From an uncultured Bacilli bacterium (lineage in GTDB: Bacteria > Bacillota_I > Bacilli_A > RFN20 > CAG-826): 64,000 bases of DNA. Position numbers and translations under genes: made by a program. Shown one piece after another: positions 1 through 64,000 of the stretch (the stretch's first letter is position 1; each line of letters opens with the position of its first letter). The DNA lies in NCBI GenBank assembly GCA_934700895.1, contig CAKUXV010000004.1, positions 75,765 to 139,764 on the forward strand, in the 5' to 3' direction. Under the pieces are notes generated by a model. That model was not told the DNA's origin. It worked only from the letters and a program-made list of their open reading frames with translations, and searched no databases.

Positions 1-4
1 CAAA

Positions 5-1645
5 TTGCAGTTGGATGCAATTGTTGGAGATATCGAATATTCCAAAGTTGGGGAAAAGAAAATCAGCGACAACATCGTTTCCTATGCCCGTGGCGGCTCC
101 ATGCGCATGAGTGCTTCCGCCGGCAGTAAAGACGACGCTTTCCTTCAATCTCCAGAAGGTACCTTCCGTTTTGACCAATATGCCTATACGTTAGAAGTTC
201 AAACAGCCGCGATTCCCGAAGAAGGCTTTGTTCACGGAGAACAAGGGGAATTCTCCTTGAATTTTTTGTACCGTGACACCGCGTCTTCTTCCTATTCTTC
301 CATCGTTCTTCAAGACTTCGGAACCGAAACCGGCACCCACCTGTTCCGTCTTTCGGACAACGAGACCCTTACGTCCTTCAACGGGGGATCGCTGCTCGGG
401 AAGTTCTATCTCACGATGAAACCCGATGCCAACAAGGAAACATCCGTCTTGGTGAGCAAAGTTCTCTTCTCCGTCGAAGGCGAAGCAACCGAATCAGAAA
501 AAACCGCGATGAGCAATCTTTCTTGCGCAGACGCAAACCTCACTCTAAATCGCCCAACCGTCGATAGTGAAAAAGCTTACGCCTATACGTCCAACGCCGA
601 TTTGAACATCTTCCAAGCCGATTATGTAACGGGTACATTCCGTTATGACTCCTATCAGGCGGCTTTTGGCGACTACACTTCTTCTAGCATCACGATGACC
701 GATCTCCAAACCTACCAAGACAAGGGATGGATGAGTTTTGCTTATCCCATCGAATCTTTCAAAAATGGTTCCATGGATAAAGCGGAGCAAACCAAATTCA
801 TCGAAGGGATTGCAATGACCGAAGAAGGCAAAGCCCATTGCCCCTTGCAGGTCAACGAAGAAAACCCCATCACCGTCCGCGTGGTCAAGGCCGGCAAAAT
901 CAAAACCGCTTCCTTCACCGGCACGATGTCCCGGTTCCGTGAATTCGGATATTCCACCATGCCAAGATTCCTCTTTGGCACGGATAATCAAGGGCGTGAC
1001 ATGTTCAAGCTCGTCTTCAACGGACTCCGTTATTCGATCATCCTTGGCGTCGCCACCACCTTCATCAATATCGTCATCGGCCTTATTTGGGGCGCAATCT
1101 CCGGTTATTTTGGCGGATGGACCGACATTGCGATGGAACGCGTTTGCGAAATCCTCGGCGGCATCCCATGGGTTGTTGTCATGACGTTGATCCTCATCAA
1201 CCGCCCCGACAACATGTCAACCATTTTGATGGTAGGCATTGCCCTCTGCACGACCGGATGGCTGGGAACCGCCTCATTAACGAGAACCCAGTTCTACCGA
1301 TTCAAGGACCGTGAATACATCCTTGCCGCCCGCACGTTGGGCGCCAGCGATTTCCGCTTGATCTTCCGCCACATTTTGCCCAACGCAATCGGAACTTTGA
1401 TCACTTCTAGCGTCTTGATGATCCCTTCGGTCATCTTCTCGGAAGCAAGCTTATCCTACTTGGGATTAGTTAACGGTATGGAAGGATTTGGCAGCGTCTT
1501 GTCGTCCAACCAAATCTACATGACCACCTACCCTTATTTGATTTTGTTCCCCAGCGTCGTCATGGCTCTCGTCATGATTTCGTTCAACCTCTTCGGCAAC
1601 GGGTTGCGCGACGCGTTTAATCCCAGTTTGAAAGGAGGAGAATAA
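5..1645 (+). CDS. oppC: Oligopeptide ABC transporter permease OppC/DppC-like, 5'-truncated by the window edge, with a >300-aa extracytoplasmic N-terminal region before the conserved C-terminal membrane domain
   Basis: Translated ORF ends with the typical OppC/DppC C-terminal membrane domain (GTDNQGRDMF..., ABC permease EAA-like loop 'ARTLGASDFRLIFRHILPNAI'). It lies directly upstream of oppD and oppF. Long soluble loops before this domain are typical of Mollicutes-type OppC. The ORF is open to the window start. Confidence 0.75.
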   Translation: MQLDAIVGDIEYSKVGEKKISDNIVSYARGGSMRMSASAGSKDDAFLQSPEGTFRFDQYAYTLEVQTAAIPEEGFVHGEQGEFSLNFLYRDTASSSYSSIVLQDFGTETGTHLFRLSDNETLTSFNGGSLLGKFYLTMKPDANKETSVLVSKVLFSVEGEATESEKTAMSNLSCADANLTLNRPTVDSEKAYAYTSNADLNIFQADYVTGTFRYDSYQAAFGDYTSSSITMTDLQTYQDKGWMSFAYPIESFKNGSMDKAEQTKFIEGIAMTEEGKAHCPLQVNEENPITVRVVKAGKIKTASFTGTMSRFREFGYSTMPRFLFGTDNQGRDMFKLVFNGLRYSIILGVATTFINIVIGLIWGAISGYFGGWTDIAMERVCEILGGIPWVVVMTLILINRPDNMSTILMVGIALCTTGWLGTASLTRTQFYRFKDREYILAARTLGASDFRLIFRHILPNAIGTLITSSVLMIPSVIFSEASLSYLGLVNGMEGFGSVLSSNQIYMTTYPYLILFPSVVMALVMISFNLFGNGLRDAFNPSLKGGE

Positions 1646-1646
1646 T

Positions 1647-3488
1647 ATGGCCGTCCAGTTAACCAAAAAAGACCGCGCCCTCATTGAAGGGGATGCTTCT
1701 CTTCCTTCCACGAAGGCTCTCGAAGTCAGAAACCTTACCATCTCGTTCCGCACGGACAACGGCAAAGTCCAAGCCGTCCGTGGTGTTTCCTTCGACTTAT
1801 ACAAAGGAGAAACCCTTTGCATTGTTGGAGAATCCGGTTCTGGCAAATCCGTTACATCTAAAGCCATCATGGGCATTCTTTCGCCTAACGCGATTATCGA
1901 AGGCGGATCGATTCTTTATAACGGGATCGATTTAACCAAAGCCAGCGAAGCCGAATTCCAACGCATCCGCGGCAAGAAAATCGGGATGATTTTCCAAGAT
2001 CCGCTTTCTTCGTTGAACCCCATTGTCAAAATCGGCAAGCAAATCACCGAAACCATGCTCATTAACGCGGATATGCTGAAGCGATATTATGAAGATTTAA
2101 TCGCACCCGAGCATACCGCCTACATGAACGCGGCTTCCATGCGAGACGTTAAAATCGCCGACGCAGAAAATAAAGCCACCCTTCCACTTCCTGGATATCA
2201 GGACCGCGTTGAAATAATCGAAAGCGAAATCGCTTCGATTCAAGGGCAAATCGCTGATTTAAAGAAAAAGAAGGAGGACGTATCGTCTTTAAAGGCCGAA
2301 CTCCAAAAGAAAAAGGAAGAACTAAATGCCGTCAAAAAGGAAAACGCCGAGCATTTAAAGAAAGCCAAAGCTGATGCCAAGGCCGCGATTTTAGAAGCCA
2401 AGAAAGAATATAAGAAGGTGGCTCCAGGTCTATATAAAGCTCTGCAAGAAGCGAAAAAGAAGGCCAAGGCAGCCACGGAAAAACACCACGAGGAACTAAA
2501 AGCCGAACTCCAAAAAGGCTTAGATGGCATTGCCGCGAAACGTGCTTTGCTTTCCGTTAAGCCCGAAGATCACGTCCGCGCTGATGAACTTGCTTCTCAA
2601 ATCAAGAAAACGGAATGGTTGTTCCGCTTCAAGATTGGGCTCTGCTACTTCTTGCCCAAAAAGCATTTGGCTTTACAGCAGCAAAAAGAAGCCGCTTTAA
2701 AACCCTTGGTCGAGGAACGGAATCAAATCCTCGCCGAGAAAATCACCTTGGACAAGGAAGAAGCCGAAATCCGTGAGGCCTATCAGTCTCAAGTTCGTAT
2801 CACCAAAAAGATGGCCAAAGAAAAAGCTTTGTCCGTTATGCGCGAAGTTGGCATTCCTCAACCGGAGAAGCGCTTCAAGCAATATCCATTCCAATTCTCA
2901 GGTGGTATGCGTCAACGCATCGTCATCGCCATCGCCTTGATTTCCGAACCGGACGTTTTGATTTGCGATGAGCCCACCACGGCTTTGGACGTTACGATCC
3001 AAGCCCAGATTCTTGAGCTCATCAATAAACTCAAAGCCGCGCACAACATGTCGGTTATCTTCATCACCCACGACCTCGGCGTCGTCGCCAATATGGCGGA
3101 CCGCGTCGCCGTCATGTACGCAGGTAAAATCTGCGAATACGGAACGGACAAAGAAATCTTCTTTGACCCCCGTCACCCCTATACCTGGGCCCTTTTGGCC
3201 TCAATCCCCGATATCGATTCCAAAGAAAAGCTCGAAGCCATCCCCGGAACTCCGCCGGATATGATTTATCCGCCAAAGGGGGACGCGTTCGCGTTAAGAA
3301 ATCGTTATGCGATTGGAGCGGATTTCAAATACGAACCGCCTTTGTTCCAAATCACCCCCACCCATTACTGCGCTTCGTGGCTCGAATACGAGGGTGCACC
3401 GAAAGTGAATCCCCCTCGCATCGTCACCCAACGCATTTCCCACGCATTAAAAGAAGAGGAGGCTAAGCGCGCCCATGAAAAAGAATAA
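1647..3488 (+). CDS. oppD: Oligopeptide ABC transporter ATP-binding protein OppD (613 aa) with a roughly 250-aa Lys/Glu-rich coiled-coil insertion between the Walker A region and the ABC signature
   Basis: Walker A 'GESGSGKS', signature 'FSGGMRQR', Walker B 'LICDEPTTALD', H-loop 'ITHDL' and the Opp C-terminal domain 'PYTWALLASIP' are all present. The start lies 2 nt after the oppC stop. The insertion 'KKKKEDVSSLKAELQKKKEELNAVKKENAEHLKKAKADAK...' has heptad-like periodicity. Confidence 0.85.
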   Translation: MAVQLTKKDRALIEGDASLPSTKALEVRNLTISFRTDNGKVQAVRGVSFDLYKGETLCIVGESGSGKSVTSKAIMGILSPNAIIEGGSILYNGIDLTKASEAEFQRIRGKKIGMIFQDPLSSLNPIVKIGKQITETMLINADMLKRYYEDLIAPEHTAYMNAASMRDVKIADAENKATLPLPGYQDRVEIIESEIASIQGQIADLKKKKEDVSSLKAELQKKKEELNAVKKENAEHLKKAKADAKAAILEAKKEYKKVAPGLYKALQEAKKKAKAATEKHHEELKAELQKGLDGIAAKRALLSVKPEDHVRADELASQIKKTEWLFRFKIGLCYFLPKKHLALQQQKEAALKPLVEERNQILAEKITLDKEEAEIREAYQSQVRITKKMAKEKALSVMREVGIPQPEKRFKQYPFQFSGGMRQRIVIAIALISEPDVLICDEPTTALDVTIQAQILELINKLKAAHNMSVIFITHDLGVVANMADRVAVMYAGKICEYGTDKEIFFDPRHPYTWALLASIPDIDSKEKLEAIPGTPPDMIYPPKGDAFALRNRYAIGADFKYEPPLFQITPTHYCASWLEYEGAPKVNPPRIVTQRISHALKEEEAKRAHEKE

Positions 3489-5124
3489 TTCCACCAAAGA
3501 CATCGCTTTGGCTGAATCCACTGACAAAGTAATCGAGGAATTCCAAGAGCAGGAAGCCCCTTCTTTTGACGCGGGAGCAGAAAAAGTAACCCCCGAGCAA
3601 GAGGAAAAAGAGGAAAGGGAATTCCACCACTTGGAATCCAGCGTTCCCACCTTAGAAGAAACCAAAGCCCGTTACGCGGAAGAAAAAGAAATCCGCAAGC
3701 ATCGCAAAGAAAATGCCAAAGTCGCTTTAAACGTTGAAAAAACCAAACTTAATCAGCTGAAAGTGAATCTAGGCAAAGTCAAACTCGATCCTTCCAAGAA
3801 GGACGAAATCGCCATATTGGAAAAGCAAGTCGCGGCTCAGCAGGAAATCGTAGACGAGAAAGACCTCGCGGTCAAACTCGCTCACATCACCTATAAGCCA
3901 GAACTCGCGGAAAACAAAACAATTTTAGCCGTTCGCCACCTCCGCATGTTCTTCCGTCTTGGCGCGTGGCCTAATTACGTCAAGCTCAAAGCCGTCCATG
4001 ACGTTTCCTTTGATATCAAAGAAGGAGAAACCTTTGGCATTGTCGGCGAATCCGGATGCGGCAAATCGACGACCGGACGTTGCATCATGCATCTTTATGA
4101 CATCACCAGCGGCTCCATCTATTTTAAAGGATACCGCGTGGGAGCAGGCGACCGTTGGAACAAAAAGGAAATCAAATACTCCAATATTCACGCGAACGAA
4201 GCCATCGCGGACTTAAAGAGGGAAGAGGCCACTCGCTGCGCTTCCGCTTCTAACGCGGAACAAGAAAAAATCCATCAGGAAATCCAAGGGAAAATCGCGG
4301 CCATCAACGATCGTCGCCAAATGGTTTTGGAACGTCAGAAGACGAAAATCAAAGCCATTCACTATGACAACAAGCATGCCCCGCGTGCCCTTCTTAATGA
4401 AATTCAGATGATCTTCCAAGACCCCGTGGATTCTTTGGATCCGCGCATGACGGTCGAAGACATCATTCAAGAAGGTTTACGTATCCAGGGCAAACACAAC
4501 CGTTTGGACAACCATCAAAAGACGGTGGAGATCCTTAAGAAAGTCGGCCTCGTTCCCGAGCACGCTTCCCGCTACCCCCACGAATTCTCCGGTGGTCAAC
4601 GTCAACGTATTGGTATCGCTCGTGCGCTCATCATGAATCCCAAGCTCTTGATTTGCGATGAGCCCATCTCCGCTTTGGACGTTTCGATTCGCGCCCAAAT
4701 CATCAATTTGTTGAATGACTTAAAAGAAGAAATGGGACTTACGATGATTTTCATCGCCCACGACCTTTCTACCGTTAAGTACTTCTGCAACCGCATCGCG
4801 GTTATGTATTTTGGGAATATGGTGGAACTCGCTACTTCCGAAGAGCTCTTCCGTCACCCATTGCACCCCTATACCAAATCTCTTCTTTCGGCGATTCCTC
4901 AACCGAACCCCTTTTCCGAGAAAAGACGTCAACGCATCGTTTATCACCCGGATGAGGTTCATGACTATTCGACCGATAAGCCTTCGTTCCGCGAAATCCT
5001 TCCTGGCCATTTCGTCCTATGCAACGACAAAGAAGAGGCGGAATACAAAAAGGAAATCGAGGCTTTGGATAAAGGGGACATCGTCCTTCGCGGCGGTGTT
5101 GAAGTTCGGAAAAACGAGCAATAA
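3475..5124 (+). CDS. oppF: Oligopeptide ABC transporter ATP-binding protein OppF (549 aa) with a roughly 150-aa acidic/coiled-coil N-terminal extension and an internal insertion
   Basis: Walker A 'GESGCGKST', signature 'FSGGQRQR', Walker B '[11 protein letters not shown]' and the Opp C-terminal '[12 protein letters not shown]' are present. The gene overlaps the oppD stop by 14 nt, suggesting translational coupling. Confidence 0.85.
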
Positions 5125-5142
5125 ATCCTTAAACGTCTTTAA

Positions 5143-5180
5143 AAGGGAAAATGGCGCTTATGCTTTTCCCCTTTTTTATT
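5143..5180 (+). terminator. Rho-independent terminator downstream of oppF
   Basis: GC-rich inverted repeat GGGAAAA...TTTTCCCC followed by a TTTTTTATTTT run just after the oppF stop. Confidence 0.55.
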
Positions 5181-5325
5181 TTGAGGTATTTTCTCCACAT
5201 CTTACGGGCAATCACGCATTCTGGTTCAACGTTGTGGTACACAAAGTTAAAAGTTTCTAGTAAATGGGGGTTAATTAAACATTTTCTTTTGTCAAGGGAG
5301 CGACACTAACTCCTAATTGTAGTTC

Positions 5326-6120
5326 TCAATCAACCAGCCAAGAGAGCAAATGATAGTCGGATGAAAGATACACGTTTGGCACATCAAAATGGGTATACCC
5401 CTCTATGATTGTGATTTTTGCTTCGTCGTTCATTTTGGATAACGAATGAATGAAATCAATGGAGCTTTGCGGATCAACAATGGTGTCGTCCGTACCTACA
5501 AACGCCCATACGGGTTTATCTTTTAATTTATTTAAGTTGGCGTCGTTTAATGTTACGTTCCCGGAAAGTGGGGCGATTTTATAGAATGCATTCGGATTGG
5601 AAAGGGCGATATCCCACGTACCTTTGCCACCCATCGAATGACCGGTAATGGAAATTCTCCCCTTGTTGCACTTTAATTCAGCTGAAACCTCATTTAAAAA
5701 TGAAAATAAATCATTTCCTACATCGCTCCAGCCCCGTTTTCCATATGGAAGTTGTGGAAAAACAATATACGAATTCGGGGACACTTTGTTTTCTTTAACG
5801 AATTTTGGCAATCCGTCCTCGTTCGTTAGCAAATTTAAATCGCCTTCCGCGCTTGTTGGTTTTCCGCTTCCGCCATGCAGATAGAGAATCAAAGGCATGT
5901 CTTCAATCGCATTTTCCGGAGTGTAAAGGTAATAATTAAACTTTTGTCCCGATTCAAGCGTTAACGCCAAAGCGTCAAACGATGATGGACTCACGTTATC
6001 ACTGGTAGATTTTATGTTTTCCGATTCAGTGTTACCAATTGAACTGTTTCCAGCATTTGCGCAAGAGCACAATAGCAATAACGGAAGAAAGCATGCTTCG
6101 GTAAGTTTTCTCATTTTCAT
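5326..6120 (-). CDS. Secreted lipoprotein esterase/lipase of the alpha/beta-hydrolase fold
   Basis: Start trimmed to 'MKMRKLTEACFLPLLLLCSCANAG', which has a lipobox and an AGGA ribosome-binding site upstream, inside the longer tracked ORF. Nucleophile elbow 'GHSMGG' and C-terminal His are present. Base composition is AT-rich relative to the core genes. Confidence 0.7.
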   Translation of the reverse strand: MKMRKLTEACFLPLLLLCSCANAGNSSIGNTESENIKSTSDNVSPSSFDALALTLESGQKFNYYLYTPENAIEDMPLILYLHGGSGKPTSAEGDLNLLTNEDGLPKFVKENKVSPNSYIVFPQLPYGKRGWSDVGNDLFSFLNEVSAELKCNKGRISITGHSMGGKGTWDIALSNPNAFYKIAPLSGNVTLNDANLNKLKDKPVWAFVGTDDTIVDPQSSIDFIHSLSKMNDEAKITIIEGYTHFDVPNVYLSSDYHLLSWLVD

Positions 6121-6541
6121 ATAGAAATCCTCTTTAAAACCCTGTACGTATGGTAGCACCGGGTTAAAAACATGCCATAAGAAGTTGTGCTTTTGTTTAA
6201 ATGCCGAAATTTCCCATTCATAAAGGGGCTGGCACCATTTGTACCCCAAAAAATGTCGCTCATTAAAACGCCTCTCATAATTTGCAAAGGCGTCCTGAAC
6301 ATAGCGCAAAGCTGGCTCTGCCTTTGAAAGGATAGATAAAACTTTTTAATAGATTTGAAATATAAACCGGTATTTTGTTTCGACAATCTAGTACTAAAAT
6401 GAACACCATATTTATCATTTGCAAAAATAATTTTTGAAAGAACACCGTTGCAGGTGCACTGGTAACCTTAAAGTAGACACTCCATTCAAATATTTGGACA
6501 CCATGGAATAAAATTTACGCAAGGAGGCCTCTAAGGAGAAT

Positions 6542-7276
6542 ATGACAAAGGAAAAATTAGACATAGGGAGGCACGTCTGCGAACACGAGCTCACCGCAAA
6601 GGAGGCAGCCGAATCGAGCCGGGTGACACTTCAGGCGATTTACGCCTACGTAAGGGATACATGAAATCAATCGGAATCGAGCTGCTTCCGCGCGGAATCA
6701 AAAGGCCGGAGCCGACAGCCGATTACGGGTCGATGACGAAGGGGGGCTCATAAACGAGCTGATGCTCAAAGACATCGAGGTGGCCCGCGCAAAAAAGGGT
6801 ACTCGGTGAAAGGGGGCGGAAAGGCGACAGGAACACGTATTTCGACGGTTTGGAGATGGTCGCCGAAAAGATAAAGAAAATAGAAGGGCTCAATCCGATT
6901 TTGCACACCGATCAAGGCACCGCCTACGCTTCAAAGGGCTTCAACGAGCTCCTTCCCCCAATATCATCTCACGCATTCGATGTCCCGCGCTGGAACGCCG
7001 ACGGACAAAGGGGCGATGGAGGCCGTGAACGGGCGGGCCAAAATCGAGATGTTCATCGATTTCGACGCGGCCCATTGCGGCGACGTGCCGTCGTTCGTTG
7101 AGGCGCGCATAAAGTTTTTCAACGAGGAAAGGCCGTCTTGCGCCTTGGGCTGCGCGACGCCGAGGGCGTATAGGGAAGCGGCCGCAAAAAGGGAACCCGC
7201 CCCCAAGAAGCCAAGCAAAATCAAATACGAGAGGAAGCAAAAGGCAATCAAGGAGGCGGAAAAAAAGAATCATTAA
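6542..7276 (+). pseudogene. Degraded IS3-family transposase remnant: OrfA-like HTH N-terminus plus a frameshifted C-terminal part of the DDE integrase core
   Basis: A short ORF 6542-6664 encodes an HTH ('...HELTAKEAAESSRVTLQAIYAYVRD'). Downstream fragments in two frames carry DDE motifs: 'LHTDQGTAYASKGF' (second Asp region), 'SRAGTPTDKGAMEAVNGRAKIEM' (Glu region) and a C-terminal '...LGCATPRAYRE'. A frameshift and internal deletion are evident. GC is about 58% by eye, far above the surroundings. Confidence 0.6.
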
Positions 7277-7349
7277 AAGTGTCTACAAAACGTTGACTAC
7301 TGCACTTTTAACTCCTCGCTAAAAATTGTAATTTGTCTCTCAAATGTTT

Positions 7350-7826
7350 TTATAGTGTTTTAATCCAATTTTCAATATCTTGTTCTTTTGTAACAAGTTT
7401 ATCGCTATAACTTTCAAATACAATGTTCATACCTTCGTAAATTTCTGAATTTGGACATAAAGTTCTAATTTCTTTGAACGTCTTTCCAAGCCATCCAGCA
7501 TTAGTTGCAAAAGGCTTTATTGTTTTCCCTGATAAATCATTTCGATTCAAAAATGTTCTTATTGCAGGAGCAGGTCTGTACCACCATACAGGAGTTCCAA
7601 GTATAATTTCATCATATTTGCTTAAATCAATGTCTGTGTCTTGTATTTTTGGCAAACGATTACTAGCCTCACTATTTTGTTCATCTTTTACAACAGCATC
7701 ATAATCTTCTGAATATGGAATAACTGTTTTGATTTCTAAAATATCGCAATTCAAATTTTCTCTAATTTTGTTTGCTATCATTTTTGTATTGCCTGTATAA
7801 GAAAAAAATACTACTAATTTATTCAT
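7350..7826 (-). CDS. Flavodoxin
   Basis: 158-aa protein with N-terminal 'VVFFSYTGNTKMIANKI' (flavodoxin FMN phosphate-binding loop T/SxTGxT). Gene is very AT-rich. Confidence 0.75.
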   Translation of the reverse strand: MNKLVVFFSYTGNTKMIANKIRENLNCDILEIKTVIPYSEDYDAVVKDEQNSEASNRLPKIQDTDIDLSKYDEIILGTPVWWYRPAPAIRTFLNRNDLSGKTIKPFATNAGWLGKTFKEIRTLCPNSEIYEGMNIVFESYSDKLVTKEQDIENWIKTL

Positions 7827-7844
7827 AAATTTCCTCCTAATTTT

Positions 7845-8591
7845 TTATAGTTTATCATATTCCTCATTCGTAACCTTTTCGCACCATTCATTACTTGTAT
7901 TTTCTCCTGGTACTTCTATCGCTAAATGACTAAACCATTTATCTTTTTTTGCACCATGCCAATGTTTAACATTGGCTGGAACGGTTACTACATCTCCTAT
8001 TTTTAAACTTTGAGGCTTTTTGCCTTCTTCTTGATACCATCCTTCTCCATCAACACAGATTAAAATTTGACCACCACCTTCTGTTGCCTTATGAATATGC
8101 CAATTATTTCTACAACCTGGTTCAAAAGTAACATTTGCTATAAATACTTTTGTTTCGTTAGGATTTGTTAATGGTTTTAAATATGAATTTCCAACAAAAT
8201 ATTTTGCAAATGATGTGTTAGGTTCTCCAATTCCAAAAGCTCCTCCATGAGTTTTTTGTGTTTCTTCATTTGCATATACTTCATTTATTAAAGCAAAAGC
8301 ACTCCACGCTTTTGGCCATCCAGAATAAAAGGCTAAATGTGTTACAATTTCAACTGCTTCTTCTTTTGTAATTCCATGTTTTTTTCCCATGACAAAATGT
8401 GATTTTAATTGCGGAAATAAACCTTGTGCCATTAAAGCTGATATTGTAATCATGCTTCTATCCCTTAACGATAGTTTATCCTCTCTATTCCATATTTCTC
8501 CAAACAATATATCATCATTTAGTTCAGCAAATTTTGGAGCTAACTTTCCTAAATTTTCTCTGCCTGCTGTTTGTTTTTCCATAAATATCAA
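7845..8591 (-). CDS. Carboxymuconolactone decarboxylase (AhpD-like)/cupin two-domain protein
   Basis: N-terminal CMD/AhpD-like helical domain ('...HLAFYSGWPKAWSA...') fused to a C-terminal cupin beta-barrel ('...NNWHIHKATEGGGQILICVDGEGWY...PANVKHWHGA'). AT-rich. Confidence 0.65.
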   Translation of the reverse strand: MIFMEKQTAGRENLGKLAPKFAELNDDILFGEIWNREDKLSLRDRSMITISALMAQGLFPQLKSHFVMGKKHGITKEEAVEIVTHLAFYSGWPKAWSAFALINEVYANEETQKTHGGAFGIGEPNTSFAKYFVGNSYLKPLTNPNETKVFIANVTFEPGCRNNWHIHKATEGGGQILICVDGEGWYQEEGKKPQSLKIGDVVTVPANVKHWHGAKKDKWFSHLAIEVPGENTSNEWCEKVTNEEYDKL

Positions 8592-9146
8592 TTCCTTTCC
8601 AAAGATAAAGCAACTGTTACATTACCTTTTTCTAATATATTTTTAATTTTTCCTGATTTATATCTTCTATATATCCCAATTTTGTAAAACCCCCAACTAT
8701 TTGTATCATAGTAAATTACTAATTTGTTCATTTAACGCTTTCTTCTTTTGATAACGAACTTCTTCATTATTTCCTTCATCAAAATATCCATTTGCTTTTT
8801 TTCATATCATACATAGTTACAGCAACCGTTGCTTTAATCCTTGGATCAAGCGATGTAGCATTTAACGCCATACCGCCCAAGCCACATATCTCAATAATGC
8901 CAATGTGCTCCTCGTCTACATTATCCAAAGACGACAAAACATATCTGCAGCAAGCGTTATTCCAGATCTATAGCAAACGTTACCTTTCTTCTGTTGACAT
9001 CATTATATCTAGAAAATGTCTTGTCCCATTTTTCTATCAAATTCTTTATTTTGATTTTGCTCATATCTATCTTCCTATTTTAGAATCATATGTAATATAA
9101 CATCAGTTTTGTAGCGCTCAACGAAAGCCTTCCAACAAAACCGCTA

Positions 9147-9590
9147 TCATTCTTTTGACTTTTGGATCTCTTCTTTTATATCGTATAATTTATTCAACAA
9201 TTCATTCAGTTTTTTGTTTAATAAGCCACCGTTTTTTATTGATTCATAAGCCTTCTCCTCTATCTCATATAGTTCTTGTAGCATTGAAGAAGCATATTCT
9301 TTTCCTTCATCAGTCAATTTAACACTCAATTCTCTTTTCTCACCTATAATTTGACTTAAGAAGACATAACCATCCGCTTCCAATTCCTTAATAATTGTAT
9401 TGATCGTAGTTCTAGGCAAATCCCATGTGTCACATATTTCTTTTTGACTATGCTCTTCCCCATCGTTCAAAGCATACAATATCCATAAAAGATTAGGCTT
9501 GACTGACTTCTCTTTAGCATATTCGGTATAAAACCCATCTATGCTGTAGATAAGCTTTCCAAATTCGTAAAAAAATATTCTAGAATTCAT
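9147..9590 (-). CDS. MarR/winged-helix family transcriptional regulator
   Basis: 147-aa protein with a central wHTH ('...SQKEICDTWDLPRTTINTIIKELEADGYVF...'). AT-rich; adjacent to the tmRNA 3' end. Confidence 0.6.
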   Translation of the reverse strand: MNSRIFFYEFGKLIYSIDGFYTEYAKEKSVKPNLLWILYALNDGEEHSQKEICDTWDLPRTTINTIIKELEADGYVFLSQIIGEKRELSVKLTDEGKEYASSMLQELYEIEEKAYESIKNGGLLNKKLNELLNKLYDIKEEIQKSKE

Positions 9591-9834
9591 ACTTTAACTT
9601 TCCTGTTAAAATCCTAATTCGTATTATAATACCAAAACCACTTTTCAGTCTACTCTTTTACAGTATTTTCACTTTTTTCATCCGTCACGTAGTCTTTTTT
9701 CTTTTCTAGATTGTTTAACTTTCAATCCTTTTAGAGTGATAGAGAGACACCGCGCTGAAGAGGCAAAAACGAATCAAAAACAAGTTGCAATAAAAAAGGT
9801 TTAACACAAATTGTATTAAACCTATGTTTTCTTA

Positions 9835-10231
9835 TGGTGGAGTCGCGGGGAATCGAACCCCGGTCCGAAGAAAGTCCCCACACAGCATCTACAGTTTAGG
9901 CAGATTCGTTAACCCAGATCCGTCGAACCTACCAAGGGCGAATAAGGGGCGGCAGTTCATTTTCGTCCAACTTCCCCTGCCAAGAAGCCAGCTTATCGCC
10001 TTATCTTGCGCCTATCCCATGCCAAGGCGTGAACGCATGGGTAGACGTGCTCGCCCGCGATACGCGGAACCCTATGTCGGGTGCTTAATTAAGCAAGAGC
10101 AACGGACGCGCAACGGTTGTTGAGCATCCAGGGTTTGACAGTTTTGTCAGTTATTGTTTTTTGGTATTAAGGTTTACCAGACCACTGCATCCGTGCGTTG
10201 ACGGTTTCCCCGTCAAAACCAGTACGGCCCC
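9835..10231 (-). ncRNA. ssrA: tmRNA (SsrA)
   Basis: Minus-strand 5' end 'GGGGCCGUACUGGUUUUGACGGGGAAACCGUCAACGCACGG...' and 3' end '...CGGACCGGGGUUCGAUUCCCCGCGACUCCACCA' form the canonical tRNA-like acceptor/T-arm with CCA. An internal reading frame ends '...GUU GCU CUU GCU UAA UUA A', giving a tag ending VALA. Length is about 397 nt. Confidence 0.85.
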
Positions 10232-10305
10232 AGAACAATTTGCCTTTTCGTGTGTTAAAGGCTAGGTAACTATAGGAGCAAAAAGAAAAATATCAAAGGG
10301 GAAAA

Positions 10306-10821
10306 TCAAATTTTTGTGACTATTTTCTTACTCTTTCCCTTTAAAAAGACGGCAAGAACAAGCAAGCAAACAAACGAAAACAACAAAACAACCAACCATA
10401 GATAAAACCCATATCCAAAACGTAAGTTGGAAAGGGGGACGGAAGGGTTGACCAAAAAAATAAATAGAGGAGACAACGCGATTCCTATTACCCCTAATCC
10501 CAATAGGCAAATAGAAAGCACGATAATTTTCCAATTCCCGTAACTAAGCAAAGAACAAATCGCCCCTAAAACGAGGAACTGAAGGCTAAAAAACAAAGGA
10601 AGATTAGAACGAAAATAAAAGGAGGATTCTAGGCCGTTTGAATCAAAAAGAAACGACCCCCCTAGTAGAATTCGTAAAAAAGGAAGGGAAATTGGAGTCT
10701 TCAATTCGTCGAAAGTCACCCAAAAAGGAAGGAGGAAAAATAAAAAGGATAAAAAAACGGCCAGTCCCGCGAAAAGAGGAAACCATTTGATGCAAAATAA
10801 GGCAAAACGGCGTTTTTTCAT
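10306..10821 (-). CDS. Polytopic membrane protein of unknown function
   Basis: 171-aa highly hydrophobic product with 4-5 predicted TM segments and no recognisable motif. Divergent from the 10925 gene. Confidence 0.5.
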   Translation of the reverse strand: MKKRRFALFCIKWFPLFAGLAVFLSFLFFLLPFWVTFDELKTPISLPFLRILLGGSFLFDSNGLESSFYFRSNLPLFFSLQFLVLGAICSLLSYGNWKIIVLSICLLGLGVIGIALSPLFIFLVNPSVPLSNLRFGYGFYLWLVVLLFSFVCLLVLAVFLKGKSKKIVTKI

Positions 10822-10924
10822 CCTTTGTATTATCCCCGAACTCTAGGGGTATCGGAACCTTTTTATTTCCAAAACCCCATAACTCGTGTATCGTTTAGTT
10901 TGCTTAAGCAAAAGAGAGTGAAAA

Positions 10925-12076
10925 ATGGCGAACAAAAAGAAAAAGAAAAACTCGAATAAAACCGTTACGGCGAAAAAGGTTTCCAAACCCAAGAAAAAAA
11001 TGTCCCCGGAAGCGAAGGAAAAACTAAAAACCAGCTTCCTTACCTTGGTCAACAACGATGCCTGCATCCGTGCTAGCCGCGAATACCATGGCTGGGGATG
11101 GAACGCTTTGGCCGTTACTTTGGCGGTCGCTAGCTGCGTCATCGCAGTCGTACCGAGCCTTGTTGGACGTTTGCAAGTGGATTATGGCAACAGCGTCCTT
11201 TCTTCCCCGAACTACAGCTATGATGATGGCTTGACCAACTTCACGAAAAAGCTCGCAGAAGAAGGCATTGACCTCACTATCGATAACAACGGCCACCCCT
11301 CCTTTGGCTCCACCGAATCCGTTTGGATTGAAAAGATGGCCGCGAAGGGAAACGAAACCGACAAGCTTTATTTTTACAAAGACGTTTCTTCCTCCAAAGG
11401 ACAAACGATGTTCGAAGTCTTCGTGAACCCGACCGTCTTCACCACGGCTGCCGCTCACGCCGAAGTCACCGACACCACCTTCTTCGCCGATATCGTTGAA
11501 GGAAAGAACCCCATCAACCACACGACCCGTTCGGACCGCATCGAAGGATCGGATGCCCCTTACGCCACGAGCTTCTTGGCGTTTGGCCTCGATTCCATCA
11601 TGATCGGCCGGTATAACGCCAGTGGAAAAGGCGAACGCCTTACTGGCGAAAACAAAGTCTTAATCGGCACGAACTTCAAGAGCTTTGCTTTCAATAAAGA
11701 AAACCAAATGCTCCAAAATAGCGAGCTCAAGGAAGCGGTGGTCGCCAATTACAAAAACGTCTTCCGCAGCATGACTCAGGCCCAGAAAGAAGCGGGTGCT
11801 TGGCAATATACCGGCATCATGTTCGGCGTTTATGTCGGGCTCAATGTCCTCTTTGGCTTGTTACTCTTCCTCCTCACCCGCGGCAAACGCAATCCCCTCC
11901 GTGTCTACACGTTCTGGGAAACGCAAAAGATGTCCTACTGGGCGAGCTTCGCTCCGGGCATCCTCTCCCTCTGCCTTGGCTTTGCCATGCAGTCGATGGC
12001 CATGATGTCCTTCATCTTCCTCTTCGGCATGCGCATCATGTGGATGTCGATGAAGTCGATGCGCCCTGCGCAATAA
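10925..12076 (+). CDS. Membrane protein with a Lys-rich N-terminal tail, a large extracytoplasmic domain and C-terminal TM helices; function unknown
   Basis: 383-aa ORF with N-terminus 'MANKKKKKNSNKTVTAKKVSKPKKK', a TM segment 'ALAVTLAVASCVIAVVPSLV', a soluble domain of about 230 aa and C-terminal hydrophobic helices. A terminator follows. Confidence 0.6.
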   Translation: MANKKKKKNSNKTVTAKKVSKPKKKMSPEAKEKLKTSFLTLVNNDACIRASREYHGWGWNALAVTLAVASCVIAVVPSLVGRLQVDYGNSVLSSPNYSYDDGLTNFTKKLAEEGIDLTIDNNGHPSFGSTESVWIEKMAAKGNETDKLYFYKDVSSSKGQTMFEVFVNPTVFTTAAAHAEVTDTTFFADIVEGKNPINHTTRSDRIEGSDAPYATSFLAFGLDSIMIGRYNASGKGERLTGENKVLIGTNFKSFAFNKENQMLQNSELKEAVVANYKNVFRSMTQAQKEAGAWQYTGIMFGVYVGLNVLFGLLLFLLTRGKRNPLRVYTFWETQKMSYWASFAPGILSLCLGFAMQSMAMMSFIFLFGMRIMWMSMKSMRPAQ

Positions 12077-12092
12077 GTCTTGCAAGCACCTT

Positions 12093-12126
12093 AAAAGGGC
12101 CCCGTCTTGTGACGGAGCCCTTTTCT
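12093..12126. terminator. Bidirectional rho-independent terminator between convergent genes
   Basis: AAAAGGGCCCCGTC-TTGTG-ACGGAGCCCTTTTCT hairpin with T/A runs on both sides. Confidence 0.55.
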
Positions 12127-12135
12127 GTTGTCTGG

Positions 12136-12474
12136 TTAGTCCCCGTAATCGGATCCGCGGGATTTATCTTCCACGAAAATGCAAAGGGGGTCTGTGATAT
12201 CTTGGATTTCCCGGTAGATAAACCCATCACGGGTAATCCAAGGGTTTTCGAAATCCGCGGTGAAGATAACTTTGTGGTTCTTCTTAATCACGAGGTCGAT
12301 CGCCTCCATGATGCGGTCAAAGTCTTCCGCGCGTTTTTCTTTGAATCCGCGTAACCCATCATAAAATCCAGGCTCGACGTAAAACGTATTGCCATCCTCA
12401 TCGTGATAGCAGTTCACCAAATGATTCCATTGGTCTTGGAAGGGCTGGTACTTGTTAAATTCTTCGTAAGTCAT
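12136..12474 (-). CDS. Hypothetical protein, about 112 aa
   Basis: ORF trimmed to the ATG at 12474 (MTYEEFNKYQPF...). The longer tracked ORF would overlap the divergent Cof gene. No recognisable motif. Confidence 0.45.
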   Translation of the reverse strand: MTYEEFNKYQPFQDQWNHLVNCYHDEDGNTFYVEPGFYDGLRGFKEKRAEDFDRIMEAIDLVIKKNHKVIFTADFENPWITRDGFIYREIQDITDPLCIFVEDKSRGSDYGD

Positions 12475-12543
12475 AAAATATCCGCCAAATAGTTTAGCAT
12501 CCCTTGAGGGTTTACGGGTAAAAAGGTATCTTTTTAAAAGAAA

Positions 12544-13347
12544 ATGGAATCGAAAATCAAAATTGTCTTCACCGATATTGATAATACCCTTTATAGCCAT
12601 TTTAAGCATGAAGTCCCATTATCCGCGATTCACGCGATGGAAGACATGCAGAAAAAAGGGATTAAGGTTTTCCTTTGCTCCGGCCGCAACTACTACTTAA
12701 TACGCAAATCGGGCATTTTGTCCGTAGTTCATCCCGATGGCATGGTCACGATGAACGGCAGCAATGCCATTATCGACGGCAACATCATTTATAAATACCC
12801 AATCCCTTCTAACGTCGTCGATAAGATGATTCTCTACGCCAAACGCCTCAAATTCGGTTTGACCTTAATCGAGGAAAGCGAAGGTCATATCAACATGATT
12901 GATGACCGTGTTATTTCGGCGCACGAAAAATACGGAACCCGTTTCCCACAACCACGCCACTTCCCGGACCATTATGACCGCGTCGTCTATCAAATGATTG
13001 CTTTCTGCGACGCCTTTGACGAATCCTTGTTCCTCCCCCACCTAGAAAACTGCAAATCCGCGCGTTGGGATGAATATGCCGTCGATATCATGTTGAAGGA
13101 TTCTGATAAATCCAAAGGCATCGAATCCGTTCTTGAATATTACGATTTAAAGCCAGAAAACATCCTTTGCCTTGGAGACGGCGAAAACGACGTGGAAATG
13201 CTTCGTTACGCAGGAATCGGAGTTGCCATGGGCAATGGAAGCCCCTTAGCCAAGCAAGCTGCTGATTACGTCACCGACGATATCGACGATGATGGATGGG
13301 CCAAAGCCTGCCTTCACTTCGGCTTAATCGACCAAATCCGCAAATAA
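12544..13347 (+). CDS. Cof-type HAD-IIB sugar phosphatase
   Basis: N-terminal 'IVFTDIDNTL' (DxD motif I) and C-terminal 'GDGENDVEML' (motif IV), typical of Cof/YidA phosphatases. Confidence 0.75.
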   Translation: MESKIKIVFTDIDNTLYSHFKHEVPLSAIHAMEDMQKKGIKVFLCSGRNYYLIRKSGILSVVHPDGMVTMNGSNAIIDGNIIYKYPIPSNVVDKMILYAKRLKFGLTLIEESEGHINMIDDRVISAHEKYGTRFPQPRHFPDHYDRVVYQMIAFCDAFDESLFLPHLENCKSARWDEYAVDIMLKDSDKSKGIESVLEYYDLKPENILCLGDGENDVEMLRYAGIGVAMGNGSPLAKQAADYVTDDIDDDGWAKACLHFGLIDQIRK

Positions 13348-13370
13348 GAAGGGTCCGCCCTTCTTTTTTT
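13348..13370 (+). terminator. Rho-independent terminator after the Cof phosphatase gene
   Basis: GAAGGG-TCCG-CCCTTC hairpin immediately followed by TTTTTTT. Confidence 0.6.
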
Positions 13371-13395
13371 GTTCATCCCCCGTATACTTTTCCAT

Positions 13396-14166
13396 ATGAA
13401 AAATAACCCCTTTATCCGAACCGAACGCCTTCTTGGCAAAGAAGCGATGGAACGTCTCGCTTCTTCTTGCGTGGCTATCTTTGGATTAGGAGGGGTAGGA
13501 GGCAATTGCTGCGAAGCCCTCGCTCGAAGCGGAGTCGGCCATTTCGTATTGATCGACGACGATGTCGTATCGCTTAGCAACATCAACCGTCAGCTCATCG
13601 CCACCTTCGATACCATCGGAATGAATAAAGTGGATGTCATGGAGCAAAGAATCCGTTCCATCCATCCAGAAGCTATAGTAGAAAAGAGAAAAACGTTCTA
13701 CCTGCCAGAGCACGGGAATGAATTCCCTTTTGAATCCTATTCTTATTGCATCGACTGCATCGATACCGTCACGGCCAAAATCGACATTATCCTTCGTTGT
13801 CAAAAAGCCGGAACCCCCGTTATCTCTTCCATGGGTGCGGGAAATCGACTAGACCCCAGTCAATTGCGAATCGGGGACCTTTATTCCACCCATATGGATC
13901 CTCTAGCTAAAATCATGCGAAGAGAATTAAAGAAACGAGGCGTCAGCCATTTAAAAGTCGTTTATAGCGAGGAAAAGCCCACTCTCCCCCAGCAAGTGAT
14001 TCTAGAAGAGACATCAAGTGGCAAGCCGAGAAGATCCATCCCCGGATCCACTTCTTTTGTCCCTCCCGTTGCAGGCATTCTTTTAGCCGCGGAAGTCATC
14101 AAAGACTTAACGGGCATCACGCCGAATTCCGATAAGAAAGAGGCCGAAGCCAAAAAGGCCCAATAA
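13396..14166 (+). CDS. tcdA: ThiF/MoeB-family E1-like enzyme, probable tRNA threonylcarbamoyladenosine dehydratase (TcdA/CsdL-like)
   Basis: Rossmann motif 'GLGGVGGNCCEALARSGVGHFVLIDDDVVSLSNINRQ' is diagnostic of the ThiF/MoeB/TcdA family. The start was chosen at MKNNPF. Confidence 0.7.
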   Translation: MKNNPFIRTERLLGKEAMERLASSCVAIFGLGGVGGNCCEALARSGVGHFVLIDDDVVSLSNINRQLIATFDTIGMNKVDVMEQRIRSIHPEAIVEKRKTFYLPEHGNEFPFESYSYCIDCIDTVTAKIDIILRCQKAGTPVISSMGAGNRLDPSQLRIGDLYSTHMDPLAKIMRRELKKRGVSHLKVVYSEEKPTLPQQVILEETSSGKPRRSIPGSTSFVPPVAGILLAAEVIKDLTGITPNSDKKEAEAKKAQ

Positions 14167-14167
14167 T

Positions 14168-14647
14168 TTATTTATGATAAGGCTCATGATGGGCAATGCG
14201 AAAGGCCCGATAGAGCTGTTCCAATAACATAATCCGCGATAATTGATGGGGGAAGGTCATCTTCCCGAAACTAATGGAATCATTCGCCCGAGCTTTTAAG
14301 GCATCCGATAAACCCAGCGATCCTCCAATTAAGAAAATTAACGAGGAACGTCCTTTAACAAAGGCATTTTCTAAGTAAGAAGAGAAAGAGACGGAATCGA
14401 ATTCCTTTTGGTTTAAGTCCATGGCAATCACGTAATCGCCGGATTTGATCTTTTGGAGGACACGGGCCCCTTCTTTTTCTTTGATTTCACCCTCTTCTTT
14501 GGGGCTCGGGCCCTCTTTCGTGGCAAGGTCGGGGAATTCCTCCACCGTGACCTTCGCGTAAACCTGAAGGCGTTTTAAATATTCTTCCGCAGCAGACCGC
14601 CAATAGGATTCCTTCAAGGATCCGATGCAATAGATGGTAATTTTCAT
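14168..14647 (-). CDS. rlmH: 23S rRNA (pseudouridine1915-N3)-methyltransferase RlmH (SPOUT)
   Basis: About 159 aa with N-terminus 'MKITIYCIGSLKESYW...EYLKRL' and a C-terminal SPOUT knot region; conserved position next to the yycJ-like gene as in Firmicutes. Confidence 0.8.
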   Translation of the reverse strand: MKITIYCIGSLKESYWRSAAEEYLKRLQVYAKVTVEEFPDLATKEGPSPKEEGEIKEKEGARVLQKIKSGDYVIAMDLNQKEFDSVSFSSYLENAFVKGRSSLIFLIGGSLGLSDALKARANDSISFGKMTFPHQLSRIMLLEQLYRAFRIAHHEPYHK

Positions 14648-15402
14648 TCCCAATCACCTCCAAGAACCATATCCCATTGTTTGGTAGGAACGATTTGGAT
14701 GGAGTCGGGATCAATATCCCGGGATTCGAGCAAGCGACGATAGGACGAAACAGCGATGTCTGCCGTATTGCATTCTTCACTGATATGGCCTAGATACACC
14801 GCTTTAGTTCTTGGACCAAGAACCTCGCTAAAATAGATCGCGCTATCGACGTTGCTAAGATGTCCATGGTCGCTATGGATACGGTCTTTAAGGCTTTGGG
14901 GGCGTCTGCTTTTATAAAGCATTTCCAAGTCGTGATTCGATTCGAAAAGGTAATAGTCGCAATTTTGGAGAATCTTTAAGGCTTCGTCATCCAAATACCC
15001 CGTATCCGTCACGTAGCCAAGTTTTTCATCGCCAACACGGATTAAATAATTCACGGGATTCGGGGCGTCGTGGTGAGCCGAAAAAGGAAAAACGCATAGA
15101 TGTCCCACGTCAATTCCGCAATAAGGCTCAATGGTCTCGAATACCTCGTCGGGATTTAAGGAGCATTGAGTGGCGTAGACCGCCGTAGTTTTGGGCATTA
15201 AAGAAACCGTACCAATGTGGTCGGTATGATCGTGAGTAATGAAAAGGGCTTCGATATCCTCCACCGATTTGCCAAGGATTTTAGTACCCTCCGCCAAAGT
15301 TTTGCGGGGCACACCCATATCGATTTGAATCAAGGATTCTCCATCCGTAATGAGGGTGGCATTTCCTTTCGATCCCGAAGCGACGAAAACGATGCGGATC
15401 AT
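14644..15402 (-). CDS. Metallo-beta-lactamase-fold hydrolase (YycJ/WalJ-like)
   Basis: Motif 'HTDHIG' (HxHxDH) and overall MBL fold; overlaps rlmH, with synteny yycJ-rlmH. Confidence 0.75.
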   Translation of the reverse strand: MIRIVFVASGSKGNATLITDGESLIQIDMGVPRKTLAEGTKILGKSVEDIEALFITHDHTDHIGTVSLMPKTTAVYATQCSLNPDEVFETIEPYCGIDVGHLCVFPFSAHHDAPNPVNYLIRVGDEKLGYVTDTGYLDDEALKILQNCDYYLFESNHDLEMLYKSRRPQSLKDRIHSDHGHLSNVDSAIYFSEVLGPRTKAVYLGHISEECNTADIAVSSYRRLLESRDIDPDSIQIVPTKQWDMVLGGDWE

Positions 15403-16886
15403 TCCGGCATATCCACTTCGCCCATCATGGCAGCCTGACGGGTCTCATAATTCGTGGAAGGTTCGCAAAAACGGGAATAGGCTTTTTGAAACAATAGGGT
15501 AATGGTTCCCGTTTGACCGTTACGGTTCTTGGCGATGATGATTTTCGTTTCCGACATATCGCCGTTCTCCTTCTTTTCTTCTGCCGTGGGTTGATGGACT
15601 TCCGGTTCCGGCTCTCCCCCGTTTTGTTTTTCGGCCTTCAACTGATATTTGGTCTTAATGGATTGGCCAGTAGCCGTGTAATAGTCGGGACGATACATGA
15701 GCATGACGATATCGGCGTCCTGCTCGATAGCGCCCGATTCACGGAGGTTCGCAAGGTTAGGAACCTTGTCGGGGTTATTGTCGACGCTACGGTTAAGCTG
15801 CGATAAGCAGATAACCGGCAACTTCAATTGACGGGCCAACGTCTTCAAAGCGCCCGAGATATAGGATACCTCTTGTTGACGGGCATTCATGTCGAGCTTA
15901 TCGGAATAGGTGATGCGGCCCAAATAGTCGATGACGATTAAGCCCAAATCCGGGTGGGTGGCCTTCAATTTCGTAGCTTTGGCGACCAAATCACCGAGCT
16001 TGGAGTTTGGAGTATCGTCAAAGAACAAATCCGTTTGAGAGATTTCTTCGATAGCGGAAGCCACCTTCACGCGGTCTTTGCCGTAGAGTTTTCCCGTTTG
16101 AATGTCGTTATTGGAAACGCAGGAACGCGATGCAATCAAACGTTCCATGACTTTGTCGGCGCCCATTTCAAGGGAGAAGAATCCGACGGGGACCTTCCCG
16201 CGAATTGCCGCTTCATAGGCAAGATTCATGCCAAAAGCTGTTTTACCGACGGAAGGGCGGGCGGCGAGGATGATTAAATCGCCTTTTTGCCATCCGTGGG
16301 TCATGTCATCGAGGCAACGGTAACCCGAGGTTAAACCCGTTAGGCCTTTGTTATCGCTTTTGGATTTCTTTTCGATGTCTTCTCGGACCGCCAAAGCAAC
16401 TTCGCGAGCGCTTTTCATGCCCTGAACGGAGCGCTTTTGGGCAATGCGAGTGATTTCATCGTTGGATTGAAGGATGAAGTCGCCGATATTGGAAACGCCT
16501 TTGGAATATTGTTCTTGAATGCGGTTGGTTGCTAATAGCAATTGGCGGAGAACGCTTTGCTCATGAACCATATCGATATAGGTATCGATGTATTCTGGAG
16601 AAATGACCGTGTTAAGTAATTGGAAAAGATAGGGAGTTCCGCCCGCTTGCTGATCCAATTTGGAATTGATGAGCTGATCATTTAAAGTCTGAACGTCCAA
16701 CGGAAGATGATGGGCATGAAGCTCCTGCATGGCCGTGAAAATAATCCGGTTACGAGGGTCTGCATCGCTAAAATCATCCGGTTGAAGGGAATCCAAACCG
16801 ATTTCCGCAGCACCTGGGGAAATCAGCATCGAACCCAAAACGGAGCGTTCTGCTTCTAAGTTACTTGGCAAAGCGATTGTCGCCAT
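15399..16886 (-). CDS. dnaB: Replicative DNA helicase DnaB
   Basis: N-terminal 'LPSNLEAERSVLGSML', Walker A 'ARPSVGKTAF', Walker B region 'LIVIDYLG' and the C-terminal RecA-like fold. A roughly 35-aa acidic insertion ('NGGEPEPEVHQPTAEEKKENGDMSE') precedes the final 'IIIAKNRNGQTG' motif. Confidence 0.9.
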   Translation of the reverse strand: MATIALPSNLEAERSVLGSMLISPGAAEIGLDSLQPDDFSDADPRNRIIFTAMQELHAHHLPLDVQTLNDQLINSKLDQQAGGTPYLFQLLNTVISPEYIDTYIDMVHEQSVLRQLLLATNRIQEQYSKGVSNIGDFILQSNDEITRIAQKRSVQGMKSAREVALAVREDIEKKSKSDNKGLTGLTSGYRCLDDMTHGWQKGDLIILAARPSVGKTAFGMNLAYEAAIRGKVPVGFFSLEMGADKVMERLIASRSCVSNNDIQTGKLYGKDRVKVASAIEEISQTDLFFDDTPNSKLGDLVAKATKLKATHPDLGLIVIDYLGRITYSDKLDMNARQQEVSYISGALKTLARQLKLPVICLSQLNRSVDNNPDKVPNLANLRESGAIEQDADIVMLMYRPDYYTATGQSIKTKYQLKAEKQNGGEPEPEVHQPTAEEKKENGDMSETKIIIAKNRNGQTGTITLLFQKAYSRFCEPSTNYETRQAAMMGEVDMPE

Positions 16887-17347
16887 TATTTCTTCTCCGA
16901 AATGTGAACGTTAACCGTTCCGATGACTTCGCCTTCCACCCCTTTATAGAGTTCGATGCGAAGACGGGTATAGCCAAGGCCATTGGCAGGGTATTTATCG
17001 ATGAATTTGCGTTTATCGAGTTTGATGCCCCATTGCTTTTCCATTCCTTCGCAGATTTCTTTGGGGGAAATGGAACCAAAGGCACGGCCATCGCTGCCGG
17101 TCTTTAACGTAAATTCGACGTTGATATGCTCCAAACGGGTTTTAACTTCTTCCGCCGCTTTCTTGAGTTCTTTCTGACGTTCCGCCTCTTGGGCGTTATC
17201 GCGCTTCAACTCTTGCTGAGTGGCATTCGTGGAAAGTTTAGCAAGTCCCCGCGGAATCAAATAATTGAGGCCATATCCATCGCTCACCGTGACGGTCTCG
17301 CCTTTTTTGCCGATTTTCTTTACATCTTGAGTCAAAATAACTTTCAT
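16886..17347 (-). CDS. rplI: 50S ribosomal protein L9
   Basis: 153 aa beginning 'MKVILTQDVKKIGKKGETVTVSDGYGLNYLIP', the canonical L9 N-domain, in the gdpP-rplI-dnaB arrangement. Confidence 0.9.
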   Translation of the reverse strand: MKVILTQDVKKIGKKGETVTVSDGYGLNYLIPRGLAKLSTNATQQELKRDNAQEAERQKELKKAAEEVKTRLEHINVEFTLKTGSDGRAFGSISPKEICEGMEKQWGIKLDKRKFIDKYPANGLGYTRLRIELYKGVEGEVIGTVNVHISEKK

Positions 17348-19416
17348 TAACGTAATCCTCCTAAGTCCGTTTTCGCTTCATCGAGGTATGTCGCTAAAGC
17401 GTCTAATAATTTGTTTTCCACTACAGCAACCGTCGATCCTGGGAAAGAGGCCGCCGCCATGCCGAAGTGTCCGCCGCCGCCAAGTTTTTCCATCAAGAGC
17501 TGAACGTTGATGGAACCATCGCTACGCGCGGAAATCGCAATTTCGTTTTGCTTGATTCGTCCAATGACGAAGCTTGCATTAACCCCTTTAAGTTCGCGGA
17601 TTTGGTTCGCGACTTTGGCCAGGGCGCTCTTTTCGATGATGTCGGAATCGTCGGAGACGCAGTAGGCAACGCCCGTATAGGGGCTACGCATCGTCGAAGC
17701 GATTTTCGTCACCAAGTTGTATTCTTCGACTTCGTCTTTCAAGAAATCGTCTGCTTTTGCATTATCCGCGCCGAATTCCTTTAAGATTTCGCAGGCTTCG
17801 AAGGAGCGGACCCCCGTAGCTTTAGATTTGAAGAAGGAAGTATCAAGGAAGATACCGGAAAGCATGATCGTCGCGTATTCGGCAGGAATTTCGATGCGCG
17901 GGTTTGCCGAAGAATATTTGACGAATTCAGCAATGATTTCGCTCGCGCTTCCTGCCGAGGGGTCGATATAAGAGAGAACCGGCTTTTCGATGAAGGCTTC
18001 ACCGCGACGGTGATGGTCGATGACAATCGTCTTGCTCGATTTTTCCAGAGCCTTATCGCCCATAACTAGAGCAGGAACCGAGACGTCAACCACCACAAAT
18101 AGAGTGGACGGGCGGATCGATTCTTCTGCTTCTTTTGGAGAAATCGTCATGCGGTCCAAACGCGTTTTATCAAACGTCGACTGGAAGGCTAGACGCGTTT
18201 TCTTTTCGGTGATACGGGGATCGAAAATGATTTTATAGGGTTTCTTGTAGTGCTCGCAGATTGCGGCAACGCCCAAGCAAGCGCCCAAGGCATCCATGTC
18301 CATGTCTTTATGACCCGAGATATAGATGTTGCTCGCATCTTTGGCTAATCCGATTAACGAGTTGGCGATGGAACGGAACTGGACGCGGCCCGTATTTTCC
18401 ACCGCAGCCGTCTTGCCGCCATAATACTTGAGTTCCTCTCCGTAATGGCTGACAACCGCTTGGTCTCCGCCACGCGAATTGGCGATATCAATCGCATTCG
18501 AAGCCATTTCGGAAAGTTTGGTGATGTCGTCGAAGCGATGGGCAAAGCCAATGGAAAGGGTGGGAATAACTTGTTGACCTTTTCCTAACATTCTTACGTT
18601 GCTTAAGACCGTAAAGCCATCTTGCTCCATACGGTTCAAAGAAGTGAAATTGCAAACGGCAAAATAGGAATCATTACGAATGCGGCGGACCAAAACGCCC
18701 ATGATTTTCGCATAATCAAAGATGGCCGCGCGAACCTTGGTGATCAAATCGTTGCTATCGTCTTCGATTTTGCCGGCAACATCGGAATAGTTATCAATCA
18801 TGATGATGCCAACGCAAGTGGCCTGTTGACGGTTATATTCGCTAACCTGCTCATAGTCGGTGGAATCTTTGAAGATATATAAACGTGCTTCCGGCAAATA
18901 TTTCACGGAATAGTCTCTGCCGTTGGCTTCGATTTTTTCGCTCATGTCTACAGGCGCGTTCTTGAGCTCGGCTAGCTTCGGTTGCCATTCCAAAATATTG
19001 GCGTCCAATAAATCGATTTGGCGTTCTTTGAATAAGTTGTTCGTCCAAAGAACAAGGTCATTCTCATCGGTGACGACTAACCCGATTTGGCCGAAGTTAT
19101 AAGCTTCCTGAACGTCGCTTCCGATGATGGAAGAAGCATCCAAATCGCTCTTGCGGCGGATATGGCTAAGTTTTACTTCCGTCACCCAAACCGCGAAGAA
19201 ATCGATGACAAAAACGCCGACGGTAATGAAAATCCAATATTCCGGTTTCACCATTTCATGGAAACCATTGGGGAAATCGAAGAAATAAAACAAAGCAACC
19301 AAGGCGATGGCCACGGCTTCGAATAGGAAAATGCCCGCGGTCCACAATGTCATTTTATGCAAAGCATAAGACATGGAGAGGGAATGGTTGTTTTTGTGTT
19401 TCGATTTGCTTGCCAT
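17347..19416 (-). CDS. gdpP: GdpP-type cyclic-di-AMP phosphodiesterase (2 TM, degenerate PAS/GGDEF, DHH-DHHA1)
   Basis: 689 aa with an N-terminal TM pair, DHH motif region '...HKDMDMDALGACLG', DHHA1 'GGGGHFGMAAA', and the conserved position upstream of rplI. Confidence 0.8.
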   Translation of the reverse strand: MASKSKHKNNHSLSMSYALHKMTLWTAGIFLFEAVAIALVALFYFFDFPNGFHEMVKPEYWIFITVGVFVIDFFAVWVTEVKLSHIRRKSDLDASSIIGSDVQEAYNFGQIGLVVTDENDLVLWTNNLFKERQIDLLDANILEWQPKLAELKNAPVDMSEKIEANGRDYSVKYLPEARLYIFKDSTDYEQVSEYNRQQATCVGIIMIDNYSDVAGKIEDDSNDLITKVRAAIFDYAKIMGVLVRRIRNDSYFAVCNFTSLNRMEQDGFTVLSNVRMLGKGQQVIPTLSIGFAHRFDDITKLSEMASNAIDIANSRGGDQAVVSHYGEELKYYGGKTAAVENTGRVQFRSIANSLIGLAKDASNIYISGHKDMDMDALGACLGVAAICEHYKKPYKIIFDPRITEKKTRLAFQSTFDKTRLDRMTISPKEAEESIRPSTLFVVVDVSVPALVMGDKALEKSSKTIVIDHHRRGEAFIEKPVLSYIDPSAGSASEIIAEFVKYSSANPRIEIPAEYATIMLSGIFLDTSFFKSKATGVRSFEACEILKEFGADNAKADDFLKDEVEEYNLVTKIASTMRSPYTGVAYCVSDDSDIIEKSALAKVANQIRELKGVNASFVIGRIKQNEIAISARSDGSINVQLLMEKLGGGGHFGMAAASFPGSTVAVVENKLLDALATYLDEAKTDLGGLR

Positions 19417-19480
19417 AGGTACTAAAAATTATAGGCATTCCAAGCAAACGCGGAAAGCCTTCTTTCGTTTCGATATTCTG

Positions 19481-19693
19481 CTATTCGCTTTTTTGCTCAG
19501 ATTCGCCCGTCTCTTCTTCTTTTGTCGACGCCTTTTCTTTGTCCTTCAAGGAAAAGATGTAGAAGCATACGGCAATCGTGATGGCAACAAGGGCGATCGT
19601 GACGATGATGCCAATCACAGAGCTGTTCGCAAGGAAGAGTTTCATGAAATCAAGTATAGGGCAAAGAACGTTAAAGGGAAGAGGCGCGCTCAA
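19481..19693 (-). CDS. Small membrane protein (70 aa) with an acidic C-terminal tail, upstream of gdpP
   Basis: Product has a single strong TM helix 'VIGIIVTIALVAITIAVCFYIF' followed by 'KDKEKASTKEEETGESEQKSE'. Small-ORF call is uncertain. Confidence 0.4.
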   Translation of the reverse strand: MSAPLPFNVLCPILDFMKLFLANSSVIGIIVTIALVAITIAVCFYIFSLKDKEKASTKEEETGESEQKSE

Positions 19694-19845
19694 AAAATGA
19701 AACGGTCGAAAGGAAAATCAACTTACTAAATCCTTCATGTTCGGCGTTTTGAAAGAATTCAATTCAGTGTCTTGAAAACTTTTTCTCAAAAACCATTGAA
19801 TTTGATAGGTTTTAGGATTTTTAGAAAAATGATGAAATTCATCCC

Positions 19846-19880
19846 AAGAAAAAAGAGGCCATCTCAAGGATGGTCTCTTC
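19846..19880 (-). terminator. Rho-independent terminator at the end of the long minus-strand operon (after uxuA)
   Basis: On the minus strand, AAGAGACCATC-CTTGA-GATGGCCTCTT followed by TTTTTTCTT. Confidence 0.55.
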
Positions 19881-19895
19881 TATTGGATATTCGAG

Positions 19896-20945
19896 TTATT
19901 TCAACTTCTTTTCCGTCGCTTCGAACAAGCCGTTGATATAGGCGCATCCCAAAGCGCGGTCGAAGAGTCCGTAACCCGGCTTTCCATCTTCCCCAAAGAT
20001 GTTGCGGCCATGGTCGGGACGAACGTATCCGTCGAATCCATTACGAACCAACGCTTCGACGATGCCAGCCATATCGAGGCTGCCGTCTTTGCTCCAATGG
20101 CCCACTTCGCAGAAGGAATCGTGATCGTCCGTCCATTTAACGTTACGTAAATGGACGAAATGAACGCGGCCCTGCTTCGTGTATTTTTCCGCCATATGAA
20201 TCAAATCGTTATGGCGTCCCGCACCAAAGGAACCGGTGCAGAGGGTTAAGCCATTGTTGGTCGAAGGAACCGCGGCGAACATCTTGTCCAAGTCCTCTTC
20301 GCAGGAGACGATACGTGGCAATCCAAACACATCCCAGGGTGGATCATCCGGATGGATGGCCATCTTCACGCCGACTTCATCACAGACGGGAATGACTTTG
20401 GAAAGGAAATAAACGAGATTTTGGAAGAGGTCTCCATGTGTCATGCTCGAATAGGCTTCGAGTAATCCCTGAAGTTCTTCTTGGCTATAGGATTCATCCC
20501 ATCCCGGGAGATGGAGATGATGGGGATCCACTTTCTTGAAGTCCTCATAGGAATAAGAAAGAGAATTCGAGCCATCCGCGTTTTGGTGATGCATGTCTGT
20601 ACGGAGCCAGTCGAAAACTGGCATGAAGTTGTAGCAGACCACTTTGACCCCGGCTTCAGCGACGCGACGAACGTTTTCGATGTAATTTTCGATGTAACGA
20701 TCGCGGGTCGGGCGTCCGAGTTTGATATCTTCATGAACAGGGATGGATTCGATGACTTCCATCTCTAATCCCGCGGATTCGGAAATCTTTTTGAGCTTGG
20801 CAAGATCTTCTCTTGGCCAGACTTCCCCAACGGGGACGTCATATACCGCGGTGACCACTCCGCTCATGTTCGGGATTTCGCGGATATACTGCAATGGGAT
20901 GCTGTCTTTTTCGCCGTACCAACGGAAGGTGAGTTTCATGGGCAT
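19896..20945 (-). CDS. uxuA: Mannonate dehydratase
   Basis: 349 aa starting 'MKLTFRWYGEKDSIPLQYIREIP', the characteristic UxuA N-terminus, with a xylose-isomerase-like TIM barrel. Confidence 0.85.
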   Translation of the reverse strand: MPMKLTFRWYGEKDSIPLQYIREIPNMSGVVTAVYDVPVGEVWPREDLAKLKKISESAGLEMEVIESIPVHEDIKLGRPTRDRYIENYIENVRRVAEAGVKVVCYNFMPVFDWLRTDMHHQNADGSNSLSYSYEDFKKVDPHHLHLPGWDESYSQEELQGLLEAYSSMTHGDLFQNLVYFLSKVIPVCDEVGVKMAIHPDDPPWDVFGLPRIVSCEEDLDKMFAAVPSTNNGLTLCTGSFGAGRHNDLIHMAEKYTKQGRVHFVHLRNVKWTDDHDSFCEVGHWSKDGSLDMAGIVEALVRNGFDGYVRPDHGRNIFGEDGKPGYGLFDRALGCAYINGLFEATEKKLK

Positions 20946-20951
20946 TCCTCC

Positions 20952-22910
20952 TTAATTTAATGAGCACGCCGCATCATAAGCGGATTTGATCGCGTTTTCA
21001 ATCGTGCAAGGCTTGCCTTCAAGGCAATCGCCAATCATAACCACGCGGGCATCCACGCCTTCGAAATCTATCTTATTCTTGAACGAAGTAAGCGCGGTGA
21101 CGATGGTGTCGCCTTCGAATTTGGCTTCGCCGGTCACTTGTCCTTCCGCGTTCAACGTGTCGACGCGTACGCCATCCTTTTCAAAGGCTTTGATTTTGGA
21201 AAGGGTATGGACGCCGACATGGTGGGCTTCAAAGGATTTGAGGATCGTTGGAAGAATCGTCGAGCTTTCTTCCTTGGCGATTTTCTCCTGCATTTCCACG
21301 ATTTCAACGGAATAGCCGCGTTCGGCAAGATATTCGGCCGTTTCGGTGCCAACAAGTCCGCCACCGCAGACAATGACCTTGCCAAAGGGAATCGAGCGAT
21401 TGGCCAAGACATCCCAAGCAGAGAGAACGTTCGGCAAATCATAGCCCGGGAAATGGATGTCCGCGTTGTGGGCACCGATCGCGACGAAGACATCGTCGAA
21501 ATCCTTGGCCATCTCCTTGGTGAATTCGCTGTTCAAATGGATTTGAACGCCGAGCTCCTTCATCTGATATTCAAAATAAGAGAGGAGACGGCGCATTTCC
21601 TCTTTGCGGGGAGGGACGGAAGCGATGTTGATTTGTCCGCCAACGGAAAGACTCTTTTCAAAAACTTCAACGTGATGGCCGCGAAGGGTCAAGACGCGGG
21701 CGGCTTCGAGTCCAGCTACGCCAGCCCCCACTACGGCAACGCGATGGGGTGTCGCCGCCTTTTCGATATGACGGGTCGCCTCAAATCCGTTTTCCGCGTT
21801 CAATACGCAGGAAAGGAAGCGACGGCTCGTAATGGCATCGGTGCAGCCTTTGTTGCACATGATGCATTCACGGATGGCACCGGGTTTGCCTTCTTGAAGT
21901 TTGTTGGCGAAGTCGGGATCCGCAAGAAGAGAACGGCCATAGGAGACCATGTCGCAGACGCCTTGTTCAAGCAAGGCTTCTCCGACCATCGGGCTCACGA
22001 TGCGGCCAACGAGAGAAACGGGAATCGAAACGGCTTTCTTCACCGCTTTGCATTCTTCTAACATGAAGTTATAGGGACGGGTTCCCATTGCCGGAATCGT
22101 GTCGTTCATGTTGCCCGTGTGGTTGGCTTGAGCGACGTGAATCATGTTCACGCCATGGGCTTCGAGCAATTTGGCGAGTTCAACCGCTTCTTCTAGCGGC
22201 AATCCGCCTTTTCCTAGCATTGAGCCATCCGGCTGCTTGGTGATGATGGGGAGCTTGTATTCGATGAGCATGTCGCCCGAAACTTCTTTGATAGCTTTTA
22301 CGACCATCAAGGCGAAACGGACGCGGTTTTCAAACGATCCGCCGAATTCGTCCGTGCGGTGATTGATAATGGGGGAGCAAAGCGAACCCACCAAACGGTC
22401 GCCGTGGATTTCCACCACATCAATTCCAGCAGCCACCATTCTCTTCACGCAGGCTTGGAAACGGCCAAGGATGGTTTGGAGTTGCTCTTTGGTCACTTCA
22501 TTGGAGAAGTGAAGCATATCGTGATGGAGTTTTTCGCGGCCTTCTTGCATCTTGCCCGCCGCGAAAAGCTTAGCAAGTCCATCCGCGTCATATTCGGGAT
22601 GGAAGATTTGTAGGCCAACTTTAGCCCCGTAATGATGGAGCGAATCCGCGAGGGCTTTGAATCCCGGGATTTGGGCGTCCATGAATAGTTTCGGAGTCGG
22701 GGAGAAGGTTGGAATGGGGACGACGTCGCCTAAAACGATATAGGCGGTACCGCCTTTGGCCAAACGAGTATAGAACGAAAGGGATTGCTCGCCGATCGAG
22801 CCGTCCTTTTCTTCGTACCCCGTCGTTAGAGGCGGGAACATGATGCGGTTTTTAAACGTGACGTTTTTAACCGTCAAGGGTTCAAGCAATTTCATTTTAT
22901 TTTCCTCCAT
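20952..22910 (-). CDS. Two-domain flavoenzyme: N-terminal Old-Yellow-Enzyme-like FMN TIM barrel plus C-terminal FAD/NAD(P)-binding domain (2,4-dienoyl-CoA-reductase/enoate-reductase family)
   Basis: OYE-type N-terminus ('LLEPLTVKNVTFKNRIMFPPL') and a C-terminal dinucleotide-binding motif 'VAVVGAGVAGLEAA'. This architecture is shared with FadH, BaiCD/BaiH-type and enoate reductases. Confidence 0.8.
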   Translation of the reverse strand: MEENKMKLLEPLTVKNVTFKNRIMFPPLTTGYEEKDGSIGEQSLSFYTRLAKGGTAYIVLGDVVPIPTFSPTPKLFMDAQIPGFKALADSLHHYGAKVGLQIFHPEYDADGLAKLFAAGKMQEGREKLHHDMLHFSNEVTKEQLQTILGRFQACVKRMVAAGIDVVEIHGDRLVGSLCSPIINHRTDEFGGSFENRVRFALMVVKAIKEVSGDMLIEYKLPIITKQPDGSMLGKGGLPLEEAVELAKLLEAHGVNMIHVAQANHTGNMNDTIPAMGTRPYNFMLEECKAVKKAVSIPVSLVGRIVSPMVGEALLEQGVCDMVSYGRSLLADPDFANKLQEGKPGAIRECIMCNKGCTDAITSRRFLSCVLNAENGFEATRHIEKAATPHRVAVVGAGVAGLEAARVLTLRGHHVEVFEKSLSVGGQINIASVPPRKEEMRRLLSYFEYQMKELGVQIHLNSEFTKEMAKDFDDVFVAIGAHNADIHFPGYDLPNVLSAWDVLANRSIPFGKVIVCGGGLVGTETAEYLAERGYSVEIVEMQEKIAKEESSTILPTILKSFEAHHVGVHTLSKIKAFEKDGVRVDTLNAEGQVTGEAKFEGDTIVTALTSFKNKIDFEGVDARVVMIGDCLEGKPCTIENAIKSAYDAACSLN

Positions 22911-23742
22911 TTTCTAAAAAGTCATGGAATTCATGAATGTATCGGGCTTCCACTTCGTCGTGGTATTGCCCTTTTTCAATGAGAGGGGCCACTTCTTTTT
23001 GCAGTCTCTCCCAACTTTCCGCTTCCTTCGTGGGGATAATCGGATAGAAATGCACGTGGTTGGCTTCTGCCGCTTTTAAGTCGCCGAGGGCGTCTCCTAG
23101 CATCACCACGTTGTCTGGAGAATAGCCTAAGGCCAATCCTTGGGCGATGATGTCTTTCTTTGATCCCTTGTCTTGGCAAGCGCAATCTAAGAAATAAGGC
23201 ATAAGGCCACGGGAAGTCCATTCTTCGTAGACGGCATCCTTGTTTGCACTCGAAACGCCCAATAAATCCGCGAAGAGGCTAAGGGTTTTTAAAGTTTCCT
23301 TCACGCCTTCAAATTCTTGGGCAGGGGGCAAAGAAGCAATCGAGGCATTGACCAAATTTGACCACTCAAGAGCCATTTTTAAGCAGGCGGGGTGGCTGGA
23401 TTTGGTGATCCATCCCCCCAATGCTTCGTTACTTAAGGCCGAAGAATGATCGACGAAATCCTCAAAATCCTCTAAACCTTCCGGAGCATAACCATATCGT
23501 TCTTTCACAAAGAGCAGGATGGCCTTTAAGCCCTGGAAACGGTTGATGCCCCTCGTCAAAGAATAGAGATTCAACCGATTCCATTCGTTTAGGATCTCTT
23601 CGCGATGAGGCGGAAGAGGAAAGGCGTCGAAGAGACACGGACCGAAGGAGCGAAGATGCTTCACGGTCATCGTGTCCATGATCGTGCCGTCCGAATCAAT
23701 GCAGATGAGGAAATCGTGGGAGCGAGTTCCAGAAAGCATCAT
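22897..23742 (-). CDS. HAD-superfamily hydrolase (HAD-IA, phosphatase/beta-phosphoglucomutase-like)
   Basis: Motif I 'LICIDSDGTIMDT' and motif IV '...MLGDALGDLKAA'. Overlaps neighbouring genes, implying an operon. Confidence 0.65.
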   Translation of the reverse strand: MMLSGTRSHDFLICIDSDGTIMDTMTVKHLRSFGPCLFDAFPLPPHREEILNEWNRLNLYSLTRGINRFQGLKAILLFVKERYGYAPEGLEDFEDFVDHSSALSNEALGGWITKSSHPACLKMALEWSNLVNASIASLPPAQEFEGVKETLKTLSLFADLLGVSSANKDAVYEEWTSRGLMPYFLDCACQDKGSKKDIIAQGLALGYSPDNVVMLGDALGDLKAAEANHVHFYPIIPTKEAESWERLQKEVAPLIEKGQYHDEVEARYIHEFHDFLENGGK

Positions 23743-24590
23743 CAGACTCCGCTATAGGACGAGAATCCGCCATCGATGGGGACGCAGATGCCCGTGATGA
23801 AGCTGGCCGCTTCCGGGCTAAGAAGGAAGAGAGTCGCACCAACAAGCTCTTCCACTTCTCCAAACCGTCCCATCGGGGTCGCATTCAAGATTTTGTGGGT
23901 ACGAGCCGTGGGCGTGCCATCTTCGTTCCAAAGCAATTTGGCGTTTTGGGTCGTGGAGAAGAATCCCGGAGCAATCGCGTTGACGCGGATGCCGATGTGA
24001 GAGAAATGAACGGCGAGCCATTGGGTGAAGTTTTTCACCGCGGATTTGGCTCCGCTATAGGCCGGAATCTTGGTCAGTGGGGTATAGGCGTTCATGCTGG
24101 CAATATTGAGAATGGAGCAGCCTTTCCTTCCCACCATGTCTTTGGCAAAAACTTGGGAGGGGAGGAGGGTTCCGATGAAATTCAAATTGAAGACGAATTC
24201 AACTCCTTTCTCGTCCAAATCGAAGAAGGTCTTCATTTCTTTTTGGGCATCGTCAAGTTCGGCGAATTCGTTATCCGTGGTCGCGCGGGGATTGTTTCCA
24301 CCGGCGCCGTTAACGAGAATATCGCAGGGTCCGAAGTCCGCCAAAATCTTTTGATGGGCTTCTTCTAGCGCTTCTTTGTTCAAAACGTTAGCAGCATAAC
24401 CTTTTGCAATAAATCCTTCCTCCACGATTTTGGCAGCGGCTCTATCGGCGGCTTCTTGATTGAGGTCGAGAAGAGCGACTTTGGCACCGCATTGGGCAAT
24501 GGCTTCCGCAAGGCTGGAGCAGATGACTCCGCCGGCGCCAGTCACGACGACGACTTTGTCTTTCAAATCGATTTCAAATGGCAATTTCAT
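23742..24590 (-). CDS. Short-chain dehydrogenase/reductase (SDR), UxuB/KduD-like
   Basis: Start trimmed to 'MKLPFEIDLKDKVVVVTGAGGVICSSLA' (TGxxxGxG) with an AGGAGG ribosome-binding site upstream. The tracked ORF is N-extended. Confidence 0.8.
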   Translation of the reverse strand: MKLPFEIDLKDKVVVVTGAGGVICSSLAEAIAQCGAKVALLDLNQEAADRAAAKIVEEGFIAKGYAANVLNKEALEEAHQKILADFGPCDILVNGAGGNNPRATTDNEFAELDDAQKEMKTFFDLDEKGVEFVFNLNFIGTLLPSQVFAKDMVGRKGCSILNIASMNAYTPLTKIPAYSGAKSAVKNFTQWLAVHFSHIGIRVNAIAPGFFSTTQNAKLLWNEDGTPTARTHKILNATPMGRFGEVEELVGATLFLLSPEAASFITGICVPIDGGFSSYSGV

Positions 24591-24606
24591 GTTTTTGCCT
24601 CCTTTT

Positions 24607-26370
24607 TTAGAAAGTGGTGTTGGGCGTTCCGCAGAACGCGTCGACGGGAGAAATACCTTCAAACTTTCCCCTGCCTAATAGTTTATCGATGAGGACGTCC
24701 ACCGTCACAACATTCTTGTCATAAGCATTGATGTAATTTCTTGCCTGCGGGACATCGAAGAGGTGGAACGGGGAACAGAAGGAAATGAAGAGGACGGGCA
24801 ATTCGAACACATACCAAGGCACATCCGCGGTTCCTTTGGATAATTTCCAGGAAATGCGCTGCACCGTGTTATGGGAATCGAAATGGGCTAATTGGATGAC
24901 AAGATCATAATGATCGGTCAAATCATGGATTGGAGTCTTGTTGTTATAGACGTTCCCCACCAAACGGAAGGCCTCCATCGGGGGCAATTTCTTGGCTTTG
25001 TCCATCAAGGATTCGAAGATCGTAACTTCAAACCCTTCTTTTTCTAGTTTTTCTTTCACTTGCTCCGCGAGGGTTAAGCCCCGCTTCGGCATCATGAAGG
25101 CAAAGGGGTTTTCATCTTCTTGGCCCACAAGAAGAATCCGGCGATACTTTTCCGGCGCAAGAGGGAAGAGATGGTCTTCGTCTTTAACTAACGTAATCCC
25201 CTTTTCCGCGACTTCTTTGGTATAAACGGAATCTTCTTTCAAAACCTCTTTGATTTTTCCTTCGTCAAAAGAGGGGTAATCCTTCTCCCAATCGAAGGAA
25301 GCGTATCCGAGTTTGGCTTTTAAGCCTAGAATGCGGCGAAGCGCATCATTTAAGCGGGCCTCGTCGAAGATGCCTTTTTCATAGCCTTCGGCAATAAAGG
25401 ACAAATCTTCTTCATAATCGTTATAGAAGAGAATCATGTCCATCCCGCTAGCGATCGCTAAGGGCAACAAGTCTTTTCTTTTGCCCGCGCAGGTGAATCC
25501 GACCATGTGGGTCGCATCCGTCACGGCGAGACCGTTGAAGCCAAGTTTTTCTTTTAATAAGCCGTTGATCAGTTTCGGGCAAATCGTGGCAGGACGGTAG
25601 GCAAGTTCGGGGTGATTGGCATCCTTTCCTGCGTAAGAAGGCAAGGAAATATGTCCGACCATCACCATGTCTAGTCCTTCTTGAATTAAGGAGGAATAGA
25701 CCATGCCGAAGCTCTTGTCCCATTCTTCTTGGGATAAGGGGTTGGTCACGGGGGCTAAATGCTGGTCCCGTTCATCATACCCGTCTCCCGGGAAATGCTT
25801 CGCCGCGGCGAGCAAGCCCTGTGAATGGATGCCGCGAAGGAATTCAAGGGACATCGCCTTTACTTTTTCGGGGTCGTTGCCAAACGTGCGATTAGAAATC
25901 ACGGGGTTATGGAAATCATGATGGATATCCACGATAGGGGCGAAAATCGTATTGACGCCAACCAGGGATGCTTCCTTGGCCGAAACTTCACCAAGCTCAT
26001 AGGCTAGATGCAAGTCATTGGTCGCGGCGATTTTGGTTTCGCAGCCCACCAAAGTTCCGCCATTGAAGGCTCCGTTGCCACCGGATTCGCAATTGGCCGC
26101 CACAAAGCAAGGAATCGAAGAATATTTCTGCACGTTGCGGTTATGGTCATAGATGTCTTTGGCCGAACCGGGATTATAACGGACGCCTCCCGGCGCGTGT
26201 TTCTCCATGTTTTCTTTTAGATCCTCTTCCTTTTTGGAGGCGGTTAAATCGATGAAGAGCTGTTTGAATTTCGTCTCGAGATCCATGGAGGCAATGGTGT
26301 TCTCGACCCAGGCAATTTGATCTGGATTTAATTCGTATGGCTTTTTGGTCAAATCTACGAATTTAGGCAT
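24607..26370 (-). CDS. Glycoside hydrolase family 3 protein (NagZ/beta-glucosidase-like), cytoplasmic
   Basis: GH3 N-terminal domain with 'KHFPGDGYDERDQH' (KHFPGxG signature) and the Asp nucleophile region 'GLAVTDA'. No signal peptide. Confidence 0.8.
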   Translation of the reverse strand: MPKFVDLTKKPYELNPDQIAWVENTIASMDLETKFKQLFIDLTASKKEEDLKENMEKHAPGGVRYNPGSAKDIYDHNRNVQKYSSIPCFVAANCESGGNGAFNGGTLVGCETKIAATNDLHLAYELGEVSAKEASLVGVNTIFAPIVDIHHDFHNPVISNRTFGNDPEKVKAMSLEFLRGIHSQGLLAAAKHFPGDGYDERDQHLAPVTNPLSQEEWDKSFGMVYSSLIQEGLDMVMVGHISLPSYAGKDANHPELAYRPATICPKLINGLLKEKLGFNGLAVTDATHMVGFTCAGKRKDLLPLAIASGMDMILFYNDYEEDLSFIAEGYEKGIFDEARLNDALRRILGLKAKLGYASFDWEKDYPSFDEGKIKEVLKEDSVYTKEVAEKGITLVKDEDHLFPLAPEKYRRILLVGQEDENPFAFMMPKRGLTLAEQVKEKLEKEGFEVTIFESLMDKAKKLPPMEAFRLVGNVYNNKTPIHDLTDHYDLVIQLAHFDSHNTVQRISWKLSKGTADVPWYVFELPVLFISFCSPFHLFDVPQARNYINAYDKNVVTVDVLIDKLLGRGKFEGISPVDAFCGTPNTTF

Positions 26371-26448
26371 AGACGTCCCTCCTTTCTTTTCAATATCTTG
26401 GAAACGGGGGCAGGCCGAAGCCCGCCCCCAAGTTCAGTGATTTGGCGA

Positions 26449-27852
26449 TTAGGCCAAGGTGATGGTGATGGCGTTAGCGCCTTCGACGATCGAGAAGCAC
26501 CAATAACCAAACATTTCTTTACCACCCAACGCGTCTTTTCCGTTGTTCTTAACGGAAGAAACAGTCTTGCCTTCGGGAGCAGTGACCTTGAGGGCAAGGG
26601 TGTTGCCAACAACGAGTTTGTTCGCATCGGCCGGGACTAAGTGTTGGAAGTCTTGGCCAGCGCAGGTCATTGCGACGACCGTGCAGCCTTGGAGGTCTTC
26701 CGGAAGAACAAGGGTGCCGACTTTGACATCCGGGTTCTTGTCAGAGCCTTGGATGTTGACGCCGACTTTGTTGACGCCTTCTTGGATTTCGAAATAGAAG
26801 AATCCGTCATCGGAGGGCTTTTCAAGAGAGGTCGTGCCGAGGGTGACGCGGACGATGGTGTTGGAACCGGCCGGGGTCACTTTGACGGCGAGGTATTGTC
26901 CAACGACAACTTCGGCGCCATTAGTAACGGCAGTTCTTTCGCCGCCAATGGTCGGGGTGGTGAAGACTTCGACGATGGCATTATCCGGGCTCGGGATCGA
27001 GACGGTGCCTTTGGTCAATTGATGATCAATGGTGGCTTTCTTTTCGATGGCTTGGCCATAGGTGGCGCTATAAGCACGGGTGCCGGCGATCGAAACCGCG
27101 GGGGCCGGGTTCATGATCGGCATGGCGAGTTGAGCGTTGATCGCTTCGGTGTAGGAAGTGACATAGCCAGAAGCGTTGGTTTGAACGGTGTAAACGCCAG
27201 CCTTCTTGCCTTCGGCGCTCGGGAAGTCGGAAACGCCGCCGTCGGTGTTATAACCAACATAGGAAGAGGTCGCATCGAATTGGACGCCTGCTCCTTCCAC
27301 TTTTGCGGTGGGTTCAGCATCTAAGAATTCGCTAGCTTCGATGTTGCCAGTGGATAGACCGAATTCGCGGTGGAAATAGCTGTCCGCGCCGTCGTAAAGA
27401 GCGGTGGAGGTAGAGATGTCACCCGCGTTGTTGTGGGAAATCTTGACCAAGAATTCATCGATTTTGGCACGAGCGGCTTCTTCGGAAGCGAGCTTGGTCG
27501 GATTTTCCATGACGTTGGTGAGATAAAAATAATCAGATTCGACCTTGTAAACCAAAGCTTCAGCCTTGCTTTCAACACCCTTATCCTTGCCGTTGCGAAC
27601 AACGTGGAGGTAGAGGTTGCCAGCGGTTAAATCGTATTCGCCGGTGGTGACGTCGTCGATATTGTGCTCAAAGCTGGAAAGGGCTTTGTTGTCGACGGTA
27701 ACGTCGTATTTGGCCGTATAGGTGAATTGAACGGTGCCGGTCAATTCTTTGCTGAAGCCGTTGATGATTTCGGCTGCAGATTTTCCGCCGCCGCAGCTCG
27801 CAAGAAGAGCAGCCGAGGCGAGGACCATGATGATTTTGCTGTTGTTTTTCAT
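26449..27852 (-). CDS. Surface lipoprotein of unknown function (467 aa), beta-rich with repeated Thr/Val segments
   Basis: N-terminus 'MKNNSKIIMVLASAALLASCGGG' is a lipoprotein signal with lipobox. No catalytic motif recognised. Confidence 0.6.
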   Translation of the reverse strand: MKNNSKIIMVLASAALLASCGGGKSAAEIINGFSKELTGTVQFTYTAKYDVTVDNKALSSFEHNIDDVTTGEYDLTAGNLYLHVVRNGKDKGVESKAEALVYKVESDYFYLTNVMENPTKLASEEAARAKIDEFLVKISHNNAGDISTSTALYDGADSYFHREFGLSTGNIEASEFLDAEPTAKVEGAGVQFDATSSYVGYNTDGGVSDFPSAEGKKAGVYTVQTNASGYVTSYTEAINAQLAMPIMNPAPAVSIAGTRAYSATYGQAIEKKATIDHQLTKGTVSIPSPDNAIVEVFTTPTIGGERTAVTNGAEVVVGQYLAVKVTPAGSNTIVRVTLGTTSLEKPSDDGFFYFEIQEGVNKVGVNIQGSDKNPDVKVGTLVLPEDLQGCTVVAMTCAGQDFQHLVPADANKLVVGNTLALKVTAPEGKTVSSVKNNGKDALGGKEMFGYWCFSIVEGANAITITLA

Positions 27853-27872
27853 AACAATCTCCTTTTATTTGA

Positions 27873-28619
27873 TTAGGCCTTTTTGCCTAAAGAAACCCAT
27901 TTTTTCATCGTATCAAAGGCAACGATGATCTCCTTTTCCCAGAACGTCCAACTGTGGTCGGCTCCTGGAACGAACCGATATTCGACGCCCACGTGATTTT
28001 CCTTTAAAAAGGTATTGAATTCACGGCTGGGGCCGATGATGAAGTCTTTTTCTCCAATGCTCAAGAACACGTGCAGGTCCTTCTCCTTTTGCTTCAGGAA
28101 ATGGCTTTGCAAGGTTCCGAATTTGCTTTCGTCGATGAAGTCCGGCTTCGTTGCGGGCGAGAGGGCCACGCATCCATCGTATTTCTCGACGTTGGTGAGG
28201 TAATGGTACAAAGCGCCGTACCCACCCATCGAAACCCCGATCACGAATAACGGGGCTTCGGGGGAAAGGTTCTTAAAATTCCCATAGAGGTAATCCAGTA
28301 GGTCTTCTTCAAGGAAGTCATAATGGTTATCGATGGGGCCGAGGTTTAGGTACCACTTGTTCTCGCCGTTGATGAAGCAGGCGGCGAAGTGATTCTTTTC
28401 GCAAAGCGATTCGATCGTCGTGTTGTTGATCCAGGCTTTGCGATTGTCGCCGAAGCCGCATAGTCCAATGACGAGTGGGAAATGCTCCGTGCGGTGTTGG
28501 TAATATTCCTTATCGTGGTTATTGAGCGCTTCGTGCAAATTTGCAGACGGGAGAATCAAGGAGATCTCCACGCGGCGACCGAGGTGCTTGGCGTAGAAAT
28601 CAATGTCCATTCTCGCCAT
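27873..28619 (-). CDS. Esterase of the 'putative esterase'/tributyrin-esterase (EstA) family
   Basis: Nucleophile elbow 'GVSMGGYGAL' and C-terminal 'GADHSWTFWEKEI', matching the EstA/S-formylglutathione-hydrolase-like fold. Confidence 0.7.
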   Translation of the reverse strand: MARMDIDFYAKHLGRRVEISLILPSANLHEALNNHDKEYYQHRTEHFPLVIGLCGFGDNRKAWINNTTIESLCEKNHFAACFINGENKWYLNLGPIDNHYDFLEEDLLDYLYGNFKNLSPEAPLFVIGVSMGGYGALYHYLTNVEKYDGCVALSPATKPDFIDESKFGTLQSHFLKQKEKDLHVFLSIGEKDFIIGPSREFNTFLKENHVGVEYRFVPGADHSWTFWEKEIIVAFDTMKKWVSLGKKA

Positions 28620-28620
28620 A

Positions 28621-29931
28621 TCACTTGCCTCCTTGTGCCGCGGTCCGTTCGATCATCTTCTGGAGATAATATTCAGTCATCTCTTTGGCCGCGCGACGTT
28701 CTTCTTCAATCGAAGTACCGACGGAGCCAACGTAATGCGCGTAATTTTTGGTCGCGGCGTAATCGGTCGGGTTCTGGCAAGTGCCAGCGATTCCGAAAAA
28801 GACATTGTTGTCGTCCGCGATTTTGATGGCGGCGTTACGGTCCGTATCATCCTGAAGGGAGATGATGAAGTCAACGTTGCTATCCACGAGGGATTTGCAG
28901 CCAATCGACTGGGTGTTTTGGGACGTAATTGATTCGGTTTTGACCTCGACGTTATAGACATCGGCGAGATAGCCCGTCATGTAATCCATATAGGCTTGGA
29001 CAGTGTCGTTGACGGAGCTAGGGACGAGCAATCCAGCTTTTAAGCGACGTCCAGTACGCTTGACGTCCTGAACGTTTTCGTTGCTTTCATAAAGGGCTTT
29101 GACGGCTTCGTAATCGCTCGCGGCGAGCCAGTCAACGAGCTTTTGGGCTCCGTAGCTGTCGCTAGTTTTATCGAAGAACCGATCCAAGTTCGTCTTCATG
29201 ATGGTCGGATGGACGGTGTCGTTGAGCTCATATTGGTCAACGGCCGACATGGTTTCATATTCTTCCACCGATTTGACGGCCCAGTTGACGACGCTTAAGG
29301 ACAAGGCGGTCCCGTCCGCGTTTTTCATGGCTTTTCCGTTATCGACCGCATCGACGCAGGCCGCGAAGATCGGAGCCACGTGGGCGGTGTATTTAGTTAC
29401 CAAGTAGGAGAGGGATCCGGCTTTGAACGCGTTGTAATAGTTCGTGCAGAACCCACCCATGGTGGCGTTTTGGGTGCCAAGGCCGCTGGCTTTGATGGCA
29501 TTGGCGGCGAATTCGACGCCGTTGCAGGTCGAGATGACCGCCATCGGCTTTTGGTTCGCTAATGGTTTGTTGTACTGCAAGCCCGTATCCCAAGTTTGGT
29601 TGTTAACCATGTAGACCTTGGCATCGCTAGGCAAGTCCGAATTCGCGCGGTCGTAACTGATTTTGAATTTCTTCGCATCTTTTTCCGCTTCATAGCCCGT
29701 CACGGTGATGCCGTGATCGGCAAGAGCATCGTTCATGCCAAGCCACTTGTTCGTGAAGTGCTGGTCCTTGATGCCATAGTAGTTATAAAGAGCGAAGAAG
29801 ATCGTATTGGTCGTTCCCGCGAAAGGAACCACTGTTGCGTTTTGCTTAATGAAGAGGAACGGGGAGCAGGCCGAGGCGCAGGTGGCGCCAAGGCAAGCTA
29901 AGCCAACCATCATCAATTTGTTCTTTTTCAT
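28621..29931 (-). CDS. BMP-family (PnrA/Med-like) substrate-binding lipoprotein of a CUT2 ABC transporter
   Basis: Start trimmed to 'MKKNKLMMVGLACLGATCASACS' (signal peptide and lipobox, GGAGG ribosome-binding site upstream). A long basic-membrane-protein-type binding domain sits immediately downstream of two permeases and a tandem-NBD ATPase. Confidence 0.8.
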   Translation of the reverse strand: MKKNKLMMVGLACLGATCASACSPFLFIKQNATVVPFAGTTNTIFFALYNYYGIKDQHFTNKWLGMNDALADHGITVTGYEAEKDAKKFKISYDRANSDLPSDAKVYMVNNQTWDTGLQYNKPLANQKPMAVISTCNGVEFAANAIKASGLGTQNATMGGFCTNYYNAFKAGSLSYLVTKYTAHVAPIFAACVDAVDNGKAMKNADGTALSLSVVNWAVKSVEEYETMSAVDQYELNDTVHPTIMKTNLDRFFDKTSDSYGAQKLVDWLAASDYEAVKALYESNENVQDVKRTGRRLKAGLLVPSSVNDTVQAYMDYMTGYLADVYNVEVKTESITSQNTQSIGCKSLVDSNVDFIISLQDDTDRNAAIKIADDNNVFFGIAGTCQNPTDYAATKNYAHYVGSVGTSIEEERRAAKEMTEYYLQKMIERTAAQGGK

Positions 29932-31049
29932 TTCGCTTCTCCTCCCATTTCTTTGTATCCGAGACGCTTTTGCGTGCAGACGTAACGCACTTTCTTGACC
30001 CATTCGATGAAGCGTTGCTTATCGACCATGTAGACCAAGACCGCGAAGACGGAGAATCCGGTGATGAGGGATTGCACGTCGGCGGTGAAGCCAATCGAGG
30101 TGGCCGCGTCCATACCCGTGGTGAGCAAGGTCGTCGAGATAACGGCAAGGAGCAAGCCCACGATTTGGTTCGAATATTTGGCAAGGATGCCGCCAATGAA
30201 GATCGGCAAGAAGTTTTTGAATACGGTCGTGGAAGACCCAAGGTCCACTTTGACCTGAACGCTAGAGAGCGAGCAGGTATCCATGACTTGGTATAAGCCG
30301 ATGAGAGCGCCGGCAAGGATGAAGCAAGCAATGCAATTGGTCACTTCGTTGATACCGGTATCGACCGAAATCTTTTGATCATAGACGAGCGCGTTCTTGT
30401 TATACCCATATTTGGAATAGCAGAAGGCGAGCGACATGATGATGACGACGATTGCAAGAATCGGAAGGATAACAATCGGTTCAATGAAGAAGTTTCCGGT
30501 GATCTCGGAGTCGGTCAATTGACGGGTGGAGTTGCCGCCGACGATGACCTTGGCAATACCTTCAAACACCAAGCACATGCCAAGGGACATAACGATCGGA
30601 GGGAGCTTCAAGAAGATGAAGATCAAGGAGTTCAAGAATCCGAGGATCATGCCAAATAGCATCGTAAGGAGGAGGAAGAGGACAATGTTTTGAATCGTCG
30701 AGACGTCTCCATGGAGAACTTCCGAGGCAAGAAGCGCAGCAAGGATGCCGGTCGCGCCAAGGGAGAAGTCCATACGGCCCGAATTGAGGTTGGAGTTCAA
30801 GGCAAGGGCAGCAACGATCGTCAACGTCACGGACTTGATGAAGATCATGATGTTTTTGGTCGTAGCAGCCGAATCGCCGAATTTGACGAAGAGGGTTTCT
30901 CCCGCCGAATAGGCAAGGATCATCGCGATGAGCATGAAGATGATGGGCAAGGCGATGGAATAGAAGAGATTTCGTCCGAATTTGCGAAGGGGACGCGAAG
31001 TTGTGATGGGGTTGCGGCTATAGGTGGCCGGTTGCGTATAGGTTTTCAT
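29928..31049 (-). CDS. ABC transporter permease (CUT2/nucleoside-type)
   Basis: 373-aa polytopic membrane protein in the BMP-ABC operon; overlaps the lipoprotein gene start. Confidence 0.8.
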   Translation of the reverse strand: MKTYTQPATYSRNPITTSRPLRKFGRNLFYSIALPIIFMLIAMILAYSAGETLFVKFGDSAATTKNIMIFIKSVTLTIVAALALNSNLNSGRMDFSLGATGILAALLASEVLHGDVSTIQNIVLFLLLTMLFGMILGFLNSLIFIFLKLPPIVMSLGMCLVFEGIAKVIVGGNSTRQLTDSEITGNFFIEPIVILPILAIVVIIMSLAFCYSKYGYNKNALVYDQKISVDTGINEVTNCIACFILAGALIGLYQVMDTCSLSSVQVKVDLGSSTTVFKNFLPIFIGGILAKYSNQIVGLLLAVISTTLLTTGMDAATSIGFTADVQSLITGFSVFAVLVYMVDKQRFIEWVKKVRYVCTQKRLGYKEMGGEAK

Positions 31050-31064
31050 ATTTCCATTGCCTCC

Positions 31065-32597
31065 TTAGCGTGCCAGCATCTTGGTTCTGCTGTTGTACAT
31101 ATTGGCGAAGCTAACCACCAAGAAGATGATGCCCTTGGCCAAGTAACGGTAATCGGCGATGCCGATCGCGCGGAACAACTCATCGAGGAAGATGCAGAAG
31201 AATGCCCCAATGACGGCGCAGGAGACGCGAGAGCGCGGTCCTCCGCTGGTGGTCATGCCACCGAAGACAATGGCAATGACGACGTTTAAGCCGATCGTAT
31301 CGAGGATCGTGCCGGTCGAATAGGAGCTTCCCGATTTGCTCATTGCAAAGAGGAAGCCGCAGATGCCAAGTCCAACGCCGGAGATGGCGAAGGAGATGAT
31401 GCCGCTTTTCATGAGCGAGATGCCGTTATATTTGGCAGCCGTTTCGTTGGAGCCGATGAATTTGTTGCGGCGGCCAATCTTCGTGTAGTTGAAGATTGCC
31501 CAGAGAAGAAGGAAAAAGCATACGAGGAATCCGGCGTAGACGACCGTGGCCGTCGCGACGTTTCCGATTTTGCCTTCCCCGACCATTCCCGGGTCAATGA
31601 AGAGTTGGTTGCCCTGGGATTGGAGCATAACCGCGTGAATGGCGTTGAGGATATTCATCATCGTTAGGGTCATAACCATGACGGGGAGGTTCAGCATGTT
31701 CGCCAAAACGGCGTTGACGATGCCTAAGCCCGCGCCAAGGAGAATGGCGACGAAGAACGAGAGGAAGATGTTATGCGTCGAGTTCCAAAGAATGCCGGCA
31801 CAGGTAGCGCACATGAGGGACGCCGGACCAAGCGACATATCGAAGGAGCCGCTGGAATAGATGAAGACGGCGCCGGTAGCAACGATGGCGATGAAAACGC
31901 CGTTATTGATGACGTTGGTCATATCTCCGCCGTATCCGGTGACCGCTTTGGCGATATAGAAGGCCGCGATAAGGCAAACAAGCATCATAAACGGAATCAA
32001 ATTGATCCACATCGTCTTGTTCGAGATGAATTTCTTGAACGAGAAGGTGGAGCAGAATACGTCTAATCCGCGTTTGGCTCCTAGAATCGGAGTGTGGGTG
32101 GTGCCGCGCATCGCATGGTAAAGCGCGAAGAAGTCGTTGTAGAGATATTCAAGCAACACTTGTTCGTCTTTGACGCGAAGATCGCGGGCATTTGCTTCTT
32201 TGATCTTCGAACGTTTGGCAACGATTTGAATGCCTTTGACCGAATTTTTATATTCGACGTCATCGGCTTTGGTTTTGGTGGCCAAGCCTTGATAGGTCGA
32301 AGTTAATTCGTTGTAGGTCTTTTGGTATTCCGCGTCGATTTTGGCGCATTCATTGGCATAATCGAGGTTGATTTGCTTGATGGATTCTTTGACGATGGCA
32401 CGGAGTTCGCCCCGAAGAGATTTGAATTCGTCCTTCAAGGATTGGATGGACGAAGCGATTTCCCCCTTTTGGGTTTTGCGTTCTTCAAAAGTGAGAACGG
32501 CGCAGCGCTTAGCTTCTTCCACGATCGCCGGGGAGAAACGGAGGCCCTTGGGTGCATGGGCTTCGTAGATGACTTCGTTTTGAATGATGTTATCCAT
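31065..32597 (-). CDS. ABC transporter permease (CUT2/nucleoside-type) with a roughly 190-aa cytoplasmic coiled-coil N-terminal extension
   Basis: The first ~190 residues are hydrophilic and Lys/Glu-rich ('...SIQSLKDEFKSLRGELRAIVKESIKQINLDYANECAKIDAEYQKTY...'), followed by a canonical permease domain of about 320 aa. Confidence 0.8.
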   Translation of the reverse strand: MDNIIQNEVIYEAHAPKGLRFSPAIVEEAKRCAVLTFEERKTQKGEIASSIQSLKDEFKSLRGELRAIVKESIKQINLDYANECAKIDAEYQKTYNELTSTYQGLATKTKADDVEYKNSVKGIQIVAKRSKIKEANARDLRVKDEQVLLEYLYNDFFALYHAMRGTTHTPILGAKRGLDVFCSTFSFKKFISNKTMWINLIPFMMLVCLIAAFYIAKAVTGYGGDMTNVINNGVFIAIVATGAVFIYSSGSFDMSLGPASLMCATCAGILWNSTHNIFLSFFVAILLGAGLGIVNAVLANMLNLPVMVMTLTMMNILNAIHAVMLQSQGNQLFIDPGMVGEGKIGNVATATVVYAGFLVCFFLLLWAIFNYTKIGRRNKFIGSNETAAKYNGISLMKSGIISFAISGVGLGICGFLFAMSKSGSSYSTGTILDTIGLNVVIAIVFGGMTTSGGPRSRVSCAVIGAFFCIFLDELFRAIGIADYRYLAKGIIFLVVSFANMYNSRTKMLAR

Positions 32598-32614
32598 GAT
32601 AATTCCTCCTTTCC

Positions 32615-34696
32615 TTAAATCATGTATTTGATGATTTCTTCCTGCGATAGCTCAGGGCTACGTTGGAATTCGTGTTCGATTTTGCCATCTTTCATGATGA
32701 CGATGCGGTCGGACATGCCGATGAGTTCGGGAAGTTCTTCGGAAATCATGATGATGGATTTCCCTTCCTTCTTCATCTTGTAGAGCAATTGGTAGATGAA
32801 TTGTTTGACCCCGATGTCGACGCCACGAGTTGGGCAGTCGAGAATCAAGATTTCGGAATCGTTGGCAATCCATTTCGCGAACGACACCTTTTGCTTGTTG
32901 CCGCCCGAGAGGGTGTTGACGAGTTGCTGGGAGTCGTTGCACTTAATCTGCAAGTCGCGGATTTGCTTATGGACCAACTTCTTTTCCGGGGCCTTGAACA
33001 TGAAGAAGTTCAATTTGGCCACGTTGTTGATCGAGGCAATCGCGATGTTGTCGAAGATGCTCGCCTTGGTGGCAAGGGCTTCGACGTCGCGGTTTTTTGA
33101 GAGATAACCGATGCGATTCTTCATCGCGACGACTTCGCTGTTGATCTCTTTTTGAAGGTTTTCGCCGCTATAAACGTAACCGCCTTCGAGTTTGATCGCG
33201 CCGAAGAGGGCTTTGCCAAGGTCATGCATACCGCAGTCGGAGAGGCCGCCGATGCCAAGGATTTCGCCTTTGTGGAGTTGGAGATCGACGTGGCGGAGTT
33301 TGTTGCCGCGGATACCGTCGACCATCGAGAGAACGACTTGATCGCTGTGACTGCTGTCGTAATCGCTACGGTAGTAATCGCCTTTAAGCTCGCGGCCAAT
33401 CATGAATTTCTTGATCGCATCCGGATCGAATTCATTCTTTTCCTTGGAGAGGTTGGCAACAATGTTGCCGTCGCGGAGAACCGTCAAGGTATCGCACTTC
33501 TCCATGAGTTCATCCAAGTCATGGGAGATGAAGAGGACGGATTTCCCCGCGTCTTTAAGCTCGTTCATCTTCTTATATAAGAGGTTGCGGCCGATTTCAC
33601 TCAATGCGGTCGTCGTTTCGTCGACGATGAAGATTTCCGGGTCTTTGTTCAAGCACTTGGCAATTTCGATCAGCTTGCGGTCCTGCATGTCATAAGCGAA
33701 GGTCGGGGCACCCGGTTGAATATGAGTGACGCCGATCTTGCGGAGGGCGCGTCCGGAATATTTCTTGAGTTTCTTGCCGTTAACGAAGAGGCCGAAGAAG
33801 ACGTTCAAGAAGCCCTTGCGCATTTTCTTAAGGAAGGAAAGGGCAACGGTATCTTTGAGGGAATTTCTCGCATTGAGATAGTGGTTCTTCAAATACGTCG
33901 CATCCGTTTTGATCCATTGACGGTGCATATAGGATTCATCGTCATCGCGTTTGCGCTTCTTCTCATAGGCTTTGGTGGTCTGGGCGAGTTCGTAATTCCT
34001 GCGGCGTTCCACCAAGTTGGCATCGAGGCCTTCTTTGTTCTCCTCGTACTTTTTGCGGATTGTTTCGCAGGAAGAAGAATAGGCATCAAAAGAAGCTTGG
34101 GCAACTTTGGCAAAGCGCGCATCTTCTTCTTCCGTTTTCGCTTTGATTTCTTCTTCGTAGGCGTGCGCTAAAGCCTCATATTTGGATTGGAGGTCTTTCA
34201 GCATCGCGGGCAAGGCGGCTTTCTTGGATGCCTTGTCGCTTAATCCGGAGAGCTGCTCGCGATAAGAAGCAACGCGGGCGTCGAATTCTTGAAGTGAAAG
34301 GTCAAAAAGTGGGGAGAAGTTCTCCACCTTCTTGTCTTCGAAGAAATGTTCGCCGGAAAAGTTGTTGAGCTCGCCAAGGTAGATGTTTTCGGCGACCGAG
34401 ATGTTTCCGATCGTTCCGTTTTCCTGGACGATAATGCCGATGCCGCCGGCAAGTGCATCGACCATGGAGGCGGGCTTCCATTCTTTGCCGTGGTACTCCA
34501 TGTATCCACTGGTAGCTTCGTAGATTCCCGTCATGATGGCAGACATCGTGGATTTGCCCGAGCCGTTCTCTCCAATGAAGCCGCGGATTTCGCCGGGATA
34601 GATGGCGATATCGACGTCATTGAGAGCGATGGTCGGTCCAAATTGCTTCACGATGTGCGTAGCTTTGAATATTGGTTCTTTCATATCGTTCCTCAC
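32615..34696 (-). CDS. Tandem-NBD ABC transporter ATPase (693 aa) with a long coiled-coil insertion in the first nucleotide-binding domain
   Basis: NBD1 Walker A 'GENGSGKST' and NBD2 signature 'LSGGNKQKV' are present. A roughly 200-aa charged insertion ('...EEIKAKTEEEDARFAKVAQ...YEKKRKRDDDESYMHRQWIK...') lies between NBD1 Walker A and its Walker B 'IFIVDETTTALS'. Confidence 0.85.
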   Translation of the reverse strand: MRNDMKEPIFKATHIVKQFGPTIALNDVDIAIYPGEIRGFIGENGSGKSTMSAIMTGIYEATSGYMEYHGKEWKPASMVDALAGGIGIIVQENGTIGNISVAENIYLGELNNFSGEHFFEDKKVENFSPLFDLSLQEFDARVASYREQLSGLSDKASKKAALPAMLKDLQSKYEALAHAYEEEIKAKTEEEDARFAKVAQASFDAYSSSCETIRKKYEENKEGLDANLVERRRNYELAQTTKAYEKKRKRDDDESYMHRQWIKTDATYLKNHYLNARNSLKDTVALSFLKKMRKGFLNVFFGLFVNGKKLKKYSGRALRKIGVTHIQPGAPTFAYDMQDRKLIEIAKCLNKDPEIFIVDETTTALSEIGRNLLYKKMNELKDAGKSVLFISHDLDELMEKCDTLTVLRDGNIVANLSKEKNEFDPDAIKKFMIGRELKGDYYRSDYDSSHSDQVVLSMVDGIRGNKLRHVDLQLHKGEILGIGGLSDCGMHDLGKALFGAIKLEGGYVYSGENLQKEINSEVVAMKNRIGYLSKNRDVEALATKASIFDNIAIASINNVAKLNFFMFKAPEKKLVHKQIRDLQIKCNDSQQLVNTLSGGNKQKVSFAKWIANDSEILILDCPTRGVDIGVKQFIYQLLYKMKKEGKSIIMISEELPELIGMSDRIVIMKDGKIEHEFQRSPELSQEEIIKYMI

Positions 34697-34852
34697 GATG
34701 ACATTCTAGCAAAGCTCTTTTCAAGTCTTATCGCGTTATCTTTACTCTTTTATTTCATTTTTTTGTCTTAGGAAGAAAGGGCTTTCTTAAAAGATTCAAA
34801 AAGCCGATGTCAAAAAATTGCATACTGGAAGCGTTTACAATACAATTTTCCT

Positions 34853-37222
34853 ATGAAAAGTGAGATTACCCTTGTTAATTTTGAAAAGAAAATACCCATC
34901 AGTTTTTCTATCGTCCGTTTTGATGCAATTTTTAGACATATGCACCCCATCGCTCAACTTCTTTTGGTCCTAGAAGGGGAATGCGATATCTACATCGGTA
35001 ACAAAAGCTACCATGCAAGCAGCAACGACATGGTGGTCATCAACCCTCGGCAATTTCATCATATTCTCAGCAAAGACGGGGCAACCATCATCTCCGTTTT
35101 AATCGATGTCAAAGGGTTTACGATGGAAGATGACGGGGATGGTCTCTTCTTTAACTTGAACACGATGGAAGTGAAGAACAACCCCCGTTATAACACGATT
35201 CGATACCTGGTTTATTCGATTATCGCCTACAACACGATGGAGAACGTGAACTCCATCTACACGAACCGGGCCATCGCCTATTCCTTCTTTGCCCAACTCG
35301 TCAACGACTTCAAGATGACCTCAGAAGACAAAAATGCTTTGATGGGGGAATCGCTAGATGCAATCAACCGTATCAACACCTACGTCAACGAGCATTATAA
35401 AGATAAAATCACCCTGTCTTTCTTAAGCAAGAAATTCAATTATTCCGTTTCCTACTTATCCCGTTTATATACCTCTTCTTTTGGGGAAAGTTTCATCAAC
35501 GTCTACGATAACCTCCGCGTGAATTATTCTCTCAACGACTTACTGCAGGGGAATAAGACTATACAAGAAATCTCGGAAGAACATGGATTTGAAGAAGTCC
35601 GTAGTTACATCCGCGCGTTCAAGAAAATCCATGGGATGACGCCGAACGAATATCGAAACAAGCATCAGAAATCCACCGGTGAGAACGTTTTGATCGATAA
35701 CAAGCTCTTCCGAAAACAAGCATTAGACAAAATCTTGTCCCGTTATGAGCAATATGGCTCTCCAAGTGCCCACAAAAAAAGCGAAACGCGGGCCACCGAA
35801 ATCCTTTTGCCTTTGGATTTGAAGGCCAAACGAACGACCTTGGCCCCTTGTCATTTGATCATCGAACTTTCCGCCGCGGCGGATTTAGAAAGTGAAGAAG
35901 TCCTTTTAGCCTTGGAACAGGCTTCTCGCGACATGGGGTTCGATTATGTGATGATTCGTCATCTTCTCTGCTATAAATCCCTTTTATTGCAGCAAAACGA
36001 GAATAACCAATGGGCGGTCAATTACGTTCACTTGAATCGCATTGTACGGAAAATCCTTTCCTTCCACGCGTTGCCCTATTTGATTTTCGAATACAACGAA
36101 AGCCTCTTGTCCTCTTCCGATTTCTACGCCTTATCCACCCAAATCATCGATTACTTAAATTTAAAATATGGTTCGCTTCTCGATGAAACAATGGTTTCCT
36201 TCTCCTTCTACCGCGACAAACAAACTTACACAAACCCCGCTTCTTCTTCCTCCTTCTCTTTCTATTGCGCTTTGCTAAACGAGGCACGCAAAAGAGCACC
36301 AGCCTGGAAAATCGGAAGCCCGGTCTTTTACCGACAGGATATGGAAGAGAAGAAAGATTATTTTTCCTTCCTGCGCGCGTTAAATAATAAAGAAAAGGAA
36401 GTGGATTTCATCCCCATCCGTTACCAGTACGACTTCCCGGGCAACGCTTTATTGTCTAAGGACCGCCACGCGATGAAGCGTTTCATCGAAATGCTTAAGA
36501 ATAACCACGGCTTTCTCGAAAACAAAATGTATTTTCAGGGCATCGGCTTCACGGATTCGAATAGCTTGTTAAACGACACCCTCTACGCGTCGAGTTTCTT
36601 AATCCAAAACTACATGGAGAATCGCCAAGATTTATCTTCTTATTCCTTTGCTTCCCTCTTTGACCGTTCTTTGCTCAACGCCTATAACCCCAACCCCTAT
36701 CAAGGGATGAATGGCTTATTTACCTACAATTTTGTGAAAAAGAGTTCCTATAACGCCTATGTGTTCTTGTCGCGAATGGGCAACGAAATCCAAAAACAAT
36801 CGGATACGTATCTGCTTTCCGCCTCCTCCAACAAGATTGTCCTTCTGCTAAATAACTACAATCATTATTCCGACCTATTCGCCGACAGGGAATACTTTGA
36901 GATATCGAACCTCAACCGTTATAATTGTTTCCCCAAATCCACCAATGTGACCTACAAAATGTCGTTAAGTGGATTTAACGGCTCGGCTTATCGCATGAAA
37001 ATCTCTACCATCGGCAAGAATTCGGGATCGAGCTATGACCGGTGGTTGGAAATGGGGGGCGTTAAAACTTTAAGCGAAGAGGAAGCCGCCACCTTACGTG
37101 AATTAAGCGAAATCCATTATTCTCTGGCCGAAGACTATCTCACCTCGAATAAGTTCGATTTTGAGGTGACCGTATCGCCTTTAGAAGCCAAAATCGTGGA
37201 AATCGAATTCAAGGTTGCATAA
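34853..37222 (+). CDS. AraC/XylS-family regulator (N-terminal cupin-like sensor plus AraC HTH) fused to an uncharacterised C-terminal domain of about 500 aa
   Basis: Residues ~180-285 form a typical AraC double HTH ('...KITLSFLSKKFNYSVSYLSRLY...IQEISEEHGFEEVRSYIRAFKKIHGMTPNEYR'). The following ~500 residues have no motif I can name. Gene is divergent from the ABC operon. Confidence 0.75.
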   Translation: MKSEITLVNFEKKIPISFSIVRFDAIFRHMHPIAQLLLVLEGECDIYIGNKSYHASSNDMVVINPRQFHHILSKDGATIISVLIDVKGFTMEDDGDGLFFNLNTMEVKNNPRYNTIRYLVYSIIAYNTMENVNSIYTNRAIAYSFFAQLVNDFKMTSEDKNALMGESLDAINRINTYVNEHYKDKITLSFLSKKFNYSVSYLSRLYTSSFGESFINVYDNLRVNYSLNDLLQGNKTIQEISEEHGFEEVRSYIRAFKKIHGMTPNEYRNKHQKSTGENVLIDNKLFRKQALDKILSRYEQYGSPSAHKKSETRATEILLPLDLKAKRTTLAPCHLIIELSAAADLESEEVLLALEQASRDMGFDYVMIRHLLCYKSLLLQQNENNQWAVNYVHLNRIVRKILSFHALPYLIFEYNESLLSSSDFYALSTQIIDYLNLKYGSLLDETMVSFSFYRDKQTYTNPASSSSFSFYCALLNEARKRAPAWKIGSPVFYRQDMEEKKDYFSFLRALNNKEKEVDFIPIRYQYDFPGNALLSKDRHAMKRFIEMLKNNHGFLENKMYFQGIGFTDSNSLLNDTLYASSFLIQNYMENRQDLSSYSFASLFDRSLLNAYNPNPYQGMNGLFTYNFVKKSSYNAYVFLSRMGNEIQKQSDTYLLSASSNKIVLLLNNYNHYSDLFADREYFEISNLNRYNCFPKSTNVTYKMSLSGFNGSAYRMKISTIGKNSGSSYDRWLEMGGVKTLSEEEAATLRELSEIHYSLAEDYLTSNKFDFEVTVSPLEAKIVEIEFKVA

Positions 37223-37234
37223 AACCCACCTAGC

Positions 37235-37270
37235 AAAAAGGCTGCAGGACCTCCCTGCGGCCTTTTCGTT
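37235..37270. terminator. Bidirectional rho-independent terminator between the AraC-fusion gene and the convergent flavodiiron gene
   Basis: AAGGCTGCAGG-ACCTCC-CTGCGGCCTT hairpin flanked by AAAAA and TTTTCGTT. Confidence 0.6.
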
Positions 37271-37284
37271 CCCTAAACAAATCT

Positions 37285-38481
37285 TTATTGGCCGATTTCG
37301 GTTAACCACGCATCCAAAGCGGTTTTTCCTTCCTCATTCACCTTGAAGCACCACTTGAAGGGAGGGAGGGTTTTCATTTTTCGAGTCAATGCGAAGTCCG
37401 TGATGTTCTTGGGGCCTTCTCCACTCCAGCCATAATCACCAAAAGCAGCAAACCCCTTATTCGTAAAGAAGGGGATGGGTCTACTCAAAAGCAAATCATA
37501 GAACATGGAAATCGCGTCTCCTGCGATCGTCGGGGTGCCAAATAGAACCAAACCTGAGGTGCGAATTGCTTCTAAAATATCCGCTTTGGAAGGGGCATAA
37601 TTCAACGCGTCGATCGCGAAGAACGATACGATCTTGCCTCTTTTTTCTAATTGGGCCTTTAAATGCTCCGCCATTTCCGCGGTATAACCATAGCAAGAGG
37701 TATAGACCAAAGTGATATGATTGGCATCTAAGACAGGGAGCCATTTCTTGGCTTCTTCTTCGAAGGCATCAATGACTTTATCCGTATCTTTATCAATAAC
37801 AGGCCCATGCCCCGTAAGGATCAGGTCTAAGGACAAGGTACGGACTCTGGCCACGGCTTGAAGAGCAAAAGAAGCAAACGGGGCCATGATGCATTCAAAA
37901 TAATAATCAAAGGATTCTCGGTATTCCTTGTAGTCCTTCACCTTGGAATAAAGGATTTCATCAAAGGCATAATGGGTTCCAAAGGCGTCGCAACTGACCA
38001 AAGCTTTTTCTTCGACGATATAGGTGAATAAAACATCCGGCCAGTGGAGGAACAAACCAGAAAGAAAGCGGAGGGTATATTGTCCAATCTTTAATTCTTT
38101 CCCCGGAGCCATCGTCAAACTCTTGAACGGGAAACGGAGGATATTCTTCAAATTGTTAATTCCGGCAGGGGAAGCAATAACCATGATGTCCGGATTCTTT
38201 TGTAGAAGGGCTTCAATCGCTCCGCTATGGTCGGGTTCGGTATGCGCGACCACCAAATATTTGATGTCGTTTACTGATGTTAACGAAGAGATGTGTTCGA
38301 TGTATTCATCGGCAAAACCCGCTTTGCTGCCCTCAAACAAAACAACCCCTTCCGTTGTTTTTAATAGATAGGAGTTATACGAGGTACCGTAAGTAAGCGG
38401 CATGACGCTGTCGAATACCTTGAGACCATGATCGATACAGCCAACGTAATATAGATTTTCTTTTAGTTTTAAAGATTCCAT
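37285..38481 (-). CDS. fprA: Flavodiiron protein (FprA-type O2/NO reductase: metallo-beta-lactamase plus flavodoxin domains)
   Basis: Start trimmed to 'MESLKLKENLYYVG' (GGAGG ribosome-binding site upstream). Motif 'HTEPDHSGA' (HxExDH di-iron site) and a C-terminal flavodoxin-like domain are present. Confidence 0.85.
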   Translation of the reverse strand: MESLKLKENLYYVGCIDHGLKVFDSVMPLTYGTSYNSYLLKTTEGVVLFEGSKAGFADEYIEHISSLTSVNDIKYLVVAHTEPDHSGAIEALLQKNPDIMVIASPAGINNLKNILRFPFKSLTMAPGKELKIGQYTLRFLSGLFLHWPDVLFTYIVEEKALVSCDAFGTHYAFDEILYSKVKDYKEYRESFDYYFECIMAPFASFALQAVARVRTLSLDLILTGHGPVIDKDTDKVIDAFEEEAKKWLPVLDANHITLVYTSCYGYTAEMAEHLKAQLEKRGKIVSFFAIDALNYAPSKADILEAIRTSGLVLFGTPTIAGDAISMFYDLLLSRPIPFFTNKGFAAFGDYGWSGEGPKNITDFALTRKMKTLPPFKWCFKVNEEGKTALDAWLTEIGQ

Positions 38482-38771
38482 AAATAAAACCTCCACTTCT
38501 ATTTTAGCAGGCATGGGGAAAGGCGGATAAAGGAACGCTTATCCATCACCACCATTAGGGGTTGTAACCTAAAAAGTGTAGTCCCTACACTCTACAATTC
38601 GTGTTTGGTATCAAAAAGCGAAACGTTTAACGACATTAGAAATACGCTGCTATCCAGTTTTCGTTGACAAACACTTCATCCATTTATAAGCGCCAAGAGG
38701 TTGATAGTTAAGGGTAAAATTTTTTAAGTATCAGAATGTTAGTACTTACAAATTCCTATTTTGACGAATAT

Positions 38772-39888
38772 TTAAGAACGCACTCCACCCAGAACCATCG
38801 ACTCCTCTAGCACATTTTTGCATTTTTGAATGATGGCTTTTGCTTCATCCATATTTAACCGATTGTTTTTTGCCACTAGAAGCATGTCTTGATCCGTAAT
38901 CCCCTTGCCTTTGCCATTAACCGATGCAGTGTGTTCCCCGAAATAGGTCCGCCCAGGTGTAATGTCATAAGCGGGGGACAGACGATACACTTTATTTGCA
39001 GCGTCAAACAAAAACGAAAAATTCTTCGCGTGATCGTCTTGGTTATCAATGAGAACATTAAAAACCATTCTTCGATACATCTCCGCGACCTCTTCATTAT
39101 CTTCGGTTAAGATTCTAGTCAGCTTAATCAAGTCATTATAATCCAATACAGGGGCACGAAAATCGCATTCCAACAATGCGGCGGCACTGATCATATGGAC
39201 CTTATCATTTTGATAACGGTCAAACCTTTTAATTAGGAAATACTTTCCGCCTTTTTCCGATGTGACTAATTCGATATCCGGAATACGGATTCCGCACGAT
39301 TTGGAGAGAGACATGTATCGGAATTCAAGATCGGCGATGTCTTTTGTATCAAAACGGGAAGAAAATTTGACAATCCAGTCTTCGCCTTTATAACGAATCA
39401 AGGATTTTGGTCTAGCCCCGCCGCTAGATCCACCCAGCGAATAAAGAGTATCAATGTCTTGTACTTCTTTCGAATCCAATAAAGCATTGCATTCTTCTTG
39501 AATCAGATCGAAATCGATGATGTCCGGTTTGGCGGCTTGGCTAAAATCAGGCGCATATTCAAGCAAGCCCATCCCGGATGACCCTACATAAGCCAATCGG
39601 TCGAGAGGAGACAGGGATCGTATATCGATCTTCTTTTGTCTCTAAAAACGCTCTAGCAGCAATTCACCATAACTGTCAGGGAGGGAATCCGCAAACACCC
39701 CAAATAGGCCTCTAAAATAAGGGGAGGACGACACAAACAACCGTCTAGATAACGGGAGTTTAAATGGATTAAGAGAAAATCCGTTTTGAACCCATTCGTC
39801 ACTATATTAAAAAGCGATTCGGTGATCTTTGGTTAAAGCCAACGTACCAACCAATGTTTTATTTGCCAATACGTCAATCTTCTTGATC
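38772..39888 (-). pseudogene. hipA: HipA-family Ser/Thr kinase toxin gene: one continuous ~372-codon frame interrupted by two in-frame stop codons (TAA at codon 28, TAG at codon 85)
   Basis: Hand translation of the minus strand gives 'MIKKIDVLANKTLVGTLALTKDHRIAF*YSDEWVQNGFSLNPFKLPLSRRLFVSSSPYFRGLFGVFADSLPDSYGELLLERF*RQKKIDIRSLSPLDRLAYVGSSGMGLLEY...' with no frameshift. The N-terminal pattern matches the HipA N-subdomain (…VG.L…F.Y.PEW…SLSLPL…F..LLPD). Downstream the P-loop-like 'SLGGSSGGARPK' and catalytic 'DNQDDHAKNFS' match HipA 'AGAQEK' and 'DDHxKNFS'. The ATG overlaps the last codons of the upstream XRE gene. Confidence 0.65.
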
Positions 39889-40164
39889 ATGCAAAACCTC
39901 CTCGATGGACGTATATTCTTTGCGAACCTCAAATAAGCGATCTAAGTCTTCGTAAAGTCGAAGACTCATTGCAATTTTGATGAAAGAAGCAAAAGAGATA
40001 TCCCCCGTATTTTCAAATTTTCTTATCGTGGCATACGGAACACCAGAAAGAACGGAAAGACGCTTTTGGGATATCTTCCTGTTTTTTCGAATCGCAACGA
40101 GGCGTTTTGCGATTTCCATTTGTTGTTCGTAATAAGTTTTAAAAAGTAATGCTTGTTCTTCCAT
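39874..40164 (-). CDS. hipB: XRE-family HTH transcriptional regulator (HipB-like antitoxin)
   Basis: 96-aa product with a canonical HTH_XRE ('IRKNRKISQKRLSVLSGVPYATIRKFENTG'). Its stop overlaps the hipA-like ATG by 17 nt, and a duplicated palindromic operator lies immediately upstream. Confidence 0.75.
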   Translation of the reverse strand: MEEQALLFKTYYEQQMEIAKRLVAIRKNRKISQKRLSVLSGVPYATIRKFENTGDISFASFIKIAMSLRLYEDLDRLFEVRKEYTSIEEVLHDQED

Positions 40165-40222
40165 TTGCTACTATAATAGCACTTTTTTATCATTCTTTAA
40201 ATTTTTTGCTACTATAATAGCA
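40165..40222. promoter_or_regulatory. Two identical 17-bp copies of TTGCTACTATAATAGCA (imperfect palindrome containing TATAAT) upstream of the XRE gene: putative promoter/operator pair
   Basis: Copies lie at 40165-40181 and 40206-40222, 41 bp apart. The first abuts the XRE start codon with no Shine-Dalgarno sequence, suggesting a leaderless transcript and autorepression. Confidence 0.5.
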
Positions 40223-40239
40223 GTTTAGTGACAAAGAGT

Positions 40240-40731
40240 TTAATAAATGATTCCTTGTTTGTTCGTCGTAGGAACAGCGATATTAATTTCGGAGGAGCTG
40301 AAGTCAAAAACGCATTTTCCGACGTTAAAGGAGATGTGCAGCACATCATCCACTTCAGAATAATGGAATTCATCCGTCATATCGGCCATCCGATCTTCGA
40401 TTTCCGTATTGGTCGAATTCATTGTTAATCCATAGACCGTAATTTCGGGGTCCGTGATATGGATACGAGTAATCGCCCGCTTATCTTCGGCATCGGGATA
40501 ACCAGACGACAAATAAGTAACGTGAACAGCGGGTGCAACGGCCATATCTCCACTTGTGTCTGCAACATATCGATGGTCGAGGTATTCTTCCGCTCCAAAC
40601 CAACCCGGCAGAAGCGTGCAGCCTTTTTCTTTGAATTCCTGGCTTTCCACTCTTTCCGTAACCCAAAATTCAAGGCTGGTATCCGCGGGTTTCTTCAAAT
40701 AGAAAGTGGAACAGCTAAACAATGTAGCCAT
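40240..40731 (-). CDS. Hypothetical protein (163 aa), acidic, no recognisable domain
   Basis: Intact ORF between the TA module and a GC-richer noncoding stretch. No signal peptide or motif recognised. Confidence 0.45.
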   Translation of the reverse strand: MATLFSCSTFYLKKPADTSLEFWVTERVESQEFKEKGCTLLPGWFGAEEYLDHRYVADTSGDMAVAPAVHVTYLSSGYPDAEDKRAITRIHITDPEITVYGLTMNSTNTEIEDRMADMTDEFHYSEVDDVLHISFNVGKCVFDFSSSEINIAVPTTNKQGIIY

Positions 40732-41013
40732 TAAAGGTAATGTCGAAACAAAAGCAGGGGTTAATTTGCTGGTTTTTATGTATCCATTTTATTCGTGAGT
40801 CCAAAATTGTCAATTGCCGATTGGAAAAGCGGGTAGAAAGCGGCGCAAAGCTCATGGCAAGGGGCTGGCGGCATTCTTGCCATTTTGGCAAGTTCAAATT
40901 AAAGATATTGCCATATGATTGCTCCAATCGGCATAGGCAACGTATCAGTCGCCTACACGCTTGCATATAAATTCATCTAATTAGCAGCCAACTGAGGGAA
41001 ATTTTTCTTATAA

Positions 41014-41286
41014 TTGGCTAATCTAAAGTTGTACTTTAAAAAGTCAAAAGAAGTATTTCGATATGCCACTAAAGGCGAAATCGACCTTATCCTTTCGGAA
41101 AACGGGATTCTTTACCCCATTGCAATTAAGCTGAGTTCTTCTCCTAATGCTGAAATGGCCTCTCCTTTCGATGTTTTGGACAAGATACCCGACCAAAAAA
41201 GAGGCATGGGAGCCATCGTTTGCCTTTATGATAAGGAATTATACCTAAGAGATAATCACGTGGTTCTTCCTGCGGAATATATTTAA
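41014..41286 (+). pseudogene. C-terminal fragment of a DUF4143-type AAA+ ATPase gene (truncated remnant)
   Basis: The 90-aa ORF ('...GEIDLILSENGILYPIAIKLSSSPN...') resembles the C-terminal DUF4143 region of the full-length homologue at the window's end. The N-terminal two-thirds are absent. Confidence 0.45.
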
Positions 41287-41431
41287 GACCCTCTATTGCA
41301 ATTCCATGCGACAATAGATTCTCATTTATATAATCAAGCATAGAAAAAAGCCGCCAATTTTGACGACCTTTTAATGATTTCATCGAGTGTATGCAACGGA
41401 TTATCGTTCTGTCACATCTGCCCCATCAAGA

Positions 41432-41656
41432 TTACTTGACGTCGGGAAGCAGACCCATGAAGCGGGCGTTCTTAATCGCCGTGGCGACTTGGCGCTGATA
41501 CTTGGCGCTGGTGCCGGTGATGGAACGCGGGGTGATCTTGCCGTCGGGTCCAATGAAGCGAGAGAGAGTCTCGACATCTTTGTAGTCGACGTATTTGATC
41601 TTGTTCTTCTTGAAATAGCAAACCTTACGGCGTGCACGGGTTTTTCTAAAAGCCAT
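41432..41656 (-). CDS. rpsR: 30S ribosomal protein S18
   Basis: 74 aa '[35 protein letters not shown]...': canonical S18. Confidence 0.9.
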
Positions 41657-41682
41657 TGTTCTTTACCTTTCCGGGCAGTTCC

Positions 41683-42144
41683 TTAGAAGGGAAGATCATC
41701 TTCCATCAAAGGATCGAGATTATTGGAAGTCGATGGGTTGCCCTGTGGTTTGACCGAGTTGTCCGGCGCGTTATAGGACGAGCCGACATCCGGGGTATAT
41801 CCGGAATCGTTCTCCGAAACACCATTCGAGGCTTTGGGCTCCATGAGCTCAATGCGCTCGGCAACGATTTCGGTGGAAGTCACCTCAACGTTGGAATCCC
41901 GACGCGTGTATTTGCGTTGGGTGAGACGACCAACGACGCCAACCAAAGATCCCTTGTGGGTGAACTTCGAGACGACGTCTGCCTGTTTTCCAAAAACGGA
42001 AACCGGCATGAAGATGGTGGTCTTTTGACCTCCACGACGCTCATCGGACGCAATGGTGAAGGAAGCCACGGTCATACCCGAGGTGGTGGAGCGGGTTTCG
42101 GGGTCGCGGGTCAGGCGACCAACTAGAACGACATTGTTAAGCAT
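41683..42144 (-). CDS. ssb: Single-stranded DNA-binding protein
   Basis: N-terminal OB fold 'MLNNVVLVGRLTRDPETRSTTSG', a Gly/Asn/Pro-rich linker and the C-terminal acidic tip '...DDLPF'. Confidence 0.9.
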   Translation of the reverse strand: MLNNVVLVGRLTRDPETRSTTSGMTVASFTIASDERRGGQKTTIFMPVSVFGKQADVVSKFTHKGSLVGVVGRLTQRKYTRRDSNVEVTSTEIVAERIELMEPKASNGVSENDSGYTPDVGSSYNAPDNSVKPQGNPSTSNNLDPLMEDDLPF

Positions 42145-42162
42145 GTGTTATCCTCCTGCTGC

Positions 42163-42450
42163 TTAGTCTTTATCAACGGTGATAAGGAAACGGATAACAA
42201 GATTGTCGAGACGGACCAAACGCTTGAATTCTTCAAGGCAGGCATTGTCGGCAGAGATCTTTTCGACAACGTAGTAGCCTTTCTTCAAATCGTGGATCGG
42301 GCTCGCAAACTCACGGACTCCCATCTCCTTGCTGTCACGAACAACGCCTTTGTTGTCGGTGAGGATCTTGTGGAGCTTTTCAATTTCAGCCTTTCTGCTG
42401 GCATCGTCGAGATCCGCAGAGAGGATGAACATGAGTTCATATTTTCCCAT
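42163..42450 (-). CDS. rpsF: 30S ribosomal protein S6
   Basis: Start trimmed to 'MGKYELMFILSADLDD' with an AGGAGG ribosome-binding site upstream. The tracked ORF is N-extended. Confidence 0.9.
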   Translation of the reverse strand: MGKYELMFILSADLDDASRKAEIEKLHKILTDNKGVVRDSKEMGVREFASPIHDLKKGYYVVEKISADNACLEEFKRLVRLDNLVIRFLITVDKD

Positions 42451-42760
42451 AGTGTTTGCACCTCCTAATTTCGGTCTAGGGTCGCATCGAAATCGTACGA
42501 CCATAGAAGTGTGTGCCGTATCCTTCAAAAACGGCAAACGCCATTATAAAGGGGGTAAGGGGGATAATCAATCTTAGACTTACCTAATTGTTTCCTTTCC
42601 TCTTGGATGAGACGACCTTTTGCCCATAACAAGAAGTCGCCCCACTATTTCTATAACCGAAAAAGAAATGATTATGACGAAACTTGTTTCCAAATTTTAG
42701 GTTTGAAATGTAAATATTTTTTCCGAATTCCTTCGATAAAATCGAGATAATTAGAAGTGA

Positions 42761-42786
42761 TAAAAAATGCCACGTTTCGTGGCATT
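42761..42786 (-). terminator. Rho-independent terminator downstream of lysS
   Basis: ATGCCACG-AAA-CGTGGCAT hairpin followed on the minus strand by TTTTTTAT. Confidence 0.6.
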
Positions 42787-42806
42787 CTTTGGATGACTTT
42801 TTGGCC

Positions 42807-44294
42807 TTATTTTTCGTCCTTCATCGTTGGGAAGAGAAGGACTTCGCGGATATTTTGCACATTGCAGAAGAGCATGCAGGTGCGGTCGATGCCGACCCCG
42901 ATTCCTCCCGCGGGAGGCATGCCGTATTTCAAAGCGTCGAGGAAGGTGTAGTCAATATCGTTGGCTTCTTCGTCTCCGCGGTTTCTCGCGGCAAGCTGGG
43001 CTTGGAAACGTTCCATTTGGTCGAAGGGGTTATTGAGTTCGCTGTAGGAATTGCCGAATTCAAATCCACCGATGAAGAACTCGAAACGTTCCACAAAGCG
43101 AGGATCCGCGCACTTCTTGGTAAGCGGAGAGACTTCGATCGGATAGGTGTGGATGAACGTCGGTTGGACAAGACTCTTTTCCACGAATTCATCGAAGAAG
43201 GCCTGCATGATATAACCGGTGCTGTTCCAGCTCTTTTGGAGGGGGACGTTATGCTCTTTGGCGAGTTTAACGGCGTCTTCAAACGAGATGTCGTCGGTGA
43301 AGTCGATGCCGGTTTTTTCTTTGATGGCTTCAGCCATGGAAATCCAGCGGAAGGGTTTGGAGAAATCGATTTCGATGTCGCCCCATTGGATTTTGTCTTT
43401 GCCACAAATCTTCTCGGCGAGGTCTTTGAAGAGTCCTTCCGTCCATTCTCTCATGGATTGGAGGTCGCCATAAGCCTGATAGAGCTCAATAGTCGTGAAT
43501 TCGGGGTTATGGCGGACGTCGATGCCTTCGTTACGGAAGATGCGTCCGATTTCATAAACGCGGTCAATGCCGCCAATCATCGCTTTCTTAAGGTTCAATT
43601 CGGTCGCGATGCGAAGATAGAAATCCTTGTCCAAGGCGTTGTGATGGGTGATGAACGGACGAGCCGAGGCACCACCAGCAATCGGAGACAAAACTGGGGT
43701 TTCGACTTCGAGGAATCCGAGGTTATCGCAATAGCGGCGAACCTCGGAAAGAATACGGGAACGGGTGATGGCGACTTTACGGGATTCTTCGTTGACGATC
43801 ATGTCGACATAACGGTGACGGAAACGCTCTTCCGGGTCGGTTAAGCCATGGAATTTTTCAGGCAACGGCTTCAAGCATTTGGACAAATGAGTGTAATGCT
43901 CCACATGGATGGTGAGTTCGCCGGTTTGGGATTTCATCAAAGTGCCCTCTAATCCGGCCACGTCGCCTAAATCCGACAATTTAAAAACCTTGTAGTTCTC
44001 TTCTCCAACGGATTGAAGGCCAATCCAGAATTGGATGGAGGCATATTCATCGTGGATGTTGCCAAAAGCGGCTTTGCCCATCTTGCGGAGGGCCATTAAG
44101 CGTCCAGCCACATTGACTTTGATGTCTTTTTCTTTGAGTTCTTCCGCGCTCAATTCGCCGTAATTGGCACGGAGATCGCGGATCTGGTCTTTCCAGTCAT
44201 AACGGCTGCCAAACGGATCCACGCCGAGTTCGCGGTAACGAGGAAGCTTATCGATGCGAGCTTTCTCTTGGTCAGTTAATTTTTCTTCGATCAT
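42807..44294 (-). CDS. lysS: Lysyl-tRNA synthetase (class II)
   Basis: 495 aa with an N-terminal anticodon-binding OB domain and class II motifs ('...FRNEGIDVRHNPEFT...', motif 3 '...GGIGVGIDRTCMLF'). Confidence 0.9.
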   Translation of the reverse strand: MIEEKLTDQEKARIDKLPRYRELGVDPFGSRYDWKDQIRDLRANYGELSAEELKEKDIKVNVAGRLMALRKMGKAAFGNIHDEYASIQFWIGLQSVGEENYKVFKLSDLGDVAGLEGTLMKSQTGELTIHVEHYTHLSKCLKPLPEKFHGLTDPEERFRHRYVDMIVNEESRKVAITRSRILSEVRRYCDNLGFLEVETPVLSPIAGGASARPFITHHNALDKDFYLRIATELNLKKAMIGGIDRVYEIGRIFRNEGIDVRHNPEFTTIELYQAYGDLQSMREWTEGLFKDLAEKICGKDKIQWGDIEIDFSKPFRWISMAEAIKEKTGIDFTDDISFEDAVKLAKEHNVPLQKSWNSTGYIMQAFFDEFVEKSLVQPTFIHTYPIEVSPLTKKCADPRFVERFEFFIGGFEFGNSYSELNNPFDQMERFQAQLAARNRGDEEANDIDYTFLDALKYGMPPAGGIGVGIDRTCMLFCNVQNIREVLLFPTMKDEK

Positions 44295-44337
44295 GTTGTC
44301 GTCCCCCTTATGGGCGAAGGTATCTTACTCTAGTTCA

Positions 44338-44366
44338 CGAAAAAAGGGAACGCGTAGCGGTCCCTA
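44338..44366 (-). terminator. Putative rho-independent terminator between glyA and lysS
   Basis: Minus-strand GGGACCGC-TAC-GCGTTCCC followed by TTTTTTCG. Confidence 0.5.
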
Positions 44367-44377
44367 TTTCTCCCTTT

Positions 44378-45628
44378 TTAGGCGTGAGGTTGATGTAAAT
44401 CCGTGACGTCTTTCCACGAACTAGTGATACCACGTACCTCTTCTTTTAACTTTTCGGCGTCTTTTCCCTGCCCCGATAAGCAAGCGTAAATCAAACGAGC
44501 GATTTGACGGGCTTGGGCCTCATTGCAACCGCGAGTGGTGACCGCGGCAAAGCCAATGCGTAGGCCAGAGCATTCGCTCGGCTTCAAGGTATCCCCGTGA
44601 ATCATGTTCTTGTTCGTAGTGATTCCAATTTCTTCCAAACGGGCTTGTGCTTCTTTCCCCGTGATTCCAAAGGAAGCCAAAACGTTAAGCAGGAACAAGT
44701 GATTATCCGTTCCACTGACCGAGCAGCCTAAAGAACGAAGTTCATCATCGCAGGCTTTGGTATTGGTTAATACCTGGGCCATATATTCTTTGAATGCAGG
44801 CTGCAAATCTTCGCCAAAGCAAGCGGCTTTTGCGGCGATAATGTGTTCTAATGGGCCACCTTGGGTATAGGGGAAGACCGCACTTTTGATGGGTTTGATC
44901 CATTTCTCGTCATTCGTAAGAATCATGCCTCCACGGGGCCCACGGAGAGTCTTGTGCGTCGTGGTCGTCACGATATCGGCATACAGGCAAGGATTTTGGG
45001 TTAACCCCGCAGCGATGATGCCGGCGATATGGGCCATATCCACCATGAAATAGCAATACACGGGCGAATGGGCGTTATGACGGTCCACGAGTTCACGCAA
45101 AGCCTTGAAATCAATTTCATAAGGGTAGGCGCTATAGCCAGCCAAAAGGAGATTGGGGTTCTCTTTTTCGAGGCATTCTTCAATGATTGTTAAATCCAAA
45201 CGTCCATCTTCCCCCAAGGGGTAATGGACGAAGTTATAAGTTTGGGCAGAGAAGGAAACAGGGGACCCATGGGTTAAATGACCGCCGTCATTAAGGATCA
45301 AAGACAACACTTTATCCCCGGGTTTAAGCAAAACGTGATAAGCGGCGAAATTGGCTTGGGAGCCGCTATGAGGTTGGACGTTGGCATATAAGCAATGGAA
45401 CAATTTCTGTGCCCGTTCGGCAGCAAGATTTTCTGCCTCGTCCACGTTTCGACATCCTCCATAATAGCGATGAGCAGGGTACCCTTCCGCATATTTAGCC
45501 ATCAAAATGCTTCCGCTGGCCTCATAGACATCTTTGGAGGGGTAGTTCTCGCTGGCAATGAGCTCAATGCCATTATTTTGCCTTTGTTTTTCTTCTTCAA
45601 AAATTCGTTCTAAAACCTTATCTTCCAT
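44378..45628 (-). CDS. glyA: Serine hydroxymethyltransferase
   Basis: Start trimmed to 'MEDKVLERIFEEEKQRQNNGIELIASENY'. PLP-lysine region 'TTTTHKTLRGPRGG' is present. Confidence 0.9.
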   Translation of the reverse strand: MEDKVLERIFEEEKQRQNNGIELIASENYPSKDVYEASGSILMAKYAEGYPAHRYYGGCRNVDEAENLAAERAQKLFHCLYANVQPHSGSQANFAAYHVLLKPGDKVLSLILNDGGHLTHGSPVSFSAQTYNFVHYPLGEDGRLDLTIIEECLEKENPNLLLAGYSAYPYEIDFKALRELVDRHNAHSPVYCYFMVDMAHIAGIIAAGLTQNPCLYADIVTTTTHKTLRGPRGGMILTNDEKWIKPIKSAVFPYTQGGPLEHIIAAKAACFGEDLQPAFKEYMAQVLTNTKACDDELRSLGCSVSGTDNHLFLLNVLASFGITGKEAQARLEEIGITTNKNMIHGDTLKPSECSGLRIGFAAVTTRGCNEAQARQIARLIYACLSGQGKDAEKLKEEVRGITSSWKDVTDLHQPHA

Positions 45629-45747
45629 GGTGAGTTGTCCTCGTTTCCAACATTGTATTCGCAATGAAAGAAAATAGAAATGAGTCAAAAGAAAAAGCGG
45701 TATACACCGAACAAAATCTAGGGTGAATACCGCGATTTTTCTTTCCT

Positions 45748-47703
45748 TTATTCGGTAGCTTTGCCGCCGGTGTAAAGCTGATAATATTTCCCTTTTTCTT
45801 CTAGTAACGATTCATGAGAGCCACGTTCGATGATTCGACCGTTTTCTAGAACCATGATGACATCCGAATTTTGAATCGTGGACAAGCGGTGAGCGATGAC
45901 GAAGACGGTACGTCCCTTCATAATCGCATCCATCCCCTGCTGAACCAACTTCTCGGTACGGCTATCGATGGAGGAAGTCGCTTCATCCAGAATCAAAATC
46001 GGCGGGTTGGCACAAGCGGCCCGGGCAATCGAAATCAATTGGCGTTGCCCTTGGGATAAGCCCGCTCCCGCACCATGGAGCAAGGTGTCATATCCTTGTG
46101 GCAACATGCGAATGAAGTTATCCGCGTTAGCTAGTTTAGCCGCGTGAACCACTTCTTCATCCGTGGCGTTAGGATTGCCATAACGGATATTGTCCTTCAC
46201 GGTTCCAGTAAAGAGATTCGTATCCTGCAAGACCATGCCAATAGCAATGCGGAGGTCATGCTTCTTGATTTTGTTGATGTTAATGTCATCAATGCGGATT
46301 TTGCCGTCAGCGATGTCATAGAAGCGGGACAGGAGGTTGGTAATCGTTGTTTTTCCTGCTCCAGTAGGTCCAACAAACGCCACTTTCTGACCCGGTTCGG
46401 CATAAAGGGTAATGTTATGAAGAACCGTCTTTTCAGGGACATAGCCAAAATCGACATCGTACATGTTGACTTTGCCCTTCATCCACGTATAGGTCGTCTT
46501 CGATCCATCCGTATGGGGATGCTTCCACGCCCATTTTCCGGTATACGTATCGCTTTCTTTTGGATTTCCGTTCGCATCTTCGCTGGCGCGAACTAAGGTG
46601 ACATAGCCTTCATCGATTTCGCTCGGTTCATCCATGATTCCAAAGATGCGGGAAGCGCCAGCCATTGCCATGACAAGGAAATTGATTTGGTTGGCAATCA
46701 TCATAATCGGCATGGTGAAGGAACGGCCTAATCCAAGGAAAGTGACGATGACGCCAACGCCAATCGTCGGCCAAGAAAAGGCAATACCGATTCCGCCTAG
46801 CAAAACGATCGTGCAATAAAGCAAATTCGAAATGTTGTTCACGACCGGGCCAAGAATCGAGGAGAAGCGTTGAGCTTGAGTCGTAAACATGCAAAGCTCT
46901 TCGTTCAATTCGTCAAAGCCGGCTTCCGCCGCTTTTTCGTGGTTAAAGACTTTGATAACCTTCTGTCCACTGACCATCTCTTCGACGTATCCATCCACTT
47001 TCCCTAAAGCCGCTTGTTGGCCGACGAAGAAATGGGCGGAACGTTTGGTGATGAACAAAACAATCGCAACGATGATGGCGGTGAAGCCCAAAACGATGAG
47101 CAATAACACCCAGCTCGCCATAATCATGGCGACAAGGGCCACGATCATCGTGACAATCGAATTCACAAGCATCGGCACGACGCGAGAAGTCATTTCGCGA
47201 AGCGTATCGATGTCATTGGTATAAACGGACATGATGTCACCGTGAGAACGGGAGTCAAAATAACGCAAGGGAAGGGTTTCCATGTGAGAAAACACGCCAT
47301 CGCGAATCCGCTTTTGGGTGCCCTGGCCAATCGTAGAAACCATTAATTGGTATCCATAGGTGGCCAAAACGCCAACCAAATAGATTCCCATCATAATGAA
47401 GATGGCTGTGCCAAAATCAGGTGGCAGGAAAGAAAGTAAAGGTGAATTCGAAGTCGCAAGTTCGCTTTCTTTTCCTAACATCAATAAGACGTAGTGGCCA
47501 ACAACAATTTGGCCCGTAAACAAGGAGCCAACGACGCCGGCAATCGCGCTAATAATGATAAGCAAGGCCGCGCATGGCATTTGCCAGGGGTAATAGTGGA
47601 TCATCATTTTGAAAAGACGACCCATCAAAGAGAAGCTTTGTTTTAACGATAATTTTTGGGCTTTACCCATCTTTTTACTCGGCATCGAAATCACCTCCTC
47701 CAA
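45748..47703 (-). CDS. ABC exporter half-transporter (TMD-NBD), subunit 2 of a heterodimeric multidrug-type exporter
   Basis: Six-TM domain then an NBD with Walker A 'GPTGAGKTT', signature 'LSQGQRQLI' and Walker B 'ILILDEATS'. A roughly 45-aa insertion sits between TMD and NBD. Overlaps the upstream partner. Confidence 0.8.
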   Translation of the reverse strand: MEEVISMPSKKMGKAQKLSLKQSFSLMGRLFKMMIHYYPWQMPCAALLIIISAIAGVVGSLFTGQIVVGHYVLLMLGKESELATSNSPLLSFLPPDFGTAIFIMMGIYLVGVLATYGYQLMVSTIGQGTQKRIRDGVFSHMETLPLRYFDSRSHGDIMSVYTNDIDTLREMTSRVVPMLVNSIVTMIVALVAMIMASWVLLLIVLGFTAIIVAIVLFITKRSAHFFVGQQAALGKVDGYVEEMVSGQKVIKVFNHEKAAEAGFDELNEELCMFTTQAQRFSSILGPVVNNISNLLYCTIVLLGGIGIAFSWPTIGVGVIVTFLGLGRSFTMPIMMIANQINFLVMAMAGASRIFGIMDEPSEIDEGYVTLVRASEDANGNPKESDTYTGKWAWKHPHTDGSKTTYTWMKGKVNMYDVDFGYVPEKTVLHNITLYAEPGQKVAFVGPTGAGKTTITNLLSRFYDIADGKIRIDDININKIKKHDLRIAIGMVLQDTNLFTGTVKDNIRYGNPNATDEEVVHAAKLANADNFIRMLPQGYDTLLHGAGAGLSQGQRQLISIARAACANPPILILDEATSSIDSRTEKLVQQGMDAIMKGRTVFVIAHRLSTIQNSDVIMVLENGRIIERGSHESLLEEKGKYYQLYTGGKATE

Positions 47704-49534
47704 GCTGTGTTTCCACCAATTCGCGGTAGACAGGGGAGCGGGAAAGCAGTTCTTCGTGGTTCCCTTGGTCTAGAATTTTTCCATCATCGAGAATCAGGAT
47801 TTTGTCACAGTCTTTGATGGACAAAATACGTTGGGCAACAATGAATTTAGTGACGTCTGGAATTTCCGTGCGGAAAGCCGCACGAATCAAGGCGTCCGTA
47901 TGCGTATCCACGGCAGACGTGGAGTCGTCTAGAATCAAAATCTTAGGATTTTTAAGCAAAGCTCTAGCGATGCAAAGACGTTGACGTTGCCCGCCGGAAA
48001 CGTTGGTTCCGCCTTCTTCAATCGGGGCGTCATAGCCTTTTGGGAATCCGTTGATGAATTCATCCGCGCAGGCGATATGACATGCATGCTCGATTTGTTC
48101 TTGGGTGGCGGATTCGTTGCCCCAAAGCAAATTGGAACGAATCGTGCCGGTGAACAAGACGTTTTTTTGCAAAACAACCGCGACCGCATCACGCAACGTT
48201 TTTAAGTCGTATTCTTTGACGTTATGCCCGCCGACAAGGACTTCTCCTTCTCCGTCTTTTACATCATATAAACGCGCGATTAAGGAAATTAACGTGGATT
48301 TAGAGGAACCCGTTGCACCGATGATACCAACTGTAGAACCGCTAGGAATATGAACGTCCACATCATGGAGAACGTCTTTATCGCCGTCTTCAAAATATTT
48401 GAAGTTCACGTGGTTGAAGTCCACCGCGCCATTAGGAACCTCCATCAAGGCGTTTTCCGGTGAAGTGATGGTTGGTTTTTCGATCAAAACTTCGTAAATG
48501 CGCTCCGCCGAGTTGCGGCTAATCGTAATCATGACGAAACACATCGAAATCATGTTAAGCGCGTTGAGAATCTGCATCGCATAGCTAAACATCGAAGTGA
48601 GTTCGCCCGTACGGAAGGAGCCAACCCCTCCCGTCGCAACGATGATCTTCGCGCCAAACCAAGACAACGCAAGCATGGCAGCGTAAACAGATAGCTGCAT
48701 AGCCGGGCTATTGAAAGCAAGAATGTGCTCAGCATGGGTAAACCCTCGATAAATAAAGTAGGAAACGTTGCCAAACTTCTCGTTTTCGAAATCTTCACGG
48801 CCGAAGGATTTAACAACACGGATGCCGTTAAGGTTTTCTTGAACGGAGGCGTTCAAATCATCGTAGGCGTTGAAGACGCGGACAAAAGTCGGATGAACAA
48901 TCGCCGAAATGCCAAATAAAACCGCGCCTAAGAAGGGAATAATGGCTAAGAAAATAAGAGCCAAATGCCATTCCGTTATTGCTGCCATTGTTAAAGCAAA
49001 AACCATCATAAACGGGGCGCGGACCACCATACGTAGGATCATTTGGACCGAGTTCTGAACGTTGGACACGTCCGTCGTCATACGAGTAACGAGGGATGCG
49101 GTGGAGAACTTATCGATATTCGCGAATGAATAGTCCTGAATCTTGTAATACATCTCTTGGCGGAGATTCTTGCCGAAACCTGCGCTGGCTTTGGCAGCGC
49201 AGAATCCTGCAAACACACCCGATGTGCAGCTAACGAGGGCCAGCCCCATCATAATGCCACACCATAAGCCTAGCGAATTCCAGTTTAACGGAGCATCGGC
49301 AGCATCTTGAATCACGTTCACTGCACTTTGGGCGAAGAAGGCGATTAAGACTTCACAAATAACCTCAATTGCCACCAAAAACCATGCAAAACCCACTTCT
49401 TTTCCATATCCATGCAGATATTTAAGCAAGCGACGAGTCGCATGATATTCCTTTGCTTTTCTTATTTCTTCTTCGCTTTTTCGTTTGCCTTCCTCTATGA
49501 GGCGGCGTTCACTATCACTTATCACTCTCTTCAT
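47675..49534 (-). CDS. ABC exporter half-transporter (TMD-NBD), subunit 1 of a heterodimeric exporter
   Basis: NBD Walker A 'GATGSSKST', signature 'VSGGQRQRL' and Walker B 'ILILDDSTSAVD'. Sits downstream of a MarR gene. Confidence 0.8.
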   Translation of the reverse strand: MKRVISDSERRLIEEGKRKSEEEIRKAKEYHATRRLLKYLHGYGKEVGFAWFLVAIEVICEVLIAFFAQSAVNVIQDAADAPLNWNSLGLWCGIMMGLALVSCTSGVFAGFCAAKASAGFGKNLRQEMYYKIQDYSFANIDKFSTASLVTRMTTDVSNVQNSVQMILRMVVRAPFMMVFALTMAAITEWHLALIFLAIIPFLGAVLFGISAIVHPTFVRVFNAYDDLNASVQENLNGIRVVKSFGREDFENEKFGNVSYFIYRGFTHAEHILAFNSPAMQLSVYAAMLALSWFGAKIIVATGGVGSFRTGELTSMFSYAMQILNALNMISMCFVMITISRNSAERIYEVLIEKPTITSPENALMEVPNGAVDFNHVNFKYFEDGDKDVLHDVDVHIPSGSTVGIIGATGSSKSTLISLIARLYDVKDGEGEVLVGGHNVKEYDLKTLRDAVAVVLQKNVLFTGTIRSNLLWGNESATQEQIEHACHIACADEFINGFPKGYDAPIEEGGTNVSGGQRQRLCIARALLKNPKILILDDSTSAVDTHTDALIRAAFRTEIPDVTKFIVAQRILSIKDCDKILILDDGKILDQGNHEELLSRSPVYRELVETQLGGGDFDAE

Positions 49535-50024
49535 GGAGAACCTCCTCTGCGTTGAGTTTTACAACATCTAACAGTTTCTCTAATGTGGCTTGTTCATTAA
49601 AGCTTAAATGGGCGACGAGTCTTTCTTCGTATTGTTCGATAATGCGGTTGGCTTTCTCTTCGTGCGCCCGACCTTTGGCCGTTAGGACAATTCTTCTTTG
49701 CCGACGATCCTCTTCTGCTTTTTGATAAACCAAATAGCCAGAAGAAACGAGAGACTTGATGAGTTCGGAGACGCTCGATTTCGATAAACCAAAGGATAAT
49801 TGGATATCTGCGGCCCCCGCTTCCGGGTGACGGTAAAGGTATCCCAATAATCTTCCCTGCTGGGTAGTGATTTCATCTCCCATGTGAGCAGCAATCCACG
49901 CTTCCATACCGTGACGAATGCATTTCGCAGTTTTCGAGATGGCTAGTCCAAGATTATTTTCTTCTTTTTCCATAGTTAAAATTCCATTTCGTTCGTTAAC
50001 GAACTTTATTTTCGCTAAATTCAT
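49515..50024 (-). CDS. MarR-family transcriptional regulator
   Basis: wHTH '...RLLGYLYRHPEAGAADIQLSFGLSKSSVSELIKSLVSSGYL...' upstream of, and overlapping, the ABC exporter pair. The true start may be the internal 'MEKEEN'. Confidence 0.7.
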   Translation of the reverse strand: MNLAKIKFVNERNGILTMEKEENNLGLAISKTAKCIRHGMEAWIAAHMGDEITTQQGRLLGYLYRHPEAGAADIQLSFGLSKSSVSELIKSLVSSGYLVYQKAEEDRRQRRIVLTAKGRAHEEKANRIIEQYEERLVAHLSFNEQATLEKLLDVVKLNAEEVLHEESDK

Positions 50025-50055
50025 TTTAAATTCAATAGGTAAGGTGAAATTCTTT

Positions 50056-50553
50056 TTAAGAAAGTGCTTTCTTCCAAACTTCTAACAGCTTTTCCAAGGA
50101 CCAAGCTGCATTGGCTGGGCTTGTTGATGGAAGGGTAATGATTTCAATATTGGAAGGGATACTTTGATAGCGGTAGAAACAAGATTCGGATTTCTTTCCG
50201 TTCAAAATAATACGATGAATGGGCGCCTTTTTAAGGAATTCCTGGATATTGGAAGGAACGACATTCCGAATTGAGGAATCGCTACTCCCCACGATATCGC
50301 ATTCTTCAATCGCGTCATAAAGAGCAATGTGATGTCGCTTGCATAAGTCCGTTTTGATACCGATGTCTTGACTAAAATCCTCTCCGTAAATAGCAAAAAG
50401 CAAAGGCCAAAAGCGATTCATTGGATGACCGTAAAAGAAATTTTGCTTGCGGGACAAGACACTAGGAAAGGATCCCAAAATCAAAATTTCCGAATCCGGA
50501 AATAGCAAAGGGCCGAACCCATGACTAGCATGTGCCGCGGTCTTGGATGCCAT
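50056..50553 (-). CDS. Uracil-DNA-glycosylase-superfamily protein (Mug/TDG-like or deoxyinosine glycosylase-like)
   Basis: Motifs 'GSFPS...S' and 'YGHPMNRFW' resemble family-2 UDG (Mug 'GINPG' and 'HPxNRFW'). Confidence 0.6.
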   Translation of the reverse strand: MASKTAAHASHGFGPLLFPDSEILILGSFPSVLSRKQNFFYGHPMNRFWPLLFAIYGEDFSQDIGIKTDLCKRHHIALYDAIEECDIVGSSDSSIRNVVPSNIQEFLKKAPIHRIILNGKKSESCFYRYQSIPSNIEIITLPSTSPANAAWSLEKLLEVWKKALS

Positions 50554-51499
50554 GTAAAACCCTCATCAGCTGTTCTTTGGTATGTGTTTTAGTCGCGATT
50601 TCGTTTCTAATTTTCTTATAACCGGGAAATCCAGAGAAGAAATGAGGGATAATTCCGCGAAGTTCACGCACGCCAACAATTTCGCCTTTTTGTTCCATCA
50701 CTTTGTTCGCTAAATCCTCCGCCCAAATAGCCTGTTGAATGACACCTGGTGATGGAAGCAATTCACCCGTATCTAAATAGTGGTTAATTTGAGTAACGAG
50801 GTAAGGATTTCCAACCCCTCCTCTAGCCACCATCACACAGTCAGCCCCTGTGATATCAATCGCCTCTTTTGCCTTTTGGGGAGTGAAGATATCTCCAGAA
50901 ACGCAGAAGGGAATTTTGATATGATTTTTCATATCGGAAATCGCATGATAATCGGCTTCACCCGTATACCCTTGAGCTTTGGTTCTACAGTGAATGGTTA
51001 AGAAGGAAACTCCAGCTCTTTCTAACGCTTCAGCAACCTCATAAACATTAATGGAATTTTCATCCCATCCAAGACGGATTTTCGCACTGACGGGTTTGGT
51101 GGATACGCGGCAGATTTCTTTCATGTATTCTTCTAGAGCAACGGGGTCCTTCAGCCAAGCAGATCCCGCCCCTGTTTTAGTCACCTTAAAAACTGGGCAA
51201 CCCAAGTTAATATCCAGCATGTCAAAATCCGCGCATTTTTCGATTATCTCGATTGCTTTAACGGCGTTTTGCGCGGAAAAACCAAATAATTGCAACCCTA
51301 CTGGCCGATCGAGTTTCGAAGTTTGAAGATACTCAAAGGTTCGCGCGTTCCCATAATCGATGCCGCAATCAGAAATCATTTCGCTATAACTTAGCCCAAC
51401 TCCAAACGCCTTCATAAAATCACGGTAGGCAAGCGTGGTGACCCCAGCCATCGGTCCTAAAATTACATGGCCCTGAATTTCAATGTTTTTAATCTTCAT
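50525..51499 (-). CDS. dus: tRNA-dihydrouridine synthase (DusB-like)
   Basis: N-terminal 'ILGPMAGVTTLAYRDFMKAFGV', FMN TIM barrel and a conserved Cys region. Confidence 0.85.
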   Translation of the reverse strand: MKIKNIEIQGHVILGPMAGVTTLAYRDFMKAFGVGLSYSEMISDCGIDYGNARTFEYLQTSKLDRPVGLQLFGFSAQNAVKAIEIIEKCADFDMLDINLGCPVFKVTKTGAGSAWLKDPVALEEYMKEICRVSTKPVSAKIRLGWDENSINVYEVAEALERAGVSFLTIHCRTKAQGYTGEADYHAISDMKNHIKIPFCVSGDIFTPQKAKEAIDITGADCVMVARGGVGNPYLVTQINHYLDTGELLPSPGVIQQAIWAEDLANKVMEQKGEIVGVRELRGIIPHFFSGFPGYKKIRNEIATKTHTKEQLMRVLHGIQDRGTC

Positions 51500-52275
51500 A
51501 AATTGGAAACTCCTTCCGTGTTATTATCAAGTATCTGCATCAAGCTATCCGGTAAACTTTGTCTTAAGATTTGTCGTACTTCCTCCTCCACTTTTCTTCT
51601 TTTGGCATAAGTAAGTAAAGTCGAATAATTGCATTCATATTTTTGAAGCATTCCAACCAAAATCGGTTCTAGGTCCACCCCGTAATAGAAATGTTTTATC
51701 GTCCGATCCGCAAGCAAATCAACCACATACTTTTCTAGTCGTAAGGAACCATCCTTATTCACAGGAGATTTTGAAAACAACTTTTTAACGATGATTGACG
51801 AATTTTCAAAGTACATTTCTAGGTCGTGTTCTTTGGGTTCGACCATCACGTTTCTGCCAAACTTATGGTGGAGCGAATAATAGAGGGAAAAGGTGTTTTC
51901 CTTATCGATTTCAAGAATCGTCGCATCAGGCCCGCCAGGCATGGAGAGGAGTTCATCGATCCATGAAGTTTGGTAAATGCATAAAGAGGAATAAGGAAAA
52001 CCTTGCTTGGAGAGTTCTAATATTTTTTTATTTTTCGCAGACAGTTCAGTTTGGAAAGTTTCCAAAATTCTTTTTCGAAATAAGCCGTACCCGATACTCG
52101 TAATTTCGTGTCTAGACACCAGTTCTCCAATAACCCATAAACAGCTATTTGGGGAATAGTCCGGGAAAACACGGTAGACCAAATCGTAAAGTTGATCTTT
52201 GGAATAGATGCCCTGCCCCATTAAATCTAGGACGTTTTGGTACCCTAAGTTTCCCATAGTCAAATTATAAAACAA
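51496..52275 (-). CDS. Hypothetical protein (259 aa)
   Basis: Intact ORF overlapping the dus start by 4 nt. No motif recognised. Confidence 0.5.
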   Translation of the reverse strand: MFYNLTMGNLGYQNVLDLMGQGIYSKDQLYDLVYRVFPDYSPNSCLWVIGELVSRHEITSIGYGLFRKRILETFQTELSAKNKKILELSKQGFPYSSLCIYQTSWIDELLSMPGGPDATILEIDKENTFSLYYSLHHKFGRNVMVEPKEHDLEMYFENSSIIVKKLFSKSPVNKDGSLRLEKYVVDLLADRTIKHFYYGVDLEPILVGMLQKYECNYSTLLTYAKRRKVEEEVRQILRQSLPDSLMQILDNNTEGVSNL

Positions 52276-53077
52276 TGAAGTTTATATAAAAAGCCATTTT
52301 TTAAAATAGTGGCTTATTATATAAAAATGAGTTCTTTTAATATTCAAGTATTCTTCGGTATTTTTTCAAAAGGAATGTTTAATTCTATCAAATTGGTAAT
52401 TTTCTGATTTCTAGATTACTTATTTGGGTCTAATTCTTTTGTTTTCTATGGGTTTAAACCTTTATGAAAATCATTTTCACGCTTTCATATTTCTAGATTA
52501 GTTTCCACGTTTCACCTTTCTCTCGCCTTGGTATTTTTTGAGAACGATCTCCTTTTGATTTTCTTAATAGCCCAAAAGGGAACATAACCTAAACATATTT
52601 ACCAAACCGGCAAAAATGAATTCTAAAATTACATTCGAGTTTCCATTTCGTATTTACCGGGCGGGTTTCTTTAACACCAAACAACTGGATTAAACACTAT
52701 TCGTTCCCCCTATCTTATAAGGCTTTATTGTCTTTCCTTCTATTCACGATTTTTAACTTCAATTCGAAGCAAAAATTGGCCATTTTCGGCTCTTTCCAAA
52801 TCAAACAAACAGTCTGTTTTTAGGCTCGTAGGGACGTTTTACGAGTTTTACGTAGAAATATACGTCCTATACCAGTTTTGCAAAACTGAGGCTTTATTTA
52901 GCTTTTTTTATTTTCCAAAGAGACACTCGTTTTCCGCCCTTCATAACCCCTTCAAGAGACGTTTGGCAGCAGGAGGTTTATTAGGAGGTTTAATCTCTCG
53001 CGTATTCTGTTTTGCCCCCTAAAAACGGTTTATCAGGCTAGCCACAACGAATCTCTTAACACCTCTTAAACCTTACA

Positions 53078-53107
53078 TATAAAAACCCCGCGCACGAGGC
53101 ACGGGGC
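53078..53107 (-). terminator. Rho-independent terminator downstream of ftsH
   Basis: Minus-strand CCCCGTGC-CTCGT-GCGCGGGG followed by TTTTTATAT. Confidence 0.6.
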
Positions 53108-53125
53108 ATGACGATGAAGGGGAGA

Positions 53126-55393
53126 TTATTTTGTTTCCGCTTTGCCGTCAGAAGGTTTTTCGGATTTCTTTTCCGTGGATTCTTCCTTCTTGTCAGAAGA
53201 CTCCTCCGCAGGTTCCTCCTTCTTATCAGAAGGCGTTTCAGCTTCAATGGCAGGCTTAACTTTCGTTTCAACCTTCACGCTTCCTAAATGGGAAGTATCT
53301 TCTGGCAAATAACCATTCTTGCAAAGGAATTCGATTTCTTCGGCCGTGATGGTTTCTTTTTCGAGCAAACGGTTCGCAACAAGGATGACTTGATCCTTGT
53401 ACTGCAAGAGAACCTTTTCGGCGTTTTTATGGGCTTCATCAATGATTTGGCGGACCGCCTTATCAATTTCATAAGCCACTTGGGTCGAGAAGTTCTTTTG
53501 GGTGTTCGCATAGTCGCGACCAAGGAAGACCGAACCCGTATTCTTTTCATATTGAATGGGACCAAGTTCAGACATACCGAATTCGGTGACCATCAAACGG
53601 GCCAAACGAGTCGCTTCTTCGATATCATTCGAGGCACCGGTAGAAACATCCTGGAAGAAGATTTCTTCGGAGGTACGTCCACCAAGCAATCCCGTGATTT
53701 GGGCGATGAGTTCGTTCTTCGTCATGAGGAAACGGTCATCTTCCGGGGTCATTAAGACGTGACCACCGGTATTTCCGCGAGGAACAATCGTGATTTTCTG
53801 CACTTTTTCACTGTAGGGCAAATTGATGCCGATAACCGCGTGCCCCGCTTCGTGGTAAGCAACTTGTTTCCGTTCTTTTTCCGACATGCCTTTGCTGGAT
53901 TTAGCAGGTCCGGCGATGCGGCGATCAATCGCCTCATCGATTTCGGCCAAACCAATCGTCGGTCTATTGCTACGAACGGCAAGGATGGCCGCATCGTTTA
54001 AAACGCTATCGATATCCGCGCCCGAGAAGCCAACCGTGCGCTTAGCAAGCGCCTTGAAGTCCACTTCGGGGTCAATATTCTTTCCACGCGCGTGAACCTT
54101 AAAGATGGCTTCACGTCCCGAGCAATCCGGCAAGGAGACCGTAATCGTACGGTCGAAACGTCCAGCACGACGAAGCGCGGGGTCCAAGACGTCGTCGCGG
54201 TTCGTCGCGGCAATGACTAAAATTCCGGAATTAGCTTCAAAGCCGTCCATTTCAACAAGCAACTGGTTCAACGTTTGTTCGCGTTCGTCGTTTCCCCCGC
54301 CTAATCCAGCGCCTCTTTGACGACCAACCGCGTCGATTTCATCAATGAAGATTAAGCACGGAGCCGTGGCTTTGGCTTGTTTGAAGAGGTCACGGACACG
54401 TCCGGCACCAACGCCAACGTACATTTCAACGAAATCAGAGCCAGAAATGCTATAGAAGGGGACGCCCGCTTCTCCAGCAACGGCTTTAGCAAGCAACGTT
54501 TTACCGGTGCCAGGCGGGCCGATAAGGAGGACGCCTTTGGGCAAACGGGCACCGAATTTGGCATATTTCTTTGGGTCTTTCAAATAGCCGACCAATTCGA
54601 CCATTTCGGCTTTTTCTTCGTCGCATCCCGCAACGTCGTCGAATTTCACTTTCGTGTTATCCGCACGACGCGCCGGCGATTTATTAAAGGACATGATGCC
54701 GTTTTGTCCTGCTCCCATGCTATTAAGACGGGAGAAGAGGAAGAAGGCAACGCCGATGACGATTAAGGAAGAAAGGATCGTCGGCCCCCAGGTGTCTAAC
54801 CAAGAGACTTCGAAGGCATCTTTGACGTTGAAATAAACGACGTCTTGCTTATTGGCGAAGGTTGGATCGCTGGTCTTGGCTTGTTCCAAGCGGGAAGCAA
54901 AGATCGAAGAATAGGAAAGGTGGGTGGCCGTGACCGTCCCGTAAACGGGGGTGAGGGTTCCGGTTCCGTCATCTTCGGTTCCGATTTCGCCCGTATAGTC
55001 TGCTAAGAAGGCATTGTTCCATTTCTCGGCTTCGATGCGAACGTTGAAGGCGAAGCTGCGATCGGCTTCGTTGAGGTAATAACCGCTGACCACGACGGCT
55101 TTGTAGCTTTCCGAAACCGTGTATTGGTAGACGCGGCGCTTGTTCGCTTTGTATTCTTCATAGCTCAACGCTTCGGTGGAAAGAAGATATTCATCCTTTT
55201 TTCCATCTCCGTCCGAATCCCTTTGTGTCAAACCAACGCCCATGTATTTATCAAGGACGGAGGCGGCCCAGGTTTCGGACCGGTTGAAAAGCGGTTTGAT
55301 CGCCACAAACGTGATGATGCTGATGAGGGCTAAAATCAAAAGCATCGGAATGAAATTTCTAAAACCATTTCGTTTTTGCTGTCCATCATTCAT
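53126..55393 (-). CDS. ftsH: ATP-dependent zinc metalloprotease FtsH
   Basis: Two TM segments, AAA+ Walker A 'GPPGTGKT', SRH, the zinc-binding 'HEAGH', and a Lys/Glu-rich C-terminal tail. Confidence 0.9.
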
Positions 55394-55499
55394 GTTGAAG
55401 CTCCTTTCTATTTATATCTTTATTCTTGCACGCGGATTTTCCGCTAGTGCAACATTACACGGGTTTTCATCCCCGTCAATCAAAACACAACTAATTTTG

Positions 55500-56756
55500 T
55501 TATTTTGTTTCTTGTGGCAAATGCAAACGGAGGATTGAAGTATGGTATTCCCGGAAATCCATCGCATAACGGGGGACGTAGATGATTTTTCCATCTTTAT
55601 TAATAAATACGGGCCAAATCTCACGAATAGCCGTCGGCATTTTCCACATGGAATAGGCTTTGCGAACGTTTTGGAGATAGCCGTGGACAACATAGCTATC
55701 TTGGGGCAAGGCCGTGCGAATCGTTAAAGGGTAATCCGCTTCGGTGATGCCGCGATCTTCCGCGCCCATCGAGAAATCGAGGTCGAATTGCTCCGTGGAT
55801 AACTTGCCGGGTTTCTCTAACGTATAGGTATAGGGGAGAAGGCTCGGGTTATGGCCAAGGAGGACGATATCGTATTCCTTTAATAAATAAGCGTCTCCTT
55901 TAAGGTGATACGCTCCGTTAGGTTTAGGAGAAAGCATGAAAGCGCGGAGTTCCTCCACGTCTTTGGCGCTTAAAACAATAGAAGCGTCCGCGCGTGCGAC
56001 GAAACTCGCCAAGGTCGCAACGAATTCATCGCGAGGCAAAGCAAGCAACGCACGGATTTCGAGTTCTTCGCCATCATCGATCCGTTGCTTGATTTCGTTG
56101 CGGAGCAAGATGATGTTCGATTTCTTGGCGATCATCTCATCCAAAATCTGAGCGCGTTCCACTTCGTTTAAATTGGCAATCCGTTTACGGATTTCACTGC
56201 GGATGAATTCGGATTCTGCTTTTTCGCTATTGCTGGAATAGGGGACGTGATTCTCTTCGTTATATTCGAGCAAGTCTTGATGGGTGAAGTGGAGCAAGGG
56301 GCGGATGACCATCATGCCGGCAACTTCCTGCATCGGGGACAAGGCGTATCCTCCTGATTTTTCCATGCCTTCTTTTTCCATCAAATAGGATTCGATGACA
56401 TCATCTTGTTGATGGGCGACGAATAGACCGCTCGCGTGATGTTTGGCATATTGTTCTTGGAAGAAAGCATAACGAATCTTTCTCGCCCAAAGTTTAAAGT
56501 CCGTGTCTTCTTTTTGTTTGGATTCTTCCGGCAAGGCATCGCAATCCAAATATTCCATTTCAAGTCCGGCCTTCTTGCAATAGTCAGCCAAGGAAGCCGC
56601 ATCATCATTAGAAGTGGCAAAAAGGTGGTAGTTGATGCAACAGACAATGGGTTTCCCACCCTTTTTCTGAACCATATCAAGCAACGCCATGGAGTCGGGT
56701 CCATAGGTGCAGGCAATCAAATAGGTGGCCTTCGGGTCAAATTTAAAATTCAACAT
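55500..56756 (-). CDS. tilS: tRNA(Ile)-lysidine synthetase
   Basis: Start chosen at 'MLNFKFDPKATYLIACTYGPDSMALL' (PP-loop SGGxDS-like). Conserved position upstream of ftsH. Confidence 0.8.
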   Translation of the reverse strand: MLNFKFDPKATYLIACTYGPDSMALLDMVQKKGGKPIVCCINYHLFATSNDDAASLADYCKKAGLEMEYLDCDALPEESKQKEDTDFKLWARKIRYAFFQEQYAKHHASGLFVAHQQDDVIESYLMEKEGMEKSGGYALSPMQEVAGMMVIRPLLHFTHQDLLEYNEENHVPYSSNSEKAESEFIRSEIRKRIANLNEVERAQILDEMIAKKSNIILLRNEIKQRIDDGEELEIRALLALPRDEFVATLASFVARADASIVLSAKDVEELRAFMLSPKPNGAYHLKGDAYLLKEYDIVLLGHNPSLLPYTYTLEKPGKLSTEQFDLDFSMGAEDRGITEADYPLTIRTALPQDSYVVHGYLQNVRKAYSMWKMPTAIREIWPVFINKDGKIIYVPRYAMDFREYHTSILRLHLPQETK

Positions 56757-57027
56757 CGTGATTCTCCTTTCGCTCTTCAAGGCGGTCTTCGAGCACTTCG
56801 TAAAGGGAAGATGCCGTCTGCTTATTCGCATAAGAGCGGATTTCTAAGACCTTCACTTTGAGGTGATGACGACCGAGTTCGAGTTCTAAAACGTCTCCCC
56901 CGTTCACCTCGCTCGATGGCTTGGATACCTTCCCATTGGTTTTCACCGCGCCGAAGTCACAAAGCTCCTTCGCCGTTTCTCTTCGCTTCACCAATCGGGA
57001 CACTTTCAAAAATTTATCCAAACGCAT
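56743..57027 (-). CDS. yabO: S4-domain RNA-binding protein (YabO/Hsp15-like)
   Basis: 94 aa 'MRLDKFLKVSRLVKRRETAKELCDFGAVKTNGKV', a canonical S4 domain; lies between mfd and tilS as in Bacillus. Confidence 0.75.
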   Translation of the reverse strand: MRLDKFLKVSRLVKRRETAKELCDFGAVKTNGKVSKPSSEVNGGDVLELELGRHHLKVKVLEIRSYANKQTASSLYEVLEDRLEERKENHDVEF

Positions 57028-57048
57028 GAAGAAAGTTTATCACAATAC

Positions 57049-60000
57049 CTATAGGGATTGTGGTGCGTGTTTTTGATACGTTTTATGAATCGCCTTCAGA
57101 ACTTTTAACGTCATGGTGAGCCAATCGTCTTTTTTAACGACGGAAACAAGCAGGCGTTTGTTCACATAGGTGACTTTGATAGACCGGAGGCAAGAATAAA
57201 GCGCGTCGAATAATTCCCCGGCGATTCCATCGACTTGGGTGAACAAGGACGACATCGCGATATCCACGCGAGTGGGAAATTCTTTGAGGGAGTCGAATTC
57301 TTCATAGTCCGTGATGAGGTCGATTCGTTTCTTGTTGATGAGCGCGTTGACTTCGGGAGGAATCCGCCCATAAATATCGCGGATTTTCTTGCTAAACGAT
57401 AGGATGTCCCCCTCGGATTTGGCATCTTCGAGTTCTTGGTAAAGCTGAATCTTGTCGCTTTTGGAGGCGTAATCCCCGGGGATATAAGCATCCACGGACA
57501 GAACCTTGGTTTCTTTCATCGGCTGTTCCAAGACCCCAGTCTTCTTGCTTTCAACCGCTTCGTTCAATAGTTTCAAATAGAGGTCTAAACCAACCGAGTC
57601 AATAAAACCAGCCTGCTCGGGGCCGAGGATATCCCCCGCCCCGCGAATCATCAAATCGCGTTGGGCAATTTTATATCCCGAACCGAGTTCAGTGAATTCT
57701 TGGATGGCTTGAAGCCGCTTTTGGGCCTCTTCGTTCATCCGTTTGTTTTCCTTATACATCAAATAGGCGTAAGCGATGCGGTTACCGCGTCCTACGCGCC
57801 CTTTGATTTGGTATAGCTGCGATAAGCCAAAATGATCCGCGTCTTCAACGATAATCATGTTCGCATTGGGCACATCAATTCCGTTTTCAACAATCGAAGA
57901 GCAAACAAGCACATTGACGGTCCCATCGTAGAACCGTTCCATGACGGATTCGACGTCAGCCTTTTCCATTTGGCCATGCACCACCCCAACTTCGGCCCCT
58001 GGAATACGGGCGGCCAACCGGTTCGCGCAAGAATAGATCGTCTCTACGCGGTTATGGACGTAATAAACTTGTCCCGTTCGGGCGAGTTCGCGTTGAATGA
58101 GTTCATCGACTACATCCTGACGGAACGGGGTGACATAAGTTTGGATCGGCATGCGGGAAGAAGGAGCCGTGTTGATTTCTGAGATGGGGCGGATCCCTAC
58201 AAGCGACATTTGAAGGGTTCGAGGAATCGGGGTCGCGGAGAGGGTTAATACATCCACGTCCTTCCTCATTTCCTTGATTCTCTCTTTTTGCTCCACCCCA
58301 AACCGTTGCTCTTCGTCCACAATTAATAAGCCCAAATCCTTGAAGGAAAAATCCTTGGACAACAAGCGATGGGTTCCAATCACGAAATCGATTTTGCCTT
58401 CTTTGACGAGTTCAATGTTTTCTTTTTGGACGGAGTCGGGAATCAAACGAGAGAATTGGGCAAGATGGACTCCAAAGGGTCCAAACCGCTCGCTGGCCAC
58501 TTCAAAATGTTGACGGCATAGCAAGGTCGTTGGGCATAGAAGCGCGACCTGTTTACCCGCGCAAATTGCTTTAAAAGCTGCACGGAAAGCGACCTCGGTC
58601 TTGCCAAATCCCACGTCGCCGCAAAGGAGGCGATCCATGATTTCAGGCGACTCCATATCTTTTTTGACGTCTTGAACAGCCTTTAGTTGGTCGGCAGTCA
58701 AGGTATAGGGGAATTCATTTTCAAATTGAGCCTGCAAATCATCATCGGGAGGGAAACTATACCCCGCGGTTCGCGCACGGCTGCCATATAAGGCAATCAG
58801 GCGGTCCGCGAGTTCGTTGATGCGGGCACGGATTTTGGCTTTCTTCTTATCCCAGTCGTGCCCAGATAAACTCGATAGTTTCGGCGCGGCCCCTTCCCGT
58901 CCCGCGTATTTACGGACCAAACGGAATTGCTCCAAGGGGACGTAAAGGAATTGGTTCCCCGCGTAAGCGATATGAAGATAATCCCGGTGCACCCCATCCG
59001 TTTCAATCGTCTGGATATCGAGAAATTGCCCAATGCCCTTATATTCATGGACCACGTAGTCGCCCGGTTTTAAATCTTCGTAGGATTTTAAAATCGTGGC
59101 TTCCTTAAAACGGCTCGTGAAGCGAGAGGCGACCGCTTTATGACGAAATAGCTCGCTGCTAGAAAGGAAGGCGATACGAAGAGAGGGGATTTCAAAGCCG
59201 TCGGAAAGGTTTTTCTCGCTGATGCCAAGACGCCCTTCTGGCAAGGCGTAACCCTCCGTCTTCTCGAATTCGATTTGGGCATCATGGAGCAAGGATTCCA
59301 CCGTTTGACGTTGATGAAGTTCAGGCAAGAAAAGAACGACTTTATCGTTTAAGGACAAATAGCTTTGAATGGAAGGAACAATGGAAGAAATCGAAGTTCC
59401 CGTTAAGGAGATGCGATGGGCCTGGAAGGAAATATCATCAGGAGAAGTCGCGAACTGACTGGAATAGAGGACGCTTCGATTCTTGGGGGATAAGGCCTCG
59501 TTTAAAGGCATATATTGACGTAATCCCCGCAAAGCATGGCCTTCCGCGTAGAGTTCCCCTAAATATTGCTCCGCCTCTTGCTCTAAACGGGTGGAGGCAT
59601 CAAGAAAGGGCCCCTTGTTCGTAATATAGACAACTTCCGGATCGAAATAGTCGAGCACACAATGGGACGAGGAGGCAGCCAACCCATAATAAGGATAAAG
59701 TTCTGGGCGATAGGATTTGGAGACGAATTCTTCTAAGACGCGTCCTACTTCTTGGTTCAGGGTCTCCGCCAAAAGGGGGTTGACGGAGCCTAAATCCTCC
59801 TGCCCCTCTTTTTTCATCTCCGCGGCCTTTTTCACGAACGCGGTGATTTGATCGTCGCTTAAAAGCATATCCGTCGCGGGGAGAATCGTGCAAGAAGAAA
59901 GGCTTTGCTTCGATTGCTGGGTTTGGATATCGAACAATTTGATTTCTTCGATTTCATCATCGAAGAATTCGATACGGATCGGGTCGAGGTAGGAGACGCT

Positions 60001-60537
60001 ATAGATGTCGAGGATGTCGCCGCGGCTTGCATATTGTAACGAATGCTCCACCTTAGAATTGGCCGTATACCCCGCGTCCAACAAACGGGCTTTGAGTTGC
60101 TTTAAATCGCAATGGCCCCCGACTTTAAAGCGCAATGTCTCTTCTTTAAATTGCTTGGGAGAAGGAAGATAACGCAATAAGGCGGAAGGGTGGGTGACCA
60201 ATATCTTCTTGGAACTCGTATCCTGCAATTGACCGAGGGCATAGAGGCGTTGAGAGAGCAATTCACGGCTGCTAGAAAGCGCGGACGCCCTTAATAATTC
60301 GTCGCTAGGAAAGAAGACAACTTGTTCCTCTGGCAAAAAATTCAGGAGGAATTCATAGAGGCGTTGGGCACTATATTGATTCGTCGCGATTAAGGCGTAA
60401 TTTTGGGGTTTAGAATGAAACAAAGAGGCGAATAATAATCCCGCCCCCAAGGTTTCTTCCACAACGAAAGACCCCTTTTTCGCCCGAAGAGGGGGGATGG
60501 CATTGCTCGTTAGAACCGCATCCAACAATTCTTTCAA
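57049..60537 (-). CDS. mfd: Transcription-repair coupling factor Mfd
   Basis: 1162 aa with UvrB-homology N-domains, an RNAP-interacting domain, superfamily-2 helicase motifs ('GDVGFGKTEVA', 'DEEQRFGV') and the TRG motif. Confidence 0.9.
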   Translation of the reverse strand: MKELLDAVLTSNAIPPLRAKKGSFVVEETLGAGLLFASLFHSKPQNYALIATNQYSAQRLYEFLLNFLPEEQVVFFPSDELLRASALSSSRELLSQRLYALGQLQDTSSKKILVTHPSALLRYLPSPKQFKEETLRFKVGGHCDLKQLKARLLDAGYTANSKVEHSLQYASRGDILDIYSVSYLDPIRIEFFDDEIEEIKLFDIQTQQSKQSLSSCTILPATDMLLSDDQITAFVKKAAEMKKEGQEDLGSVNPLLAETLNQEVGRVLEEFVSKSYRPELYPYYGLAASSSHCVLDYFDPEVVYITNKGPFLDASTRLEQEAEQYLGELYAEGHALRGLRQYMPLNEALSPKNRSVLYSSQFATSPDDISFQAHRISLTGTSISSIVPSIQSYLSLNDKVVLFLPELHQRQTVESLLHDAQIEFEKTEGYALPEGRLGISEKNLSDGFEIPSLRIAFLSSSELFRHKAVASRFTSRFKEATILKSYEDLKPGDYVVHEYKGIGQFLDIQTIETDGVHRDYLHIAYAGNQFLYVPLEQFRLVRKYAGREGAAPKLSSLSGHDWDKKKAKIRARINELADRLIALYGSRARTAGYSFPPDDDLQAQFENEFPYTLTADQLKAVQDVKKDMESPEIMDRLLCGDVGFGKTEVAFRAAFKAICAGKQVALLCPTTLLCRQHFEVASERFGPFGVHLAQFSRLIPDSVQKENIELVKEGKIDFVIGTHRLLSKDFSFKDLGLLIVDEEQRFGVEQKERIKEMRKDVDVLTLSATPIPRTLQMSLVGIRPISEINTAPSSRMPIQTYVTPFRQDVVDELIQRELARTGQVYYVHNRVETIYSCANRLAARIPGAEVGVVHGQMEKADVESVMERFYDGTVNVLVCSSIVENGIDVPNANMIIVEDADHFGLSQLYQIKGRVGRGNRIAYAYLMYKENKRMNEEAQKRLQAIQEFTELGSGYKIAQRDLMIRGAGDILGPEQAGFIDSVGLDLYLKLLNEAVESKKTGVLEQPMKETKVLSVDAYIPGDYASKSDKIQLYQELEDAKSEGDILSFSKKIRDIYGRIPPEVNALINKKRIDLITDYEEFDSLKEFPTRVDIAMSSLFTQVDGIAGELFDALYSCLRSIKVTYVNKRLLVSVVKKDDWLTMTLKVLKAIHKTYQKHAPQSL

Positions 60538-60550
60538 ATCGATATGCTCC

Positions 60551-61114
60551 TCACTGATTAAAATGATTCATCGCGTAATTCCAGTCGTGGAGAAGGAAAT
60601 CCCTCACCGCCTTGGCCGCGGTTTGAATCCCTTCCTGGGTTTTGGTTAAACTTTCGCCCGTTGGTTTGGATAAGACATAATCCACCCCAGTATGAGGGGG
60701 CTCGCCAATTCCAATGCGGATCCGCTTAAAACGGTCGGAGCCTAGACGATTGATGATGCTTTTCATGCCGTTATGGCTGCCTGCAGAGCCAAAGGGACGA
60801 AGACGAATCTTCCCCTCTTCGATAGCCATGTCGTCATAAATCACGATTAAATCTTCTAACGGGATTTTAAAATAGGCCATGAAGGGCTGAACGGATTCCC
60901 CCGAAAGATTCATGAAGGTATCCGGTTTCAAAAGGGCGATTGGTTCGGAGAAAGAGGGGTGATTACGGAGGATGCCATAGGTGCCCTTAAAATCATGACG
61001 GTCCAAATCGCATCCAATCATTTCGGCAAGCGCGTCAATGGCCATGAAGCCCATGTTATGGCGGGTGCCTTCGTATTCTTTGCCAGGATTGCCAAGTCCA
61101 ACGATTAATTTCAT
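60551..61114 (-). CDS. pth: Peptidyl-tRNA hydrolase
   Basis: 187 aa 'MKLIVGLGNPGKEYEGTRHNMGF', the canonical Pth N-terminus, directly downstream of mfd. Confidence 0.9.
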   Translation of the reverse strand: MKLIVGLGNPGKEYEGTRHNMGFMAIDALAEMIGCDLDRHDFKGTYGILRNHPSFSEPIALLKPDTFMNLSGESVQPFMAYFKIPLEDLIVIYDDMAIEEGKIRLRPFGSAGSHNGMKSIINRLGSDRFKRIRIGIGEPPHTGVDYVLSKPTGESLTKTQEGIQTAAKAVRDFLLHDWNYAMNHFNQ

Positions 61115-61656
61115 GCGTTTTGCTCACTGGCTAACCGATGGAGAACGGACAAAATCCGATTGACCCCTTCGGTATCTTTATAGACAAAGGGTTGCTGCAA
61201 AGCCTGCTGGAGGAAGTTATTGTCCTTGTCTTCGCCTTTTCCCATGGCAAGGGCCTGTTGAAGGCCGAGTTTCATCATCATCTTGTCGCGGAAGTTGAGT
61301 TTGTTGTAATCAAAGGATCCGCGAAGGGGATAGAAACGAAGGTGATAAAGGTCGAGAAGGTTCGCCGAAATCAAATTGTCGCGGACTTCCTTATAGACCG
61401 CGGACATGCCGCAGGAAAAGAGGATGACGTTTTTCTTTTCCATCTCTTCCCAACGGGAAAGGAAATCATCAACTCCCTGGATTTGGCTGCCTTTGACCCA
61501 ACCGCCATAAACGATCGTGTCATAGTCATCGAGATTCATTTTTCGGAATTTCTTCTTGTTAAATTCCATCGCTTCCGTGCCCATTCCGAGCGCGATTTCT
61601 TCCGCGTAGGCTTTCGTGCTGCCAGCGGATGAGGTGTAAAGAATTAAGGTTCGCAT
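61111..61656 (-). CDS. Flavodoxin-like fold protein (HemG-like/flavodoxin-domain protein)
   Basis: 181 aa 'MRTLILYTSSAGSTKAYAEEIA' (flavodoxin-like phosphate-binding loop). Overlaps the pth start by 4 nt. Confidence 0.55.
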   Translation of the reverse strand: MRTLILYTSSAGSTKAYAEEIALGMGTEAMEFNKKKFRKMNLDDYDTIVYGGWVKGSQIQGVDDFLSRWEEMEKKNVILFSCGMSAVYKEVRDNLISANLLDLYHLRFYPLRGSFDYNKLNFRDKMMMKLGLQQALAMGKGEDKDNNFLQQALQQPFVYKDTEGVNRILSVLHRLASEQNA

Positions 61657-61720
61657 AGCGAATTTATCCTATCACACCCTCTACGCATTTGCTTGGAAAT
61701 TCCATATACTTTTCGCGGTT

Positions 61721-62677
61721 ATGAAAAATTGGTTTTTGGACTTTGCCCGTGGAGCTAGCCTTGGAACGGGAATCTTACCGGGAGTGAGCGTTGGGACCGT
61801 TGGATTAATTGTGAAGGTCTACGATAAGCTCATCGGGGCGATCGATGACCTCCGTCGCCATTTCGGCAAGGCGTTTTTGACCCTTCTCCCCATTGGCTTG
61901 GGCTGCATCGTTTCCGCCGTCTTATTGCTTCTATTTTGGCAAAAAGCCGCCAGCGTCTATTTCCCCTTCCCCCTTATTGCCGCATTAGCGGGTTTCGTCG
62001 TCGGGGGAATCCCCTTGATTGTTTCTAATATCCGCCACCAAAAGAATATGGGCATGGATATCCTCCGCGTGGTCCTAGGTTTTCTGCTCGCCGGATGCAT
62101 CGGGGTTTTATCCTATTTAAGCGCGGCAGGGGTATTGCCAAGCTTATCTTTCCAAGAAGCTTTTGATCACCCTTATCAAAACGCTTGGATTTTCGTGGTT
62201 GTCCTGCTCGTGGGTTTCATCGCCGCGGTTGCTTGCTTAATCCCCGGGATTTCGGGATCCATGGTTCTCTTTATCTTTGGGTTATATCAACCGGTGGTGA
62301 ACCTTTATATCTCCGCGGGAGACGGGTCCCATGTATCGATGTTCCATAACAAAGAGATGCTGGTTCCCGGCCTATTATTGACATTGATCCTCCTCATCGG
62401 GGTCATCGCAGGGCTACTTGCAACCTCCAAAGCCATGAAGGGATTATTAGAAAAACATCCTCAAGGCACCTATACCTGGGTTTTGGGATTTATTTTGGGC
62501 TCCGTTGTCTCGATGTTTTTCAATAATCAGATGTATACGGTCTACACAACGCCGAATACTTCGACTTGGTATCAATATTTAATCGGAGCCATAGCTTTTA
62601 CCATCGTCTTCGGCTTGATGCTATTTTATTTTCTAAAAAGTAAGAAATCGGAAAGAAACGGGGTTGTTGAAAATTAA
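61721..62677 (+). CDS. DUF368-family polytopic membrane protein
   Basis: 318-aa hydrophobic protein with N-terminus 'FLDFARGASLGTGILPGVSVGTVGLIV', typical of DUF368. Confidence 0.7.
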   Translation: MKNWFLDFARGASLGTGILPGVSVGTVGLIVKVYDKLIGAIDDLRRHFGKAFLTLLPIGLGCIVSAVLLLLFWQKAASVYFPFPLIAALAGFVVGGIPLIVSNIRHQKNMGMDILRVVLGFLLAGCIGVLSYLSAAGVLPSLSFQEAFDHPYQNAWIFVVVLLVGFIAAVACLIPGISGSMVLFIFGLYQPVVNLYISAGDGSHVSMFHNKEMLVPGLLLTLILLIGVIAGLLATSKAMKGLLEKHPQGTYTWVLGFILGSVVSMFFNNQMYTVYTTPNTSTWYQYLIGAIAFTIVFGLMLFYFLKSKKSERNGVVEN

Positions 62678-62734
62678 TTATTGACGAAAATTATCCTCAT
62701 CCTATGATGAAACCAAATCCGAGGAGAATTCCAT

Positions 62735-63331
62735 ATGCCAAGAACCGCTGAGCAAAATAACGCGATTAAGGACAAACGTCGCGAAAAAATCTTACAGTCA
62801 TCCCTCCGCGTCTTTGCCAACGCGAATTACGATAAAGTTGCCATTGACGATATTAACAAGGCGAGCCACTGCTCCCATGGCCTTTTCTACCATTATTTTG
62901 TTTCCAAAGAAGCCGTATTTCGCTACGTCTGCGAAGAAATCGTCTTCCCTTCTAAAATCACCGAAAAGATTCAAGCCATCCATCCTCTCCACGGCATGGC
63001 AGGAATCGAAGCCGTGGCGAAGTTCGTGGAAGAACTGCAAGCCGAAGGCCCAACGGAACGTTACGTCGCTCTCCTCATCCTTCGCGATGCGGGATTAGAA
63101 CGGGTCAAGGAATCCGGGATTGATTTGCATAAGAAAGCAGATCTCGCCGGAGATTTCTGCCGTTTCGTATCGGAAGCCCAAAAAGAGGGCAAAATCATGG
63201 AGGGAGAACCCCTCGATATCGCCTACGCTTTCCTTCAAGTCGCCTATGCCGCGATCAACAAGCAGCATAACGTTGGCGTTCCGCCTCGTACCCTCGACGC
63301 GAAATTCCTCTGCTCATTGATTACGAAATAG
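62735..63331 (+). CDS. TetR/AcrR-family transcriptional regulator
   Basis: N-terminal HTH '...ILQSSLRVFANANYDKVAIDDINKASHCSHGLFYHYF'. A ribosome-binding site GAGGAGAA lies upstream. Confidence 0.75.
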   Translation: MPRTAEQNNAIKDKRREKILQSSLRVFANANYDKVAIDDINKASHCSHGLFYHYFVSKEAVFRYVCEEIVFPSKITEKIQAIHPLHGMAGIEAVAKFVEELQAEGPTERYVALLILRDAGLERVKESGIDLHKKADLAGDFCRFVSEAQKEGKIMEGEPLDIAYAFLQVAYAAINKQHNVGVPPRTLDAKFLCSLITK

Positions 63332-63483
63332 CCAATTGAAACAAACAGTAACCGCCTTTGATTAGGACGGTTTTTCGTAAACGTCAACGCCAGTTTAACC
63401 ATGTTGAGGCCAATTAATCGGATTCATACTTCATCATACTTTTTATAGATGTAACGCAAGAGAAGTCTTTAGAGATTAGCTCG

Positions 63484-64000
63484 CTAGCTTAAATGAATAT
63501 CAACCTTGCCTAGCAGAAAATCCACGATGTTTAAGTGTGTGATTCCATCGTGAGACATATCCACGGCGTCTAACGACATCACATATTTGGGCGCGCCATC
63601 CTTGATGGGGCTGAAAGCGCCAAATTCCCGATCGATGGTTTCTTGTTGCTCCATCGTTAACGCAACCTGGATGAAGCATTTCTTGCCATTTTTACAGGCA
63701 ACGAAATCTACTTCGCCTTTATAAGTTTTGCCAACATATACCTCGTAGTCTCTAGATAGCAGCTCAATCAGAATCACGTTTTCCAGGAATCTCCCGCGGT
63801 CATAGGAATCCCCGTTGGAGCAGATATATCTCATCCCGTTATCCATCGCATAATACTTGGGGTTGGACTTCAAAACCGCTTTCCCGGCAATGTTATAACG
63901 GTAGATGGGCTTAATCAAAAAGCTGCTTTCCAATTTTTCCAAATAGCCATAGATGGGGGCCACAGAACAATCCTCTTTTTCTTCTGTTTTTAAATAATTG
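63484..64000 (-). CDS. DUF4143-containing AAA+ ATPase, 3' part only (gene continues beyond the window end)
   Basis: C-terminal region '...GEVDFVACKNGKKCFIQV...' is typical of the DUF4143 restriction-endonuclease-like fold. The ORF is open at 64000. Confidence 0.5.
   Translation of the reverse strand, partial: NYLKTEEKEDCSVAPIYGYLEKLESSFLIKPIYRYNIAGKAVLKSNPKYYAMDNGMRYICSNGDSYDRGRFLENVILIELLSRDYEVYVGKTYKGEVDFVACKNGKKCFIQVALTMEQQETIDREFGAFSPIKDGAPKYVMSLDAVDMSHDGITHLNIVDFLLGKVDIHLS

Follow-up and report, generated by a model that had tools for sequence, protein, structure and literature searches.

Results

The window, as we call the whole stretch of 64,000 nucleotides analysed here, comes from an uncultured Bacilli bacterium and carries on its forward strand (34853..37222) a single, uninterrupted open reading frame with an ATG start, coding for a protein of 789 amino acids. 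Its translation, domain matches and homologues divide it into an AraC-type cupin, a double helix-turn-helix (HTH) and a GH39-like domain which is predicted to be a pseudoenzyme. On the opposite strand (19896..34684) lies a divergent, tightly packed array of 11 genes, the probable regulon of this protein judging from gene content and synteny. The array codes for an ABC ATPase, two permeases, a BMP-like lipoprotein and a PF00756 esterase, and also for a second lipoprotein, a BglP-like GH3 protein, an SDR of the mannonate-oxidoreductase type (UxuB-type), a HAD protein, the gut bilirubin reductase BilR and UxuA. The start of the ATPase gene, which is of the CUT2 type, is situated 156-168 bp upstream of the regulator.

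The N-terminal part of the protein is a normal AraC module, as the first-pass annotation had described it. The cupin (residues 1-105; 34853..35167, forward strand) has the motif HxH...Q...H (H29, H31, Q35, H69) and its Pfam match, AraC_binding/Cupin_2 at residues 27-75, scores 31.2 bits for AraC_binding against a cut-off of 21.1. Among 158 family representatives the motif residues are present in 102 (H29), 113 (H31) and 119 (H69), and position 35 is Glu in 110. The pattern HxH...E/Q...H is typical of metal-binding cupins, which the family profile also matched in the PDB (E about 1e-7); AraC itself is not known to have it. A helical linker follows (residues 106-165; 35168..35347, forward strand), with helices 111-129 and 135-153 in the AF2 model, and then the AraC/XylS DNA-binding domain with two HTH motifs (residues 166-275; 35348..35677, forward strand), where Pfam HTH_18 (E 1e-17, 64.6 bits, cut-off 33.6) and HTH_AraC (E 4e-11, 43.2 bits, cut-off 26.6) match within residues 191-269. 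PDB matches of this domain are Lin2118, YesN, MarA, SoxS and Rob, and Foldseek aligned the N-terminus with ToxT and Rns over about 270-285 columns. In the model the cupin barrel extends to about residue 84 and is followed by helices, the HTH region ends at about residue 275 and a linker helix spans 283-301. The model has a pLDDT of 84 overall, with values over 90 in most of the C-terminal domain, and a pTM of 0.64, so that the geometry between domains is uncertain. Since the double HTH and the companion cupin are both present, the protein belongs by sequence to the AraC/XylS family; its sequence-specific DNA binding and its control of transcription in response to an effector are predicted from the divergent synteny and from inverted boxes described below. 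Canonical AraC, ToxT and Rns (about 270-300 amino acids) correspond to residues 1-275, to which the window protein adds about 500 residues.

These C-terminal 500 residues are rich in Ser (11.2%), Asn (7.4%) and Tyr (7.2%), have a mixed alpha/beta fold in the model and contain no TM-like hydrophobic segment, all of which agrees with the earlier description. That annotation had called the domain uncharacterised and guessed at a degenerate glycoside-hydrolase-like TIM barrel. The guess proved correct, and the domain is recognizable by Pfam: Glyco_hydro_39 (PF01229) matches residues 477-753 with 33.1 bits against a cut-off of 26. The family profile matched solved GH39 xylosidases with E-values from 1.9e-61 to 1e-36, the best alignment (E 1.9e-61) pairing profile positions 326-786 with enzyme residues 11-503, and Foldseek matched whole GH39 enzymes (2bs9, 1w91, 6yyh, 1px8; E 3.6e-27, TM 0.75-0.80 normalised to the enzyme). 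According to profile and model, residues from about 314 to 789 thus form a complete GH39 beta-xylosidase fold. It consists of a (beta/alpha)8 barrel (residues 314-640; 35792..36772, forward strand), delimited by the family profile, Foldseek and column analysis, and a beta-sandwich (residues 641-789; 36773..37219, forward strand), delimited by the strands of the model and by a second HMM stretch in which profile positions 700-786 are aligned to enzyme residues 405-503. Between the two HMM stretches aligned to stand-alone GH39 enzymes sits an insertion which is a signature of the fusion family, (Y/N)NYxHY..L(Y/F)A....RY..F (residues 667-693; 36851..36931, forward strand). Its residues recur among the 158 representatives as follows: N668 in 128, Y669 in 143, H671 in 130, R689 in 120, Y690 in 132 and F693 in 149.

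The active site of this enzyme body has been lost. The position of the acid/base (the Glu of WNEPN; Glu160 of XynB) is occupied by Tyr453 (codon 36209-36211, local context F452-Y453-R454) and that of the nucleophile (the Glu of ITEYN; Glu277 of XynB) by Gly563 (codon 36539-36541, local context YFQGIGFT), a position which in the clade of the window protein is G, N, K or D. One of eight active-site signature residues is kept and seven are replaced; the equivalents of His54, Asn159, His228, Tyr230 and Trp315 have all been exchanged. Because neither catalytic Glu is in place, glycosidase activity of the window protein is predicted to be absent. Column entropies in the clade at the catalytic and signature positions are 2.2-3.5 bits, compared with a mean of 2.13 for the barrel; the other means are 1.58 for the cupin, 1.34 for the HTH domain, 1.61 for the beta-sandwich and 1.22 for the helical linker, the most conserved of all segments. 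Parts of the former cleft are still conserved in the clade, namely LLNDTLY at 572-578 (with D575), D604 and the stretch from G618 through K630.

Representatives of 50%-identity clusters were searched with a 789-position profile, and 3164 of them matched at E<=1e-30. The best 150 of these all have the GH39-like domain and are nearly all full-length and collinear to the profile; one of them is a protein of 520 amino acids that covers the C-terminal part alone. Full-length collinear homologues with 33-96% identity were found in the protein collection, and further ones in 10 syntenic genome loci with a profile built from a 19-sequence alignment. A size of 789 residues, held to be atypical in the first reading, is so in comparison with a textbook AraC protein; the architecture as such is common. 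Some database records start 29-30 codons later (759-760 amino acids), which affects the N-terminus alone. Some members come from cultured Paenibacillus, Bacillus and Clostridium, and database names (NCBI, JGI) include 'GH39 family glycosyl hydrolase', 'helix-turn-helix domain-containing protein' and 'xylan 1,4-beta-xylosidase'. Both catalytic Glu are kept in 62 of the 158 aligned representatives, the nucleophile only in 56, the acid/base only in nine and neither in 31, while all eight signature residues are kept in 51. Several groups with neither Glu have their nearest relatives in the group with both. Within the family the catalytic residues have decayed repeatedly. In the literature searched (AraC, GH39, pseudoenzyme sensors, Rsp/Rbf) we found no description of the cupin-HTH-GH39 architecture. 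Sequence comparison makes it a large Firmicutes family, to which the word uncharacterised does apply and of which AryK of Staphylococcus aureus is a distant member.

At least 13 loci (L001-L010, L018, L019 and L022) show the regulator in divergent orientation to the same ABC-lipoprotein-esterase array, and across them its identity drops to 32-35% while that of the ATPase stays at 67-78%. In one locus, L021, the ABC-esterase-BilR module occurs but this regulator is absent. Together with the conserved intergenic inverted boxes, this synteny strengthens the suggestion of the first-pass annotation that the protein regulates the divergent ABC operon, and it probably controls the whole 11-gene array. 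The label 'nucleoside-type', given to the transporter at the same time, is not supported. The 436-aa lipoprotein has no match to Pfam Bmp (PF02608), nor to any Pfam family at E<=10 save one at chance level, its sequence alone matched nothing in the PDB, and its profile found nothing there beyond 3s99, a 'basic membrane lipoprotein', at E 0.38. Its model (pLDDT 88.6) is most similar in Foldseek to PnrA and RfuA, a weak likeness (E about 5e-6, TM 0.34-0.54, identity 8-10%) which sugar-binding proteins almost equal in score. The content of the array also differs from such a label: its esterase, GH3 phosphorylase-like protein, HAD protein, UxuB-type oxidoreductase, UxuA and BilR point to a glycoside, a glucuronide or a bile pigment as substrate.

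BilR (652 amino acids, 20952-22910) scores 1021.7 bits with the long-form model NCBIfam NF045599, whose cut-off is 750, and the HGDR motif, a criterion for BilR (PMC10769871), is present as 'EIHGDRLVG'. In L021 and L022 BilR is adjoined by a second OYE paralogue, an arrangement reported for BilV (PMC13252198). A search of the window for homologues of UxaC, KdgK and Eda yielded none; one related locus carries all three.

The intergenic region contains a candidate operator box, GTCAAAAAATTGCAT (34809..34823, forward strand), which differs at two positions from the cross-locus consensus GTCAAAAAAGTGCAG and overlaps the -35 of the regulator's own putative promoter. With <=3 mismatches allowed, 11 of 12 loci have the box upstream of the regulator gene. 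It occupies the same strand at -44 to -75 in 10 of these; the only copy found in L009 is an inverted one at -141, and L022 has no box at this threshold. A second candidate box, GACAAAAAAATGAAA (34753..34767, reverse strand), is inverted, more degenerate (4/15 mismatches) and faces the ABC operon. The inverted pair is the top intergenic inverted repeat in the window and in L004, L006, L007 and L010; its arms are separated by 30-43 nt in four of these loci, and in L010 they extend to 36 nt and are 5 nt apart. Both arms have changed together in L003/L004 (TACTCA / TGAGTA). By eye, from the sequence and the intergenic alignment, we read a promoter of the regulator at 34818..34846 (forward strand) with a -35 TTGCAT (34818-34823), a 17-nt spacer and a -10 TACAAT (34841-34846); it is given as putative because a consensus promoter/terminator scanner made no call between the two genes. 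With the ATG just 6 nt past the -10, a near-leaderless regulator mRNA is implied. Within the regulator gene, at +70 (34923-34937), there is a third box, which is present in the window and in L001 (95% identical) only; we do not consider it established since three matches at <=3 mismatches per 64 kb equal the chance expectation. L006-L010 have a clear CcpA cre-like site, TGAAAnCGnTTTCA, upstream of their ABC operons; we do not claim it for the window, where it is degenerate (about 5 mismatches).

Discussion

The reading that we consider probable is that the protein is a one-component AraC/XylS factor of a gut Bacilli lineage (RF39/'Enterosoma'-like), made of a cupin, a double HTH and a dead GH39 body, which switches on the divergent operon. 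The regulator, probably as a dimer or higher oligomer, would bind the two inverted boxes of about 15 bp, whose starts are about 55 bp apart and which are flanked by its near-leaderless promoter on one side and that of the operon on the other. An imported small molecule would then cause it to switch on the 11-gene operon for uptake and catabolism. Activation rather than repression is assumed here from the habit of the family. Against this reading speak the degeneracy of the box that faces the operon, the lack of a box in L022, the module without the regulator in L021 and the negative result of the promoter scanner. It is most likely the cupin that senses the effector, since in the clade the sugar pocket is unconstrained and conservation is found in the cupin, in the linker helices and in the beta-sandwich; this assignment draws on conservation patterns. 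The dead GH39 body would be retained as an oligomerisation or allosteric scaffold. Against the cupin as sensor count the conserved parts of the former cleft and the fusion-specific insertion (residues 667-693), which could provide a new ligand site.

Another possibility, to which we give a distinctly smaller though appreciable chance, is that the GH39 remnant is itself the sensor, holding an imported glycoside or glucuronide without turnover at the former cleft and switching the HTH domains allosterically. The commonest degenerate state in the wider family, nucleophile kept and acid/base lost, is what would be expected of a non-hydrolysing binder, and about a third of the representatives retain the complete signature. 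The family persistently adjoins glycoside-handling genes (BglP-like GH3, HAD, esterase, transporter), the cleft-lining D575, D604 and G618-K630 are still conserved in the query clade, and GH39 and clan GH-A include enzymes acting on uronic acids, such enzymes also appearing at Foldseek ranks 13-30. However, the positions of the -1 subsite (369, 452, 453, 523, 525, 563, 600, 607 and 608) all exceed the average variability of the barrel while the regulon is conserved, and every member has a better conserved candidate sensor in its cupin. The vestigial active site is thus not conserved within the clade, and therefore ligand sensing, one of the roles first proposed for the C-terminal domain, is doubtful as far as it would use the old pocket.

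A bifunctional 'trigger enzyme', which would control transcription and at the same time be active in the cytoplasm as a GH39 glycosidase, is a very improbable reading of the window protein. The enzyme-type names of family members in NCBI and JGI and the two Glu kept in many representatives speak for such an enzyme, and for these reasons other members of the family may behave in this way, but with Tyr453 as acid/base, Gly563 as nucleophile and seven of eight signature residues replaced we reject an active GH39 enzyme for this protein. The long reading frame could also be an artefact, an AraC gene and a GH39 gene joined by a frameshift in sequencing or assembly, and this we regard as practically excluded. 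The same uninterrupted architecture recurs in syntenic loci from independent MAG assemblies, in isolate genomes and in more than 150 cluster representatives, nearly all of them collinear over residues 1-788, and the linker 276-313 is present throughout the homologues; therefore there is no frameshift artefact. Nor did any single-domain family match the protein over its full length.

Several known systems resemble the protein described here. AryK of S. aureus (NCBIfam NF047455) has the same layout, in which the N-terminal AraC module is extended by some 450-500 residues; Rsp and Rbf, which like AryK are long AraC/XylS regulators of virulence and metabolism, are more distant. The window protein scores 105.8 bits against the AryK model over residues 35-383 (cut-off 850) and 44.3 bits against the Rsp model NF033869 in the N-terminal module only (cut-off 400). 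Its relatives score 82-200 bits against the AryK model (P0111 the highest, 200), and the family members P0104, P0105, P0047 and P0102 span model positions 19-701 to 19-744 of 759. Because all these scores are far under the cut-offs, the protein is not an orthologue of AryK; it is a distant homologue. In the long staphylococcal AraC regulators the HTH lies towards the N-terminus, and the C-terminal region is divergent, with a presumed role in signal recognition or multimerisation (PMC7241556, PMC3922988), and a GH39-like nature of the C-terminal region of AryK or Rsp is not described in the literature searched. The targets of AryK and Rsp are toxin, surface-protein and central-metabolism genes, and neither is known beside an ABC/esterase/BilR operon.

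The GH39 xylosidases XynB of T. saccharolyticum (1PX8), XynB1 of G. stearothermophilus (2BS9/1W91) and that of D. thermophilum (6YYH) have the same complete two-domain fold and match the family profile as whole enzymes (E 1e-58 to 1e-61), with a Foldseek TM of 0.74-0.76 normalised to the enzyme. The window domain differs from them in being fused behind a transcription-factor module and in its extra conserved insertion of about 20 residues. Reuse of a CAZyme-derived module for sensing is a concept familiar from the RsgI anti-sigma factors of Clostridium thermocellum; their modules, however, are extracellular on membrane anti-sigma factors, whereas the one described here is predicted to be cytoplasmic and is fused to a DNA-binding protein. 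Fusions from cultured Firmicutes (Paenibacillus, Bacillus cereus group, Neobacillus, Clostridium estertheticum, Romboutsia and Terrisporobacter) have an identical collinear architecture at about 22% identity and share with the window protein the cupin motif and the signature insertion. They are about 40-50 residues longer, and many have WNEPD, TEWN and all eight signature residues. Their neighbours are a BglP-like GH3 (about 40% identity to that of the window), HAD_2, an esterase and a sugar transporter; the transporters are of the MFS_2 or SBP_bac_1 type, and BilR and Uxu genes are absent from these loci.

The presence of BilR permits a further reading, speculative and in our opinion unlikely, in which the regulator is the switch of an undescribed locus for utilisation of bilirubin conjugates in uncultured gut Bacilli. 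The BMP-like lipoprotein and the ABC importer would take up bilirubin glucuronide, an acyl (ester) glucuronide, from which the PF00756 esterase and/or the BglP-like GH3 would release glucuronate for catabolism via the UxuB-type oxidoreductase and UxuA. The freed bilirubin would be reduced by BilR, in some loci with the BilV-like paralogue, and the conjugate or its product would be sensed via the metal-type cupin or the uronidase-related GH39 remnant. Whether bilirubin loses its conjugated groups before it is reduced, and by what means, was left as an open question by Hall et al. (PMC10769871). The described bilR operons are bilQ-bilR-bilS and bilR-bilV, with the MarR-type regulator BilQ in contrast to the AraC-type regulator found here. 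We found no mention of an AraC regulator in the bilR literature searched; glucuronate-catabolism neighbours of bilR are not described in PMC10769871 and two 2026 preprints, and these two preprints do not mention a transporter for bilR systems.

From these results we can conclude that the extended C-terminus found in a widespread class of Firmicutes AraC regulators appears to be the body of a GH39 enzyme. The family forms a natural series, with fusions whose enzyme seems intact at one end and domains that are entirely dead at the other, and is therefore suited to studying the recruitment of enzymes into regulators. With only about four in ten representatives keeping both catalytic residues, the automatic names that present these fusion proteins as glycosyl hydrolases or xylosidases are unsafe. 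The link to BilR is the most interesting lead of the locus, as the operon joins an importer, an esterase and genes of the glucuronate pathway to BilR and so offers concrete, clonable candidates for questions of bilirubin deconjugation. If the bilirubin reading is true, these would be the first sensor and the first importer proposed for microbial bilirubin metabolism.

Architecture of the regulator

The regulator is a single 789-aa ORF (34853..37222, + strand) with an ATG start. Pfam places AraC_binding/Cupin_2 at residues 27-75 and HTH_18/HTH_AraC at residues 191-269 and, together with Foldseek matches of the N-terminal part to ToxT, Rns and CsvR, this is in accordance with the AraC-type N-terminus proposed in the first-pass annotation. 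Its description of the ORF was accurate in general, except that the supposedly uncharacterised appendage is detectable by standard profiles: Glyco_hydro_39 (Pfam) matches residues 477-753 over profile positions 183-456 of 472, with 33.1 bits against a gathering cut-off of 26. The C-terminal 500 residues contain no TM-like segment, and their reported richness in Tyr, Asn and Ser amounts to a moderate enrichment (Ser 11.2%, Asn 7.4%, Tyr 7.2%).

A sequencing or assembly artefact, such as a separate C-terminal gene joined by a frameshift, is ruled out by the same uninterrupted fusion in independent sources. About 55 full-length homologues in the protein collection (33-95% identity) share its precomputed Pfam architecture, and the regulator is encoded collinearly in ten genome loci from MAGs of uncultured gut Bacilli, "Mollicutes" and Erysipelotrichaceae. 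The family profile retrieved 3164 proteins at E<=1e-30 from 1.84 billion cluster representatives; nearly all of the best 150 of these span essentially the whole 789-position profile, the clear exception being one 520-aa protein with the C-terminal part only. In some records the start is placed 29-30 codons further on, for a product of 759-760 aa; the long form is preferred because residues 1-29 contain conserved positions (M1, P15, S19 and D24). NCBI names in the query clade, the close relatives in uncultured gut Bacilli, are "AraC family transcriptional regulator [Bacilli bacterium]" and [quoted passage not shown].

The cupin motif (residues 29-69, window 34937-35059) reads H29-x-H31...Q35...H69. 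Among 158 aligned representatives of the wider family of Firmicutes cupin-HTH-GH39 fusions, position 29 is His in 102, position 31 His in 113, position 35 Glu in 110 (Gln in the query clade) and position 69 His in 119, and the HxH...(E/Q)...H pattern is kept in about two thirds. By sequence this is a classical metal-binding pattern, which is unusual among AraC-type sensor domains. Metal cupins in the PDB are also among the matches of the family profile, with E values around 1e-7.

The C-terminal domain is a degenerate GH39 body

An AlphaFold2 model of the regulator, built on 36 homologues, has a mean pLDDT of 84.4 and exceeds 90 across most of residues 350-660. Its top PDB matches by Foldseek are the GH39 beta-xylosidases 2bs9, 1w91, 6yyh, 2bfg, 1px8, 8i0j and 4ekj (E 4e-27 to 6e-25; TM 0.74-0.80, normalised to the enzyme), with about 515 aligned columns covering the entire 500-residue enzyme; GH39 alpha-L-iduronidases and clan GH-A beta-glucuronidases rank next. 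Independently, the family sequence profile finds these enzymes too (E 1.9e-61 to 6e-36), with profile positions 326-786 on enzyme residues 11-503. From these two lines of evidence we conclude that residues ~314-640 are a GH39 (beta/alpha)8 barrel and residues 641-789 its beta-sandwich domain.

The HMM alignments pair the motif W-P-F-E-I-W-N-E-P-N of the enzymes, which contains the acid/base Glu160 of XynB, with T-M-V-S-F-S-F-Y-R-D (residues 446-455), so that the acid/base falls on Tyr453, while H-I-T-E-Y-N, with the nucleophile Glu277, corresponds to Y-F-Q-G-I-G and the nucleophile falls on Gly563. These we take to be the catalytic residues of XynB, consistent with the positions of NEP and TE(Y/W)N in the alignments. 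The equivalents of XynB His54, Asn159, His228, Tyr230 and Trp315 are Arg369, Phe452, Arg523, Gln525 and Ala600, and the sole survivor of the eight signature residues is Asp319, as Asp604. Since both catalytic Glu are replaced and only one of eight signature residues is kept, the domain, as far as its sequence tells, cannot be a retaining glycosidase. The earlier guess of a glycoside-hydrolase-like TIM barrel with lost catalytic residues therefore proved correct.

Column entropies from 32 clade sequences average 1.58 bits for the cupin, 1.22 for the linker helices, 1.34 for the HTH, 2.13 for the TIM barrel and 1.61 for the beta-sandwich. All nine mapped subsite positions have entropies of 2.2-3.5 bits, equal to or above the barrel average. 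Such variability of the old sugar pocket despite a conserved regulon indicates that the pocket is probably not maintained for a common ligand in the query clade. Core motifs maintained in the C-terminal half are LLNDTLY (572-578), Asp604, G618 through K630, SGSSYD (724-729) and the segment 664-699. The pattern of this last segment, (Y/N)NYxHY..L(Y/F)A....RY..F, is conserved across the 158 representatives and falls into the gap between two HMM stretches in alignments with stand-alone GH39 enzymes; it is a signature insertion of the fusion family.

Repeated catalytic decay in the wider family

Lengths of 800-860 aa prevail among the top 150 representatives, many of which keep canonical WNEPD and (I/L)TEWN. 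Both catalytic Glu are present in 62 of the 158 representatives, the nucleophile only in 56, the acid/base only in nine and neither in 31, and all eight signature residues are kept in 51. The proteins with neither Glu form at least eight groups, several of which are closest (34-41% identity) to proteins that retain both, which points to repeated loss of the catalytic residues with retention of the full GH39 domain. Retention of the full domain despite such losses means that in this family it must have a function independent of catalysis. A search from P0111, a family representative with intact motifs, found relatives in Paenibacillus, the Bacillus cereus group, Neobacillus, Robertmurraya, Clostridium estertheticum, Romboutsia, Terrisporobacter and a Caldicellulosiruptoraceae isolate, under names such as "GH39 family glycosyl hydrolase", "helix-turn-helix domain-containing protein" and "xylan 1,4-beta-xylosidase".

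Among NCBIfam models the window protein matches S. aureus AryK best (residues 35-383, 105.8 bits against a cut-off of 850), and the match extends about 100 residues into the GH39 barrel; Rsp of S. aureus is a weaker match than AryK. Other family members align with the AryK model nearly end to end, for example residues 30-751 of the representative P0104 with model positions 19-739 of 759, and P0111 scores 200 bits. By these alignments AryK is a distant homologue with the same layout. The staphylococcal regulators have been described as atypical AraC proteins whose divergent C-terminal region is presumed to recognise signals or mediate multimerisation (PMC7241556, PMC3922988). In the literature searched we found no mention of a glycoside-hydrolase origin of that region and no description of the cupin-HTH-GH39 architecture.

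The divergent operon

The CUT2-type ABC ATPase gene starts on the opposite strand 156-168 bp upstream of the regulator and opens an array of eleven minus-strand genes that ends at 19896, the gaps between neighbouring genes being -13 to 79 bp. The ATPase (32615-34684) probably starts at ATG 34684 (SD GAGGAA) and not at GTG 34696. It has a highly charged, coiled-coil-like insertion of ~190 residues (about residues 112-300) inside the first ATP-binding cassette. Two BPD_transp_2 permeases follow (31065-32597 and 29928-31049), the first with an N-terminal extension of about 185 residues; homologues have the same lengths (ATPase 686-695 aa, first permease 491-510 aa). The next gene (28621-29931) encodes a 436-aa lipoprotein with no Pfam or NCBIfam family by sequence, whose model (pLDDT 88.6) resembles type I binding proteins, with PnrA/RfuA as the nearest, weak matches (E ~5e-6, TM 0.34-0.54, 8-10% identity). 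It carries the lipobox ASAC, its true start lies 24 codons inside the listed ORF, and its 257 homologues are "hypothetical"; by its model it may be a divergent BMP/PnrA-like binding protein.

Further downstream are an esterase (PF00756, 27873-28619; PDB relatives tributyrin and ferulic acid esterases) and a second lipoprotein (26449-27852), for which no Pfam or NCBIfam family was found and which varies between loci from 467 to 688 aa at only 30-50% identity. They are followed by a GH3 protein (24607-26370) that is homologous over its full length to BglP (5VQD, E 1.3e-111), a retaining beta-glycoside phosphorylase; the dyad motif of the window GH3, KHFPGDG....DQH, fits KHFPG...D-x-H (PMC8950772). 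The remaining genes encode an SDR of mannonate-oxidoreductase type (23742-24662; 431.6 bits, cut-off 281), a haloacid dehalogenase-like HAD_2 hydrolase with a DSDGT motif (22897-23742), two genes downstream of GH3, the long form of BilR (20952-22910), a 652-aa Fe-S flavoenzyme with an HGDR motif (1021.7 bits, NCBIfam cut-off 750), and the mannonate dehydratase UxuA (19896-20945). With these gene identities, and a lipoprotein only remotely similar to PnrA/RfuA, the label "nucleoside-type" given to the operon in the first-pass annotation is not supported.

On the other side of the regulator lies a convergent flavodiiron FprA-like gene (37285-38514, - strand; ODP and flavodoxin domains), separated by a terminator-like hairpin (37244-37258), and then a 274-aa protein consisting of the HipA_C kinase domain only (38772-39596, - strand). 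Window positions 8001-10000 have a GC content of 0.337, against ~0.47 for the window, and a strongly negative GC skew.

Intergenic region

Thirteen related loci (L001-L010, L018, L019 and L022) share the divergent arrangement of the regulator with the array of ATPase, two permeases, lipoprotein and esterase, at regulator identities down to 32-35% and ATPase identities of 67-78%. The intergenic regions have in common a ~15-bp box, consensus GTCAAAAAAGTGCAG, located 44-75 bp upstream of the regulator ATG in 10 of 12 loci; L009 has only the inverted copy, at -141, and L022 no box at <=3 mismatches. In most loci an inverted copy starts ~53-56 bp further upstream. In the window (34756-34772 / 34804-34820), L004, L006, L007 and L010 no inverted repeat scores higher than the box pair, and in L003 and L004 both arms carry the same variant, TACTCA...TGAGTA. 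We infer that the regulator binds these candidate boxes. A third copy, GTCTAAAAATTGCAT (34923-34937, - strand), at +70 inside the regulator gene, has 3 mismatches, is confined to the window and the 95%-identical L001, and is compatible with chance.

The window box at 34809-34823 (+ strand) overlaps a -35-like TTGCAT which, read by eye, is followed after 17 nt by a -10-like TACAAT ending 6 nt before the regulator ATG; a consensus promoter scanner called no promoter in the window intergenic region. No Shine-Dalgarno sequence precedes the ATG (window 34841-34855). This spacing and the missing Shine-Dalgarno sequence suggest a leaderless regulator mRNA in the window, L001, L003, L004, L007 and L010; in L006, L008 and L009 an SD-like leader is inserted instead. 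L006-L010 also contain TGAAAnCGnTTTCA, a palindrome resembling a CcpA cre site, which precedes the ABC ATPase start by ~20-40 bp (columns 43-56 of alignment A4) and adjoins the conserved ABC-operon -10 (TAAAAT). It matches the consensus perfectly in L007 and L010, and its window counterpart (~34710-34725) is degenerate.

Gene context and the link to BilR

In other Firmicutes, fusions with intact motifs (L013, L015, L016 and L017) adjoin a GH3 gene, ~40% identical to the window GH3 in L015-L017, and a glycoside transporter (MFS_2 or ABC), most also an esterase and HAD_2. Paenibacillus, Robertmurraya and other loci carry AraC-GH39 fusions accompanied by orthologous GH3 genes, mostly with HAD_2 nearby. 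The proximity of a retaining GH3 phosphorylase and a HAD of the beta-phosphoglucomutase superfamily suggests a possible route from beta-glycoside to beta-sugar-1-phosphate.

In the gut Bacilli clade the ABC-lipoprotein-esterase-second lipoprotein module is linked to BilR in five of the six loci with enough sequence. Besides the window, L018 (BilR 997 bits) has the UxuB-type SDR, UxuA, GH3 and HAD, and L019 (1032 bits) the UxuB-type SDR, GH3 and HAD. L022 (973 bits) has the UxuB-type SDR and UxuA without GH3 or HAD, and L021 (1028 bits) lacks the AraC-GH39 regulator. In L020 no BilR is present and the module is followed by a two-component system. Directly beside BilR in L021 (14076-16022, - strand) and L022 (15638-17578, + strand) lies a second OYE/2,4-dienoyl-CoA-reductase-type paralogue, ~32% identical to BilR and scoring ~424-442 bits on the BilR model, under the cut-off, which recalls BilV reported in bilR neighbourhoods (PMC13252198). 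In L019 (1-2775) UxaC, a KDPG-aldolase-type gene (Eda) and a KdgK-like PfkB kinase lie immediately upstream of the regulator, and this trio with the UxuB-type gene of the operon would complete much of the glucuronate pathway; no homologues of the trio were found within the 64-kb window.

The bilR systems in the BilR papers searched, PMC10769871 and PMC13252198 among them, have the MarR regulator BilQ and the flavodoxin-like BilS, and the order of bilirubin deconjugation and reduction is still open (Hall et al., PMC10769871). The BilR literature searched does not mention an AraC regulator or glucuronate-catabolism neighbours of bilR, nor do the two 2026 BilR preprints mention a transporter. That the regulator is the switch of a bilirubin-conjugate utilisation locus in uncultured gut Bacilli is an attractive but rather unlikely reading.

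Mode of action and significance

From all these results it seems fairly likely that the protein is an AraC-type one-component regulator with a retired GH39 enzyme, which would bind the inverted boxes and control the divergent operon and probably also its own gene. The effector may be read by the cupin, the GH39 body then serving as a scaffold, structural or allosteric, or by the GH39 remnant itself. The former pocket is unconstrained in the query clade, cupin, linker and beta-sandwich are conserved, and the full-length domain persists through repeated catalytic decay; for these reasons we place cupin sensing slightly ahead. The frequent state in the wider family in which the nucleophile is kept and the acid/base lost keeps sensing by the remnant alive for other members. 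Judging from the regulon, the effector may be a beta-glycoside, a bile pigment, or glucuronate or a glucuronide.

Databases already contain the fusion architecture, and long AraC regulators of the AryK type are known from genetics, so the kind of system is not new. What is apparently new in relation to the literature searched is the identification of the C-terminal region as a GH39 body, the finding that fewer than half of the representatives retain the two catalytic residues together, and the placement of a fully degenerate clade in front of a BilR-containing operon.

Follow-up and report, generated by a model that had tools for sequence, protein, structure and literature searches.

A chromosomal hipBA-type toxin-antitoxin module that is very probably eroding toxin-first in an uncultured gut Bacilli lineage

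The locus described here, from an uncultured human-gut Bacilli lineage, is very probably a chromosomal type II toxin-antitoxin module of the hipBA type in which erosion has begun with the toxin gene. In the window, by which we mean the whole 64,000-nt stretch of DNA that was analyzed, the gene of a HipA-family kinase is interrupted by two nonsense codons, and the XRE-family gene that precedes it is intact. In the ancestral state, which sister species would still display, transcription from a promoter that two 16-bp palindromic operators flank and overlap would give a leaderless mRNA. This mRNA would encode a 96-aa XRE repressor/antitoxin and then a HipA-family Ser/Thr kinase toxin of 372 aa, whose translation would be coupled to that of XRE by a strong Shine-Dalgarno sequence inside the XRE 3′ end. 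In the window lineage, point mutations at codon 28 (CAA>TAA) and codon 83 (TTG>TAG) would end translation after 27 residues; the two stops, which segregate separately, would have been joined on one haplotype by homologous recombination or sequential mutation, and other strains have the double-stop haplotype with an added frameshift. The XRE gene, the operators, and the promoter would have stayed intact and presumably still autorepress. Toxin-first decay of chromosomal toxin-antitoxin loci is documented in Photorhabdus (Belot et al. 2026, PMC13617665) and for ccdO157 in Escherichia coli (Mine et al. 2009, as cited in PMC7167474). The process is already published, and the erosion of hipA here leaves the current understanding of toxin-antitoxin biology unchanged; the locus would stand as a clean natural example of it, in which recombination shuffles at least four lesions among the alleles of a single uncultured gut lineage and sister species keep intact copies.

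Read on the minus strand from 39890 to 38772, hipA is one 372-codon HipA-family frame with a terminal TAA. Its main features are as follows.
38772..39890, minus strand: hipA pseudogene, recognized by translation, by Pfam matches to Couple_hipA and HipA_C, and by 91-94% identity to intact 372-aa syntenic orthologues
39807..39809, minus strand: nonsense codon 28, TAA; CAA (Gln) in the aligned orthologues, hence a C>T transition
39642..39644, minus strand: nonsense codon 83, TAG; TTG (Leu) in the aligned orthologues, hence a T>A transversion
39555..39875, minus strand: homology to Couple_hipA (PF13657), the HipA N-terminal domain, residues 6-112 (Pfam, 1.2e-16), spanning both stops
38811..39428, minus strand: homology to the HipA_C (PF07804) kinase core, residues 155-360 (Pfam, 4.1e-50; the cut-off of 30.5 bits is exceeded)

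The first-pass annotation of this DNA had described a single HipA frame of about 372 codons with two nonsense codons and no frameshift, and translation of the window allele agrees, codons 28 and 83 being its only internal stops. Two positions needed correction: the second stop had been placed at codon 85 and is codon 83 (39644-39642), and the hipA start had been placed at 39888, the ATG occupying 39890-39888. An alignment of the 372-aa readthrough product, and of its N-terminal region separately, to HipA-type HMMs had also been proposed; Couple_hipA and HipA_C both match the full product, and codons 1-82 alone match Couple_hipA at 9.1e-11 (Pfam). The Couple_hipA region aligns with residues 8-101 of E. 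coli HipA. Within the HipA_C core, the Gly-rich loop GGSSGGARPK, the catalytic DDHAKN of the form D-x-H-x-K-N, and the AYD containing the Mg-binding Asp are all readable in the window translation and align with the corresponding motifs of E. coli HipA. The N-terminal domain and the kinase lie in one uninterrupted ORF in the sister-species orthologues but not in the window, where both stops intervene. Judged from these alignments, the window hipA is a pseudogene of a HipA-family member.

Comparison with orthologous loci, also suggested at first pass, brought intact versions to light in sister species. These share about 91% nucleotide identity and the same synteny with the window, and all carry an intact 372-aa hipA with CAA28 and TTG83. 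Such syntenic intact genes were found on six metagenome contigs and in the representative genomes of three GTDB species (the L006 copy is cut off by its contig end after codon 366), and another 12 intact cluster members were read. Since the flanking genes are 90-92% identical between the window and the intact-hipA loci, we regard the carriers as sister species. A scan of genome contigs likewise matched only sister species (best 94%) and not the window's own lineage. The neighbors of the locus are the rpsF-ssb-rpsR genes on one side and a flavodiiron (ODP/flavodoxin) gene on the other. A megablast of the locus against plasmids returned nothing, no second copy of hipA or XRE was found within the 64,000 nt, and an Rfam scan of the window reported tmRNA only.

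We defined the window lineage by a nucleotide identity of at least 98.5%, which gave 12 other gut metagenome assemblies, 13 with the window, a small sample in which some assemblies possibly come from related hosts. None of the 13 has an intact hipA allele. TAA28 occurs alone in L010 and L011, TAG83 alone in L001 and L002, and a 1-nt deletion at codon 47 alone in L009, while L022-L028, counted as eight distinct assemblies, combine TAA28 and TAG83 with a 1-nt deletion at codon 239 (L029 and L030, also TAA28 plus TAG83, re-sample two of the L022-L028 contigs). The presence of each stop alone in other assemblies supports the initial proposal of two independent nonsense mutations; the accompanying remark that two nonsense codons and zero indels make an unusual decay pattern does not hold for the sibling alleles, with their deletions at codons 47 and 239. 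An intact allele may exist at low frequency in the lineage, and an exact look-up of five "repaired" intact haplotypes in a collection of 15 billion proteins found none of them, a negative result of little weight. Sites 28 and 83 show all four gametes, Rmin is 7 over 1.4 kb, and the double-stop allele is found on these recombining haplotype backgrounds; over codons 28-50 the window allele itself agrees with L010, and over codons 83-96 with L001. Segregating changes in hipA number 15 nonsynonymous and 10 synonymous in the window lineage, compared with 28 and 68 in the intact relatives (Fisher p = 0.009), and pN/pS is 0.44 versus 0.09. These counts indicate that constraint on hipA is relaxed in the window lineage. 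That pN/pS is still below the neutral value of 1 probably reflects polymorphism that in part predates the inactivation, and there may be weak residual constraint.

Upstream of hipA, and predicted to be co-transcribed with it, lies the XRE gene, together with the signal for hipA translation.
39874..40164, minus strand: intact gene of a 96-aa XRE-family HTH protein, a HipB-like candidate antitoxin/repressor (HTH_3, 1.7e-5)
39897..39903, minus strand: Shine-Dalgarno sequence GAGGAGG of hipA inside the XRE 3′ end (duplex energy −12.5 kcal/mol), consistent with translational coupling

The XRE gene overlaps the hipA ATG by 17 nt, in support of the earlier reading that the start codon lies inside the end of the XRE gene and that the two genes were once translationally coupled. 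Against both the HipB and the Y4mF model of NCBIfam the XRE protein scores below the cut-off, and because of these sub-threshold scores it is best classed as an analogue from the XRE family and not as an equivalog of E. coli HipB. Across the window and sister lineages it is identical in 17 of 21 loci, the other four showing single substitutions; its mean pN/pS between lineages is 0.01, and the exact sequence is present on 253 contigs. Inside the window lineage, where variants are few, this conservation is statistically uninformative: four loss-of-function lesions per 1119 nt of hipA lead one to expect only about one in the 291 nt of XRE, and the intactness of the gene there may reflect too little elapsed time. 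Of the suggestion that the antitoxin has been left as an orphan regulator, the intact XRE gene stands; with so few variants, the implied continued selection after the death of hipA goes further than the data.

The region in front of the XRE gene has an organization that would fit an autoregulated promoter, as judged by repeat analysis and a promoter scan.
40165..40181, minus strand: predicted proximal operator copy, reading TGCTATTATAGTAGCAA on the gene strand, overlapping the −10 and abutting the XRE ATG
40206..40222, minus strand: predicted distal operator copy, directly upstream of the −35 and 41 bp farther upstream than the proximal copy
40173..40201, minus strand: predicted sigma-70-like promoter (promoter scan), with TTTAAA at 40201-40196, a 17-nt spacer, and TG-n-TATTAT, the −10 lying at 40178-40173

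The sequence TTGCTACTATAATAGCA occurs exactly twice, at 40165-40181 and 40206-40222, and in a shuffle control 0 of 100 shuffles matched; the two identical 17-bp copies, 41 bp apart from start to start, are those reported at first pass. They had been described as palindromes centered on TATAAT. The palindrome is imperfect, with symmetry at 14 of the 16 positions of its core, and the perfect TATAAT reads on the plus strand, opposite to the gene, the −10-like hexamer on the gene strand being TATTAT preceded by TG. The predicted transcript start falls at, or 1-2 nt before, the XRE ATG at 40164, which would make the mRNA leaderless, and, as had been noted, that ATG is preceded by no Shine-Dalgarno sequence (duplex −0.1 kcal/mol). 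The −35 is TTGAAA in most related strains, compared with TTTAAA in the window. The TGCTA-N6-TAGCA arms are kept in relatives of 63-72% identity, with a diverging spacer, and relatives down to 63% identity have a common layout of two palindromes with the −35 between them and the second abutting an ATG that has no Shine-Dalgarno sequence. This conserved layout makes the leaderless, autorepressed XRE transcript envisaged by the first-pass annotation plausible, with the XRE protein predicted to bind the palindromes. Within the window, there are no further operator sites beyond the two copies. The comparison thus defines the operator as TGCTA-N6-TAGCA in two copies about 41 bp apart, accompanied by a probable leaderless promoter, and both are features of a large and so far uncharacterised subfamily of HipA modules of ~370 aa.

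A different account of the same alleles, which we consider rather unlikely, is that the kinase was shed under positive selection through several loss-of-function alleles, and that XRE and its operators were kept as an immunity or anti-addiction factor against mobile hipBA relatives across gut phyla, or as a co-opted regulator. The first loss could have been a substitution that lies in the kinase core.
38925..38927, minus strand: codon 322, GCA (Ala), a lineage-wide substitution; all intact relatives examined have Thr here

The window lineage is fixed for Thr322Ala (6 of 6 alleles have Ala), and the position is otherwise invariant in the subfamily, 8 of 8 sister alleles and 118 of 118 more distant homologues having Thr. 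Adaptive loss would also fit the finding of at least four different inactivating lesions with no intact allele among the 13 assemblies, the unchanged XRE protein in most loci, and the mobility of related modules, homologues occurring on plasmids and in a Bacteroidota MAG. However, Thr322 is not kept across the wider HipA family, Legionella HipT having Leu/Ala in the aligned segment, and for this reason Thr322Ala is no more than a candidate for the primary inactivating lesion. Moreover, given an Rmin of 7, recombination among alleles that are already broken can generate single-lesion haplotypes, and no independent hits on intact backgrounds need be assumed. The small sample, the lack of extra operator sites in the window, and the uninformative XRE conservation within the lineage also weigh against selection for loss. 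We retain toxin-first erosion as the more probable description.

The first-pass annotation had further raised a HipS-like/HipT-like split, in which the N-terminal piece would be a HipS-like antitoxin, the C-terminal piece a HipT-like toxin, and XRE the HipB. This concerns the one sizeable ORF left in the frame.
38772..39596, minus strand: residual 274-aa ORF with a TTG start (ORF list), 266 aa if read from the ATG at 39572

As had been stated, the ORF track shows only this 274-aa product. The ATG at 39572 is codon 107, near the end of the N-subdomain-1 homology in the alignment to E. coli HipA, and HipT is without the ~100-aa N-subdomain 1 (PMC8262856), so that a 266-aa remnant beginning there resembles HipT; its kinase motifs are intact, and the TAG83-only strains L001 and L002 are annotated with an 82-aa Couple_hipA ORF and a 266-aa HipA_C ORF. 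A functional split is nevertheless very improbable and for the window already largely refuted. A stand-alone hipS of about 100 aa is absent: the N-terminal piece is 27 aa in the window, where it is itself cut at codon 28, and reaches 82 aa only in the TAG83-only strains. TAG83 falls at about profile position 66 of 99 in Couple_hipA, inside the domain and not at a boundary, and some 23 codons between this stop and the ATG would be lost. The restart codons lack a Shine-Dalgarno sequence, with duplex energies of +0.4 (TTG 39596) and −3.6 kcal/mol (ATG 39572) against −12.5 kcal/mol for the native hipA ATG. Nor does selection appear to keep a hipT: the kinase part carries 13 nonsynonymous versus 6 synonymous variants (counted from the variant list), and eight distinct related assemblies have the residual ORF disrupted further by the deletion at codon 239. 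The stops vary between strains, and the frame is fused in the sister species and in all 118 more distant homologues examined. By its duplex energies, the 274-aa ORF has no usable ribosome-binding site and is a mechanical leftover of the frame, and we would expect no residual product from the window hipA. The 266-aa product of the window allele is recorded on three contigs, and the 274-aa TTG-start version had no match in the 15-billion-protein collection. As the kinase motifs are intact and the remnant resembles a HipT-like core, an active 266- or 274-aa fragment is conceivable, and strains lacking the codon-239 frameshift may express one at a low level. To annotate the 274-aa ORF as a truncated kinase or as a split HipS/HipT system would be wrong; this "HipA_C" ORF and the seemingly noncoding 277 nt upstream form one hipA pseudogene.

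It is scarcely credible that hipA is really intact and that the stops are sequencing or assembly errors or, as also raised at first pass, are read through (by a suppressor tRNA, pyrrolysine-type recoding, or an alternative code). Each of the two lesions does replace a single base without disturbing the frame, but each stop is also seen in several assemblies that are independent and derive from different samples and sources. In the window, 22 ordinary long ORFs end in TAA and 2 in TAG, so that the genetic code is standard. The stops vary between strains, where programmed recoding would conserve them, and they stand in place of ordinary codons for Gln and Leu that the relatives still have. Many strains have added frameshifts, and constraint on the gene is relaxed.

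The eroding module can be set beside three known systems. Its likeness to HipBST of E. coli O127 and Legionella pneumophila (an HTH gene, an N-subdomain-like fragment, and a kinase core without N-subdomain 1) is only superficial: the fragments here come from recent polymorphic nonsense mutations inside a domain, have no independent translation signal, form an arrangement that is not conserved, and include an N-fragment that is itself truncated in the window. The resemblance to E. coli K-12 hipBA goes further, with an HTH gene followed by the kinase gene in overlapping, coupled frames, HipA N-terminal and HipA_C domains with Gly-rich loop, catalytic, and Mg-binding motifs, and palindromic operators, here predicted, that overlap the promoter. 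Plasmid homologues are annotated as "type II toxin-antitoxin system HipA family toxin", and the intact kinase is presumed to be toxic. The kinase is only distantly similar to E. coli HipA (E = 1.5e-12), however, and shorter, with 372 aa instead of 440 aa, and the antitoxin stays below the HipB/Y4mF NCBIfam thresholds. E. coli hipBA has four TATCC-N8-GGATA operators, whereas this locus has two of the form TGCTA-N6-TAGCA, an mRNA that appears leaderless, and, in the window, a kinase gene that is a pseudogene. From the erosion of ccdO157 and of the Photorhabdus toxin-antitoxin loci, the present case differs in that the toxin belongs to the HipA family and the host is an uncultured lineage of gut Bacilli, the locus being known here from metagenome assemblies alone. 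With both it shares a toxin gene inactivated by point mutations or small indels beside an intact antitoxin gene, lesions that differ between strains at a conserved chromosomal position, relaxed constraint, and the persistence of intact copies in related lineages.

The hipA gene of the window is a single reading frame of 372 codon positions broken by exactly two in-frame stops, as the first-pass annotation had proposed, although conceptual translation places the second stop at codon 83 and not at codon 85, as given there. The features of the module, in window coordinates, are as follows.

39874..40164, minus strand: XRE/HTH_3 gene, 96 aa (ORF list and Pfam)
39890-39888 (ATG) to the terminal TAA ending at 38772, minus strand: hipA frame, 372 codon positions (conceptual translation)
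39809-39807, minus strand: stop TAA, hipA codon 28 (translation)
39644-39642, minus strand: stop TAG, hipA codon 83 (translation)
38772..39596, minus strand: TTG-start remnant ORF, 274 aa, the sole hipA ORF in the mechanical ORF list

In Pfam searches, the stop-masked product matched Couple_hipA at aa 6-112 (1.2e-16), across both stops, and HipA_C at aa 155-360 (4.1e-50). A lack of HMM matches in the N-terminal codons had been named as something that would weaken a one-gene interpretation; codons 1-82 by themselves retained the Couple_hipA match (9.1e-11), favoring one gene. The kinase motifs GGSSGGARPK, DDHAKN, and AYD are still intact. The hipA ATG overlaps the XRE gene by 17 nt, and its strong Shine-Dalgarno sequence, GAGGAGG (39903-39897; -12.5 kcal/mol against the anti-SD), lies inside that gene.

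In many independent human-gut assemblies, protein and locus searches found the chromosomal neighborhood of the window's hipA again, in the order rpsF-ssb-rpsR, a 163-aa ORF, XRE, hipA, a flavodiiron ODP/flavodoxin gene, and an AraC-GH39 gene. The 163-aa ORF (40240-40731, minus strand), between rpsR and the XRE gene, has no Pfam match; every related locus retains it, with called lengths of 163, 166, or 179 aa. The window lineage (the window and 12 other assemblies) shares at least 98.5% identity across the locus and approximately 99% in the flanking genes; the flanking genes of the sister species are 90-92% identical to those of the window. The sister group includes three GTDB species representatives, labeled "uncultured Mollicutes bacterium UMGS153" and "Bacilli bacterium". 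The comparison of orthologous loci that had been suggested revealed intact versions in these species: hipA is uninterrupted in every sister-group locus (the contig of L006 ends after hipA codon 366), codon 28 reading CAA (Gln) and codon 83 TTG (Leu), and 12 more intact 372-aa cluster members resemble the sister-group hipA. No intact hipA was found among the window-lineage loci compared.

hipA alleles in the window lineage
L010, L011: TAA28 only
L001, L002: TAG83 only
L009: 1-nt deletion at codon 47 only
Window: TAA28 + TAG83
L022-L028 (eight assemblies, two of whose contigs are re-sampled as L029 and L030): TAA28 + TAG83 + 1-nt deletion at codon 239

The occurrence of TAA28 alone in two loci and of TAG83 alone in two others bears out the proposal that the nonsense mutations were independent. 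Because the stops recur in independent assemblies of the window lineage and the codons are intact in the sister species, the sequence comparisons exclude sequencing error as their source. Contigs from NCBI, Logan, and ENA, three in all, carry the window's exact 266-aa product, which starts at the ATG at 39572, and none of the five "repaired" hipA haplotypes was found in a 15-billion-protein collection. Two nonsense codons and zero indels had been considered an unusual decay pattern; it is not, since sibling alleles carry indels and each stop arose by one ordinary base change (C>T at codon 28, T>A at codon 83). In one locus (L024:3380-4595), the flavodiiron gene is called in two pieces of 235 and 189 aa versus 409 aa and may be a second pseudogene beside the decayed hipA.

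All four allele combinations were found at sites 28 and 83, and among 28 informative sites over 1.4 kb in five haplotypes, we counted 65 incompatible site pairs and a Hudson-Kaplan Rmin of 7. Within-lineage recombination is therefore very high at 38772-40239 and the homologous loci L001-L030. The window allele follows the TAA28-only haplotype at codons 28-50 and matches the TAG83-only haplotype over codons 83-96, with another switch beyond them. On the simplest reading, null hipA alleles would have been reshuffled within the population by homologous recombination; sequential mutation could also have produced the double-stop allele.

Constraint on hipA differs between the two groups. Segregating variants in the window lineage comprise 15 nonsynonymous and 10 synonymous changes, two nonsense mutations, and two frameshifts, versus 28 nonsynonymous and 68 synonymous in the intact sister-group genes (Fisher p = 0.009; mean pN/pS 0.44 versus 0.09). 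Within the kinase part, the variant list of the window lineage gives 13 nonsynonymous and 6 synonymous changes. Codon 322 (38927-38925) is Ala in all window-lineage alleles (GEHTTSVNG to GEHTASVNG) and Thr in 8/8 sister alleles and 118/118 more distant homologs; the segment of Legionella HipT aligned to it has Leu/Ala. This Thr-to-Ala change may have come before the stops and eased selection on hipA. The lack of an intact allele may reflect either selection against the kinase or drift combined with small sampling (13 assemblies).

The XRE protein is unchanged in 17 of 21 loci; each of the remaining four has one substitution (M66L in L011, T46M in L028, and V90I in L012 and L013). Between lineages, there are 6-9 synonymous differences and a mean pN/pS of 0.01, and the exact XRE sequence is present on 253 contigs. 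Selection may or may not still act on it after the death of hipA: four lesions in 1119 nt of hipA predict only about one in the 291 nt of XRE.

A split HipS/HipT kinase and stop readthrough, both raised in the first-pass annotation, are rejected. HipS/HipT systems separately encode a conserved HipS of approximately 100 aa and a HipT lacking that subdomain (PMC8262856), and none of their features testable here was found at the window locus. The HipS-like fragment would be only 27 aa, TAG83 falls inside the N-terminal domain and not at its edge (Pfam profile position approximately 66 of 99, near residue 76 of Escherichia coli HipA), and the restart candidates have essentially no Shine-Dalgarno sequence (TTG 39596, +0.4; ATG 39572, -3.6 kcal/mol). 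The stops are polymorphic, and TAA and TAG end 22 and 2, respectively, of the 29 long ORFs in the window, indicating the standard genetic code. The remnant ORF corresponds roughly to a HipT-like core, and trace expression of an active fragment is conceivable in strains without the codon-239 frameshift. An Rfam scan of the window found no RNA gene besides one tmRNA (9835-10231, minus strand; 125.7 bits), inside a low-GC stretch (8001-10231; 0.34 versus approximately 0.47 for the window).

Upstream of the XRE gene, the 17-mer TTGCTACTATAATAGCA occurs in exactly two copies, at 40165-40181 and 40206-40222 (0/100 shuffles). The duplication thus stands as annotated, but the 16-nt core is palindromic at only 14/16 positions, and the perfect TATAAT reads on the opposite strand from the gene. 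A promoter scan of the gene strand identified TTTAAA, 17 nt, and TATTAT with an upstream TG. The last -10 base, 40173, lies 8 nt ahead of the XRE ATG at 40164, so the predicted transcript is leaderless or nearly so; this ATG has no Shine-Dalgarno sequence (-0.1 kcal/mol). The -35 (40199) is TTTAAA in the window, L001, and L002 and TTGAAA in all other lineage strains and the sister species; TTGAAA is nearer consensus, so a promoter-weakening polymorphism segregates in the window lineage. Relatives with HipA of only 63-72% identity, a Bacteroidota MAG (Sodaliphilus sp.) among them, keep the layout. Two TGCTA-N6-TAGCA palindromes are spaced by approximately 41 bp, or roughly four helical turns, and the second one overlaps the -10 and ends 0-3 nt before an ATG without a Shine-Dalgarno sequence. 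The -35 enclosed by the pair reads TTGAAA in the Bacilli-type relatives; in the Sodaliphilus locus, no -35 is evident. In the relatives compared, the arms are invariant and the spacer divergent. This conservation supports the proposed leaderless, autorepressed promoter, in which DNA binding and transcript start are predictions. The Sodaliphilus locus (L008:1318-2725) encodes the same XRE and 372-aa-type HipA module (63% aa identity), with the same operator pair and the ATG abutting the second operator. The same module in another phylum suggests that it has spread horizontally among gut bacteria.

From its HipA N-terminal and HipA_C domains and the overlapping upstream HTH gene, the module is predicted to be of the HipBA kind. 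Homologs on plasmids, at 36-46% identity, bear the annotation "type II toxin-antitoxin system HipA family toxin"; E. coli HipA is only distantly related (E = 1.5e-12). Sequence comparison confirms that hipA is a pseudogene and that the rest of the hipBA-type module is intact. This evolutionary state is ordinary, has been described before, and matches published chromosomal toxin-antitoxin erosion (PMC13617665; PMC7167474, citing Mine et al. 2009).
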